A stretch of 64,000 bases of DNA from NCBI GenBank assembly GCA_965235115.1, contig OZ249436.1, forward strand, positions 10,354,001 through 10,418,000, in the 5' to 3' direction. This DNA is from Laetmonice hystrix (Eukaryota). The position numbers and the translations under genes were made by a program. The notes beneath the pieces are model-generated. The model ran no database searches. It saw only the letters and a program-made list of their open reading frames with translations, and was not told the DNA's origin. Positions 1 through 64,000 of this stretch are shown here, piece by piece. Positions within the stretch are counted from its first letter, which is position 1. The number at the start of each line of letters is the position of its first letter.

Positions 1-1864
1 GCGGGATTAGATAATCAAGTCTTCCCTGAAAGTGCGTCACGATGCTGTGATTGTCTGCAGCCAACATGAGAGACATGTTCGAGTCTGATCTTTTAAATTG
101 CCTTTTTCCCTGTCTCGCTTTTCTTCGACAAACAAAATAAAGGGACCTTGGGGTGGCATGGCGTTTTTCCCTAGCTGACATGTATCCTTGGACATGTGTT
201 GTCAGGAGATGTGATGTATTGGGTAAATTGTTCCATTTTCAGAGCTGTTGCATCCTGGGCCGCTGATCGGCAATTTCAACTCCCCGCGGACGGTGTGCAT
301 ATGCAAACGCTCTCCCCATCCACGCACTCAATTGCATGGTGCACGAAAAACACTGCCATTGGAAAATGAAGATTACACCCAACATATGGCGAAATGCCGG
401 TGTCTCAAGAGAGCTTCGACACTTCTACACCGCTCTCATAATCTCTGAGGATTTGGCCATTGTGCACTCCACATTTGCAGCTTTATCTCGCCAACTGTAG
501 GATAACACCAAACCTGCCCCCGCTCAATCTTCTAGCTTTATCCCAACCCCGTAGTTTTAAGTCTGGCCAGCGCATATTTTTGTGGAGTATTGAAAGTGAT
601 GATGGTAGTGAAATCTATGCATGGCAGGCGCCATATTGTGCCATTCATTACCCCCGTGACCAGCAATCCCCCGAGCCTTGCTGCCATTGCACTGTAATGC
701 ACGATAATTCCCCGCTACTTCATCCCAAGATTATTTATCTTAACAATGAGTCATTACACACCCCCGATGAATGGCAAATGACCATGAGATTATCAAAACA
801 AATGCATTCTCTATTCCCGCCAGTGCAGCTGACAGACCCTCAAAGACCCTGCTTAACCCTGGTAAGCCTTTTATATGAAACAATGACTCGGTTCACTCCA
901 TTGTGCAAGCCTCGAAAATCTTCCCACACTTCCTCCAATAATCCACGATTTAAAATACTTTAACGCACCAGAGTAATTGGGTACTTTACCGGTATCACTG
1001 TAAGTCCCCCTGGGCATGGCAGTCATGCCTCAATGGCAATCACTAGTTTGCCTCTTTTTATCAATAAGTGATATTAAATGTAAATAGCCTGATTAGGAAG
1101 TAATGATTTAAATGATTGAATTAAAATGAACTTGTTAATGGTCCATAAAGATCTGCCGTGTGATATTGATAGATGTATTATTATAGGACCCGCTACTAAA
1201 ATCTCCAGTAAGCGGTCTGTGATGTCAGTTGCCTTGAGCCACCAGCTCTGCCAACCTTGTAATTGAGCCATGAATTTAACAGCATATTGCGTGTTTCTCT
1301 ACATTTGGACGGGCTCTGAGTTATGTTAGGTTAGCCCCCGGGCAATCCCGGGAAGAAATCGAGTGGTGGAGCCTTGCTCCTAGCTGAACGCCGTGTTATC
1401 AAATGTTATTTCTGGGAGCGATACACATCTATCGTGTGCAGACACGTGCATTGAGGCGGAAACAATGGGTATTATAGTGTGGACGATCACAAACTGTACA
1501 GTTGATAACCTGCAACACACTGAATATCGAACGGGTACCTGTTGGGAGGACGGGCCGAGTTTTATAGAACAGTATATTTGAATTCACTACTCTATTCACA
1601 CTTTCATGCCCGGAGCTTTCCTCCGTATAAGATCCATATCCTATACCTTCCAGACACACAAAAATCAAATTACAAAAATGGAAATGAGACTATCAGATGG
1701 GGTAGTGAGAAGATCTCTAGGGATGGTACCGTCCCCAACCTGCACAGTCTGGGTGAAGGTTAGCTTTTACTCAGCTCCTGTGTGAGCGGTTTGTGAGTCA
1801 TTCCTTGATCAAACTCCGTATCTTCGTATTCCTGACATCGTCCACATAAACAAGACAAACTTAC

Positions 1865-2048
1865 TGTGTCCGCAGGGTGAAAGCTGCGCTGGTGATGGAG
1901 GATGGCAGGTTGAGACCTTTTGTTATTTCGCGCCATAACTTCTTGTTGATTACTTCTACTAAACCGCCTTTGGAGACAACCAGCCGGAACAGCTCGTAAA
2001 GATCTAACGTCTGCTTGGCCATGATGGGGATCCGGTTGACAGGTGTCC
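1865..2048 (-). CDS. ARID3: Internal coding exon of an ARID3 family transcription factor (dead ringer/retained/Bright), ARID domain core
   Basis: The minus strand reads ttgattcctttcag|GG ACA CCT GTC ... CGG ACA CA|gtaagt (184 nt, phase 1 in, phase 2 out). It translates to (G)TPVNRIPIMAKQTLDLYELFRLVVSKGGLVEVINKKLWREITKGLNLPSSITSAAFTLRT(Q), the highly conserved ARID3-subfamily sequence. Both splice sites are canonical. The ORF track misses this frame. Confidence 0.97.
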
Positions 2049-2341
2049 CTGAAAGGAATCAAAATAATCATGTGCTAGAGTTTATCATGTGAAAGAATAT
2101 AAAAAAAAAACAGTCTAGACATTGTATATATCAGTGTGTTATATAATTGTGTTGGGATCAAGGCGTGGAATCACAATGAGAACCAGTATATATACAGTCA
2201 GAAGGACAGTCGGCAATATTTTACAACACAATAAGGTTCCATTATTGCACGAAATAATATAATGGTATAACTGGCAACTCCCGCTACTAAAGTGTTCCCT
2301 TTTTCACCCATTACAAGAAAATGGCAACGCCTATTATTCAG

Positions 2342-2405
2342 CCGGTCGGGTTATGAGGCTTACTGACGGTGCCACCCTCCGGTCGGGTTATGAGGCTTAC
2401 TGACG
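2342..2405. repeat. Direct duplication of 27 bp (period 37)
   Basis: ccggtcgggttatgaggcttactgacg at 2342-2368 and 2379-2405. Confidence 0.9.
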
Positions 2406-2938
2406 CCCCCCCCCCTCCACCCCCTCCCCCATTATGAAAGCGGCAAGGTTTTTACAATCACGATATCATGCGCGGCTACATGGCCATGCATACAAAAACC
2501 CAATGTCCCATTAAAACTGACATTCACAGCGTCTTCCTACCTCAATTGTATTTGAAAAAACAAACCGGTGTCACCCTAAACAATAATAAAATAAACACGC
2601 CCACTCCTGCCGCGATTCTATCCAACCGTTTCTTTATAGACAGCAGCCGTGCAGGATTGAGCTCCAATAGCAAACGTAAGTTCTCGCAAACAGATGCCAC
2701 TCTCACAACCTAACCTCTCCCACACACATCCCTCGCCACAGGCTCAATGCCAATCTGAGGTCATCATTTCTATGACTGCTGCAAGCCGCGATAAAACCAA
2801 GGCATATTTTTGGATACATTTCCTCAAAGTTGGACGATAAAATCTTATCATTGAGAACACTCTGCGGGCGAACATGAAGCTGAGACTTGAGCACATGCTA
2901 ACTGAAACCGTGCTCATGGTCGACTGGAACCTCTCAAC

Positions 2939-2939
2939 A

Positions 2940-2970
<31 letters not shown>

Positions 2971-3018
2971 CCTCCTCCTCCTCCTCCTCCTCCTCCTCCT
3001 CCACCTCCTCCTCCTCCT
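2939..3018. repeat. Compound trinucleotide microsatellite (CTG)n-(CTC)n
   Basis: About 9 CTG units followed by about 16 CTC units with one CAC interruption; gives the poly-L and poly-E/Q ORFs in the track. Confidence 0.95.
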
Positions 3019-4783
3019 GGCGCCACACAGTCACCACACCTCTTTAAATCTCAACGGCTCGTGGGACAGTCACCAAGGCGACGACATTTCTATCTGCAGC
3101 TTACCGGGAGAGAGGGAGAGAGCTTGGGGGAAATGGAATCTTGAATTGAGGGGATTTCTTTTCTTCATTTGGGGAAGTGTAAGACCGAGCAGTATTATAC
3201 TCCTTGCATCCAACAGTTGCTAATCACCAATATGCCATAATGGAAATATAAGACTGGAACGTATGATGTATATCTCTATTATCATGTCGTTCTTGGAAGT
3301 TAAAATACCTATACTGTTTAAAAAAATAATAATGTAGGTTTTAAAGTCCGTGCCAGTCTGATAATTATTTTTATAGAGACATATAATTTAGGATAGATAA
3401 ACAAAATAACAGTCTCCATGTATGCGTGATGCAGTGACGACTTCAGTCGAGCCATAACTAATGTAAACCACATGGAATAGATGCCTTTGTAGCGGAGGAA
3501 TGAAAAAGTAGTAGCAACAGGTCGTCATCAAAGAGGGCCACTATGGGACCATGTCGACTAACGTCACGTGTATTCAATTCAGACCTCTGCCCTGTTAAAT
3601 CCATACATCACACGGTCTAACCTTGTCTCCAGCTCAAATCATTCTCCAAGCTATGAATACATCCTATCAGTTATTACTTGTTATAAAGTGTGCAATGATC
3701 ATTCCTTGAGTGCCTTTCAGTGACAAGGTCAGCCTCTTTTATTCTCTGGCGACCTCTCTATTTTAATATATGTGCTCCTTTGTTGTCAAATCGAGCCAGC
3801 AGTCCTTAACTGCTTTTATTGCAGTGAAGGCATCCATGTCAGCAACACCGAAGTTCAAATTACAGCCCCAGAGTGCCCGCCATTTCAAACATCCCACACG
3901 ATCAGCATGCAAAAGTAGCGATGATAGGTGGAGATATCCTCCATATTAGCCCCCCTCTCTCCTACTTGGGCACCCTACCGTGACCACATTCCAATCACAG
4001 TGAAATTGCCCTAACAATAGTCTTTCATCCCAGTTCACATATCATATACATTGTTGGTATGTCATCATTCAAGGCTGGTACTCATAACCACTGACTTTCC
4101 AGAAAAAGAAACTAATAGTCAAGTTTTTGTCCAGCGAGCAATATCATTGACCAGTCTAATCCGCCTGAAAACACAGGTTGTGTGCTGTGAAATGACACTC
4201 TGTCTCCCATAAATAAAAGCTGGCCCCCAGTGCCTTTGAACTCGGAACCATTTGTCACAAATGCACCTATCATCTATGTCAGAGTGCAATTATATGCAGC
4301 AAAACTCCGCGTCCACAAACAGTGTACTCTTGTTCACGGCTGCATGATATTCGGGGGCCTTAACCGGCCGCTATCCACATTTATAGTGTGACCCTCAGGG
4401 TCAGCTATGTCAAACCCTGCAAGAAACCTGTAGTTATAGAGGACTGGCAACAGTCTATAGGCAATCACGTCAGTCTGATAGGTCAGCAACACAGGCCCGC
4501 CATTGTCACTGCAAATTTCAGTGTTAGAATTTGTTTGTGCAGCCTTGCTGTGAGGCGATGCTGTCCCGATAAAGAGGACGAATTGGAAGGGGTAGGGGGT
4601 TGCGGTAGAAAGGTGGGGGGTTGGGGCTAGTGGGGTAGGGGGTGGGGTTGGAAGGGGCGGGGGGCAGGGAAGTTGTCGCGGTCCTACTCCTAACATCGCC
4701 GTCTTCCTGTTGTCTGTTGACGCCTCCTGCAGCACCTGTTTCCTCTGCTCGCATCTCATTATAACCAAATCACATATTATAGC

Positions 4784-4853
4784 ACAGGGGCGGCCTTCTG
4801 TTATTGATGGGTTAACATACAGGGGCGGCCTCCTGTTATTGATGGGTTAACAT
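4784..4853. repeat. Tandem duplication, 2 x 35 bp
   Basis: acaggggcggcc(t/tc)ctgttattgatgggttaacat repeated head to tail. Confidence 0.9.
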
Positions 4854-6112
4854 ATACGATACCCTCCTCCTTGTTTGGCCAGTTGTCAGCTATATGACAG
4901 GTCAACGTTGTCATTTCATTTTATTATGAAAAACAGCAGTCTAAAAATCTATCTTTGACACTTTGTTTTCAATGGGGTTCTTTCAGTTATGCACAACGTG
5001 GGAAGATAATTACAATTTTTTTGATCAGCTATACAAAATGCGTCACACCCATTCTTCAGCCAGTAAAAGATCAGTTTGTGCAGTCTTGCACGGATGTTGA
5101 CCAACTTTCACAAAAAGGACGTGTCATATAAAATAAGATTAATTTCAACTTTTTTTTCTTTTGTCAATATAGGGCTAATATTAAATATCCAGGGTTCATG
5201 TCTGTGGGGCAGTAAACCGTTACAAGGCTCTCATCTCTCGGACCAGTGGTATTTGTAACGGGCCCCCTCATTACGCGTTCTTCACTCGTACTTAGGTCCA
5301 TGATGACATGTTCCGACGACAGGGCCAGATTCACTGTCAACCTCTGGTGTTAACTGTCTGTCACTCTTTTGTTACTTACTGAGGCAAACCAAACATCTCC
5401 ACCTCCTAAAATTACATGCATTTGTTTGGTTTTTGCTGCTGCTCTGATCTGTCTTCACTCGAGGAGGAAACATAGACACAGTCAGTGGGTGTTGATGTAG
5501 TATTCAACCATACAGTCAGGCCAAGCGACAGAATGAAAAGGACACTTTTCAAGTTTTAATAGAGGGTTTACTTCATCCTTTGATAAGTTTCCTGTGACAT
5601 CAAAGTTGACACTGTAGCAGTACATTTGTTTATGCTGAAATGCTCTGGTAAAACATCACAATATCTAAAGTTGATTCATGGAGGTTTTTATACGATACTC
5701 TATCAACTGATTACACCCTTACTCCTACATCTATTGTATATGTGCAAGCGTTGGTCCGTTCTTGTTGTACCCCTCCATTTCCACACGTGTGGTTGCACCT
5801 GTATGTTTGTGATCAAACCGTATATTTCTTCTTTTATTCAACCCTACACGCTTGTCATAGATCACGGTAAACTATGATTTGTTCAGTGTTGCCTTATATG
5901 GTCCCAGCCATCAGGATTTCTAGTTGTATCAATAAAAAGTTGACGACAATGAAAGCAGGTCTGTTCTGAGTTGTACATGGACGTGGAGGCCTTTTTGGTC
6001 ACAACAATAATTACAGTGTCCGCTCATCGCATCAAAGGGCCGTCCTTTCTACCCCATCTCTTTACCGTCCTAATCTACAGCCCATCTGTGATCAGGAGCC
6101 GTATACCTGCCA

Positions 6113-8430
6113 CCCCCCACATCGTACATGGACGGCCAGCCCGCCTGCCGGCCCCCACAGTACCCAACCCCACATCGTACATGGACGCCCAGCCCGCCCG
6201 CCGGCCCCCACAGTACCCAACCCCCACATCGTACATGGACGGCCAGCCCGCCCGCCGGCCCCCACAGTAACCAACCCCCACATCGTACATGGACGGCCAG
6301 CCCGCCGGCCGGCCCCCGCAATACCCAACCCCACATCGTACATGGACGGCCAGCCCGCCGGCCGGCCTCCACAATACCCAACCCCACATCGTACATGGAC
6401 GGCCAGCCCGCCTGCCGGCCCCCACAGTACCCAACCCCCACATTGTACATGGACGGCCAGCCCGCCCGCCGGCCCCCACAGTACCCAACCCCCACATCGT
6501 ACATGGACGGCCAGCCCGCCGGCCGGCCCCCACACTACCCAACCCCCACATCGTAATGGACGGTCAGCCCGCCCCCACAGTACCCAACCCCCACATCGTA
6601 CATGGACGGTCAGCCCGCCGGCCGGCCCCACAGTACCCAACCCCCACATCGTACATGGACGGCCAGCCCGCCCCCACAGTACCCAACCCCCACATCGTAC
6701 ATGGACGCCCCCCCCCCCCCACAGTACCCAACCCCCACATCGTACATGGACGGTCAGCCGGCCGGCCGGCCTCCACAATACCCAACCCCACATCGTACAT
6801 GGACGGCCAGCCCGCCCGCCGGCCCCCACAGTACCCAACCCCACATCGTACATGGACGGCCAGCCCGCCGGCCGGCCCCCACACTACCCAACCCCCACAT
6901 CGTAATGGACGGTCAGCCCGCCCGCCGGCCCCCACAGTACCCAACCCCACATCGTACATGGACGGCCAGCCCGCCGGCCGGCCCCCACACTACCCAACCC
7001 CCACATCGTAATGGACGGCCAGCCCGCCCGCCGGCCCCCACAGTACCCAACCCCACATCGTACAAGGACGGCCAGCCCGCCGGCCGGCCCCCACAGTACC
7101 CAACCCCACATCGTACATGGACGGCCAGCCCGCCGGCCAGCCCCCACAGTACCCAACCCTCACATCGTACATGGACGGCCAGCCCGCCGGCCGGCTCCCA
7201 CAGTACCCAACCCCCACATCGTACATGGACGGCCAGCCCGCCGGCCGGCCCCCACAGTACCCAACCCCACATCGTACATGGACGGCCAGCCCGCCCCCAC
7301 AGTACCCAACCCCACATCGTACATGGACGCCCCCCCCCCCCCCCACAGTACCCAACCCCCACATCGTACAAGGACGGCCAGCCCGCCGGCCGGCCTCCAC
7401 AATACCCAACCCCACATCGTACATGGACGGCCAGCCCGCCGGCCGGCCCCCACAGTACCCAACCCCACATCGTACATGGACGGCCAGCCCGCCGGCCGGC
7501 CCCCACAGTACCCAACCCCACATCGTACATGGACGGCCAGCCCGCCGGCCGGCCCCCACAGTACCCAACCCCACATCGTACATGGACGGCCAGCCCGCCC
7601 GCCGGCCCCCACAGTACCCAACCCCCACATCGTACATGGACGGCCAGCCCGCCGGCCCCCACAGTACCCAGCCCCCACATCGTACATGGACGGCCAGCCC
7701 GCCCGCCGGCCCCCACAGTACCCAACCCCCACATCGTACATGGACGGCCAGCCCGCCGGCCGGCCCCCACAGTACCCAACCCCCACATCGTACATGGACG
7801 GCCAGCCCGCCGGCCGGCCCCCACAGTACCCAACCCCCACATCGTACATGGACGGCCAGCCCGCCGGCCCCCACAGTACCCAGCCCCCACATCGTACATG
7901 GACGGCCAGCCCGCCGGCCGGCCCCCACAGTACCCAACCCCCACATCGTACATGGACGGCCAGCCCGCCGGCCGGCCCCCACAGTACCCAACCCCCACAT
8001 CGTACATGGACGGCGAGCCGGCTCCCACAGTACCCAACCCCCACATCGTACATGGACGGCTAGCCCGCCGACCGGCCCCCACAGAACCCAACCCCCACAT
8101 CGTACATGGACGGCTAGCCGGCCCCCACAGAACCCAACCCCCACATCGTACATGGACGGCTAGCCCGCCGACCGGCCCCCACAGAACCCAACCCCCACAT
8201 CGTACATGGACGGCTAGCCGGCCCCCACAGAACCCAACCCCCACATCGTACATGGACGGCTAGCCCGCCGACCGGCTCCCACATTACCCAACCCCCACAT
8301 CGTACATGGACGGCTAGCCGGCCCCCACATTACCCAACCCCCACATCGTACATGGACGGCTAGCCGGCCCCCACATTACCCAACCCCCACATCGTACATG
8401 GACGGCAAGCCCACCGACCAGCCCCCACAG
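6113..8430. repeat. GC-rich minisatellite array, ~52-54 bp unit, roughly 45 copies
   Basis: Consensus about ccccacatcgtacatggacggccagcccgccggccggcccccacagtacccaac, with shorter (~41 bp) and poly-C variant units; decays at ~8400-8480. It produces all the repetitive ORFs at 6070-8263. Confidence 0.98.
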
Positions 8431-10039
8431 CACGCTGAACCAAGTTCCTTACAGTACCCCACCCCATGCCGGTCCGGCCCCACCTGTGTGCTGTGTCGGG
8501 GGTGGGACGGGGGGAGGCCAGTTTTCAACATAATTCTTGTTTCTCATCAAGCTGTGCTCTGCTGCCTTATCAGACACCATGCCAGGCAATACTACTACTC
8601 TGTGTCTTTTCCCCACGGGGCTGGATATCTTTCCATGGGGCCATTGTTTGACCGTGCCACGACACCCGCTTCATTATCGATGGCATTCGGATACTTTTTT
8701 CCCTCCGTACCTCATTCGGTCAAGTCTCTATCATCTCATTCCATCTCCCCGTGTCATTTCACCTGGCAGTAGTTTTACAAAAATAGAAATCGTTACACCC
8801 CAAATCTTCTTTTGAAATGAACTCCAATCGAATCGTGGACGATTAAAATTATTGCTTGCATGACTTTTAAAACCGTCCTCATTGAGGAAATTGGAGTGTC
8901 CCTGTACTGCCTGACCTCTGTGACATTGAGAGTCAAAGCATCGAGAGCAACGAGACTTGTTTCATTTACCTCCGCAAACCTTAGAGATTTGCTTCATGTA
9001 ATGGGGACTATCTACTGTAGCTCAACCTCGTCCCAATTCAAAGTGGACAGAGCCGATACAACGGTGACCAGATTGACTGCTACACTTTTTTTTCTCTGCC
9101 TCTATCTCTGTCTCTCTCACAACAATATACATAGAGGCAAGATATCCGTGGATACCGTTGTTTTCTTTTGTATCCGACCAACTTATTCCCACACTGATAT
9201 AAGGCTACTTCCCCATGATTACTTCCTACAAATAACCATTCATCAAATAATTGTGATCATTCAGCGTGTCCAAAAAAAAAGACTGGTCATTTAGCCGAAT
9301 AACTGCGGCCAGTCCAACAACCCCGTGCAGCCTGGAGTTCACATTTCATCACAGACAGCCCCCCCCCCCTCCCTCCACCTAATACTCGCAGTGCCTGTGC
9401 ACCCACCACGTACCACATTCATCTCAACAATAGATTCATCCACCTGTAATTGCAGCTGTTCTTGTGACCGCTAACCAAACAAAATTAGCTCAAGTATCTA
9501 ATTTCTGGTGTTTTTCCCAGAATTGCACGCTGCCTGAAATAGTGCAGGAATCCATGTCTCAATCACCATGGCCAGGTCAGACCGTAATCCGGCTGGCTTT
9601 GATTGCTCCCTGACCTTTGTGACCACTATCCCTGATCACGACATCTAGTAAATCTTGGAGACCACGTGACCTGGGGTATTTCTTTCCGTCATGACGTGGC
9701 TGAGTAAGGACTGGTAAGTATGGAAGACGAGAGATGGAGAGACGGAGAGGGGACCTCCACGGTGACACATGTAGGCTTCAATTATCCACAGATTCTATTC
9801 CGATATATCTACTAGACAGAAGGCAATAAAATCCAGACTTAGGGCAATTCTTTACGTTTGGGTTGCACTACGCCAAGCTGTTGTGAAGTCACCTAAGTGC
9901 TATCACTTACCCCCTTGTCCGCACCAATAAATCTTTTAGTTCTTGATCTAATGACCTTCTTATTGTTGCTAGAAGGCGTCAATGTTATGTAATCACGACT
10001 TTTGATACGGTACCTTTACCGACCACCCTTTGTGCCAAT

Positions 10040-10360
10040 GCTGGGGCCCCAACGCCTCCTCGCAGGAAAAACCCACTCAGATCCAATTTGGACACTCGTA
10101 TTCAATAGAGAGCAATATCAAGTGCTAAATAGAGTTTAATGATCAAATAGATGGGAGTCACAAGTGCGAGTGTACAAAGGTGGGTTTCTCACGCTGGACA
10201 ATAGGACACCACAAGCTGGAGGGGGAGGTGGCAAAGCAGAACTCTATATGTAACATACTGGCACAACTGAAGATAGAGTATTTGGATGAACGAGCCAATT
10301 TAAATCAGTTTATAGACCTAAGTGTGTAACTATTGGTGGAAGGGGTTTTATCATCAATTG
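10040..10360 (+). mobile_element. Decayed 3' end of an L1/Tx1-clade LINE ORF2
   Basis: Manual translation gives ISSAK*SLMIK and then NILAQLKIEYLDERANLNQFIDLSV*LLVEGVL, resembling the Tx1 C-terminus (LAKxxIW ... LxxEYxxxxxxxxLxxFxxxW). Motif resemblance only. Confidence 0.35.
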
Positions 10361-13300
10361 GCCTAGCTGTAATCCCTAGATCCACGACAAAGATCAACGA
10401 GTTCATTTCTACAGAAGTACAGAAGTACCCCTAACCGAACTCTCTTTGAGGTAGCTTTATGAGACCATGACACGTCTATGTCTAATGGAGCTTCACTCAA
10501 GCTTCATTTTAGAGCTTCAGTGGCAAAAATGTTTTGGTCCTCAATCTACAACCAAACATGAGAGCCGCAATATATGCTCCCTTTCTGCATTTGGATTTCT
10601 AGTTCGATTCGATTCTTTTGTGATCGTATCACTCTTGCGTTAATAAAAATAAGTAGTTATTCGTATATTTCTAATAGTATAGAGCGAAAGATTTAAGTTT
10701 CTCAAACCAACAGGGCAATTATTTAAAAGCAAAGTTTTAGATTTATTTCACAGAAACAAGAATCATGAAAACATCAAGAGTACCCGGATGTTACTGATTA
10801 GGTAGGAAGCTCTTTCCTTGCCACAACTTCCGGGATGTTTTTAATTCTGATAACATGAGCTTTTGACATCACAAATGTTGATTTAAAGGGCAAAATCTAA
10901 TCCCATATCATGCGAAACCGAAATTACTCTGAAAGTGGTGGTGTAAACTTCATTCATCCACTTACTTTAATTTACCTAGTGTTTGATGTGTCGACCAGAT
11001 GGGGACATTCCATGTTGTCACCTCCCAGTATATCGTCGACACCCCAGTCAACCTGCCAGAATGGTCATTATGATGCCATATTAATAACACCCTCCAGCTA
11101 TTGGCAATAGTTAACCTCTCAGTTTGTAGGGTTAAACTTGGTCCCGTGACGCTGTCACCTGATTATATCCGTGTATCAAATCTATTGACACAATAATTAA
11201 GATTTTTGTCGGTCGGACCATCAACGTAATGGGACCAGCGAATATTAATTGAGAAAAGGCGGGTGAAATATGACGAGCTGGTGGCGGACTTGCTGCGGGC
11301 TGGTGATCTATTTAAACTGAAATCTGGCTGGTTCCATCAGTTATTTATTTAGTCTCAGACATCAGCTGTCACCCATGACATAGACGTTTCTATCTGGCCT
11401 TTCCTGGGGAGTGATTAATATTCAATTTGACGCCTCCCATGATGACCTGCAAACTCGCATACGATGCGCTTTTGTAGCTTAGATAAACAAATCAAGGCCG
11501 AACTGACAAACCTGACTTGGGTAATTATTCCCAATATATACGTTGATATCTTGACTGATTGAAGCAGTTGGTTTCCACGAACGGTGGCGGAGAACAGCCC
11601 GGGGTTTCCGAGAGATGGCACTGATGAATGTTACATGATGATATGAGTAATTATGCCGTCATTGTTAATTAGGCTGGCCCCCCACTGTCTATGGTTAGCG
11701 TGCTATGATCTGCCACCGAATGTCAGCCCGCGTTGCACACTTGAGTGCCATTCGTACCCTCCCCAAGTTGCCCCAGCCACGTTTTAGGCTAACCCCACTT
11801 GACAGCATTTGCTACAGGTAAACCCCACGGCAGTGACAACCCATACATGGAACAGCCCCTCGAGTGGCCACGGCTATCGTAACTGAATATCACCGTGTCA
11901 TCACCAAAAGATACACGGCTGTCTATTCTGAGGGCCAATACGCCCGTCAGCCCGACCTGTATACCATATGATATCCGATAGCCATCGCCTGCCTGAGCTT
12001 ACGATCGTCGACCAATCTGGGATCACCTCTGGCATGGCCCCGCGCGGCCGTAGATACATGAGTGTATTGTGGAGATATGGCAGTTTGTATGTAGAATGGA
12101 TGATGTTTTACTCTCAGTGTGAGATGCTGTGATGTGGCTGTCTGGAGGAGTAGAACAAGGGTCAGTAGCGATGCTCTGAGTGGCTGAGTAACCGGACGAG
12201 GTGTTGATGGCGGGCGGGGACAGAGCAAGCCACTGCTATAACAAAGATAGATAGGGCTTCTCACAGTCTGCTCATTATGACCACTGCTGATCGAAGGCCG
12301 TTATAGAACGCCATGTAGCGTCTACCCACCTGGATTGGGGTGGTCCTGGAACTCTCACCCCGATCCTACCAGATGATGAGGTAGAGGGAGGGGTTCATAC
12401 CATGTGTGCGGCCTGAGAGACGGTGGCAGTTCATGATGACGGTTACAGCCCTCACCCTTAATGATTAACATGTGCACCACAGGTTATACACCCAAATAAA
12501 AACCCACCGCACGGTAAGTAATACCAATAAAAATATATCAAATTTGATTCCAGACTGGGGTCCACGCAAAATTCAAAGTTTTTACCCTACCGCAGTTATT
12601 TTTCCAAGGGGAAAGATTATACTAATTCAGTTTGAAGATTGATGGCACCTTGCGTGTACGGAGCGCCAGGAGCCAAGTCTTCACACTCAAGGTGTGAAAA
12701 GGTTAGGAGAAATTCCTGATAGGACGTTTTTTTTAATTCTTAACCTTTTTGTTGCTAAGCCATAAGTGTATATAGCACTTTGTGTAGTCTCATGCAGGAG
12801 ATGCAGAGACACGTTTTTTCCCTCACATATTTGGATAAAAAACCCGTCATGTGGTGACAGTCTGCTCAGCTGGCAGGCATGTCATTTTGTTTGCTGTCAT
12901 TATCATGTGCATCCTACTGGGGAGGGGCAGGAAAACACGGAACATGTGAGCGACATTAAAGACAGGATAGATCCATTCATGTCAGACCTATTCTGTTTAT
13001 CTGAATCTCTCAGTCCTGAAGTAAAGTTTGCCAAGAAAACAGTATTTACAGGCACAACATTAACTGCACAGGTACTGAACAGATGCACGTGCTTGCATTT
13101 CTCTATAGGGACTTTTGGGTAAACGACAGTCCTCACTCTGTGGGAATAACTTTTTTTGTGTGGGAATAACTTGTTTGGGGTAACGATGATGAGATATGAT
13201 GATGATATGATATGATGATGATGAGATTATTATACTCAAAACATGACTTCTGACAGATTGATTTTCAATTCTCTTTTCTTAATAATCGGGTATTTCCGTA

Positions 13301-15539
13301 ACTACAATGCTCAGTGAAAATAATCTTGAATCACAAATAATTTATTGGACAACTCATGAAATATAATGTATACCGACTCGTCTGACTGCAGGTCAGTATC
13401 CTAGATATATTGAGAGGAAAACAGTGCATCTATTTTCTTCCTGGAATTAGCATGAGGCCAGCCAGAAAGAGAGGCGGTGATAAAAGGTAGCATGGAATGT
13501 GTATATACAAGAACCTCTGTGAATAGCGGGGAGAAATAAACACTGTGAGTATAAACATGTTGGTTTAATAGGCCTACATCAGACTTCATGGGACACCGTC
13601 TCCCGGCTGTATGAGTCGTATTGTCTGCTCACTTCCCTCACCCACACCAAACTTTACTTTACAGACGCTTTTATTCGCTGACAGGATATTTATACATATA
13701 TACCGGCGGTGTGGGGTTCCGTGCTCCGTGATACCCCACAAAGTCAGCCCAGCTGTCCTGCAAATGCAGCCAATCAGACCTCTTAAGAGCCAACCATGCG
13801 ATCCTAACCCAGTGGGAATTCTTCATTTGTAGATATTTCTACCCAAGTCGTCCTCCTCTTCCTCCTGCCACTGTCTCAGGTTTTAGCCAGTGGAGTTCCT
13901 TCCTTACTGGACGTTCCAGGCATGCTGCTGATGCATTATGCCGCCAGCTCCGACCCATCCCTGTGCACCCTCCGCCCCCCTGACACACAGCCGCGAAATC
14001 AGAGATCCCCCTGCATCAACGCCGCGCCGGAAAGAAGGCTAATTTTGTCCAATCAGAATGAGCCACACAAGGAACAGATGTGCACGTAATGTGGCTGGGT
14101 CATCCGTGTGGCCATGGTGCCACGGCAGACATCGTTATTCAAACTCCGCTAAACGACGTGCACAGCGTTAATTTCCAGTGTCGCCGTTTAATGTTTCCGT
14201 GGCATGAGTATCGTGGAACCAGGTAGCGAGGATAGACGTACGATTATGAACACACTCGTCACAGCTACGCCCGCATCATGAATCATATTCCCCTTGCTGT
14301 TTTGATACGATATCTTGTGAATAGATTGATGAAATTGTCTCAACTGAACTTTTTTCTTTTTTCTTTTCAAGGGGTAGGGATGAACACAAGACAGAGCGTG
14401 GTTATATGAACGTTATGAGTAATGATACTTTCTCGGTTCTGCATCATCATCCATCATCATGTCTAACAATCTCTTGACAAGATCTGATCTCAGATTGCGA
14501 TTCTGACCGCAGCATCCTACCAACAAAAAACTACCTGTGAGGAATGGGTCAGAAAAACCGCGGGCCTAACCAGCCAGGTGACCAAGCGGGTTTCAACTTC
14601 TGACAATTACATTGATAAAAATTGTAATAAATGGTTGCAGGTACAGGAAAACATAGATGATTATCTCTGATCTCTTGATTGCACTAAGCCTTGTGCTAAT
14701 CCAAACTTCTTTCAGGTGTGTGTGTTGGTGTGGTGTGGGTGGGTGTGGCTATTGCACAGTGTGTTGAACCAGTTATGACTAACAACCCTTCATTCGATGC
14801 TAAGGCCATGTAAAACAGCCACGTTCCATGCTCGGACGCTCACAGAGCACACTGTTTGTTACCACTGAGCACCAGCCCGGCACAAATTGACACGTGGCGG
14901 CACCTTTAGGACATTCTTGGTACTGAGACGGCATTTAACCTGGATTTTCTGCTCAGTTGTATATCTGTCTGCAGTAGTCATAATTATCTTTAGTAAGGAG
15001 ATAAACACCTAACAGAATGATGCGGGAAAGCAAGCGCCTGGATGATTATTAAACAATCTCAAGCACCTAATCCTTACATTCCACCAACACTACAGATTTC
15101 ACTCGTCATCCTCATTATCATATTTCTACCAAGCACAGAAAGACAAAGTTTATATCCTTGTACCAGATTTTGTTCTTAGTGTTTCTCCGTGCTATACATG
15201 TACTATGAAAACACGGGGAAGCAGATAGTGCAGCAATAGGTGCCAGTTGTTCGTCTTAGATCCATCTTGCGTACAGAATACGATGTTGGCCCCCAGCCTC
15301 GTGGCGCTGACCCTGAAAGCCCCTCACCCCTCTCGAGTGGCTAAAAGGGGCCGCCGTAGATATGACAAGGTGTTGGGTCCCTTCACAATCTGGGTTATCA
15401 GTACCTATCTGATATCAAATGTGGCCATAATCAGATCGCTATCGGCCTCCATGACATACACCTGTGCAGCATGTTGGAGGCAGCGCTCACCTTTGGCCCT
15501 GGAGACCTCCACGGTGGGCCAGGAAGATCAGAGCTAGTC

Positions 15540-17450
15540 AGTCTGCGGTATCAGCAATTGTCTTTCATTATCAGGGGTTGCTTTACTTGGACATGGCAAT
15601 TACAGTACCGGCTGCAAACCGATAGCTTTACATTCACTTCTGCTTTTTGGTCGGCATCGATGAAATGGTATGCGCCAGTCTTGAATGACAAACTAAATTC
15701 CTCCTTTCCTTTGGCCTCCTTAACGGGAGTCCCTTGAACAGGTTTCACGGCTATATTCAATCTGATTTGAAAATACTATAAAGCATTTTCAAACTACTTC
15801 CTAAAGGCGTCACTTTACGGAATCTTGATAATTCCAACTGCCGGGGCAGTTTGACATATTTCATATTTCAGTTAAAAGGCACTTGGAAAGCCTAGGGACA
15901 AAGTTGCCCTCATATATTGATAACTCTAGTGACAGTGTAGGTGGTCAGTGGCATTTTCCCGTCGATGGCCACTCTTCTGTGTCAAAGTTACAAGTGCCCC
16001 TTTGTTTGCAACTTCAGACATACTTCAATTACCCGTCAAACACCAATTTCCAGCGAAATAAAAAAGAACACATATATTTGGGTAATGTCATACAAGACAA
16101 CCTTCAAACGGGATTTTATCATTACCTGTGGCAGAGGTGGGTCATTAGGCCTCCTGGTAATGACCCAATTGACCTCCTTTACGACTAAATATGGTTCAGA
16201 CTTCAAGGGGACAGGTGTGACGTTCTACTCACTTTGTTACTACGGGTCTTGTCACTTTTGCCCCATCTTGTAGTCGATCTTGACACTTGAAGAGTTTATC
16301 TAGGACCTGAACCTGTCGACAGGGTTAGGTTTACAGACTCAACTCGCCACCAATCTTCCCAACAACCCTTGTTGAGTGGTGAACCCTAATACTGGGAGAA
16401 TAAACCCAAGTCCTCCGTTACGTTCGCACGGTAAAGCTTTGGTTAGTGCTTTATCTGGTACACTTGGTCATTCACTTAGAGTAGGGAGCGCAAGGAACTA
16501 AAAGCCTACGCCATGCATACAGTGATGTGCTTGGTGTTGGGGGCCGCCTTGTAGCAGGGCATGTATAAACACGGCATGAGATTGACAACCATCTGTGGCA
16601 AGCACTTCTCGGGCCAAATCTGCTCACCCAGAAGGCCGGGCCTGACTGAAGTTGGACCACCCTTCTCGAGGTAGCCAGTAAGTCTATTCCCTGCATCAGT
16701 ACAAAGCATCTCCAGACGCGGAATATGAAACATTACACCGATATCCTTCCTCCTTTGTCAACTCTCATCTCAAACCCTGCCACCGTAATGATTGGCCGTG
16801 GCTGGCGTTGCACAGTATATCTGTCAAATCTGAGGCCATGCAGAACCCATTTCTGCCTTCATCAGCTCCTGGTACAGCTGGTCCATTAGAGATGATCTCA
16901 ATGTTCATACGTCTAATTGAAACATAAAACCACAGTGCCAGACACATGTTGCCACAGTTGAGCAGTTTACATGAGTGGAAACGAGCCAGGAGACTTTCTT
17001 TGATCCTCTTTCTCCAACTTCATATTTCGCAGATTTTCTTGTAGAATTTCCTTCAACCTTGATATAAAGATTCGTTTGATTCCTTCACAGCTGTGTCTGC
17101 TCTATCAGACAAACTGCTTTAACCGCAAGGAGAGGTTTCATAAAGTGTTACTCTAACTTATTCTACAAACTACTCAGAATGTCGATCTTTGCCTCACTCA
17201 CACCCTCCCGTTGTACATCTGGCCATAAACATCTGTTGTTCTCCGCAAGAATACCACCCAATGTCCTGAAGTAAATATTAGCCCTACAACTTCCAAATGA
17301 CTGCCCTTCTTCAGATCAGATACTTTAAATAATAATCGGTCCCACCCTATATATTTTTCTTTTCTGTCCTCAGCTTCTTCAGCTTCCTGTCCGACACTTT
17401 GACTTTTATACGCCAGCCATCCCGCTACGATCTCATTTCTTTCAACATTT
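15540..17450 (-). mobile_element. Degenerate LINE reverse transcriptase fragment (CR1/L2-like)
   Basis: RT-like segments appear in the expected order on the minus strand: KVSDLKKGS (IVPIxKKG); IFISRLKEILQEN (NNRLxxYLExN); MDQLYQELMKAEMGSAWPQI*QIYCATPATANHYGGRV*DES*QRRKDIG (16886-~16737; LLxKLxxxG...F..xRGVRQG region); C-terminal LSFKTGAYHF...CSRYCNC (xFRxGxHxL...CxxC). Many stops and frameshifts. Confidence 0.6.
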
Positions 17451-20400
17451 GTCACACCGTGGTGACAACTTCGTCTACTTTTAGCCTTCAGGTTTAATTC
17501 TGTCCGCTTGCTTAACGCGGAGTGGAGTCAGTAGAATTGGTTTAGGTTGAACCACTGCTGCCACCAACCGGCCTGGGAGACAAACGATCGCGTGAACCGT
17601 CGTCACCGTCTTTCACATGACCATGTGATTCTTATCCAAGGAATGTCAACCGCTGTTCATAATCCCGTGCAATCCTATAACATGTTGTTGCCTTTTACAA
17701 CTTTTTACCCCATTTCTTTGTACCGCAATGTAAAACTCTAAACAGGACACAACTGCGTGAATTTCATTGTGTCTTGGCTGGACGCCGAAGGTCTGACAAT
17801 TTGAAACGGTTAACCACGAAATACCGAAATATATTTTTAATCAGGTACACTCAATCTTTTTGACACTCAGAAGGATTTGGTTCAATCTCATTTCAATATG
17901 AGCTGTCTGTCAACAAGATATTTCCGAAGAATGAGCATATCAAAATGAGAGATTATACTCTCAGGTTGGTTTAAGGAACTTCATCCCGGTTTCTTTTCTG
18001 TTTGTCAATAGTCAGATTACATTCCACAAATTGAAGGTATGTGTGTCCTGATCACCTTAATATATTATATCTCTGTAGTTTCTTTTTAAGAAAGCGCTGC
18101 TGCTGGCCCGGTTTAACCAGATGCTGAGGGTTTGACATTTCGGGACATATGTCGCCCTGTCTCGGTGGAGATGGCCAAACAGATGGCATGCCAGAACTCA
18201 TCCCGTGTCATCCTATGGGGCATCACTTACAAATACCTCCCTCTGTGATCTCTTTCTATAAACACCCATTTCTTGCTCGCCGCTGAAAGAGGCGCTGCAT
18301 TTTAATATCACATTTTCAAAACAATTGCAAGTTATAGGGCACAGATGCAGAGGCGGGAGGGAGGGCAATCTGTTTCCTTCCTGGCCGCATTCTTGGCCTT
18401 GCCATGATTCCCGCCGTATACTATGTTTTTCTACCGCCCCAACCTGAGATGTTCTCTTGATATCATAATTTCAAAACAAGAATAAAACTAATGACCGACA
18501 GCTGTTGGAGGTTCGGTATTGGCTCTGGGTGGACGACGGTTACAGATGGAGAGGTCGGCGGAGCCTCATGATGACTCGGCCTCATGCCTCCTCGTCAGTA
18601 TTCGCCGCCGCCCAGCCATACCTCTACGGCCGACCCCACCTCCGGACAGAGTTCAAAGCTAAAAATGTGGCTGCGGAAGCTTCTAATGCAGAGAATACCT
18701 TCTCCCACCTTGTATGGCTTCAAAGACTGTATGGGTTACTGATGGTATCAAGCAAGGCGTGGCAGCAGTTCGGCTACCATTGACACAGTAGCACCCAAAG
18801 GGAGCCTACAAACTCAACCTCAGCACAACAGATGGTGACCTGGACAGTTTCAACCCCCCTCCCTCGCCTCCCCTTGCTCACCAAACACTTATCTCATCAG
18901 ATAATTCATCCCCCACATCTAGCCATCATCTGGGGACAAAAAAGTCACTCGAGTGATTATCCGATAATTGGAATTATTGGGTCGCCACAGTATTATCCCT
19001 GTCAGCGTTGCCTTTACAAAGATTGTGTAGAGTCTGGACTGTGCGCCGATGTTATCAAGTCGGGGATCTGTCAGCATTCAGTCCGTCGATTCGGTTCGGG
19101 CAGTCAGCTGTGAGTCCCATGTTACATCACCGAGCAGCCGGGTGGGGTGGGGGAGGGGCTATAGCACTGCCACAATGCTAGGGAGCCAGAGCGAGGGACA
19201 ATTAGCTACTGCCTAGACGATGTAACAGTCAAGGAATCCTGTTATCCCCACTTTATGCGGCTTAATTTGCTTTGCTTCCAGAATTAACTGCTATCAACGC
19301 CGACAGTATTGTCTGGGCAAGGACACTTCCTCTTAGCCGCACACCAATAGTTATTTCACGGGGTTGTAGCTGCGTTAATAATTGTGACTTTCGGTCTGTA
19401 ACGGACTTATGGCCTCTAATTATTATGTTAAGGTGTCAGCTCCGAGAAACGTAAAGCTCAAGCTAGGTGACGTCAGCATCGGGGTAGGATTCTATTTTAC
19501 ACTAATATAAATCTTGATTACAGAAAAATTAAAAATCTCGCATTTAACAAATATAAATTTTAAAAGACCACAATAAGTATCGAATAACCCTTAGGAACCC
19601 TGTTTCCCATGCTGTATTACTGATTTGTGATTTACAGCATGCCACAGCAGTCTGCTTTTGAATTCTGCCTACATTTTACATGAAAGACATTTATTTCAAT
19701 CGTATTCAGACCTAATACTTAATCCCACGGGGCAAGTTCTGTATGGTTTATGCATGAAGTTGAAAAAGTGCGACTTATGACCTTTTTTCTCAATAGAAAC
19801 TTGACCGTGTAGGAGATCACACTATTCTGGGTTTACAATCTCCTTATATTACCAGTATATCTACAGTAATTATAATGTCGCAATCAAAACTGAGATCTGA
19901 TAAACATGGTATTTTGAACTGCATCTGAAATTGTGCTGTTATTATAATAAATTCACAATTGATATATACGAGGCACTTCCAACATTTGTCACCAGATCAG
20001 AAATTAAATCAATTTTACACTGGGAAGGGGACATATATAATCTTCGTCTGGAATTGGAGAATGACACTAAGCCATTCTTTTAAATCTTATCTGGCTCAAG
20101 TGTCCGGCTTTCCAGGCCCCAACAAATGAGTGAATTCCCTTGGGTGAGCCAATTTTAAGGTCTCTGCTACCATCTTGGGACACAACAGGAATTTACCACC
20201 CTGCTTGGAAACAATTTACTTCATCATCTGTCCCCTGTGGCTTGTTTCCGTGCCCCGGCCTCACCGTAAGATCAGACTGACGAATCAGAAAGACATCATA
20301 ATGAAGACCTATGGTATGCAAGTTTACTGCAAATTTGCCACACTCTCTATTAAAAGATTTAAACTCCCTGAGGTGGACAAAGGGTGGAAATTAGTGAGAA

Positions 20401-20711
20401 TAATGGCGCAATTTACTTGTGCAAGGTTTATTTGTGCTGGAGGATAAGGTAAATGGGTCCCAAGAATGAAGCAATGCCCATTACAGTGGGCGGTAATGGT
20501 CATTACCCAATGTATCAGCTTAATTAGACTGGCGGCTGTCCCTTTTATGGTTAAACTTGGCCAAGTGGTGTAAGGTAAGAAAACGGAACATTGCTAGAAC
20601 TAGTTGATTGAGAATCAACTCGACAATACAATATCTGCATGGACATGTAGATGTACATGTCTGTGTGTATGGAGACTTATGTACCTCGAGACACAAACTC
20701 TGGCCTCCAAA

Positions 20712-21898
20712 CATACACCTGGCAGGGGGCCTACTATTACGGCCTATGTCTGATGTAAGGTATACAGGCATACACCTGGCAGGGGGCCTACTATTACGGC
20801 CTATGTCTGATGTAAGGTATACAGGCATACACCTGGCAGGGGGCCTACTACGGCCTATGTCTGATGTAAGGTATACAGGCATACACCTGGCAGGGGGCCT
20901 ACTATTACGGCTTATGTCTGATGTAAGATATACAGGCATACACCTGGCAGGGGGCCTACTATTACGGCTTATGTCTGATGTAAGGTATACAGGCATACAC
21001 CTGGCAGGGGGCCTACTATTACGGCCTATGTCTGATGTAAGGTATACAGGCATACACCTGGCAGGGGGCCTACTATTACGGCCTATGTCTGATGTAAGGT
21101 ATACAGGCATATACACCTGGCAGGGGGCCTACTACGGCCTATATCTGATGTAAGGTATACAGGCATATACACCTGGCAGGGGGCCTACTATTACGGCCTA
21201 TGTCTGATGTAAGGTATACAGGCATATACACCTGGCAGGGGGCCTACTATTACGGCCTATGTCTGATGTAAGGTATACAGGCATACACCTGGCAGGGGGC
21301 CTACTATTACGGCCTATGTCTGATGTAAGGTATACAGGCATACACCTGGCAGGGGGCCTACTATTACGGCCTATGTCTGATGTAAGGTATACAGGCATAC
21401 ACCTGGCAGGGGGCCTACTATTACGGCCTATGTCTGATGTAAGGTATACAGGCATACACCTGACAGGGGGCCTACTATTACAGCCTATGTCTGATGTAAG
21501 GTATACAGGCATATACACCTGGCAGGGGGCCTACTATTACGGCCTCTGTCTGATGTAAGGTATACAGGCATACACCTGGCAGGGGGCCTACTATTACGGC
21601 CTATGTCTGATGTAAGATATACACCTGGCAGGGGGCCTACTATTACGGCCTATGTCTGATGTAAGGTATACAGGCATACACCTGGCAGGGGGCCTACTAT
21701 TACGGCCTATGTCTGATGTAAGGTATACAAGCATACACCTGGCAGGGGGGCCTACTATTACGGCCTATGTCTGATGTAAGGTATACAAGCATACACCTGG
21801 CAGGGGGCCTACTATTACGGCCTATGTCTGATGTAAGGTATACAGGCATACACCTGGCAGGGGGCCTACTATTACGGCCTATGTCTGATGTAAGGTAT
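20712..21898. repeat. Minisatellite array, 57 bp unit, about 21 copies
   Basis: Unit ggcatacacctggcagggggcctactattacggcctatgtctgatgtaaggtataca, with occasional +AT, -TTA and point variants. Confidence 0.98.
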
Positions 21899-23599
21899 AA
21901 AAAACTAGATATTGCGAGTTTCACATGCCTTTACAGCGTGTTTATTCAAAAGGCATGTCATTACACCCTCTCACTAACCGTGTGCCAATCAACTAGCATG
22001 ACTGGCCCACCGACATCTGCACCAGACGAAAGAAAGAAATACAGAAAGAAAGAAAGACAGAAAGAAAAGGAATGGGGTCTGAACATGACCTTGGTTCGCG
22101 ACCATAACCAAGGATGTCAGGATTGAACCCCTCCGTCATGCCTCACATGGACGTCATATATACACCCTTTCAGGGGTCAACCCCGGGTCACACACCCCTA
22201 TGAATCATTTGTCACGAGTGTACAACATGGGGCAGGGGCCAAACACTGGATCAATACTTGACAAGTTATACCAGAGATATGGATCATACCTCCCCGACGG
22301 TCGAAGATAATGATCAGAATTTATTTCCATCCACACTGCGAGGGACATGTTCATTATATAAACTGATGTGTTTGATCTTTGAATGTATCCTTTCTGTGTT
22401 CGCCGCGTGTTTCATGCTTCACCACCTTGTAGGTAGCTGAGATAATTAATTGTTCCGCCCGACTTGCCCAGTCACCGCCTTCTGCTTCATCTACCTTGGA
22501 CACCGGTAAAGCAGCGACACCATTAATAGTTTACGCACCTCGGACTGGGTTAAGCGTGGGAAAATCCATCATCTCTTCTCACCTTGAAATAGAAGCGGCG
22601 GTAATCACCCAGTGTCATGGCATGTCCATCGTTCATGGATTCTTCACCACATTTCATGGCCGTGCTTCCTTCCTCCCTCCCTGTGCTCCTTGTCCTACAC
22701 ACTCAAGGACTTTGGTCACTGTCTAATTGGAATGACCTATGTAATTTATCGAGTCCGGATGCTCCAACTGACTAAGCATTGTCATGCCAACCCAGAGACC
22801 AGCTGTCCATCTAACATGTGACTGGATGAAGGTGCTGCATTCATCAACTCATTGATGACCTCAAACAAGCCATCTGTGTGATAGACTAATGGTTGCAAGT
22901 TAACCATAGGTTAATTGTAATTAGCGTGATAGCTACGTTTGGCTAATATTTATGTTGTGTATGGCCGACCCGACAAGGCAACCAACATCGTTTCTGAAAC
23001 ACAGCGCAAGCTGAAACTGTAATTACTGCCGTGTTGTCGCAAAACCGATGCTGTAATTGAACGCTTTCTTTTGAGTAGGACGAAGCGACCCATGGTTCAT
23101 GTATTGTGAAGAACACAGTGGCTAAGTTCCACATGGGAAACATGTGATAGACCTCCACCCAGCCATAGACAAAATCACAGCCTTTATTTGGCCGCTAGTA
23201 ATTATCAATTATGGCACTATCAAACATGGCTTGGTCACACGAGTTGGCGGGCCAAATAGAATTCCATGGGAAAATCTTTCGACTGTGCACAGTCTAGGTA
23301 AACTCCGTGATATGTGCGCAATCTTAGAATCTGTAGCTTTGCTGAGATTACAATATTTATCAGATCATGAACTATTGAAAGCCAGTAATCGCAAGATCAG
23401 TTTATGATCCATGATTTCCACGATAAGAAATCTCAAGCTTGAGCAGTAGACCATAATGCAAGGAAGCATCTGCCTTGCACCTTGAGAACAGACATAATTA
23501 GATTTTCACATCTGGATGCATTGAACAGAATAAGCTGGGGGGGGGGAGACAATATTTCAACGGTGCTGCATGGTATGGTAAAGAGGGGGTGGGGGACCA

Positions 23600-24270
23600 G
23601 TACACGCAGCATGGCATTCCTTCTGGGTAGCTGCAACCCCACAATAGTTAGGGTGATTCCAGTACAGCTAACCATCTTTATTATGTTGAAGCATGCATAT
23701 TGCCACAGTGACTGCCAAACCAATGCAATTGCTGACTTGCCCTATTGTGTAGCGGCTGATACAAGTAGACCTAGACCGCAGGTTTCTTGCTAATGCTAAG
23801 TACTTGATATCATGCCAGTTGAGATTCACCTTTGTTCTGGACTTGGTATCTTCTACAGGACAAGCCTGTATGATCTACGCCACCTCCTCATAGGGGAGAA
23901 AAGGCCACATCCGTTGATAATATATATCCACCAATTGTCATGCCCTTGCACGCCACCTTAGCCTTACCAGAATTGGCAACACATCAGGCAAACAGCACCT
24001 GACTCAGTCCCTTTCCAAGGTGAAATTACTGGCCACTATAGTTATATAGCATTCAGTTGCCAACACTTTTGACCCTTGATAGCATGACATTTATGAGATT
24101 CTCACCGAGATCCAAGCTTTCATCTTCATCATGAACACGGCCTGGGATCACATGTCAGCAAAGAAGAAAGAACACTTTCACCCTCACCCAACTTTCTTCA
24201 GTGCATACAAAATTAACAATAAGGTCGAGCCTGATCTTGAAAAAAATTCCTAAAGATCATTCACCGACAC
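23600..24270 (-). mobile_element. Degenerate LINE reverse transcriptase fragment
   Basis: Minus-strand segments in RT order: FFSRSGSTLLLILYALKKV...CSFFFAD; SLDLGENLINV (24119-24087; xLGFGxxFIxW); NFTLERD*VRCC (24027-23992; F.L.RGVRQGC); IKYL (23808-23797; KYLG). Confidence 0.5.
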
Positions 24271-25898
24271 TTGTTAAACGCATTTATTTACCTGTCCAGA
24301 CGGGGGACATCGAGGCCCTCCATCTTTATAGAGCATGTAATTCGGCACTGTAAATGAAGTGTGCTCTCAGGAAAAGTGGCCATGCAGCGCCCAGGTACTC
24401 GCTGTCTGCTGCAGGGTTGCCCGTCCCTTTTAACGAGAGATCTCTCCTTTGTGCGTCCCTGGAAATTTGGTGATGTACGGCGCAGGTATGTAATCTGTGC
24501 ACAATGAATACTTCTGAACAGTCTATAAACCACTCCATGGGTTAACATCACTGGCGTCCTCTCTACTTGGTATGTAAAGTGAATGAACTGGTCGAAACGA
24601 CGTAAGAGGCAACAGTCAAAGAAATGTTGTTTTTATGAGCCCAAAGGTTTGGGTGATGTAGTGGAGTACGTCGGTACATGTGGTGATATACAGTGAACAC
24701 ATGGTGACCGCAAGCTAATTCTGAATGCAAACGGACGCTCTGGCATGCTGCTTATACCCTGCAGATCATCCGACCTGGCAGAATAGATCTACTTGTTATC
24801 ATCTGATTGTAGAGAAAGATATGTTAACACACACTTTTTGTGAGGGTTATGATCTAACCATAAAATTATCAGTACGGAAAGCTGTTTCTTTAAACCTTCA
24901 ACCTTTCCTATTGAAGATCTTTGACATCTATGCTAACTGTAAATCGTGTCAGTTTAGGACATGGGGTTTACTTTTAATAACTCAAGGGTAGGACTTTGGT
25001 GTCAGGGAGTACCAGGTTGTTAGCTGCTTTATTTCCATTCCCGGGGGGTCCTACCTGCCACAATGATCGGAAAACCTATACGTACAATCAACCTGGTACC
25101 ACGCCGCATCAAAGGGCTCACAGAAGGTGATGGATTTCATTCTGATATCAACTACAGAAACGCTGAGTGTGCAGCCATGAGGAAAGCTGGCCTTCGGTTT
25201 CCGTCTCTGAAATCAGAAATCTTACGTATTCCAGAGATTTCTGCCAGCCTAGCCTGGGGTGACCAAGGCTGGAATAGCAGACTGGGGTTTGTGTCTGATG
25301 ATGTCTAGGCAGAGACGAGCCCATCTCCCTGGTAACATGTGGGTACCACACCTCAAGCTCAGCAGCAGCTAATGTAATGATGTACAGAAGTCCTGCATTC
25401 CATCAACAGATCTCAGATCTACCAGGGCCTGCCTGCCGGCCTGGCTGGCACAGCAAACCTCACCCTCGTGTCTGGCTATCGGCACAGAATGTGGGGGTAG
25501 TTTGCTATAAAGTACGCGGCCAGTGCATGGTCAGCCCTCGATATATTGAGTCCAGACTCAGACCTATGAGGCGCGCACCCTCCGACCTCTAGGAAGCCAC
25601 CTCTACCGGCGTGCATATGTAGCCATATCAACAAGTGATATAACTGATCTAATCCAGACACATCAGACAGCACGGCCTCCAGGATGGCCGAGATCAATCA
25701 TTCCTGCCCCCTTACCCCCGCCTGTACCTTGGCTGGCCACCGTCCCTAGCTCAACTGTTCACCTCCAGTACCGACCCATTGCTGTGACCAGTCTACCATC
25801 GACCGCCATCATCAGACGGTGCTGACCTCTAGGAAGGACCTTGATCGAGGTGAGACTGGAGGATATTTGGGGGATCACTACTCCGATTACAACAATGT

Positions 25899-25944
25899 AA
25901 CAACAACAACGACAACAACAACGACGACAACAACAACGACAACA
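25899..25944. repeat. (AAC/GAC)n microsatellite
   Basis: aacaacaacaacgacaacaacaacgacgacaacaacaacgacaac. Confidence 0.9.
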
Positions 25945-26979
25945 TTCGATTGACTGTATGGTTGGAAGTGGAGCTTACTCTATACTCACTCCCTGCTTTT
26001 GGGATAACAACTGATCAGAACATCATGACCGATTCCCGAAAATGACCGCTTAGTGCTATTGAGTACGCTCAGGAAACGGCTTTCTCTGCTTCAATGCCAC
26101 CAGTATAGTTATACCAATACCAGTTTCTACCTTAGAAATGTAAGTCCGTCAGTAGACTGTTTTTTTACCCTGGTGCCATCTGTAGGCGGCTAGCTGTCAC
26201 TTCCCTGGTGCCATCTGTATGACATTCAGCTGGATGGCGAGAACGTCCACGAGCCAGTATGAGTGAGTGGAAGGAATCGAGGATCCCCTACTGTGGACCT
26301 CTGACCAACCGCACGATACTTCCTATGTCAATGTTTCCACTTCCTTTAAACTTCTTCTTCAGTACGCTTTGCCACGCTTACCGCAAGGCAACCGACGCCC
26401 ACACCCAACATAAACGACACAAACGACGGAAGCAGATCAATTCAAAAGTCACCCAAACTCCAATGTTGGAGTTTGGCATCGAGATTTGCCGTCAATTGAG
26501 CTGTTTCAGCGACAGGGACAATCTAACGATATATTCAATGTGTGCGTTACCTTGGACATCTCTCTAATAAAGTGACTCAAGTAACGTTTACACTTGTCAG
26601 GTCATAGGTTTATCAGGAAACTTTCTCTTACTCCAACGTGTTTACTTTTACCTCTGCCTGATTACCTACAAAAGTAGACGGTATCTTTATTGCAGAAAAC
26701 ATTCCATGGACCTCAGCAGCATGGAAAAAGTATAGCAAAATGGCCCGATATATTCAGAGAAACCTTTGGAACATTTATATTATCTTTTACAAGACAGATC
26801 CCTTAAGTGTTTGCCTTCTACTTCGAGTACAAATATCGACCAAAAACATTAAGCGGAAAAAACTTCTGAAGTTTGAAAAACTGCTTGGGGGATATTTCTG
26901 CCAGCACCGATTTCCTCTGCTTCCGACATGTCTGGTTGTATACTCATATTTATTTAAACCTGCGTGACTTATTTTGATA

Positions 26980-27150
26980 AACTATCTTCACGAACCTAAG
27001 ATCGGAACATCTGACCCTTGATCTTCAAAGGCAGGGCTTAATTCTGGCCGGCTAATGATGCGTTCAGCGGCCGGGGTGCCTGCACCCAGGTGTGGCCTGA
27101 CCCGATGGCAGAGGCCCGGTGTGTTCAGCGTGGCAGCGGGGCGGGTGCTG
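26980..27150 (+). mobile_element. Possible extreme C-terminal fragment of a Tx1-like LINE
   Basis: TIFTNLRSEHLTLDL followed by RWQRPGVFSVAAGRVL resembles Tx1 ORF2 termini (RWxxxGVxCxV). Weak. Confidence 0.25.
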
Positions 27151-28066
27151 AGAACCAATCCACCCAGTGACCAGCCTGGCCACACCCGATATCTTCCACT
27201 TCACTTCATATTAGCCAACTTTCAAGTGCTTGCACTGCTTCCCCCTCTGCCAGTCGGATCTCAAGAAGCTGGCCAGAGAATGCAATAATAGCGTTGCACG
27301 ATACAGACCTAGCTGAACAGATGAAAAAACTTACACAAAGCTTTTCATGGCCAGTTGGACAAGTCACAGGATTGGTTTACAAATGATAAAGAGGAATCCC
27401 AATAATATGCAAGGCCTGACCTAACCTAGAGCAGGGCTTTTGTTCTTTTATGCCGTCTTAGTGTAAAAATACCCGCGGTTAGAATTCCATTGTCGACCAA
27501 ACAATTGTGTTGTGACCAATAACCGTACGGGTTCATTGTCACATGTGAGAATTTCAATCTGTTCACAGCTATCATAATGAGGAGCACCCTGTACAGTAAT
27601 GAAAGTAAACTGCTAAAAATAACATTATGAATAATACCAGATATAAAAAAAAGATGACCATTAAGCTTCCCCTGAAGGTGTTCCAAGTGATGATTTTATG
27701 TCGGTACCAGGGTCGGGATCAGGGTCTGATCCTGGCTGATCCTGTGTGGGTGTTATCCCTGTAATACCGGCATCCTGCTGTTAACTACATTAGATGTGCA
27801 CACCCACCATCCCCAGCTCAATGTTGTGTTGTTCTCGGGCCCACCCGATAGGCTGTGTCCTATTATAATCTGGTCCTATGGCATTCAGGTGATCTGCTGT
27901 GTATTACCCTGCATAGAGCTCGTCTCCGCCGATCTGTCATCTCCGATGTTTATGTAGAGATGGCAGTCAGCCATGTGTTCACTCTGATATCTATAGGCAT
28001 CCCGCGCCGCGTCAGCCCACCCTGGCCACCATACGGCCCACCTTGGCCACCATCAGCCTCCGAGGC

Positions 28067-28155
28067 ATCCTGCTCTGTATTATCTCCCAACACCTCCCCT
28101 GCTTCTCCCTCAATCCTGCTCTGTATTATCTCCCAACACCTCCCCTGCTTCTCCC
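28067..28155. repeat. Perfect 43-bp direct duplication (period 46)
   Basis: atcctgctctgtattatctcccaacacctcccctgcttctccc at 28067-28109 and 28113-28155. Confidence 0.9.
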
Positions 28156-29976
28156 ACAATCTCACACGGCTCTGCATCAATTTGATGCAATTCGTACCAA
28201 TCTGGGGGCCATATTAAGACACCTTCCCCGGCGTCGCTCGACTTCGGACCACCGTGCCATTCTACAAGTGGTTCTGGCGCAGACACACATACTGCATCCT
28301 AAATTATTGCTATCAGCAGTTCTTTCTAAACGTTTCCGTCCGTTTTTTCCTACCTACACTGTGTACATAAGAGCAATGTGTATATGAGAACATTTTAAAC
28401 ACTTACAAATTTATCTCTTTTTTTAAATGAGACAAAAAGAAAGGCTTCCTTGAAATGGTATCATATGAGTATTTCTAAAGTATCACATTTAAAATATATG
28501 TGTGTAAATAACACATGTGTGAAATAAAGTAATGTAGCCCCCATTGTATGCATGGGTAATTTTTGTTTCCGATTACTTTTATAGCTTATTGTGTAAACAT
28601 CCCGAGAAACAATCTAAAATGTCAATAATAAAGAAGGTAATTATGAAACTGTGCTAAGTCCATTTATCACTCGGAGTGAAAACATTTTAATGCCCTTTAT
28701 TTCCTCTAAAGAACAGGTGTGAACAGATGCATAATTGCAGAAAGAAACTCATTTTAACTGAGGCCTGATGACGGGAAATGAAGGGCACCGGCAGACGAGT
28801 AGATGATTGGTGATATAACGAGATACGAGATAAAAAACGACAGGCGCACGGCAGCAAGGCAGGCCTCAGATGTTCTTATAGAGCAAAGGTGTGAACATAT
28901 TCATGGGCTCTTGCATCTTAATTACTGGCATGCAAGGAATCATCAAATGACAAAAACAGTAACAAAGACAGATGAGGGGTGACATAAAGAAAAACACCAC
29001 TCGGCTCGAGAACAAGGAGCTAGCCATGATAGCGACAGCCATGGTGAGGTGTTTGAATGGGCAGTGAATTCCTCCTCCACCAATCACATTTGCATTGCTG
29101 CTTCAGTGCAGATTATGTTGTAATTACATTTCTGACTGCCCTCTGTGACTATGGAGATTGTGGGACCCGAGGTGGGGCCAGAGCGTGCATATGTCAGTCA
29201 GACCCGTCGCCGCCCCACCTCCATTGAAATGCATTAGGGCTCTACGTTTGCACATTGTGTCTGATTCCAATTCGGAACAGTGGATCGAGGCGGCACACAA
29301 GTGGAAGTTGCGCTCCTCTGGGACCCACTCCAGTCACACGATCAGCCAATCAATTCGCAGGACCGTCGAAGGGGTGGCCAAGGCAATTTTGGTGGCAAGC
29401 ACACCGCCCAAATTACTTGACACCTTGCTGATGTCTCCACAGCTGAGCTGCACCTGAATTTTTCATGGCAAAATTGGTGGCATAAATCAGCATTAGCATC
29501 TTGGGCTGTCCGCCCTGATCCAGGATGGTCCACCTTGAACTACCACTGTTCGCCGGTTAATACCAAGGGGTAGGGGAAGGGGGACGGGGCCAACTGCCTC
29601 CTGAACCAAGCCTGCTGAAAATGGGACCTTCCTGCCCACCATAACATGGGCTCGTCGAATTCCTCAAATGCCTACTCCTTATAATATGCTCATCACCCCC
29701 ACCACCCCACTCCGTCCCGACACACACTCACACACAACTACATCATGCTCACACATCTGATGGGCTGTTCTCCGACCGAAAAAATGTCAGCAAGCTCGAG
29801 TCTACGTGGATAAATTCATAAACAGCCATCTGTGCCAATCCTTTATGAGGGTAAATGACAAAAGCTTCCCTTCTCTGCCATAGGTCAAACAAAGAAGCAC
29901 CTTTCCCGTCTCAACCCATCTTCTGAAGTACTTCAAAGTGGAACTTCAAAAAGGCAGACGGCAGGCCACAACGTGG

Positions 29977-30210
29977 TACTGGACTGTACAAGGCTGTACT
30001 AACAACTGTAAAAAACGACACCTACCAAATGATAAATCTGGGCGAAGAATTTCATGTCACCGGAGTGTGAGTTGCACCTCATCATTCAACAGTGAGAGTC
30101 AAAATAAAAATCTATCTACATCCTGTGCGTTTCATTGGCACTTCACCGCGGTTAAAAAACCAGATCTGATGTCCGTGATCTGTGACAGATGGTTTCACAA
30201 TACTAACTTT
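29977..30210 (+). pseudogene. Degenerate THAP zinc-finger coding relic, probably transposon-derived
   Basis: Translation YWTVQGCTN...RRISCHR...WHFTAVKKPDLMSVICDRWF...NF follows THAP spacing (CxVxGCxN...ISFHxF...W...AxxR...ICxxHF). The first Cys is replaced by Trp (TGG) and the ligand His by Trp, consistent with decay. Confidence 0.5.
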
Positions 30211-30435
30211 TTACCTTCACATTATCACAACACTTTCGCTGCGAGTGTTCAGAACTCAAGGTATGCGCTCATCATGCGACTTCGTCCCTTCTTGTCGCTA
30301 TTTTAGTTACTTCTTTTATTTTTTCTTCCTTTCTCTTTGTATACGGGTGCATTATCCCAGAGAAGGTACTACAGGAGCACGGGGTCTGATCAAGTCGAAT
30401 GTCAACCCCGAGGCATCGCCATCAGCCTCCACAGT

Positions 30436-30481
30436 CACACCCCACCCCACCCCACCCCACCCCCATCCCCACCCCCACCCC
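30436..30481. repeat. (CACCC)n-type C-rich simple repeat
   Basis: cacaccccaccccaccccacccccatccccacccccaccccc; G-run rich on the minus strand. Confidence 0.85.
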
Positions 30482-31126
30482 GCCTTTACACTTACTGTCT
30501 GGTGGTTATCATGTCGGGATCATTTCCAACGGCTTGTCTTGCCAATCCCCATTACACAATCATCAGTGTATGATCAATATCATAAATACCTAATGACATG
30601 CTGTCCACCCCTATCCTGACCACATCAAATACCGCCTCAACAGAATCAACACAAATCAATACGAATGACATTAAGATGGCGGCGTGAGACACAACACTTG
30701 GCATGATCCCAAAGCCCTGCTCCTCCGCCCAATGTTTTATTAATGCCACAACGATTCTGCATGGTTTTTTCTTTCGGAGGTCGGATGGGGATGGTGGGTG
30801 ATTTGATGCAATCCATGGATAGCGACGGTCAGGGGCGGTCAGTATTCACTCAGCCTGTGAATATCAGTATGAGAGGGCTGACCGTAACATTATCAAACCT
30901 ACAATCAAACCTATAAAACGGTGATTGAAAATACAGGAGATCTCTACTGGATGTAACCTTGCCGTTCACAATGTCGTAACAAAATGTACGTTCTGTTTCA
31001 CGTAAAAAGGTCATCTGAAGCAACATTACAGAATCACCTTAACATATATAGACTCGTATACTGGGAGTGATGATTCAAATAATTATTCAACACCTAAGAG
31101 TTCCTCAAACAAGAGCGGACCTGATT

Positions 31127-31164
31127 CTTTCTATGGACACTCGTCCTTTCTATGGACACTCGTC
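31127..31164. repeat. Tandem duplication, 2 x 19 bp
   Basis: ctttctatggacactcgtc twice, head to tail. Confidence 0.9.
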
Positions 31165-31216
31165 CTTCAAGAGGCCTGATCGTACAGTGTTGTAATTAGC
31201 GTCATCAGGTCAAGAC

Positions 31217-31323
31217 TGACTCCATCCACCTGCAATAAACTCCTGTCTTTGACCTGGGGACAACACCCAATGACTCCATCCACCTGCAGTAAACTCTTGT
31301 CTTTGACCTGAGGACAACACCCA
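31217..31323. repeat. Tandem duplication, 2 x 54 bp
   Basis: tgactccatccacctgca(a/g)taaactc(c/t)tgtctttgacctg(g/a)ggacaacaccca twice, 3 mismatches. Confidence 0.9.
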
Positions 31324-31599
31324 GGAGTCCTGGCCACCCTCCCTCCTTGTCAACGGCCGGTCAGGAGGAGAGCCCCGGACGGACGCCTCCCTACCGGCCG
31401 TCCCAATCAAACGATTAGACATATAACAATTGCTGATCCGTTTGGCTGCCCCTCGAATAGTGGCAATCACCTCAATGATATGATTATGTTGGTTAAACTT
31501 GGAGTGTGTGGCCTCGCGGGGCCGTTGATAACACAGATAACTCTGGCCGCCCGTCTTCTGCTGACAGTAAACGGCTCCACCATCCCCTCTCCAGTGCGC

Positions 31600-32600
31600 G
31601 GACCAATCATTGGAGAAATCAAAATTCTATGGAATTTTGTTTAGGGGCAGGCACCAGAGCACACAATTACATTTGTCGGGCAAATAGGCCATAATGGCAT
31701 CATGAATTGAATTTCAAATCGCCATGGTGTGACTCCTTGATTGCCTAACCAAATGAGTGTCGGTCCCAAATTGATCAACTACAACCAGCGATCGCGTCTG
31801 CCCCATTTCTCTACTTTGTATGAGGTGAATACTAAACAAGCATTTTGTCCAAGATTTAGCTTTATGTCGCTTAATACCATTAGATGCTTGCCGCGGAATG
31901 ACTATTACCTTGGTCCAACCCACCTGGGAGGGGTAACACATCCTTTTACATGATGCCAGAGATGTGGCTGGGGACTGGCTAATTTCCGCACCACTGTCCT
32001 AATAGTAATGTATTGTTAAAATTTCATTTGCGGTGCTTAAGCGAGCAGCATGAAGATCTCAAAGGATCAAGAAATTGAGAGTTGAAGAGCTTAAGGCATC
32101 GAAGGCGTGAGATGAGTACAATTTGGGTGCATCAGAGTGCAGCACAGTGAAAGCCCCACTGAGCCTCTGATGGGCAGCCATCTCAGCATCTTCTAATTGG
32201 GCACTCAGCGGTCAGGCCATAGGGAGGGACTTAATAGTATAGTGGGCTTGATGTCGGCTTGATGGCTTAATACTGAGACCAATAGCATTTTCTCCTCTAA
32301 GAATGTCCGTGTACAGACTGAGGCTGCGGTAGAAGCCGGTAGACTGTGTTCAACCTTTAGCTCCAAGGTCGTGAACACAGCTGTCCTCGGGACCCGGGGA
32401 GTCCCTGCCTGAGACCATCCTGCACGCCTCGATCAAACCAGTCGCGTGTTTCTCCCATGGAATCTTTCAGAATTCAATTCCCAGGGAGGCACTTAGGACT
32501 TTAGTAGACATATTGTCTGCCATAGAACGGTAATGAAGCACGGTTTCTGATAGGGGTCGTTCTGGCCGTGCCAGGCCGGATATGGTAGGTTGGCACTGAC
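31600..32600 (+). mobile_element. Degenerate L1/Tx1-clade LINE ORF2 (end of RT through the C-terminal zinc knuckle)
   Basis: At 31621 AAA ATT CTA(t)GGA ATT TTG TTT reads KILGILF with one frameshift (Tx1 KILGxxF). Then FMSLNTIRCLPRNDYYLGPTHLGG (FLW...LYLP...GG), CPRDPG.../PETILHA (ETILHA at 32411-32428; zinc knuckle C..C...ETxxH) and FLIGVVLAVPGRIW. Order matches Tx1 ORF2. Confidence 0.6.
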
Positions 32601-33631
32601 CGCTGTTATTGCCCCACGGGTGGCTGTGATCGCCACCCATCATTTTAACGACACCCTGATCTCTAAAACTCGCCGCACCCACGGGACGAGCCCGCTTACA
32701 ATATCTCCCATGACAAACGACCGCGCCGACTGAATCTGGCACTGAATAAACATCTACTACTACACGCACCCACACACATCACTGATGATGTTATGAAATG
32801 TCTACCGACAATAAGTGGTGTGATACCATGTGAAAGATTAAAGGGAGGTCAGACCTTTGCCATCGGCAAACAGCATTAGGCTATCTGACAGTGGCCAGGA
32901 TTGGCCGCGCACAGTTCCTTACTGCCAACGCTACTCACCACCGACCAGCACTTTTATATCATTGCTGCTGAATTGATCCTGATGGCAGGAGGCAGCAGTT
33001 GATATAAGAGTGACCGGGGGCTGCTCATCGTGTTAGTCCTGTCAGCTGAAGGGGCCTTAATAATGACACTCTGGTCGGTCTGACACCGACTACAGTCCGA
33101 AACCAGCCGAGTCTCTCCATCCTCATCTGATATCACTGTCTCAGTCTCAAGTCTCGTTTTCATTTCATGCTTGGCTCACCACGTGCCACTCTACCTCCTT
33201 ACCGAGATAAGCCTGTCCAGCTAGCCACGTCCACGGTCAACTCATTCTGGGATAAATGAAGGCTTTTAATGTCAAAGTTCGATGATTGCCTGATGAAGGA
33301 CTCTACCCTTACATGGACCCTTCGCTGTCATAATATCAATATGACATTTCTGAATCACATTTGCTAAGTTTATCATTATTCTAGACTATGGGCTCTTACT
33401 GCAAGGGTCGAGCCTGAAGCCTTTGGCTAAAATCGCTTGGCCACAGGACGGTGTTGGATGCACATCCTGATTTAATTTTGGAAGCCTAATACTGTAAAAT
33501 GCCTGTCCTTATCTAACGCAAAGTCAATTTCTGATCACCTATTGATGCGTTGCTATGGTAGCAGTGGTGCCACCTCTGGCCTGAGAACGGATTGACCTGT
33601 GCTGCCACCTACAATCAGATCAGACCCGATA

Positions 33632-33734
33632 CCGGAAGTTCGTGGTCGCCGGTCCCAAACGAAACACGACGGAGACAGACTATATCAACTTAAGCTTCAA
33701 ATGGCCCCCAAATCGTTCTCAGTCCGTGACGTCA
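33632..33734. promoter_or_regulatory. CpG-rich patch with ETS (CCGGAAGT) and CRE (TGACGTCA) consensus motifs
   Basis: CCGGAAGT at 33632-33639 and TGACGTCA at 33727-33734 in a locally CpG-rich stretch. Motif presence only. Confidence 0.3.
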
Positions 33735-34868
33735 ATGCAGCCTAATCGACGTCTTATATTTACATCTGATGAAATATGTAGTTTTATCAAACGTTTTGAA
33801 AGCGAAAGGTAACTTCTAACTTCAGGCTCTCTTGCACTGTTTGGCGTTGATCATAATGTCAAACCTATACAAATATAACTAAAGAAATGTACCCTAGTAC
33901 CACAATTTAGAAGTGTGCAAACCGGGTCGTTTCAGGAATCAGTGAAACGGTTCTGCTCCATTCTACGTTGTCAAGTTGGCACACAATCTGATAGTTATAC
34001 ACATCATGGTCACCCGCAAATACAATCGTGCCATTCTCGACATTGTCGGTTATCTTCTGTAGTTCGACACCAAGAGCTGGGATTATACCAATAATGTACA
34101 TCTCGATATGTTTGAAAGTTTATAGGACCATACAGTGCAATATGGATAATAAACACCCCACTCAAAGAGAAGTCAATATACACCATGGCACCATTCTTCT
34201 CGAATCCACTTCAATTCGTCTATAAGACATTGTAACAGTGGCATTTAAATAACCTACTGAGCTGGTACCAGACAACAACACCACAACGTCTTTACAAGGA
34301 GGTCGCATTGTTCGACTATAGCCACGCACATACAGAATATTACAATATTCATTGTATCTGAACACAACGGAGTATCATTCGGTGCAGGTATGAATATTTC
34401 ATAGCTTTTTGATAGAATAATTTTGTCCCATGTTTTGGCAAGCAGGCGTGCTACTTTACACTGTACAACTATTGATGAAGCCATGCTAAACACTCCAATT
34501 AAGCATTCTATTATTTTCATTACGCAGCGACCAGTACAGTCAATACGGCGTTGCCAACAGACCATGTTGTGTAACATTCTATTGAATCGCGAAACCTATT
34601 TAATTATTACAAGGAAATTGACATGAAAATTTAATTTGTAGTATTAACACACAAATGATGGACTGACTTCGTGACAAAGGTGGTTAGGGTTCCCAACAAT
34701 ATCACACTGCTTGGTCAATATACACAAGCATGAAAAGATTTCCACACATTTCTTTTTTGCCACCTAAGAAGACTGACGATTATTTCCCACGAGAATTTTT
34801 ACAGTTGATGTCTGACTATCCGAGCAGTTACTGTAGGGGTTGTCACAAATCTGCCTGTGTTGGTCATT

Positions 34869-34917
34869 CTGTATTTTGACTGACATACTTTGTCTGTATT
34901 ATGACTGACATACTTTG
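34869..34917. repeat. Tandem duplication, 2 x 25 bp
   Basis: ctgtatt(t/a)tgactgacatactttg twice. Confidence 0.9.
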
Positions 34918-34974
34918 ACTTCAACCAATCTCTTTTGTACTGCCAGTGGGGTTTAGGGCGTCTGACTCACTTAC

Positions 34975-35008
34975 CCTTGGGATGATGTCAGAACAATGGG
35001 ACACTCAC
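34975..35008 (-). other. Candidate recursive splice site with 34-nt RS-exon (cryptic/poison micro-exon)
   Basis: The minus strand reads ttttaatggcctgttttttatttcag|GTGAGTGTCCCATTGTTCTGACATCATCCCAAGG|gtaagtgag: a strong 3' splice site immediately followed by consensus donor GTGAGT, with a second consensus donor (AGG|GTAAGT) 34 nt downstream. Same strand as the ARID3 exon. Confidence 0.55.
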
Positions 35009-35277
35009 CTGAAATAAAAAACAGGCCATTAAAATATTTGCTTCGACACATTAATTTTTACCACTCGAACAAAGTAAATATAACGTTAAGCAGACATAGC
35101 ATTGATGAGCTCTAGTATTGGCCAACAGAGAGAGAGAGCGACAAACCAAGCCAATAATTGACTTAAATATCATCGTTCAAACTTATTTCGAACTTTGAGA
35201 AATCGCAAGAGGCTACTGATAGCAACGATTATCAACATATTCTAGGTAACCTTAATCCCTATTAATATCAATAAGAC

Positions 35278-35607
35278 ATCTGGACATGGGCAATATATCC
35301 AAAAAGGTTCTCCTTGATATCTGGACATGGGCAATATATCCAAAACGTTTCTCCTTGATATCTGGACATGGGCAATATATCCAAAACGTTTCTCCTTGAT
35401 ATCTGGACATGGGCAATATATCCAAAACGTTTCTCCTTGATATCTGGACATGGGCAATATATCCAAAACGTTTCTCCTTGATATGTGGACATGGGCATTA
35501 TATCCAAAACGTTTCTCCTTGATATCTGGACATGGGCATTATATCCAAAACGTTTCTCCTTGACATCTGGACATGGGCAATATATCCAAAACATTTCTCT
35601 TTGATAT
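35278..35607. repeat. Minisatellite array, 41 bp unit, 8 copies
   Basis: Unit atctggacatgggcaatatatccaaaacgtttctccttgat; period confirmed (tggacatggg at 35281 and 35322). Confidence 0.97.
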
Positions 35608-38600
35608 GACACTGGTCCGATATAATTACCCGCTACACTGGTTTACACATGTTTTCACAGCTCATTCCCACCTCAGGACAAGACATGGGGTTATACCAAG
35701 ATACAATGGTGAATGTAGTACCAAGTAGACCGTTAAAATATACCCGTTATACTTGAATGTCTACAAAATGCCGGAAACGACTGATCAACAAAAGAATCTA
35801 TCAAGTTATGAAGTTCAGGTTGGATTTAGCATGCATGAGCATAAGGAACCCCAACTTTTTCTTATTACTGATATGTTGTCAGATATCATTTGACACTCAT
35901 GACTCGATGTTCCGAAGTACATGTAGATAGTCCACCTCCGTAGGCCTAGACATTGCTCCATCAAAACGACAGTAACATTATGCCGTTATGATCATCTACG
36001 AACGAACACATAAAACCAAGCAATTCCTAGTTGTTCACTACAGCATAGGCATAGACAATGCGCCTGGCACGGACAGAGGTGATGCATGGTTCAATGCCAT
36101 TGGCCTGGCGGGGGCATACATTGGATGGGCTGGTCCACAATCTGACTACTAGCAGGCCCTTCTATCTTACCCTTCAAGTGTCTACCCTTAATGGTTAAAT
36201 TGCATGTGTAGTGGTTAAGAGGTCGTCGTTGTGACATTATCCTTGGCCATCCAACCATGGCCATCCAACTGAGGCAAAGCCCATCTCCTGCCAAACTGAA
36301 ATAGTCGCACTGAATATGTACTGCATATGACGAGTTTATGCCAAGCGCATGTTGACCAATTTGACTGTCATGAACTCGAACCCCTGTACTGTCATCCGAG
36401 TACTGGTTGGATGGTCAAACAGAAGCAGTTGTTATTGGTAACCAGCTGACATTAATATCTAAGCAAGCCGATCAGAAATGAGTTTTACTCAGATAACTCT
36501 GCCGATGTAATTAATTTTATAATGGAAACTTAACTAGTACATAGGGTGACATTTTATACCAGTATAAGTGGCAGTTCTTTCCTTCACTGACTCCACAATC
36601 GTGTCATTTAAAATAATATTCCTCACTGAGAGTAGAACATTTATTCCTTTTTTCTCTCTCCAGTATTTTTCTCTCTCCAGTACTTCTCTCTCTCTCTCCA
36701 GTAACACGGCAATAGTGCGGTGATATCAGGCAGTGAGTAGCCCGTGGAGACCACCACAATATGATGACAACCCACCCAGTGCCAGCCCAAAACCCCGTTC
36801 ACAGGGCCACCCTTCCCAATAGCTCGCACTGTGCAGCACCCAGGTGAGGCGAGGCAGTGAGCTGGCTCGTTCATCCGCCACAATTCACACCTAGTGGGCC
36901 ATCTGTTGTGACGTTTGACCCCTTGTGGCCTGCCGTGTAGCGTGAGCCCAACAACAAACGAGCCTAATTATTCAGCCAACACATGTTGGCATTCCTCTCC
37001 ATACAACTTCGCACCATTAACTTTTTGTTTTCATTACACTGTCCACATCTCCATAAACGACACAAATTTGCATGGAAACGTGATATCATAATTCTCCAAT
37101 GAAGCCAACACACCTGAGTGCTGGAGTCCAAGTGAAGGCGTCATCAGAGAAAATTGGTGGCGGACCACCTCATTAATTTGGACTGATGAAGCGGAGGCCA
37201 TTGATGAGTCCCTGCTCTGCAGAGGTGCTATCAACTCGACTCCTCTCCCATTCCAATTAATAATACACCCTGTAAATTTTCATGAAATTCGGCCACTATC
37301 GGGGCAGCCTTCAGACTTGAGCATGAATTATGGTTGCCGTAACCCATACAGCCTGCCTCACATGACCTTTATAGGTCCCCAAATGCACATTGCCAAAAAC
37401 CAATAAAACTCTCCCGGGGATAGTTTTTCCTTTCCACTATGATTATCACTGCAGCCTATGCAGGGTTATGTGTGAAATCACTACATTATTGGTCCTGGGT
37501 GGGACTCGGGACTGGGGCTAATTGTTGGAGGTGATGAGTCTACTATCAACATGCTGCAACCCTATATTAAAACAGCCCTATCCTTATTTAGCAATCGATT
37601 GGCCTTGCAAGGCCGGATCCTAAATGCAAAACATGTTGGTTCCATTGCTCTGAAATGACATTCTATTCACCCAATCCTTCCTCAACAAAAATAGTCAAAA
37701 TGGTCATTAACTAGCATCTTGAGAATATTATTCAATAAACAAAACAGCCGATGCTACGCGAGTATGAAAATATTTAGAGGAAAGAAGGCAGAAGCATTGG
37801 TGGTAACTGTTCCATCTCTGACGGCTGATGTAGTATGGCTGTCAAGGCGAACCATTCATTGTTGAGTTGTTGGGAGATACCGCAGGGTAAGCCATTCCTA
37901 CACTGCTCCGAGCTACCACTCCACCACAGCCCTTGTACCCACGTCAAGAATGTCATTATCCCGACCTGACTGCAAGCATAACCTCCAAGCATCTGGACAG
38001 AAATAATGCACAACAGACCCGCCTACGTTCCTCATTCGATCATGTGAGCTCACAATTCGTTAATTATGTCACTTTGTGCCATCCATTGTGGCCTGGCCTT
38101 TGGCCTTGACCCGTGACCTAGCCCTGTGTCCTCCAGACTTCAGAACCCCTACTAGGTCATAGGTCAACTCGAATGGAATTACTGTTGGATCTGTGTGGTG
38201 TCTGGTGCACTGGCTGAGATCCCAAACTAATGAAAGTGATCTTGGGATCGAGAGATCAAGCAAGTGGCAATCTTCTGGCCATCACGTTTGCTACTGCTAT
38301 CTGCTCCTTTTGACCTCTGCCTTTTCCCTCTTTCCATGAATCTTCTGAGCTGACACAAGCCACCACAATTCAATTAGATTTTTGAACTTCAATGATTGAA
38401 TGAATGCGCATTGCGTATGACTTCTTGTCATTGCCAATCCAACTGAGACCTCATCTACGTGCGTATACATCAGTGTTGATGTATGATATTCGCTGGTCGC
38501 CAAATTACTCCTTCCTGATAACTTCATTTGGGGCACACAGATTACATGAATCTCATCAATACACAAGCGGCGGGGGGAGCAATGCCGTGAGCTGACCTCG

Positions 38601-39229
38601 GAGCGGGCCATGCTCTCTCACCTACCGATTTGCTGCTCATTGCTCCTGGCATGATGAATACGCTCTGCTTGACAATAATGTATTTACGTTTGGTGTTGTT
38701 CGGGAAGCTGATGATCTGTACGCATCATGCGGGGCTAGGGCCTACTACTTACAGCGGGGATGGCATGCACTGATCATAAAGTTAAGGCCATGTTGGGGAT
38801 TGATGCATCAAAATACGCTGAAATCTTGCTGGTCAGAGGAACGGTTCTTCTATAATTGGGACTCAACAATAGCTCTCCCACTCTCGGGCCTAGTTTTTAT
38901 TGTCCAAACATTGCTCATCACGGCCTAGGGAGCAGCAAACGACTTTCCTGCCTTGAGGGATAACTTCAAATTTGTTTGCATAATTTTAATGCATTTTTTC
39001 ACCATTTCAGATTGCCGAGGCTTTGGCTACATTCCAGATATTTAAAGAGTACCTAAGAGCCCCAGGATCGTCAAATACACTTAATGCCAAAAAATCTGGG
39101 GTAGAAGAAAGTTAACAAACATATATAAAATGTGTGGAAAAAAGGCTTAAGTTACGAGTAAGTGCAGCAAGGGAGCATATTCCCTTAAGATTTGTGATTT
39201 TCCCGTCAAATTTAATAGTGTGCATTAGA

Positions 39230-39620
39230 TGGATAGAAATATCGATGATGCAAGAAAATATCTAAAGGCACTCAAATGGTTGTTGGGATATGAAAACGCA
39301 CATTCTTTGCCAACTACACCAACACTTTCTACGATTAACTACTGAGATAATACTTTACAACTCTAGTGAATCTGAAGAATGCCGTAAAGTTTCAGATGAA
39401 ATATCCCCACCGGTAGAGTATACTCCATTTTTATCATCCTGATTAAATGTTCTATGTGAACACATATATTCATACGCGTCCTTCGCAATGAAATCCTGTG
39501 CCCTTCTACTCAGTACGTCATTAGACAACATATGGAAGGAATGCATGCAATAAGCGGACATATAACAAGGCCCGAAAATAACCTCATTCCAATCATGTGC
39601 AGGAGTGGACAAATTAATCT
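39230..39620 (+). mobile_element. Possible decayed CR1/L2-type LINE C-terminal fragment
   Basis: IDDARKYLKALKWLLGYENAHSLPT resembles the post-RT segment (KFxKWLLGV..ST.N) of CR1/L2-like ORF2; stops follow. Weak. Confidence 0.3.
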
Positions 39621-42600
39621 ACCTGTCACGACATAACGAAATATTAAATCAAAGCTGCACTAAAAATCCCCTGGTTGTAAACATATTAAGATCTTATCTG
39701 GCTGCATCTCAACCACTGCTGCAGCATATACGTTGGAATAAAAGATAATATAATGCCCGAATGGCACACTGTTTAATACTGTAATTACGTATATTTAGGT
39801 ATCCCTGCTAGGGGCGGGGAGACCTTTTGTTTTCAGCGTTTTGTTTCATACTATTTATTTCTGTTTTCTTTCCAGGAATTAATTCCATTTCACTTTATGC
39901 TTAATAACTCATGCATGCACTTTTTGCTCAAGAAAGTCCAAATTTTCGGAGGATGGTCGGATTGCTCCTGGCTCTCAGATGTTTCTTTATTTGTGTCGCC
40001 TTTAGGCGTTCACCTGGTTTAGCCACAAGACACAAACGTTCTGACGACTTAATCTGACAAGATAATGCTCGGATCCCTCTCAAATATGAACATCTGCCGA
40101 GTTTAACTCAGGGCTAGATCAAATTTGAATATAATTAAGATATTGCAAGTATTTTTTCATGTCGGGATTATTCTTTTACGTTACTTTAGGTCTACACTGT
40201 CTAAACTTTAGTAAAATACGAAATGAGTGTAAAAATCGAGGTTTAAACATCATGAGAACGCTCGCTTTCAGGCCGTCACTGCACCTTGTAACGTGCCAAG
40301 TTCAGTGGTGCCGGGGCGATAGGGCGACCCTTGGTGGTCCAGTGGCTGTTAGCTGACCACAGATAGGCAGTGCCGTAGGAACCGGGGGGGGGGGGGCACT
40401 AGAATGAAAATCTTGAAGAGCAATTTTTTTCAAACATGTGACTTGCGTTATTTCCAGAGCGTGGATACATGTTTTGGCCTAATAATCTTTTGTTTCGGCC
40501 TCAGGCTCAAAGCATGTTGTTACGTCACAATTCTTTGCTCAAAAAGCGGGTACCTTCTGCTCAACTGAGCAATTTCTAGGGTCTACTAGACCCTATACCT
40601 CTGTATCGCAAATATCTGCATGTGCAAGGAAGTATGGCCTCCTTCAATTGATCAATTCTATGCCGGTTTCTCGTGGCTTTCAGACAGCATTGTGTGGAGT
40701 TTGCCTGTATTGTAATTAATCATGTGACGAAGTTCTAATTTTCCTGTCTCCACTGTATATTATTTCCTATCATCTACGATCACAAGAACTGACTATCGAC
40801 CAGAGTGCCCGAGTCGGACCACACGAGTATGGCCCGGGGCTGAACATGGTGTGATACACCTTGACATTGTGTGATAAGTCTCACCAATGTTAACATTATT
40901 ATCACATGCTGAGGCTTGACGTCAACCAATCATAAATCACGTTGCATGTGTAGATGACGTGTGTGTGGCGAGCGCGCCTGCTGACAGCAGCAGATGGGTG
41001 TGCCTACGTGATGCGCCCACCGGAGTTCCGTCAACACTCCTACAAAAGTCTCCTTCACACCCTCCCATTGTATTCCATCAAATAATCTGACACGATTTCA
41101 AATGTGTCAGCCTTTATTTAGATTGTTTTCCACTTCTCCACACCCACCGATACTTGATGTTAATAACCCACTTTTTGTGTGCAGTTAATTGACTTGAGCA
41201 GCAGGCGGGAGTTTTGGCCTTTGTGTAGTGTCCTAATTGGAGCGGACCCCTACACGCCTCATTATTTCATGATCTTTGATCACTTTCTAGTATCGCATTA
41301 ATCAAAGGCAGGTGAGAGAGGTTGTTGTCCCCTCATCTGGTCACTCTGACGCGCACACTAGGGGGGGGGGGGTGTTCAATAGATGGAAGTGTTGCTGGTG
41401 GGGGATGTGCTTTGTAACGGAGCCGACATTGAGAAAGTCAACAATGAGCACATCACCAGAGGCATGCCGATAGAAGCGTCGCAAGTCTTTGATAGACTTG
41501 ATAAAACAATAGACCTAACACTGACAATTGATTCCTCAATTACTAAAAAACGAATATAACTGAAATAGCTTGAAATACATTGTTTAATCACCCCAGTACC
41601 ACCGTATGTCACTGTACGATGAACATTTAGGAGAAAATTAACAGTTCCCGCTTTTGACAGCGTTTGAAAAAAGTACATTTACTTATACTTGTTATAGCTG
41701 CCCGAATAGTTTGCTCGGAATGTAGAGACATATGTTCAGGGTGGATGGGTTTTACTGACACTGACAAATACTTGCAGTGTTTAATTGCAAGCTTTTTATG
41801 TGTTTGGACACGGCGTTAGTTGGGAGATCACTAGCATTTCCACACCTTCGTTATGGTTTCCGATTGCACTAAAAACGGACCGACGCACTGCCTGTATTTT
41901 TCGAAATGGTTCATGCAAAAGGCGGTGATACTATCAATACATCAATGCCAGCAATATTAGAAGGCAGGAAACGTCTCACTCTACATGTGTGTAATCACTA
42001 GTGTTTGTATCTCCAGTATGAAGCTACCCTGTAGACATCATAGATCAATGTGGATGTAAAGTGTAGATAGTCTACCATGCCGCACCTAATAACTGGTATA
42101 TGCCTAATTCACAACACCCTCCCTAACCATTTTAATGTGGGTCCAGCTGGGGTGAAATAGTTTTATGTGTTTGTGCACTGCTACGTTATATGACAGGGCA
42201 ACATCTATTATTCATCATTGCTTTCGCTCACCCACCCCCCCATCCATCCCTTTTGTAATTACTGGAGCTTCTCAGTTCATATAAAGCCCCATTGGCAGGT
42301 ACCCAAACCAGTAACTTTCATACACCTTATTCTAAATTACCGTCCATTATCCTACTGGCTGAAGGTAGTCCTACTTTATAATACGGCTAGGTTCGGATAC
42401 TGTGGGGGACCATGGTGCATTTCAAGCTTCAGATAGTGGTTAATATCCTTAACTTATTTCTGAACTCGTCCTCTTAAAAAGTTGCTGGTACCGTTGTCTT
42501 TTAATAAACCTCCCCTCTGAGAGTTAAGATCAGGACAAAATGTAGTGTAAGAGGAACTAGTCATTGGTTTGGCAGAGGGCCCAGGGCTCCAGCTCAGGGC

Positions 42601-43789
42601 CGAGTAGGGCAGTAGGCATGCAACACTAAGCAGAAATTTATGGACGCTACCATACCTAGGTTAACAAGGCGATCTGAACTTTAAGAGGAAAATATCTACG
42701 TTTCGCTCCCGTTTTTAAAAACAAAGCCAATACATCAGCACGGTTAGGAAGACATCAATCCTACAAAAAAAGTTCGTGCTGTGGGGGGCAGTCGCGCATA
42801 TAAATTTAACCTCGTAGAGAGCTTTCCTGAAACATTAGAAGAAATTACCCTTTTTTCAGGTGTCAGCAGCAGAGCTGATGTTGTTTTGGGTAGAATATGT
42901 CATATATTATCGTAATGGCCAGCTTATTTGCTGAAATCTTCACATGAGAGAGATTTCGATTTTAACTCAAATAAAAGTTACCAAATTACGCCATGCACCA
43001 AACCATTCCGGATATGTCAAATGTTTGTAGATATTGCATGGAATGATTATATTTCAGGTTTAGCTCTGTCCTATACAACAGTACGGTACCAACCTATACA
43101 CGAGGGAGTAGAAATTACAAAAGCAAACTGTAAATTTAATAATAAAATATTTACAATGTTTATGTTGCCAAAAAATGTCCGGGGAAAATCGTTAAACCAT
43201 TGAAAGCAATCAGAGAAGCTGCCAAGTATGCAACATTTGTTCGAACAGATCTCGCTTCAATAATTGATGGTTTGCTACAATAAAACATGACTTGATCTAA
43301 ACACAGGTAGTACTGGCGGCAAAAAGTCATGCATATTGGATGAAATTGTAAATAATTAGCCTGACTTATTGATGATATAAGTGTATCGAGTGCGGCACAC
43401 CATAGCAATGAGCCATGGATTGGCCACTTCATCAAGTATTTAAGGACTAATAGTTGTAGATTCGGAGAATCAGCTGATGCTGACACAGCTCTTATATCGA
43501 ACTAATGACTGCGGATAACACAAGTTTACACTTTTAACAAACTCCTGCCCCCAGCACTATACGACCCGCTCTAATCTAAGCCGTCCTAGACCGTATGAAA
43601 CGCACACCATTTGTTCAACTACATTTTATCCATTTATTCCAGATTTTACCAGATTTCGGATTTGTAATTAATTATGTTTGGTATAGTTCAGGAATAGTCT
43701 ACACGATTAATTCATTATGGAGTAAAGAACCAAGTAAACAACACGAATATCAATGGGTAGATACATCCAGGGGTCAAACAGTCAGTCAA

Positions 43790-44090
43790 AACAGGCTCAA
43801 GTCTTTGATGACCGAGATAAAGGCAGCCAAACTCTTCTATCGTCTCTGCTGCTACCAATGGTGCTGCAGCTGCAAGAGGCAAGTTAACGTGTCGATCATA
43901 GCCATAAACTTTGTGGGTGACCAGAGAAGGAGAATTAGATCACGGACTATCATCACAGGAAAACACCTGCGTCAGATCAGACGACCTGAAAATACCTTCA
44001 ACTCCCAGTATGACTCGATGGGACCTGGCCTCCATATCCCTGCTTTAGATCAGAATTTGAAGCATCTCCCGTTGGAAGTTAATGCCGCCG
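43790..44090 (+). mobile_element. Decayed Penelope-like element, GIY-YIG endonuclease region
   Basis: Part of ORF 43595-44119: LFYRLCC...CSCKRQVNV (YxIxC..CxKQYVG), GDQRRRIRSRTIITGKHL (GHRSDIR...V..HF) and QNLKHLPLEVN (LKTLxPxGLN), in the order of PLE GIY-YIG domains. Confidence 0.45.
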
Positions 44091-44384
44091 TGTGGGGGAA
44101 CCCGTTACAAGAAGATTAAGGCAATCTGCAGGCGGCCAGGTATCTACGGGAGTCACACTGAGCCCCATCATACCACGCTTATCTTTCCCAGCCAAGATGT
44201 CTACATTCTGTTATCCAGCATCAGATGCAGACTATAGTCATTATTTGCCTGAGCATAAAACAATGTTTCACACTGGTATGTGAATGTAAACAACGTGAAA
44301 TAAATTTTCACCACGTGCGATTCTTTTTCCTGGCTTCAATACAGCATGAGAGGTTCAGTTCGTTTTACTAAACTATACGTCTAA

Positions 44385-44540
44385 ACATGCGGTAATCGAA
44401 GACGCCGTCATGTTCCTATTAATACATCAGTTGATGTACTGGACAGTATATAACGTTCCGGTTGCTTTTGTTGACCTAGACTACAGATACTTTGGGTGTG
44501 ATTCATCAAGCACCTGAATCGACTCTTCATCAAAAGAAAC
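44385..44540 (+). mobile_element. Rex1/Babar- or L2-like RT fragment
   Basis: VIEDAVMFLLIHQLMYWTVYNVPVAFVDL resembles STEDAIxxxLH...HLD...VRMLFxDFSSAF of Rex/Babar RTs; frameshift after FVD. Confidence 0.45.
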
Positions 44541-46299
44541 TGGCTTACTTTGTTTTTCCCCTTGGTCAGGCGGAGAGTGCAAGAAAATAAGAAAAAGGAA
44601 GATCTATGACCTATAGGGATCTAACTGCTCAATTTGACAGGAAAAACAGGACAGAATAAAGAGTTATGTGAAAAAATTCACATTTTAAGTGCAATGATGA
44701 TACAAGTGCATCAACTGGCTTCGGAGACGAACTGAGAAGCTTGTGTTTTTCATAAACACTTTGCTCTCACCAAAAAATTAGTTTCTATCATTTGAAAAGT
44801 GCATTGCTGCAACTGTGTTACAAATATGGGAACCATTTACTGGCGTAAATGATGCCATAGGAGCTGCAGCAACCAATTTGAAGGATCTTACACACGTGTT
44901 CATGAAGTAAGTAAGTAAGTTATCCCCAGCTATACGATTTCTGTTCTCGCAGATTGCCCCTTAGCGAGAGATTGGAGCAGCAGGATGCTGTCAGTCGGAG
45001 TGGGCATCTCGACGACTGCCCGCCTGCCCTCCTCCGACAGGGGGTTAGGACTGTCACTACCCCATGTGACAGCCCTGGGGTGGGCTCACCCTGTTCTCCT
45101 CCAACCCCAGCCCTGCACCTGCTGGCACCCTTCAAGATGACTGCAGGATTCCATAGCAACCAAATGCAGGTAGGATCATCAAGTGGCTTGGCACCTCCGT
45201 AAGTTTCTGACATGATGCAAATTGTACGTCAGACCGACCAGTACGTCACGGAGCGTCATGGATACCGCCGGGAGAAATGATCCCGCCACCGCGGTTCCCA
45301 TTTCCAACTCCTACAAATGCACTTTCTCAAATGTCTCTATTAAGCCATGTTAACAAATAACAGTAATGTTATGCTGCCTGGTGCACAGTAGTTTCAAAAT
45401 CATCTTGGAAGAAAGAAACTTCAAAACAGACTGCCAGAAGACTTTCATTTCATTAACGTCTTTTTTCTATTTTCTTTGTAAGAATCTTTCTTTGAATGTC
45501 ACCTGACATGAAATCGCCATGAAGGTAATGGTAACTGTTCTCAGGTAGCCTGAAGCCAGCGTGAACAATGAAAATCATGCATTTAGACCAGGTAGACGTT
45601 GAGGGCAGGTGACACGAAGATCTATATCGGCCTGCCAGTTTGCCTGATACACCTGCATGGGATCCATCGAGCTGTGATTGCTGTGGAAGTGTCGCCAGGG
45701 TTCAAAGCTACACCTTCATTCGTCACCTCCAACAAGCTCCAGAGGTCACTGAAGGTCAGAGCTCAGACATGCTATAGCAGCCAATAGACCCCAGAGGCTA
45801 TGAGAATGTCAACATGTTACCTTTGACGTTGCTCGTCATTGATAGCATAAATGACAAAAAAACAGTTCTTTTGAACTGAGAAATTGGTTTAACGACATTA
45901 CTACTGAGAAACCTTAGCTACCAATTCCCAAACCGAGGTGACTCATGTGGTAATCAACGTCACCCATATAATCACCCAAATCTACCAGGATTCCTTGGAC
46001 TCTATTGCAAATCTGGATGTTATTCACGGGTATCTACAGCTTACACCTCTGCTGACTTAACACCAAATGTGTGGGTAAATCAGGCAAGAAACATTCGCAA
46101 TGAACATAAACAATGCACTCATTAACATTCTTGGATTATCTGTATTACAGATTAGCAGTCTTCAGAATGGAGAGACCTCCGTGCAGTTTGAGGTGAGTAC
46201 AACCCGACCGACCATGAGGCCGTGGTGCCATCCCTCTTCCCGGTGTGCTGGTTAACAGGAAGATCGTGTGTAATTGTATTACTCTTCACCATGCTCGAC

Positions 46300-46600
46300 C
46301 CACTCTGGCTGACCAGCCGGAATATGAGCGAGTGCTGACAAAGTGTCTCTTCAAACTATCGCTTCAATCCCTTCGGCACCTTGCCCAATCTTTTCTCAAC
46401 GTATACCTTTATATTAAGCAGTCCATTCCGGAGGAGTTTGATGCACTGCCAAGAGACGTTCACAGCGTTGAATAGCTGCTGAATTGGGACAATCTTCATG
46501 CGCTTCCTAAAAGGTCTCGCTGGCGTTCTGTATCACGTCAAGTGTATGCATCCCCTGGCAGCTCCCGGTCTAAGGGAGACCGCCCCTGAGAACGGTTACC
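46300..46600 (-). mobile_element. Decayed Penelope-like element, GIY-YIG C-terminal region
   Basis: The minus strand gives GC...*Y..PARPFRKRMK (46517-46494; YxGETxRPxxxRxKEH), NIKV, DWAR (46390-46379) and IEAI (46368-46357), matching the PLE motif VKVL..E.DW..R.IKEAI.IR with frameshifts. Confidence 0.55.
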
Positions 46601-46699
46601 CATGTTAACCTCACAGTCACCATCTTCATGAAGATTCTCGAATTTCAGCATCAATGTAATTCGAGAATAATCTATTTCCCCAAGATTGAAACTACATCT

Positions 46700-46815
46700 T
46701 AGATACTTCCTTTTTTTATCTAGCGCCCAGAACTGCAGTCACTGACCCCCACTCCCCAGGATTCAAACCATGGCCCATAAACCAGCAGGGAGAGTCTATC
46801 CAGTGTTTGGATTTA
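46700..46815 (-). mobile_element. Possible tRNA-derived SINE fragment
   Basis: Minus strand cactggatagactctccctgctggttatgggccatGGTTTGAATCCtgg: a B-box-like motif (46756-46769) preceded by an A-box-like tract; no intact cloverleaf. Confidence 0.35.
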
Positions 46816-48631
46816 TAAAACCTTCCAAAAAAATATAGATAAATTTAGATGAACTCACGAGGCCAAACGGTATAAATGATGTTCTCGACTTCAGGTTGCT
46901 ATATTTATTTTAAAAAGGCATTCTTCCGATTATAAGACGACTCGCTTTACACTCAATATAGCAATGAGTACAGTGTCTGGGACGGAGGCAGTTGGAAGCC
47001 ACTGCCATTCAGACGAAATGAATATACAATTTATTGCCTTTGATAAATGTATCAATATGATATAGTTTCCCGGATATCTTGGTTGTGGTGAAGCATGGCG
47101 GCAAAGATTTGCTATTACACGAGTTCAGCATCTGTCGTGGCACCATTCATCGCCTGTCATGTGGCAAACGGAAGTAGGTATGGCCATTATAAATACCGCG
47201 CACCTCCATCGACCCAGGGATCTATCCTAACTCCATATCGAGCATACCTTGGCCGGTGGGGATCCTAATTGGTTCACGCTATCGAGATCCATCATGAGAC
47301 AGGGGGGCCACTTAATATATAAAACAGTCGCCGGATCATCACCATTCTCAGGGTACATGGTAGAACCATGGCCCTCTCTGCTCGCCAGCCACACAGTGTG
47401 CAAATGGTCTTCCTCAAACTGGCCACAACACACGTCCTAATCGGTGAAAGGTTGCTAACTTGGCACAGATGGTAACCACATTGATAATGTTCTTTAGGGC
47501 TATACGAAAAAAAACGGACTGAAGTCTGGAAAATATTGCCACCAACTTGAATGCGTAGACCCCCTTCATATGCAATGCGATGCGGGCCTGAGCATTCTCC
47601 GGTATTAAACACAGGTTTTGAGTCCAACTGAAACAACTGAGTTGGTCGACTTGGCTGGCGGTAGTCAACTGTAGTCGTACGGTTTGACAAGGCCACCTCT
47701 GCCACACGATGACATTTATTATATCTTCATCACTAGAACTTTAATGTAGAAAACAGAGACGGGACATTTTTCAGAGTCTCTACAAAGGGATGCCCGGTAT
47801 GATTCATTCCCGTTTTTCGGTTTGTCAGTTGTACATCTTCAGATACAGTGGCCTTAGATGTTGAGTGGCAGTAGGGTTGGGGGCAGGAGGGGGAGTGGGA
47901 GCGGGTTCAGCATGTGAGGCAGCGTTTAGGCATCTCATCACTGTAGCAAAAGATGCCAGGAACCAGCCAGTGTGTATATATCTGGCCCGGCTGGCATTGG
48001 TATTCTGATTGGTGGCGATACCAGGCGCAATGCAGCCCGCAATGCCCGCCCAACCTCTGCTCCCCGAGACAACATGCTTCTGATGCCTCGTGGCTGCAGG
48101 AGCCCTCGGCGGCCACCCCTGATTCTATGCTCAACCAAGTTTGACATTTTGCACAAAAATTGTCTATATAAATAGCAGGGCGAGGTGCTTGACGGAGCCT
48201 AGCCTGACATGTTAACAAGGGGAGTCTCATCCCTATAGGAAACATGAAGATACGTTATTGCTATATGTACATCAGACTCCATGCACTTCCGGAATCTGCA
48301 AGAAGGTACAGACTGCAATAAACACGTCATTGTAGTGCTTACTAAACAATCCTTCCTCTGTGTACAAATACATCCTAGCTGTCCGCACGTGTCTGGCTCA
48401 AAGTTCGAGCCAGCGCTACTCGCTGACCACTATTTGACCTCGTGTCTTCCAGAGGTCCTCGTTAATTATACCCATTAAACAATGTTACAAGTCCCTATCG
48501 GTGGTCCCAAGTTATTTGCTCAGAAAGATGATCACCGACACTTCATTTCAATCTGTGTGGGGCCGGTCAGTGTCGTTGTCAGCCGAGGATGATGGATGTC
48601 GGGTGCCTGTAGCCACCCTTCCTCCTGCGTG

Positions 48632-49455
48632 CCTCCTGGCCGGCTGACCATCCAACAACCCCAACCCATCCAGTACACACCTTCTGGCCGGCTGACCATC
48701 CAACAACCCCAACCCATCCAGTACACACCTCCTGGCCGGCTGACCATCCAACAACCCCAACCCATCCAGTACACACCTTCTGGCCGGCTGACCATCCAAC
48801 AACCCCAACCCATCCAGTACACACCTTCTGGCCGGCTGACCATCCAACAACCCCAACCCATCCAGTACACACCTTCTGGCCGGCTGACCATCCAACAACC
48901 CCAACCCATCCAGTACACACCTTCTGGCCGGCTGACCATCCAACAACCCCAACCCATCCAGTACACACCTTCTGGCCGGCTGACCATCCAACAACCCCAA
49001 CCCATCCAGTACACACCTTCTGGCCGGCTGACCATCCAACAACCCCAACCCATCCAGTACACACCTTCTGGCCGGCTGGCCATCCAACAACCCCAACCCA
49101 TCCAGTACACACCTTCTGGCCGGCTGACCATCCAACAACCCCAACCCATCCAGTACACACCTTCTGGCCGGCTGACCATCCAACAACCCCAACCCATCCA
49201 GTACACACCTCCTGGCCGGCTGACCATCCAACAACCCCAACCCATCCAGTACACACCTCCTGGCCGGCTGACCATCCAACAACCCCAACCCATCCAGTAC
49301 ACACCTCCTGGCCGGCTGACCATCCAACAACCCCAACCCATCCAGTACACACCTTCTGGCCGGCTGACCATCCAACAACCCCAACCCATCCAGTACACAC
49401 CTCCTGGCCGGCTGACCATCCAACAACCCCAACCCATCCAGTACACACCTCCTGG
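48632..49455. repeat. Near-perfect minisatellite array, 48 bp unit, about 17 copies
   Basis: Unit ctggccggctgaccatccaacaaccccaacccatccagtacacacct(t/c). Essentially one C/T variant site plus one unit with ctggccatc. Source of the 294-320 aa repetitive ORFs. Confidence 0.98.
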
Positions 49456-51649
49456 GTCGGCCTCACCCCATGGCACCTGGCGGGTACCAGCATCTATAAA
49501 GTCTAATGTCGAGAGAAGCTGTTACACATACTGTATAAAACATTCCTGGCAGAGGTAACCACACGGGGTAATCATGATCAAAGATTTCAGAATTCATCAC
49601 ACATGATCCTCTCTCTGCTGACCTTGGGCTCACCAGTCATCTTGACTAACATAAAACCGAGTTTTCAGTATGTATTGTATTTTTATTACAGGCTCAGCCT
49701 GTTTATATTCCCACGAGATATCAAGACGTTCGCTCACTCTGGTCTATATCTGCATGTACAGACTACATCTGATAGAAGTTTTTGGTCGTTGGGACAGTGC
49801 CCTTCAGTGGCTTGGCACAACTCTCTTTATGACACAGAATGTACAGCCAAACATATTTCCCATCATGTTAACGTATATGTACAGTCTATGGGGACTTCAT
49901 TTACTCCTAAATACAACAGTTACTGATATCCTGCACTGAATCTCCGGAGGGCAGGCATGGATTGCCCGAATACTTGATTTGGGCAAGTAGAGGCCTATCT
50001 ACCTGGACTGAAACATTTCCTGGAATGACACTCCCCAGACCTGAAGGTGTCTATGTGTACTTAGGTCTCGGTTCTGGATACAAGCATACATCATGAGCGT
50101 AACTAATGCGTGCACAGATCAACAACAACTTGTTGAGTGCCAGGTTTTTGGGGCTGCCAATCTGTTTTCAAACTGCGACCGCAACAAGTCAGGTCCCAGT
50201 GATCAATGACACGAGGTGTTCTTGTCCACGACGCTCCACTCCATCTTCAGCCGGCCATATAGCCCTCCTCCTCCCCACCCCCAATCTACCGCCACCCCTC
50301 GGGCTTGCCTCCAGCCAGGGGTAGCAGCCCCCCTCCCCCAGAACCCAGCATTTGCTACATTTCTGCCATTACTGACCAGGGCTCAGCTGCCACCTGCCCT
50401 GAACGTCACAGAAAGCCAGACTGAGGTTCGCCTCAGCTGCCAGCATTGCTCTAACCTCCCCCAGCCTGCATGTGGCCCCGCTCCGTATAAACGGGCCCGA
50501 CATCCGAATCCGACACTTTTTATGTCTTAATGTCAACCACTCTGATGCAGGATTCGACTTTTAAATTGGCACAGAAGGGACCAATTTATAATGCAATATA
50601 GACAAGAGAAAAAAGGGCATTTTCATTTTTTAGGATTCCCAGCTTCATCATTAACATCATTAGAATACAAATTACATTTGGAGGTGTAAAACATTCTTCT
50701 CTTTGCTACATTCCTGATCTTTACGAGCTAATTATCCCTATCAAAATGCGATTTATAATTCAAAATGAATGCCAACAATCATAAACAAAATTAATCTTGA
50801 TAAAACATTTGAAAATATATCAGTGTATAAAGAATTATGCCTGGGAAAGGAATGAGTTCCCTTAGTATACACCGTAATTAAGCTGAATATATCTCGAGCA
50901 CGATGCATAAATCCATCACTAAAACCATCTGTGAGCGACCTCGGGGTTCAAAGGATGATAACCTCAACCAATCAGCAGCCGGTTTACAAAGATTTATACC
51001 AGGTGTGCTGGTTTCGCTGGAGATGCTCTGTTACTGGTCGTATAGAGGTTGCCCGGAGTCGGGTCGACTGTAACTCGTGCGCAGTTTCTTACCTTAACAG
51101 TAGCCTATCCTAGCGGGGGCAGCCAAGCAGTAACACTAACAGTCACTGATTAACCCTATCTCTGTCTACCCACACCGCACTACTACTACCACAATTCATT
51201 GAGACACATTTTGAGTATTTCCTTATCAGATAACACGGTAAGATATTTGAATCAATTCATGATTGGTTATCAAACAGACTTCAAGTCTAGAATATCCTGG
51301 TCTCAGGGAGTCGTGGTTACATTGACAGCTTCATTAGGAAAGGACGACGTCTTGTTGGCGGGGTGAAGTCTTTGAAGTCACAAATGACAATGAACCGGTA
51401 AACTATACAAAGATAACACGCTAGCTGCGAGCTACGCGGTGTCTTGAGCCATTGTATGTTTGACACTACACATGTATTACCATAGCCAAACAAAAATATA
51501 GATACACATCGGTCTGTTAACGCTATACGTCGCGTTTAGTCAGCAAATATAGGCCTAGAGCTAATGGGATATACGACTGCAACAAAGGATCTCAATGTAA
51601 AGCTATAAGAAAATGTCTTGAAACATTCTGTGACAAATGTGAGCCTGCC

Positions 51650-52130
51650 TAGAATTTCAAGTCATCCATCACTGGCGGCGGTGTTTTGGTAACTTTGTTG
51701 TTGACCTGAAAGCGTGATTTCTTGACATGATAAAGTTTGCAGTAGATTTAGTGACAGCTGCTATGGAGAAACTTAAACCACTCTCCAGGAGCATCTACAT
51801 CATCTCAAGAACATTGGATCTGGGTATCAGATGATGCTCCAGGCCCTTCACACATAATAGTCAGACACTGACCCCTACCCTTTCATATGGCGGCCTGACC
51901 CATGGACTGATGATGAAAGGGGTGGGTAGGGGTAGGGGTCCTTGGTCTGAGTGGGTTCTGACGGTGCTCTATGGAGTGACCACCACATGGAGGGAGGGCT
52001 GGGGGGCTCTCCGAACATCCCTGCATGACCTGTATCTGGCTGTCTTCATTTAGACAGACCCTGTCCTGCTGCCTCGCTGTGCCAGTAAAACATATGGTAT
52101 AAATATGGCGTGGATCAGGCAATATGCTGG
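51650..52130 (-). mobile_element. Decayed L1/Tx1-like LINE 3' fragment
   Basis: Minus-strand QGCSESPPALPPCGGHSIEH (CGGHSIEH at 51987-51964; zinc knuckle C...C...E(S/T)IEH), later KLYHVKKSRFQ...PPPV (LAKFYIWKSR-like). Confidence 0.35.
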
Positions 52131-55100
52131 ATAATCTATCTGACTGGCCTCAGTCTCTTGACATCATGCATGAAGTCGGCCTGACAAACTCTCTGCTGGA
52201 TACAAGAAGCTTCCCTCAATATGTCACTGAAGAGAGTTACAGATGGCAATCTCTCGCTGCATGGAGAGAGTGTAAAGTCAATGGTACACCATGCGAGTCT
52301 GGCTACCATTTATACGAAGTAAAAATTATCATAAGGGAAATAGTCATGATTTCTCAAGTCTATATGAGCCTTCGGCTGTTGTCCAGCCCATTTCAGAATG
52401 GACCGAGCCTCTGAAGGTATAACTTGTAGGCTCGCTATCTAAAATCTTTAGAATGGCCTTAGTACTGGCAATAACAAATGCTGCATGCCACTGAAGCGGT
52501 CGCATTGACATAAGTAGTGACACTGGTTAAACTCTACAGCATCTTCTCTACATCCTATACCGTCATTACTGCACCTGATCCCTTGCTCGTCTAATTATAA
52601 TTCATTCACTACTATCAGGCTTGTGTGAGGATAGCGATGCGAATATGAGACTAAGGTATACACGAGGGATATGTCTATAAGTCTTGAAATATCTCCACAC
52701 AAAATTCTTAGATAGTTGAGATAAAAGAAGAACGCTATCTGAGTGATGCATGCTGCTAAACGTTGTGAGAACTGTGGGTGTCAAGATCTGACTTATGACA
52801 GAAATCTCTTGTAATTACCTTTCTGGTCATGACTGTAACAGTAAACAAGGCTGAACCGTCACCGTATCTACGCTACAGGCTCCTGTTTCACGGTACCGTG
52901 GACTCAGTTTTCTCAACATAATTTTGTACTGTATGCCCGTGATTATTGGCGATCAGGACAATTTGTAAGGGGAAGAGCTGAATTTAGGGGTCGGCTAAAT
53001 GCAGCCTGAGGAGTTAGTGGCAGAGGATGGTAGGGCGGGCAGGATGAATGGTGGGCAGGTCAGCAGGTTGACCTGGCGGGGGCCTGCACCAGGCCATACC
53101 AGATACAGCCCCATGAGGGCTAATAGCACCGCTATACGCCGGCCTCCTCATGGGGCCTTCCCTCCTGGCACTACCAACTAAAGGTGACTCTCTCAAAACA
53201 GGGGTGGTGGTCACAGCTAATGAAACCTCGCCATCATATTATATCACGACGCAAATCTGGAGCTAATATAAAACCATAATTTAATGTCTGACACCTTGTA
53301 GCTAGCAGTGGCCATGTGGCGTCAAAGTTGAAAGATACCCTTGTCCTTGACAGGAAGGGTGTGGGCAGGACGGTTTGCCCACACATGGTTCATAACCACA
53401 TGAAAGGCCATGAAGACATGGAAGCATCATCTTAGACGGCGGGATACAAAATCTGTAACCTATATCAACTTTTGATCTCGACTCATAAGCACTATCCCAA
53501 AGATACTCCTAGCTTGTACTATGTGAGCTCTATCCTAAGGACAATGTCCACTTTAAATCTAGATAAATAATCCATGTCTGTCACAAAACACAAGTTTATG
53601 AATTCAGACATTCTACCGTTACTCCTCTGACGTTTAGGCTTCCACATAACCCTGGAGCGCCCTCATGGGCAGTAGCAGAGTACGTCTGGGTGTACACACG
53701 CAGGAACGAGGCTAATGGGTCTGACAGGCGAGGAGGAGGCGCTGTCGTCCTGCCAGACAGGTAACGGTGTCTTCAAGGGGCCCGTCAGCGCTCGTGTGAC
53801 AAGCATACAGGTGAACTGTGACCAAGACACTCAACTTTCGAGTACAGGTTCACAGTTTTTTGTATAGTATTTTCGTAGTTTAGAAGACGATGGCTCCCGC
53901 ACGATGTTTTCTCTCTCGACCTAAAATTCGCACCCAACTCTCAGTCGGGGTTAATAGTGAGTCAAACGCTACTGTCAGTGTATTATCGGGATATGGCTGG
54001 TGTCTGTCTTTGCCTGGGGAAACAAACGACCTGAACTTTTCATTAGTTTGGCTTAGAAACAGTTTGGTTTTTGTAAGCGTGCCTAGTTACTAGAGTTGTC
54101 ACTGGGGCTAACTAGGGTCTGTCACTGTGGGTATGTGACCACACACTGTGACCTGCTGCCAAGGCCCTGTGACAGCGGTGGGGGCGGTAGCAGCAGCATG
54201 CTCTCAGCTAGGCCCTTATACTCCTTCACCCCATCAGGCGTCTGTCTACCAGTGTTCTGGCTAGTTAAGGCCATGATGGAACACAACTGGTACGCCACCT
54301 TAGGTCTGAAACAAACCTGTTCTATAGTCTGCTTGGTCCGCTGTCTTCTATGTTCTCTTCACTTAATCTATATATTTTGCTTTCAAGTTAAATTCATCCC
54401 CTGTCAACAGATCATTATGAACCATGGGGCGGGAAAATGTCCGGATGAGCTGGTCATGGTGGTGCTATTATGTGATTGGTAACATCAGTCATGTAAACCC
54501 AAACGACAGACTGTGACGTGGAAGCTAACAAACGTATTCAATGGGGCGTGTTCACACAGAGATAATCGACACTTAAATTGTTTACAAAACAACATTACAC
54601 TACGTGACTTTACTTGTAAATCCAGTTTCATAATCGACACTTAACAATGGCGACGAGTACTCGGTTGCGGTAAGGGTTGGGTTGAAATACGGGGGTTTTC
54701 TGGGCCTTGTTAGTAACAGTCTGGAGTCTAGACAGCGTGATTTGCGGTCCGACCACCCTATAATGGGGGAGCGCACAGGTCCAGCCCAGCTGTGGTCAGC
54801 TGTAGGTTATAATGGTCAGACCATTACAGATAACAGTCGACCTGCATACAACAACCAACTCCATTTCCACTTGATATATCTCCTAGCTTGTCACTTTAAT
54901 AGAAGACTAGCTGTACGTTTTATGGCTGTTTGCTCACCCTTCCCCGCCTGCTGCAGCCTGAAAAAATTGATGTGTCAAGTGCATGAACATGATACAAAGC
55001 ACTTTGGCCCTTGGCTTATTACAATATTTCATTTTTAAAAAGGAACAAAAAAGAGAGATGAAATGGCTAAATGGGGTTCTTTCAAAAGTTTTGGAGATAG

Positions 55101-55984
55101 CGGGGATATCTCCAGTTCTAACATAAGATGGCAAATCTTGAAATCTTTACACTGATATTCAGATATATAGCTTTTTCTAGACACACTTCTGGATTGTATT
55201 TACTTCAAATCTATAAATCAAGAAAGAGCTTTGAACAGCTACACTCCCTCCTATTTACAGATTACAAAATGTCCCACTAGCTGGATCGTGAATCACGGGC
55301 CTGCCATTCTGTTTTGTATCTCTTTCTGATCCATTATATGTGCTTATCTCGTGTTGAGACGACCTCCGTTATAGTGAGCTCTACCTGAGATGTACATGTG
55401 AACCGCCAAACTTCCCTTCTCTGCCTTCCTCCCTCTCTCCCGGACTCTGTAATCTAACTGTGAATCGCCAACATGACAGATGAAGTTCCAATGATGAACT
55501 TCAGGTTTCTTGCTTGGGTAAATATCGTCTTGACATACCAGGTGCCTGCCTTACTTCTTTTTTGGGTGGCGCAATCAACACTTGGAGAGAGAGAGCAGCC
55601 GAAACAGGTTCGACGTCCTCTGTTGATAGCCAAAAGAGTTTGGAGGCAGCTCCAATGATGAGGTCGTAAACATACGACCAATTCGCCAGTTCGGCTGAAG
55701 CCATGGCCCTCAGAGCGGCCATCAGTAGAAATATATCAGGTGTTATCAGGCTGATATCAGACATTGTAGATGGGAGTCGTGTGTGGAATCTCATCGCCCA
55801 TCGATAGCAATGGGACCCCTGGCTGTGTGGGCCCCAGTCCCCGAAACCTCCCCCACTGGTAACAGGCATTCCACCCTGACAGCCACCCCTCATCATCATT
55901 CTAATTTGATCATTCTCTACACTTGCTACGTATGATCCCACACACAAACTGTTACCAGCGCCTCTCCCCTTGACCACGGCGCTG

Positions 55985-56210
55985 CTCCCACTGACGTATC
56001 GTTTCAGGGATCGCGGCTCGCGCCATGGGTCCCCGTGTGATAACATACCGTCGGTGGGAGTGGAATGCCCGCCAGCCAGCCCGGCCTACCCGCCCAGACC
56101 GCCCGGCACACAGGCCCGGCGGACGGGTTGCTTTCCCCGGCGGCCGCCAGGCGACGCTCCGATGAATCAATCTCGATCAGAAAACTCGCATCGTGTATCC
56201 GCGCGCATAC
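55985..56210. promoter_or_regulatory. CpG/GC-rich island-like segment
   Basis: Dense CG dinucleotides (cgcggctcgcgcc, ccggcggacggg, ccccggcggccgcc, ccgcgcgc) against an AT-richer background. Confidence 0.35.
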
Positions 56211-58643
56211 AAGTGGGAAATAGAGTATTAAACCATCGTAGTTTGATGTCTTCCCCAGGTGATCCGGGGGCAATTAGGTATCCTTCACAGGACCGCACAC
56301 AACTCTGACCAACCATACATTAAAACACGCTGAAAAGACATTAAACGCAGGGCACTGCCTCATTCTTTTTAGAAGTAAAGGCTAAGCGGCAACGAATGTG
56401 TCGCACTTTGCTCACGAGTAAACCTGTTCACCTGACTTATGATGAAGCCGTTGCGTTTCAAGTCATCCCCACGCTCTCAAAATGTTTCATACCAAGAATG
56501 ATGACGCTAAATTTATCTTTGTTAGACCTCACACCACGGGTCAGCCTACTCGTGTGATGTTTTACGCATCTGAAGAAAATTTCTCTGATTGATTCTCATC
56601 CAGGACAGCCCGACAAACGTGAACTGCGGCAGGTTTCTACATAACGAAAACGGCACCATCCTGGAAGTCTGAAGTCGACTGAACAGCCACGACTGGATTC
56701 CTTGGGATCTGAGCCTGTCACAGTAGGGTGGCTTCAGTGGTCGACGTGGCAGGTCTTATCTACTAATTGCTACATGGTCTCCCTAACCAGCCTCACATGG
56801 CTAATTTATTGGGCCTTGGCAAGGCGGCCCAGACAGGCAGATACGGACGGACGGAGGACCCCACAGACTACTTTTGATAGCGTGGAGATGGCGGCAAGCC
56901 GGACGGAGAGTGTGTCACAGGGGAACAAGGGTCAGAGGGATACGACGGTCAGTCAACAGAGATCGGGACGCCCAAACATTCGGCTGCCATATTTGCCAAT
57001 GCACCCGCCACATCAACGTAATAGATTCCTTTATTTCATGACTGAAAGCATTTGTTGGCGTCCCTTGAGTTTAAGAATTTTACCGGCGTCCTTAAGCTGT
57101 GCAATGTGTGCTGAGATAGGGAGAAGCAATGCGAGTCTTCATGGCCCCAGTATTTCACATTCCTGACTCCAAGGTGCTTTGCTTCTCACGATAACCTGCC
57201 AATATGGACAGTTTCTCATTCTGAAACTTTTACTAACTTAAAATCACAAATGATGCACCATACATAGAGAGTTTACATTGGGATGGCGGGGGGATCTTGA
57301 CTTATCTATCAAGTGTTACAGTGGTCTCACAAAAAAAGTAAATAATTCCCCCTTGGTTCGTACTGAGGTATATCCCGTGCTGGATCGTGTTTTTTAAAAA
57401 GTCTCAGGTTTAGGATTAGATTGACTGCACTGTCTGCATGAAGAGCTGAAGTTACAAATTGACACATCAAGGCCCTGAGCCTCTGTCTGTCTCCTACCTT
57501 AACACCGACTGTAAAAAAAACAACTTTATCTTCTTCTTGCCTCATTTATACCGGCCCTATATACCGTGATGTGCGTAAATCTTCCGGCCCACCTGCATCA
57601 TCTTCTCAACAACTATAAACACTAAGGTCACAATCAATCTAATTCATTCCTTACCGTCCCCCAACCAATCTTATACCTACAGGCATTTCAACGGGTGGCA
57701 GGAGCATATGAACCATAGTCTATTATTGAACAATTTGAAAGAGGCCTTGAGATATAATTGATTATACTTTCTGGTTATCCTCAGAACAATGGGGTTCTTT
57801 TTGAATTGCTTTTGCTCATTTATCAACGCCCCATGTCTCGGGATAGGGGCTGTGAATGTGCTAGTCCCCCCGCCTCGCCAATCAGCCTACCTGAGTGGGC
57901 CTACTGAGCAGCGAGGGTGATGAAGTGTCACTGATTTCACGCGGCCTCGAGGCAAACGTCAGATTGAACATTACTTTTGTCGAAATGATTGCAAGAGTAG
58001 CTCACCTTGGTAGTTGTCGGCGGCCATGTGTGTTGAAATTGTGGTACCTGGTACAATGATAGCAGGTGGGGGACGAGTGGGGGGGACCAGGCTGACAATT
58101 CGTCACACCTCTCACCACTGGCCCCCGCCGCTGACCTACACATCCCCTCATTTATTGTCATATCAATTGCAGGGGTCCGGGGGGTAAAGTCCCCACTGTG
58201 AGTTCCCATTAGGGGGCTGCAGTGCTGGCCTACCTGCCACCACAGACTCCGCAGTATTAGCGGCAACCCTGCAATTTGTCAGGACTGGCTGGACCATGAA
58301 GCCGAGCTTCAGCCGACCAGCAATATCTCTCCTATTAAACACTATCAGCCCGCGTGAGGTGATTCTAGATATTTTGATCTATTTGGTTTCCATTTTCTTT
58401 GTTCGAGATGTAATCAGAGTTGCGCGCGGAGGAAAATACACGTCTTTTTCTGTCAGACATACTGTAATCTACCCACGATATGAGGACAGACTGATAATAA
58501 TATCGGATTTCCATTCTCATCAAACTTGGCGCAAACAAAGTTCCATCTGTGTAGAAAAATTCCCACCTTATAATCATTGCTGCGATCAGACGCTACCGTT
58601 CTTTTGTTCAATGTTATTTTCCAGTTGTTTTATTGGGGCCCAC

Positions 58644-58958
58644 TAAAGTGATACTGTATCCTGGTTCCATTATTTTTTTTATCAAATCATTCCTCATTTT
58701 AGTTGTGTCCCACATATTAGTTTCAATTTTATCATTAATCTTAGGTACCTAACCGAAGTTTTATGGCTGGCATCTGTCTCTTGTCGTAGTAGAAAAACAT
58801 TGAAGCTGTCGCGGTGGTCGGTAATGAAGTTATAACAAACCGACATCTCAGTCGGCCTACACCAAGCTCACAGGGATCTGGTTAAATTTTGATAAAGTTA
58901 AATCAAGGTCATCATAAGAGATATCATGTCAAAAACACCTTTCCAGATACACACTTAA
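58644..58958. mobile_element. Possible degenerate MITE (~315 bp)
   Basis: Left end taaagtgatactgtatcctgg versus reverse complement of the right end ttaagtgtgtatctgg: imperfect terminal inverted repeats around an AT-rich interior. Confidence 0.25.
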
Positions 58959-61880
58959 AGCAATTAGTGTTTTTTTTGTCGTCCTCATTTTCACCGTTAC
59001 CATCAAAGGTTTTTTTAATCAAAGTGTAATTGGTCACCGACAGAAAAACCTTTGACCATGTTTTCCATCTATTTGCCATACAGTGTCAGGAATTCCTGTG
59101 TAAAGGCCCAACATCCTGAACATATGATTAGTCCTTTGTGTGAAAGAAAAGTTGTTAAGCCGACCGGCTTAATGGCTAAGCTTGGGTCATGGGAAAAGGT
59201 AGAATTCAATAACTTTTACAGGAGAAATTTTGCTGGCTTGGGGCATCAATGTCAAAGTGGTCAGTGTGGATGGGCCCAATATCATCTGTCACATTAAGGT
59301 CATAGTTGAGACTTACGGCCTTCTCTGTGTGCACTGCTTCAAGCTTGTTGGCAAACAGTCACTGAGCGGCCGCGTGGCTGGGGGATAGCCGCCCATTGCC
59401 ACAGTAATGTCTGTCTGAATGGCCGCTGCCAGCTATAACAGCAACTGTCATCATCTCTAACAAAACAACAGAAGAAAACATCTGAAGAATGCCGCAAGTA
59501 GCAGGACAGGTGGATGTCTCACAGTCATCTCAGCCACCACCAAACCCGTTTTTACCTAAAACGAGGAATGTTTAAGTGCACAAAAAGTCAATCATCCTTT
59601 TTCATCTTTGGATCTTTTGACATTTTAAAATTAATGTTCACATTGTTCTATTTGGGGGAAATAAGAAAGAAAACTGTCCATGCACTGCGTGGACATGACA
59701 ATGCATTGTTGACCCCCAACGGCAAGAAGGGACGGTCTGCAGGATTCCGAGTGATCTCATATCACGCTTACTTCTTTATAATACAACTTCAAAGGAAAGT
59801 AGTTTTAGGCTATTTAAATACCACTTCTCGGTAAGACCTACTAATTAATAAGGGGATACATTTGAGTCAAGTATGCTTAAATTCCATATTGATTCTGATC
59901 GTAGGAATGTGTTTATCCATAACTTTCTTATGTGTCATGACAAAACTATACCAGTATAAGGAGGAACCTATAATTATGACACAAACCTATAGCTCTACAC
60001 ATGCAGGGCCCTTCTACCAGTATACTTTCTCACTCTCTACTTCAAATACATACTCGTCTCCCCACTTAGGTGGCATAATCCTGTGTCTCGGTAGTGATCT
60101 ATTTAACTTTGAAGTTCATCATCGTAATAAACCATGCATTTCCGAAACGTTATCCACACTAGGGCTGGTATTGGCATCATAAACATGAGAATTTCTATGT
60201 GTAATTCTATTCAGAAAGTCTACATTGCCATACCCACGACTGCACAACAAACACGCGGGTTGCGTGACACATAGTGAAAGTCATACCCGCCATGTAGATT
60301 CAGGTTTCTTACAAACCCACAAACTCCATGGACTGAAATATTATACAGTTTACAGGACACTGCTGCCAAGACGTCGGCCTCCCATCAAAGCCAATCTTTT
60401 AACGCGTTACTAGCCATGACATAGGTAGAGTCCCTCACTTGCTCACCAGTGCCAGTACGTACACTCACTGACCTCTTCACCTGAACCTTTATTTCCTTTG
60501 CTGAATGCACCAGTTAATTTCCGCGCCTTCAACAGCCTTGACTTGCCGCATGTAGCATGTTGTGGCGGACTGCTGGGACCAATTAATATGTCAGATGTTT
60601 TGCTCACTTGTTGATGAGTTCCTCAATGAAGGCCTGCAACCTTGTATCTTCAATTATACCAGATTCCTTTGTGTGTGTGTGATAAACCAACCACACCTAC
60701 TAATCCACGACCAGAGCCCCCACTCATCTACAATTTGGAGTCCTTTGTGGTTCCATAGTTTGCCTGAGGCAATGGCCTCGTCGCTGCCTTACAGCTGCCA
60801 GCGAGACCTGCTTCACACACCGTATACCTGACTGTTTGAGCAATGACACTTTCTTTTAATATCACCCCATGGACGGATAGATTTCAGCTCTTGGTGACGT
60901 TTTTAAAGTTGACAAGTTACTTCAATTTGCAAACATTTGTGTGCCTTTAATACGAGAAGCCAACGGTGTTTGGTTATACCGTTGTCACAGCCTTCGGGTT
61001 AAAATTCATACACTTAATTACATTTGGTGTCAAACAAGAATCTTAAAGACAGATGACTTCCCGAATCATAAAGTAGTCATTTTATATCCAGAAAAGAAAA
61101 TCTCTCTTTTTTCAGCCACATCAGAGGGAGCCTTCGGGCCTTAAGGACCTTCCCTCTATTTGACCTCAATACCATGTACTTATGCCTGTTGCCTTCATTG
61201 TCTTTAGGAAGCGAAAACAATGCTAAAGAAACAACTAGCAGCGCCCAGCATGTGGTCGTGGTCCATCTTTGTCAGTCGGACGGGATGCCCGAGACAGAAT
61301 GAGTGGTCTGCTTCAGTCATCACACGACTATTCATCAAAATGCTCCGAGGAGTGCCGACTGGCAGGCCCACTCACTCGACTGGCCCGGTCTGTTCTGGCA
61401 CTCCGCAACCCGCCCCACCTCCCCTATCTCAACAAAATTAAATCCCGTCCCCCTTTTTACATCCGTCTTCCAAGATGAATCAATCCTCTGCAACGGCATA
61501 TTTTCTCTGTTTCCTTTGAAATATTAATCACTATTAATTTGACCTCTGACCTGAGTACCAGCCTTCCTAATTAGTGTGGCATCGACCTTGACCAGACGGG
61601 GCTAGCTTTCAATCAGAAATCTTTGATGGATTACCAACAATTTCTCTCGGTCTCAAAGGGCAATGGCAAACTTGGTATTAAATGTGGCTGATTGCCACAG
61701 CAACTATTGTATATCACTGGTGGATTGCTGGCATTGTAAGGTCTGGGCTGGAGCAGGGGGACGACGAGGGGTAATTAGATTGGAATTGGAGGACACCTGT
61801 TCGTTATCAAAATAGTTGACTCTGTCAGAGTACCACAACTAGACGTGTAACAATTTTATGTCCTGCCTGACCGATGTCTT

Positions 61881-61897
61881 GGGGGGGGGGGGGGGGG
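61881..61897. repeat. Poly-G tract (17 G)
   Basis: Homopolymer run seen directly. Confidence 0.9.
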
Positions 61898-62824
61898 CTC
61901 GGTTTCAATGATTGCATGAAAAAGCCGAAATATTTCTTAACAAGCATTAATTACATGTATCATCAAAACAATCTAAGCACTGTCGGCTGGGCGGGGTCAG
62001 ACGGATGGACACGACCTTCCTGCAAGATCAAAGAGGTCTAGGAAGATACCCAGACATAAATCAAACTTTTAAGATTCTCAAAAGACACCCTGGTCTCCAG
62101 TTCAAGGTTTAAACACCTTTTCGTTCAACAAACATCTTTACCAAAATTACAGTAGCAAGCAATTAGTACTAGTTATCTGTTACCCATGCAGAACGTCATT
62201 TGTTTCAATTCTAACTAATCGTTGAGGGTTTGCATGATACAATACTTCGGGTTCCTTAACGTATAGATACAGGGACAATCAAGAATTCATCCTCAGTTGT
62301 TTTTTTATATGTTATAAATGCTGTTCTGTGACAAGTGCTCTCATCTTTCGAATTAAACAAAATTCATTTTGGTCAACGGACAGGTCAACGCACAGATGCT
62401 TGAATAAAACAAGGTACTCCCAACTCATTATGAATGGGAATTATTCTATTTCATCATAGCAAGTAATTCGGGTAATTAACCGGATTCTGAATGTCGACCG
62501 TGATCATCAACGCTGACCCGGTATTTATCGTTGTATCACATCTGTGTCTCATTCAAAGTAATCAACTCAAGGTCGATTGCATGACCTCCAATTCCGGGGT
62601 AGTTTTATTACGAGACTCATCATCAGATGTACAATACGTTAATCCCAGTCACATATGGCTCGATCTGTCCCGATACTTTCTTGACGACTAAACGACGACT
62701 GCCTCACTTACATTAGAAAAGGATGAGCTTAATTTAACGGACAAAACACCCTGGCCTGTATTTAAACAGTTGTGCTTGCCCTCTCTGTCTTTGTCTGTTT
62801 GGTCGTCTGCCTGTCTGTCTATGG

Positions 62825-62898
62825 CTGTCTCTCTCTCTCTGTTCGTATGTCTGCTACTTTCTTTCTCTGTGTCTGGGTGTCTCTCTCTCTATCGCTTG

Positions 62899-62929
<31 letters not shown>

Positions 62930-62945
62930 TCCCTCTCTCTCTCGT
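62825..62945. repeat. Interrupted (CT)n microsatellite
   Basis: Several ctctct runs, the longest in ~62899-62925. Confidence 0.9.
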
Positions 62946-64000
62946 TTGTTATTTTCTTCCGCTTGACCCGATTTATCCTGCTAACACCATGTTCACCCTT
63001 AATTACGCACCTCAGTATGTGTGATAATCATGCACTGAAACTTCTCTATGATTTATTCAAAAGAGTTACCAGATAGGTTTCCTGCTTGAAACGGCTGTGG
63101 TTTCCTTATAATGCAAGTTGCTCATGGTAAGCAAGGCTTATGCAGAGCTTGGACTCTTGCCAACCTATCTCCCAGCTTCTTTTTGTTGGTATTTAACACT
63201 GAAGTACATCAGAAAGCCTGGGCCCATCGTGTTGGATAAAAGCCTCCGGTACAAACACTGGCAGATAATAAAGACCATGCTTGCGTGAGACAATGCAGTT
63301 GGAACACCTGAGTCACTTTCATGTGGTTTGCTCTGGGTTTCGCCCCACTTTCATGCCTCGGTACCCTTTTAATGTGACACATGCAGTTGTTCCATGCAGA
63401 TGTTTTGATGAGTCGAGTGAGCAATATTTGAGCTTAATGCACTTGTAGACCGACCGAGGTCTGGAGGCGCCAGGAGCAATACCACAGCCGTCCTGCCCTG
63501 CTCAATCAGGCCTGCCCGGAGGAGTCGGCCATGATCCGAATATACAAATGGTCGGTGCATCTCTCATATTCTCCCTGGGAATGTTATGTGACAGCGCAGC
63601 AGGAGAGCAGCAAACTTCTGGTGCACTTTGGAGTTATAAGCTGATGGTACCTTCCACGAAATAACCTAGGACACTACACCGAAATGGCACAATAATGGAG
63701 TCACAAATCGTGCTATTTATAACCCTAGTCAAATTACCATGGGGGAATCACCACTTTGGCACCTGCCGCGGCCCAATGCAGGCCATCTTCAGCCCATATG
63801 GCGGCACCCAGCTTCCCCAGAGACTCTGCTTATGTGACCGAATAATACAAGCTGTCATTAGGTCATATCTGCCCCTATCACGCGTGCCCCTCTACCCTAA
63901 GCTGAGATCTTACCCCCTTTCTGTTCCGAGTCCGCCAGTTGCACTCTCCGACCTTCCAACTACAGCCTGCACGGCCCACATCATGCCAAAATTCCAAACA

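Follow-up and report, generated by a model that had tools for sequence, protein, structure and literature searches.

The question raised by this locus is whether the long phase-1 intron of a putative ARID3 (dead ringer) gene carries, close to its midpoint, a recursive splice site at which the intron could be removed in two steps. A sequence-only reading of the window, which is the whole 64,000-nt stretch of DNA analysed here, had pointed to a 3' splice site immediately followed by a 5' splice site on the minus strand, and had proposed that this junction serves recursive splicing and perhaps a poison-exon switch. The answer depends on the gene in which the junction lies, on how often such a junction arises by chance, and on what splicing to it would do to the donor and to the reading frame.

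The host intron and the anatomy of the junction

A Pfam ARID profile search of the whole genome returned one ARID3-type exon, at window positions 2048-1865 on the minus strand (51.4 bits); many invertebrates have an ARID3 exon that is 100% identical to it. In its N-terminal part the protein has its best named match in the annelid Owenia fusiformis (53% over 317 residues). The parts of the gene are listed below, in window positions unless a contig is named; here and throughout, a slash within a sequence marks a splice junction.

1865..2048, minus strand: ARID-domain exon, (G)TPVNRIPIMAKQ...AAFTLRTQ, starting in phase 1, with acceptor ttcctttcag/GG and donor CA/gtaagt
2049..64000, minus strand: in-window part of the ARID3 phase-1 intron, 64,527 nt in all
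G000:C1:10420576-10420648, minus strand: upstream 73-nt exon encoding LYELSDDPKRKEFLDDLFSFMQKR+G, 2.6 kb past the window end
25 kb further upstream of the 73-nt exon: another exon, which ends in ...WTFEEQFKQ and has a likely start codon

The 73-nt exon ends in AAA CGA G/gtaagg (3'-terminal letters ...ATGCAGAAACGAG, exon end G000:C1:10420576). The candidate site is on the sense strand, at a distance of 31,567 nt from the intron donor, 49% of the way along the intron. Ratchet points are to be sought on the sense strand of introns longer than about 10 kb in transcribed genes, and the 64,527-nt ARID3 intron is of this kind. The sequence-only reading had made its case depend on position 35008 lying within the ARID3 transcription unit, and it does lie there, on the sense strand of the 64.5-kb intron.

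All 16 six-kb bins between 1 and 96 kb have a negative GC skew on the plus strand, and the skew is positive further on, a pattern consistent with a single minus-strand transcription unit and a divergent neighbour. The sign changes at ∼96 kb when the window numbering is extended (G000:C1, around 10.45 Mb), a short way upstream of ARID3 exon 1, and this suggests a divergent plus-strand gene upstream of ARID3. In Owenia (L043:1-1320) and Pecten (L056:1-599) a WD40-repeat gene is found as the divergent neighbour upstream of ARID3, and this linkage may be conserved. The ARID3 intron also contains minisatellite arrays (window 6000-8400, with a GC content of 0.69, 20520-21930 and 48530-49560), which produce long spurious open frames on both strands.

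At the candidate site the minus strand reads ttttaat ggcctgttttttatttcag/GTGAGTGTCCCATTGTTCTGACATCATCCCAAGG/gtaagtgagt, and is made up of the following elements.

35028..35034 (written 35034-35028), minus strand: branch-point-like TTTTAAT, which fits YNYTRAY
35029, minus strand: candidate branch A, 21 nt upstream of the AG/GT junction
35011..35025, minus strand: polypyrimidine tract cctgttttttatttc, with TT at -6/-5
35009..35010, minus strand: AG of the putative recursive 3' splice site
35003..35008, minus strand: putative ratchet-point donor GTGAGT, which would read GAG/GTGAGT once ligated to the upstream exon
35008 onward (C1:10389008), minus strand: first letters GTGAGTGTCCCATTG
34975..35008, minus strand: predicted cryptic RS-exon, 34 nt (3n+1)
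34969-34974, minus strand: RS-exon donor AGG/GTAAGT, 10.0 bits
34965-34970, minus strand: weaker overlapping donor TAA/GTGAGT, 7.2 bits

Every element named in the sequence-only reading (TTTTAAT, the pyrimidine tract, TTTCAG abutting GTGAGT, and AGG/GTAAGT 34 nt further on) matches the window letters exactly. A 3' splice site thus abuts a 5' splice site in the form cctgttttttatttcag/GTGAGT, an instance of the juxtaposed consensus (Y)n N YAG/GTRAGT, and positions -6 to -1 are t-t-t-c-a-g, carrying the TT that is typical of fly ratchet points. In flies, most recursive branch points are found between -36 and -21 (Duff et al., bioRxiv 10.1101/006163).

The site and its surroundings (261 nt) occur only once in the 627-Mb genome, and the reading frames that cross the site are short (26-39 aa). 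The site lies between, and not within, two tandem repeats, at 35278-35607 and 34868-34917; the first has eight copies of a 41-nt unit and is 270 nt upstream of the site, and the second has two copies of a 25-nt unit and is ∼50 nt downstream of the second donor. A dense heterozygous block, with seven substitutions and a 6-nt insertion within 70 nt, occupies window 35102-35169 in all three DNA runs and begins 68 nt upstream of the branch-like TTTTAAT. These variant data come from three DNA-like runs of one sample, which were assembled as DNA contigs and gave no joints; searches of sequencing runs with the site region and with the ARID exon found these three runs only, and no RNA run of the organism. 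The 273 nt of 34829-35101, which include the site, are free of variants, but this is not significant, as only ∼2 variants are expected there.

Rarity of the junction and a genome-wide class of similar sites

Acceptor-like and donor-like sequences may abut in neutral intronic DNA without ever being used, and a chance origin of this kind is helped by the very large number of windows looked at and by the choice of the best site by eye. Splice-site scores were obtained with approximate matrices, written from general knowledge and without training on this species. As an acceptor the site scores 11.2 bits, against 11.2 and 11.3 for two real ARID3 acceptors; as a donor, in place, it scores 12.7 bits, against 10.6, 9.1 and 6.7 for real ARID3 donors. 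It is the best-scoring AG/GT junction on both strands of 264 kb, and the only one of these 528,000 strand positions at which acceptor and donor both reach at least 9 bits. The sequence-only reading had called this combination the strongest on the minus strand, a statement that holds and that extends to both strands of the 264 kb. The scores of the site were never attained in 300 second-order Markov simulations of the intron, so that fewer than 0.01 such sites are expected per intron of 64.5 kb, even before a second donor is demanded. A chance junction would moreover be expected on either strand and anywhere, rather than halfway along a very long intron and on its sense strand.

The genome (627 Mb) was then treated as a whole by pattern counts, in which each pattern was compared with the same pattern read backwards. 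The junction motif was YYYYYYNYYYYAG/GTRAGT, and the full architecture adds GGTRAGT after N15-90.

Junction motif YYYYYYNYYYYAG/GTRAGT: 98; reversed, 58
Junction motif with GGTRAGT 15-90 nt downstream: 14, all unique and the candidate site included; reversed, 3
Control, junction donor changed to TGRAGT: 0; reversed, 1
Control, AG changed to GA: 0; reversed, 0
Control, second donor at 91-166 nt: 0; reversed, 2
Control, second donor scrambled: 2; reversed, 1
Control, purine instead of pyrimidine tract: 5; reversed, 32, of which 30 are on one strand and are taken as repeats

The full architecture therefore occurs 14 times, against 0-3 in six of the seven control patterns and five in the purine-tract control. 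A second donor is present at 14 of the 98 junction motifs, where ∼1% would be expected as estimated from base composition. Enrichment is ∼3-fold for the junction alone and ∼5- to 10-fold when the second donor is included, and this genome-wide enrichment of the architecture argues for function. Chance retains some share, as the reversed pattern still finds its three matches genome-wide, and could account for 2-3 of the 14.

The implied cryptic exons are 34, 36, 38, 42, 46, 47, 50, 50, 52, 54, 54, 55, 60 and 74 nt long, with a median of 50, and 13 of the 14 fall within 34-60 nt although the pattern permitted 22-97; the cryptic RS-exons of Drosophila are ‘~50 nt’ (PMC8605326). The ARID3 RS-exon is the shortest of the class, and at 34 nt it is short for exon definition. 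All 14 sites carry TT at -6/-5, where the pattern itself asked only for pyrimidines. This preference is also seen in the junction motifs at large: those of the TT type number 65 against 22 when reversed, while those lacking TT number 33 against 36, and hence only the TT class is enriched. TT at -5/-6 is found in 99.5% of Drosophila ratchet points, as compared with 44% of ordinary introns.

Among the 65 TT-type sites there are 10 pairs of neighbours no more than 200 kb apart (∼1.3 expected), and the two members lie on the same strand in all 10. Such pairing would be produced by sites arranged in series within single transcription units. Examples are a series of three sites within 113 kb (G000:C3:8308741-8421780, plus strand) and the pairs C6:34762656/34784398 (minus), C12:13993258/14091327 (minus), C13:22101299/22147905 (plus), C18:18385848/18430938 (plus) and C29:19758111/19804150 (minus). 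The motifs in these same-strand series are spaced 20-100 kb apart, and the series look like multi-step recursive introns in other genes.

Taken as motif counts, these results show that the genome holds a real, strand-specific class of predicted fly-type ratchet points, to which about two thirds of the TT-type junctions, and nearly all of those with a second donor, would belong. With respect to the ARID3 site, we consider it improbable that the motif arose by chance. Two further genome-wide observations carry no weight here. The broad pattern TTNYAGGTRAGT...GGTRAGT (273 matches against 153 reversed) was set aside, both counts being dominated by minisatellite arrays. Positive GC skew on the motif strand at 13 of the 14 loci was downgraded, because a G-rich motif falls on the G-rich strand ∼70% of the time by chance (p near 0.05).

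The same controls bear on another explanation, namely that the 34 nt, whose initial GTGAGT would then be a coincidence, are an exon of another same-strand transcript (an alternative ARID3 isoform or a non-coding RNA). Any transcript that crosses the region would have an exon defined by such a strong acceptor with a strong donor 34 nt away. Nevertheless, an ordinary exon starts with GTRAGT by chance only about once in 2,000 cases, and the control pattern for exons starting with TGRAGT found none; furthermore, the annotated ARID3 proteins of Owenia and of scallops run from ...FMQKRG straight into TPVNRIP. We regard an exon of this sort as very improbable.

Rebuilt donor, reading frame and predicted order of steps

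The sequence-only reading had placed an Arg codon plus G before the intron, and had argued that, if this codon ended in A, splicing to the site would rebuild a strong donor. The codon is CGA, and ligation of AAA CGA G to position 35008 yields GAG/GTGAGT, which scores 11.6 bits as compared with 10.6 for the native donor of the exon. The second donor, AGG/GTAAGT at 10.0 bits, closes a short cryptic exon that is out of frame. The rebuilt donor thus exceeds the downstream donor (11.6 versus 10.0 bits), a small margin obtained with an approximate matrix that is not species-specific, and on this basis constitutive skipping of the RS-exon is predicted, rather than a switch.

We consider that the site is a fly-type intronic recursive splice site, or ratchet point, with a short cryptic RS-exon, and put the probability of this reading at roughly 0.7. 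It is derived from the anatomy of the site, its gene context, the rebuilt donor, the rarity of the junction and the genome-wide enrichment of the architecture. The 64.5-kb ARID3 intron would then probably be removed in two steps, as in flies, and by analogy with the fly and vertebrate mechanism we infer both use of the site in vivo and the following order of steps. Once the first 31.6 kb of the intron had been transcribed, the branch point, the pyrimidine tract and the AG at 35009 would be recognized; U1 bound at the donor 34 nt downstream would aid this recognition by exon definition, the 34-nt unit being defined as an exon. The upstream exon (...CGAG) would be ligated to position 35008, giving the first-step junction ...CAGAAACGAG joined to GTGAGTGTCCC and rebuilding the donor GAG/GUGAGU. 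This donor would outcompete that of the RS-exon and be spliced to the ARID exon at 2048, with removal of the 34-nt exon and the remaining 33 kb. The intron would thus be removed as a 31.6-kb and a 33.0-kb piece, leaving an mRNA identical to that produced by splicing in one step.

Occasional use of the downstream donor would add 34 nt to the mRNA and destroy the ARID reading frame. In the fly genes kuz and Ubx, a donor mutation forces a frameshifting exon into the mRNA. A single donor mutation at the ARID3 site would be expected to have the same outcome, knocking out the DNA-binding domain.

Such inclusion could instead be the purpose of the site, if the 34 nt were a regulated cassette or poison exon (an ‘expressed RS-exon’) that switches ARID3 off in some tissues, with two-step removal of the intron as a side effect. 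The sequence-only reading had put forward a poison-exon switch, and part of this proposal stands: 34 being 3n+1, inclusion does put the ARID exon out of frame, as it had stated; the shift begins at the first residue of that exon, and out-of-frame residues take the place of the ARID domain. The two donors are also close in strength. Flies have expressed RS-exons (Ubx m1/m2), and in mammals this form is the more common one (PMC8605326). The premature stop that a poison exon requires was, however, not found in the sequence examined, the shifted frame being free of stop codons through the whole ARID exon; and the higher-scoring rebuilt donor favours skipping, as experience from flies and mammals predicts (PMC8605326). 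In addition, the 14 sites have no excess of either frame-preserving or frame-shifting lengths, and several of their cryptic exons contain stops in all three frames, which indicates that these are not coding; stops in all frames and the lack of a length bias are as expected of exons that were never meant to be read. A regulated exon accordingly seems unlikely as the primary role of the site, and the poison-exon switch itself is speculation.

Spiralian relatives and known systems of recursive splicing

The phase-1 intron between ...FMQKR/G and TPVNRIP is long in all three spiralians examined: 35.6 kb in Owenia (L043:14204-49843), 45.5 kb in Pecten maximus (L056:8416-53927) and 64.5 kb here. This shared length hints at conserved regulatory content. 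Neither the Owenia nor the Pecten maximus intron contains a comparable junction, a result that a chance motif would also give and that indicates that the site is not ancient. Intron DNA of this genome could not be aligned at all with that of Owenia, and the site is therefore lineage-specific at that depth. With regard to conservation of the motif in related genomes, which the sequence-only reading had named as a check, the comparison covers Owenia and Pecten, from both of which a comparable site is absent, and the Owenia intron DNA is unalignable in any case. An Owenia junction, cag/GTCAGGTGTCCCA, lies at 57% of its intron and resembles cag/GTGAGTGTCCCA, but was rejected as a coincidence, since it has a poor pyrimidine tract and lies in a local palindrome with unaligned flanks.

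The closest parallel lies in the ratchet points with cryptic RS-exons of Drosophila (Hatton 1998; Burnette 2005; Duff et al.; Joseph et al. 2018 via PMC8605326), with which the site shares the juxtaposed (Y)nNYAG/GTRAGT and TT at -6/-5. As in flies, the site lies on the sense strand of an intron of tens of kilobases in a developmental regulator gene; it has a short out-of-frame cryptic exon whose donor scores slightly below the rebuilt one by the approximate matrix, it would divide its intron into segments of ∼32 kb, and it belongs to a genome-wide class, often in same-strand series. Recursively spliced fly introns are 11-133 kb long, with segments of up to 64 kb (Duff et al., bioRxiv 10.1101/006163), and the ARID3 intron and its two segments are within these ranges. 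The systems differ in host and in scale, as the fly has > 500 sites (PMC8605326) whereas ∼40-50 strict-motif sites are predicted here in 627 Mb of a non-insect genome. Furthermore, recursive splicing in insects has been demonstrated with RNA, while the present site is predicted from sequence.

The RS-exons of long vertebrate genes (Sibley et al. 2015; Blazquez et al. 2018, PMC6224609) resemble what is proposed here in that the RS-exon is defined first, the rebuilt donor competes with that of the RS-exon, and inclusion is out of frame. In contrast to the fly-type arrangement, however, fully suppressed intronic sites are very rare in mammals, with nine noted (PMC8605326), and large vertebrate introns show no sense-strand enrichment of the junction motif (ratio ∼1; Shepard et al. 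2009, PMC2773006). In sea urchin, predicted RP-sites are 8.2-fold more frequent on the sense than on the antisense strand (Shepard et al. 2009, PMC2773006). That study, like ours, used motifs and not RNA to predict that recursive sites accumulate in large introns of a non-insect invertebrate; it differs in having compared sense with antisense in large introns by means of gene annotation, and in having covered no spiralian (PMC2773006). Our counts were made in an unannotated genome, and draw on control patterns, the length of the RS-exons, the TT signature and clustering on the same strand.

A limited literature search found no description of recursive splicing in annelids or other spiralians. 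To our knowledge, recursive splicing has been proven by RNA in insects and vertebrates, and other invertebrates are represented only by the old sea urchin motif count; nor do we know of any report that ARID3/dead ringer is recursively spliced. If the recursive reading is right, which we think likely, the site would represent a known mechanism in a lineage for which that search yielded no earlier description.

On balance, we favour the broader view that fly-type zero-length ratchet points, with cryptic RS-exons of ∼50 nt and TT at -6/-5, form a genome-wide, strand-specific system in this spiralian, probably an annelid, comprising some 40-50 strict-motif sites, with ARID3 as one host. If this is true, the RS-exon mechanism, together with an acceptor signature regarded as fly-specific, would date to the base of the protostomes or earlier and would be no insect speciality. 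It would also suggest that animals have long and generally relied on cryptic exons to remove long introns in steps.

Two closer relatives are present among the ENA assemblies, with exon 1 at 94% and at 66% identity. The exon-2 and ARID-exon reading frames, used as queries, matched no contigs of the 66%-identity relative, and contigs sharing the identical 53-aa ARID reading frame came from distant species, with alignment limited to the exon. In the part compared, the introns of the 66%-identity relative are about twice as long as those here, and 17.8 kb of its intron 1 was covered without reaching exon 2. Conserved non-coding blocks of this relative align in the ARID3 5' region and intron 1, and its distance is thus a useful one for judging conservation of the recursive site. 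The collinear blocks, at 70-88% identity, are L044:5041-6156, 8243-8809 and 18315-19525, which correspond to G000:C1 near 10.441-10.453 Mb.
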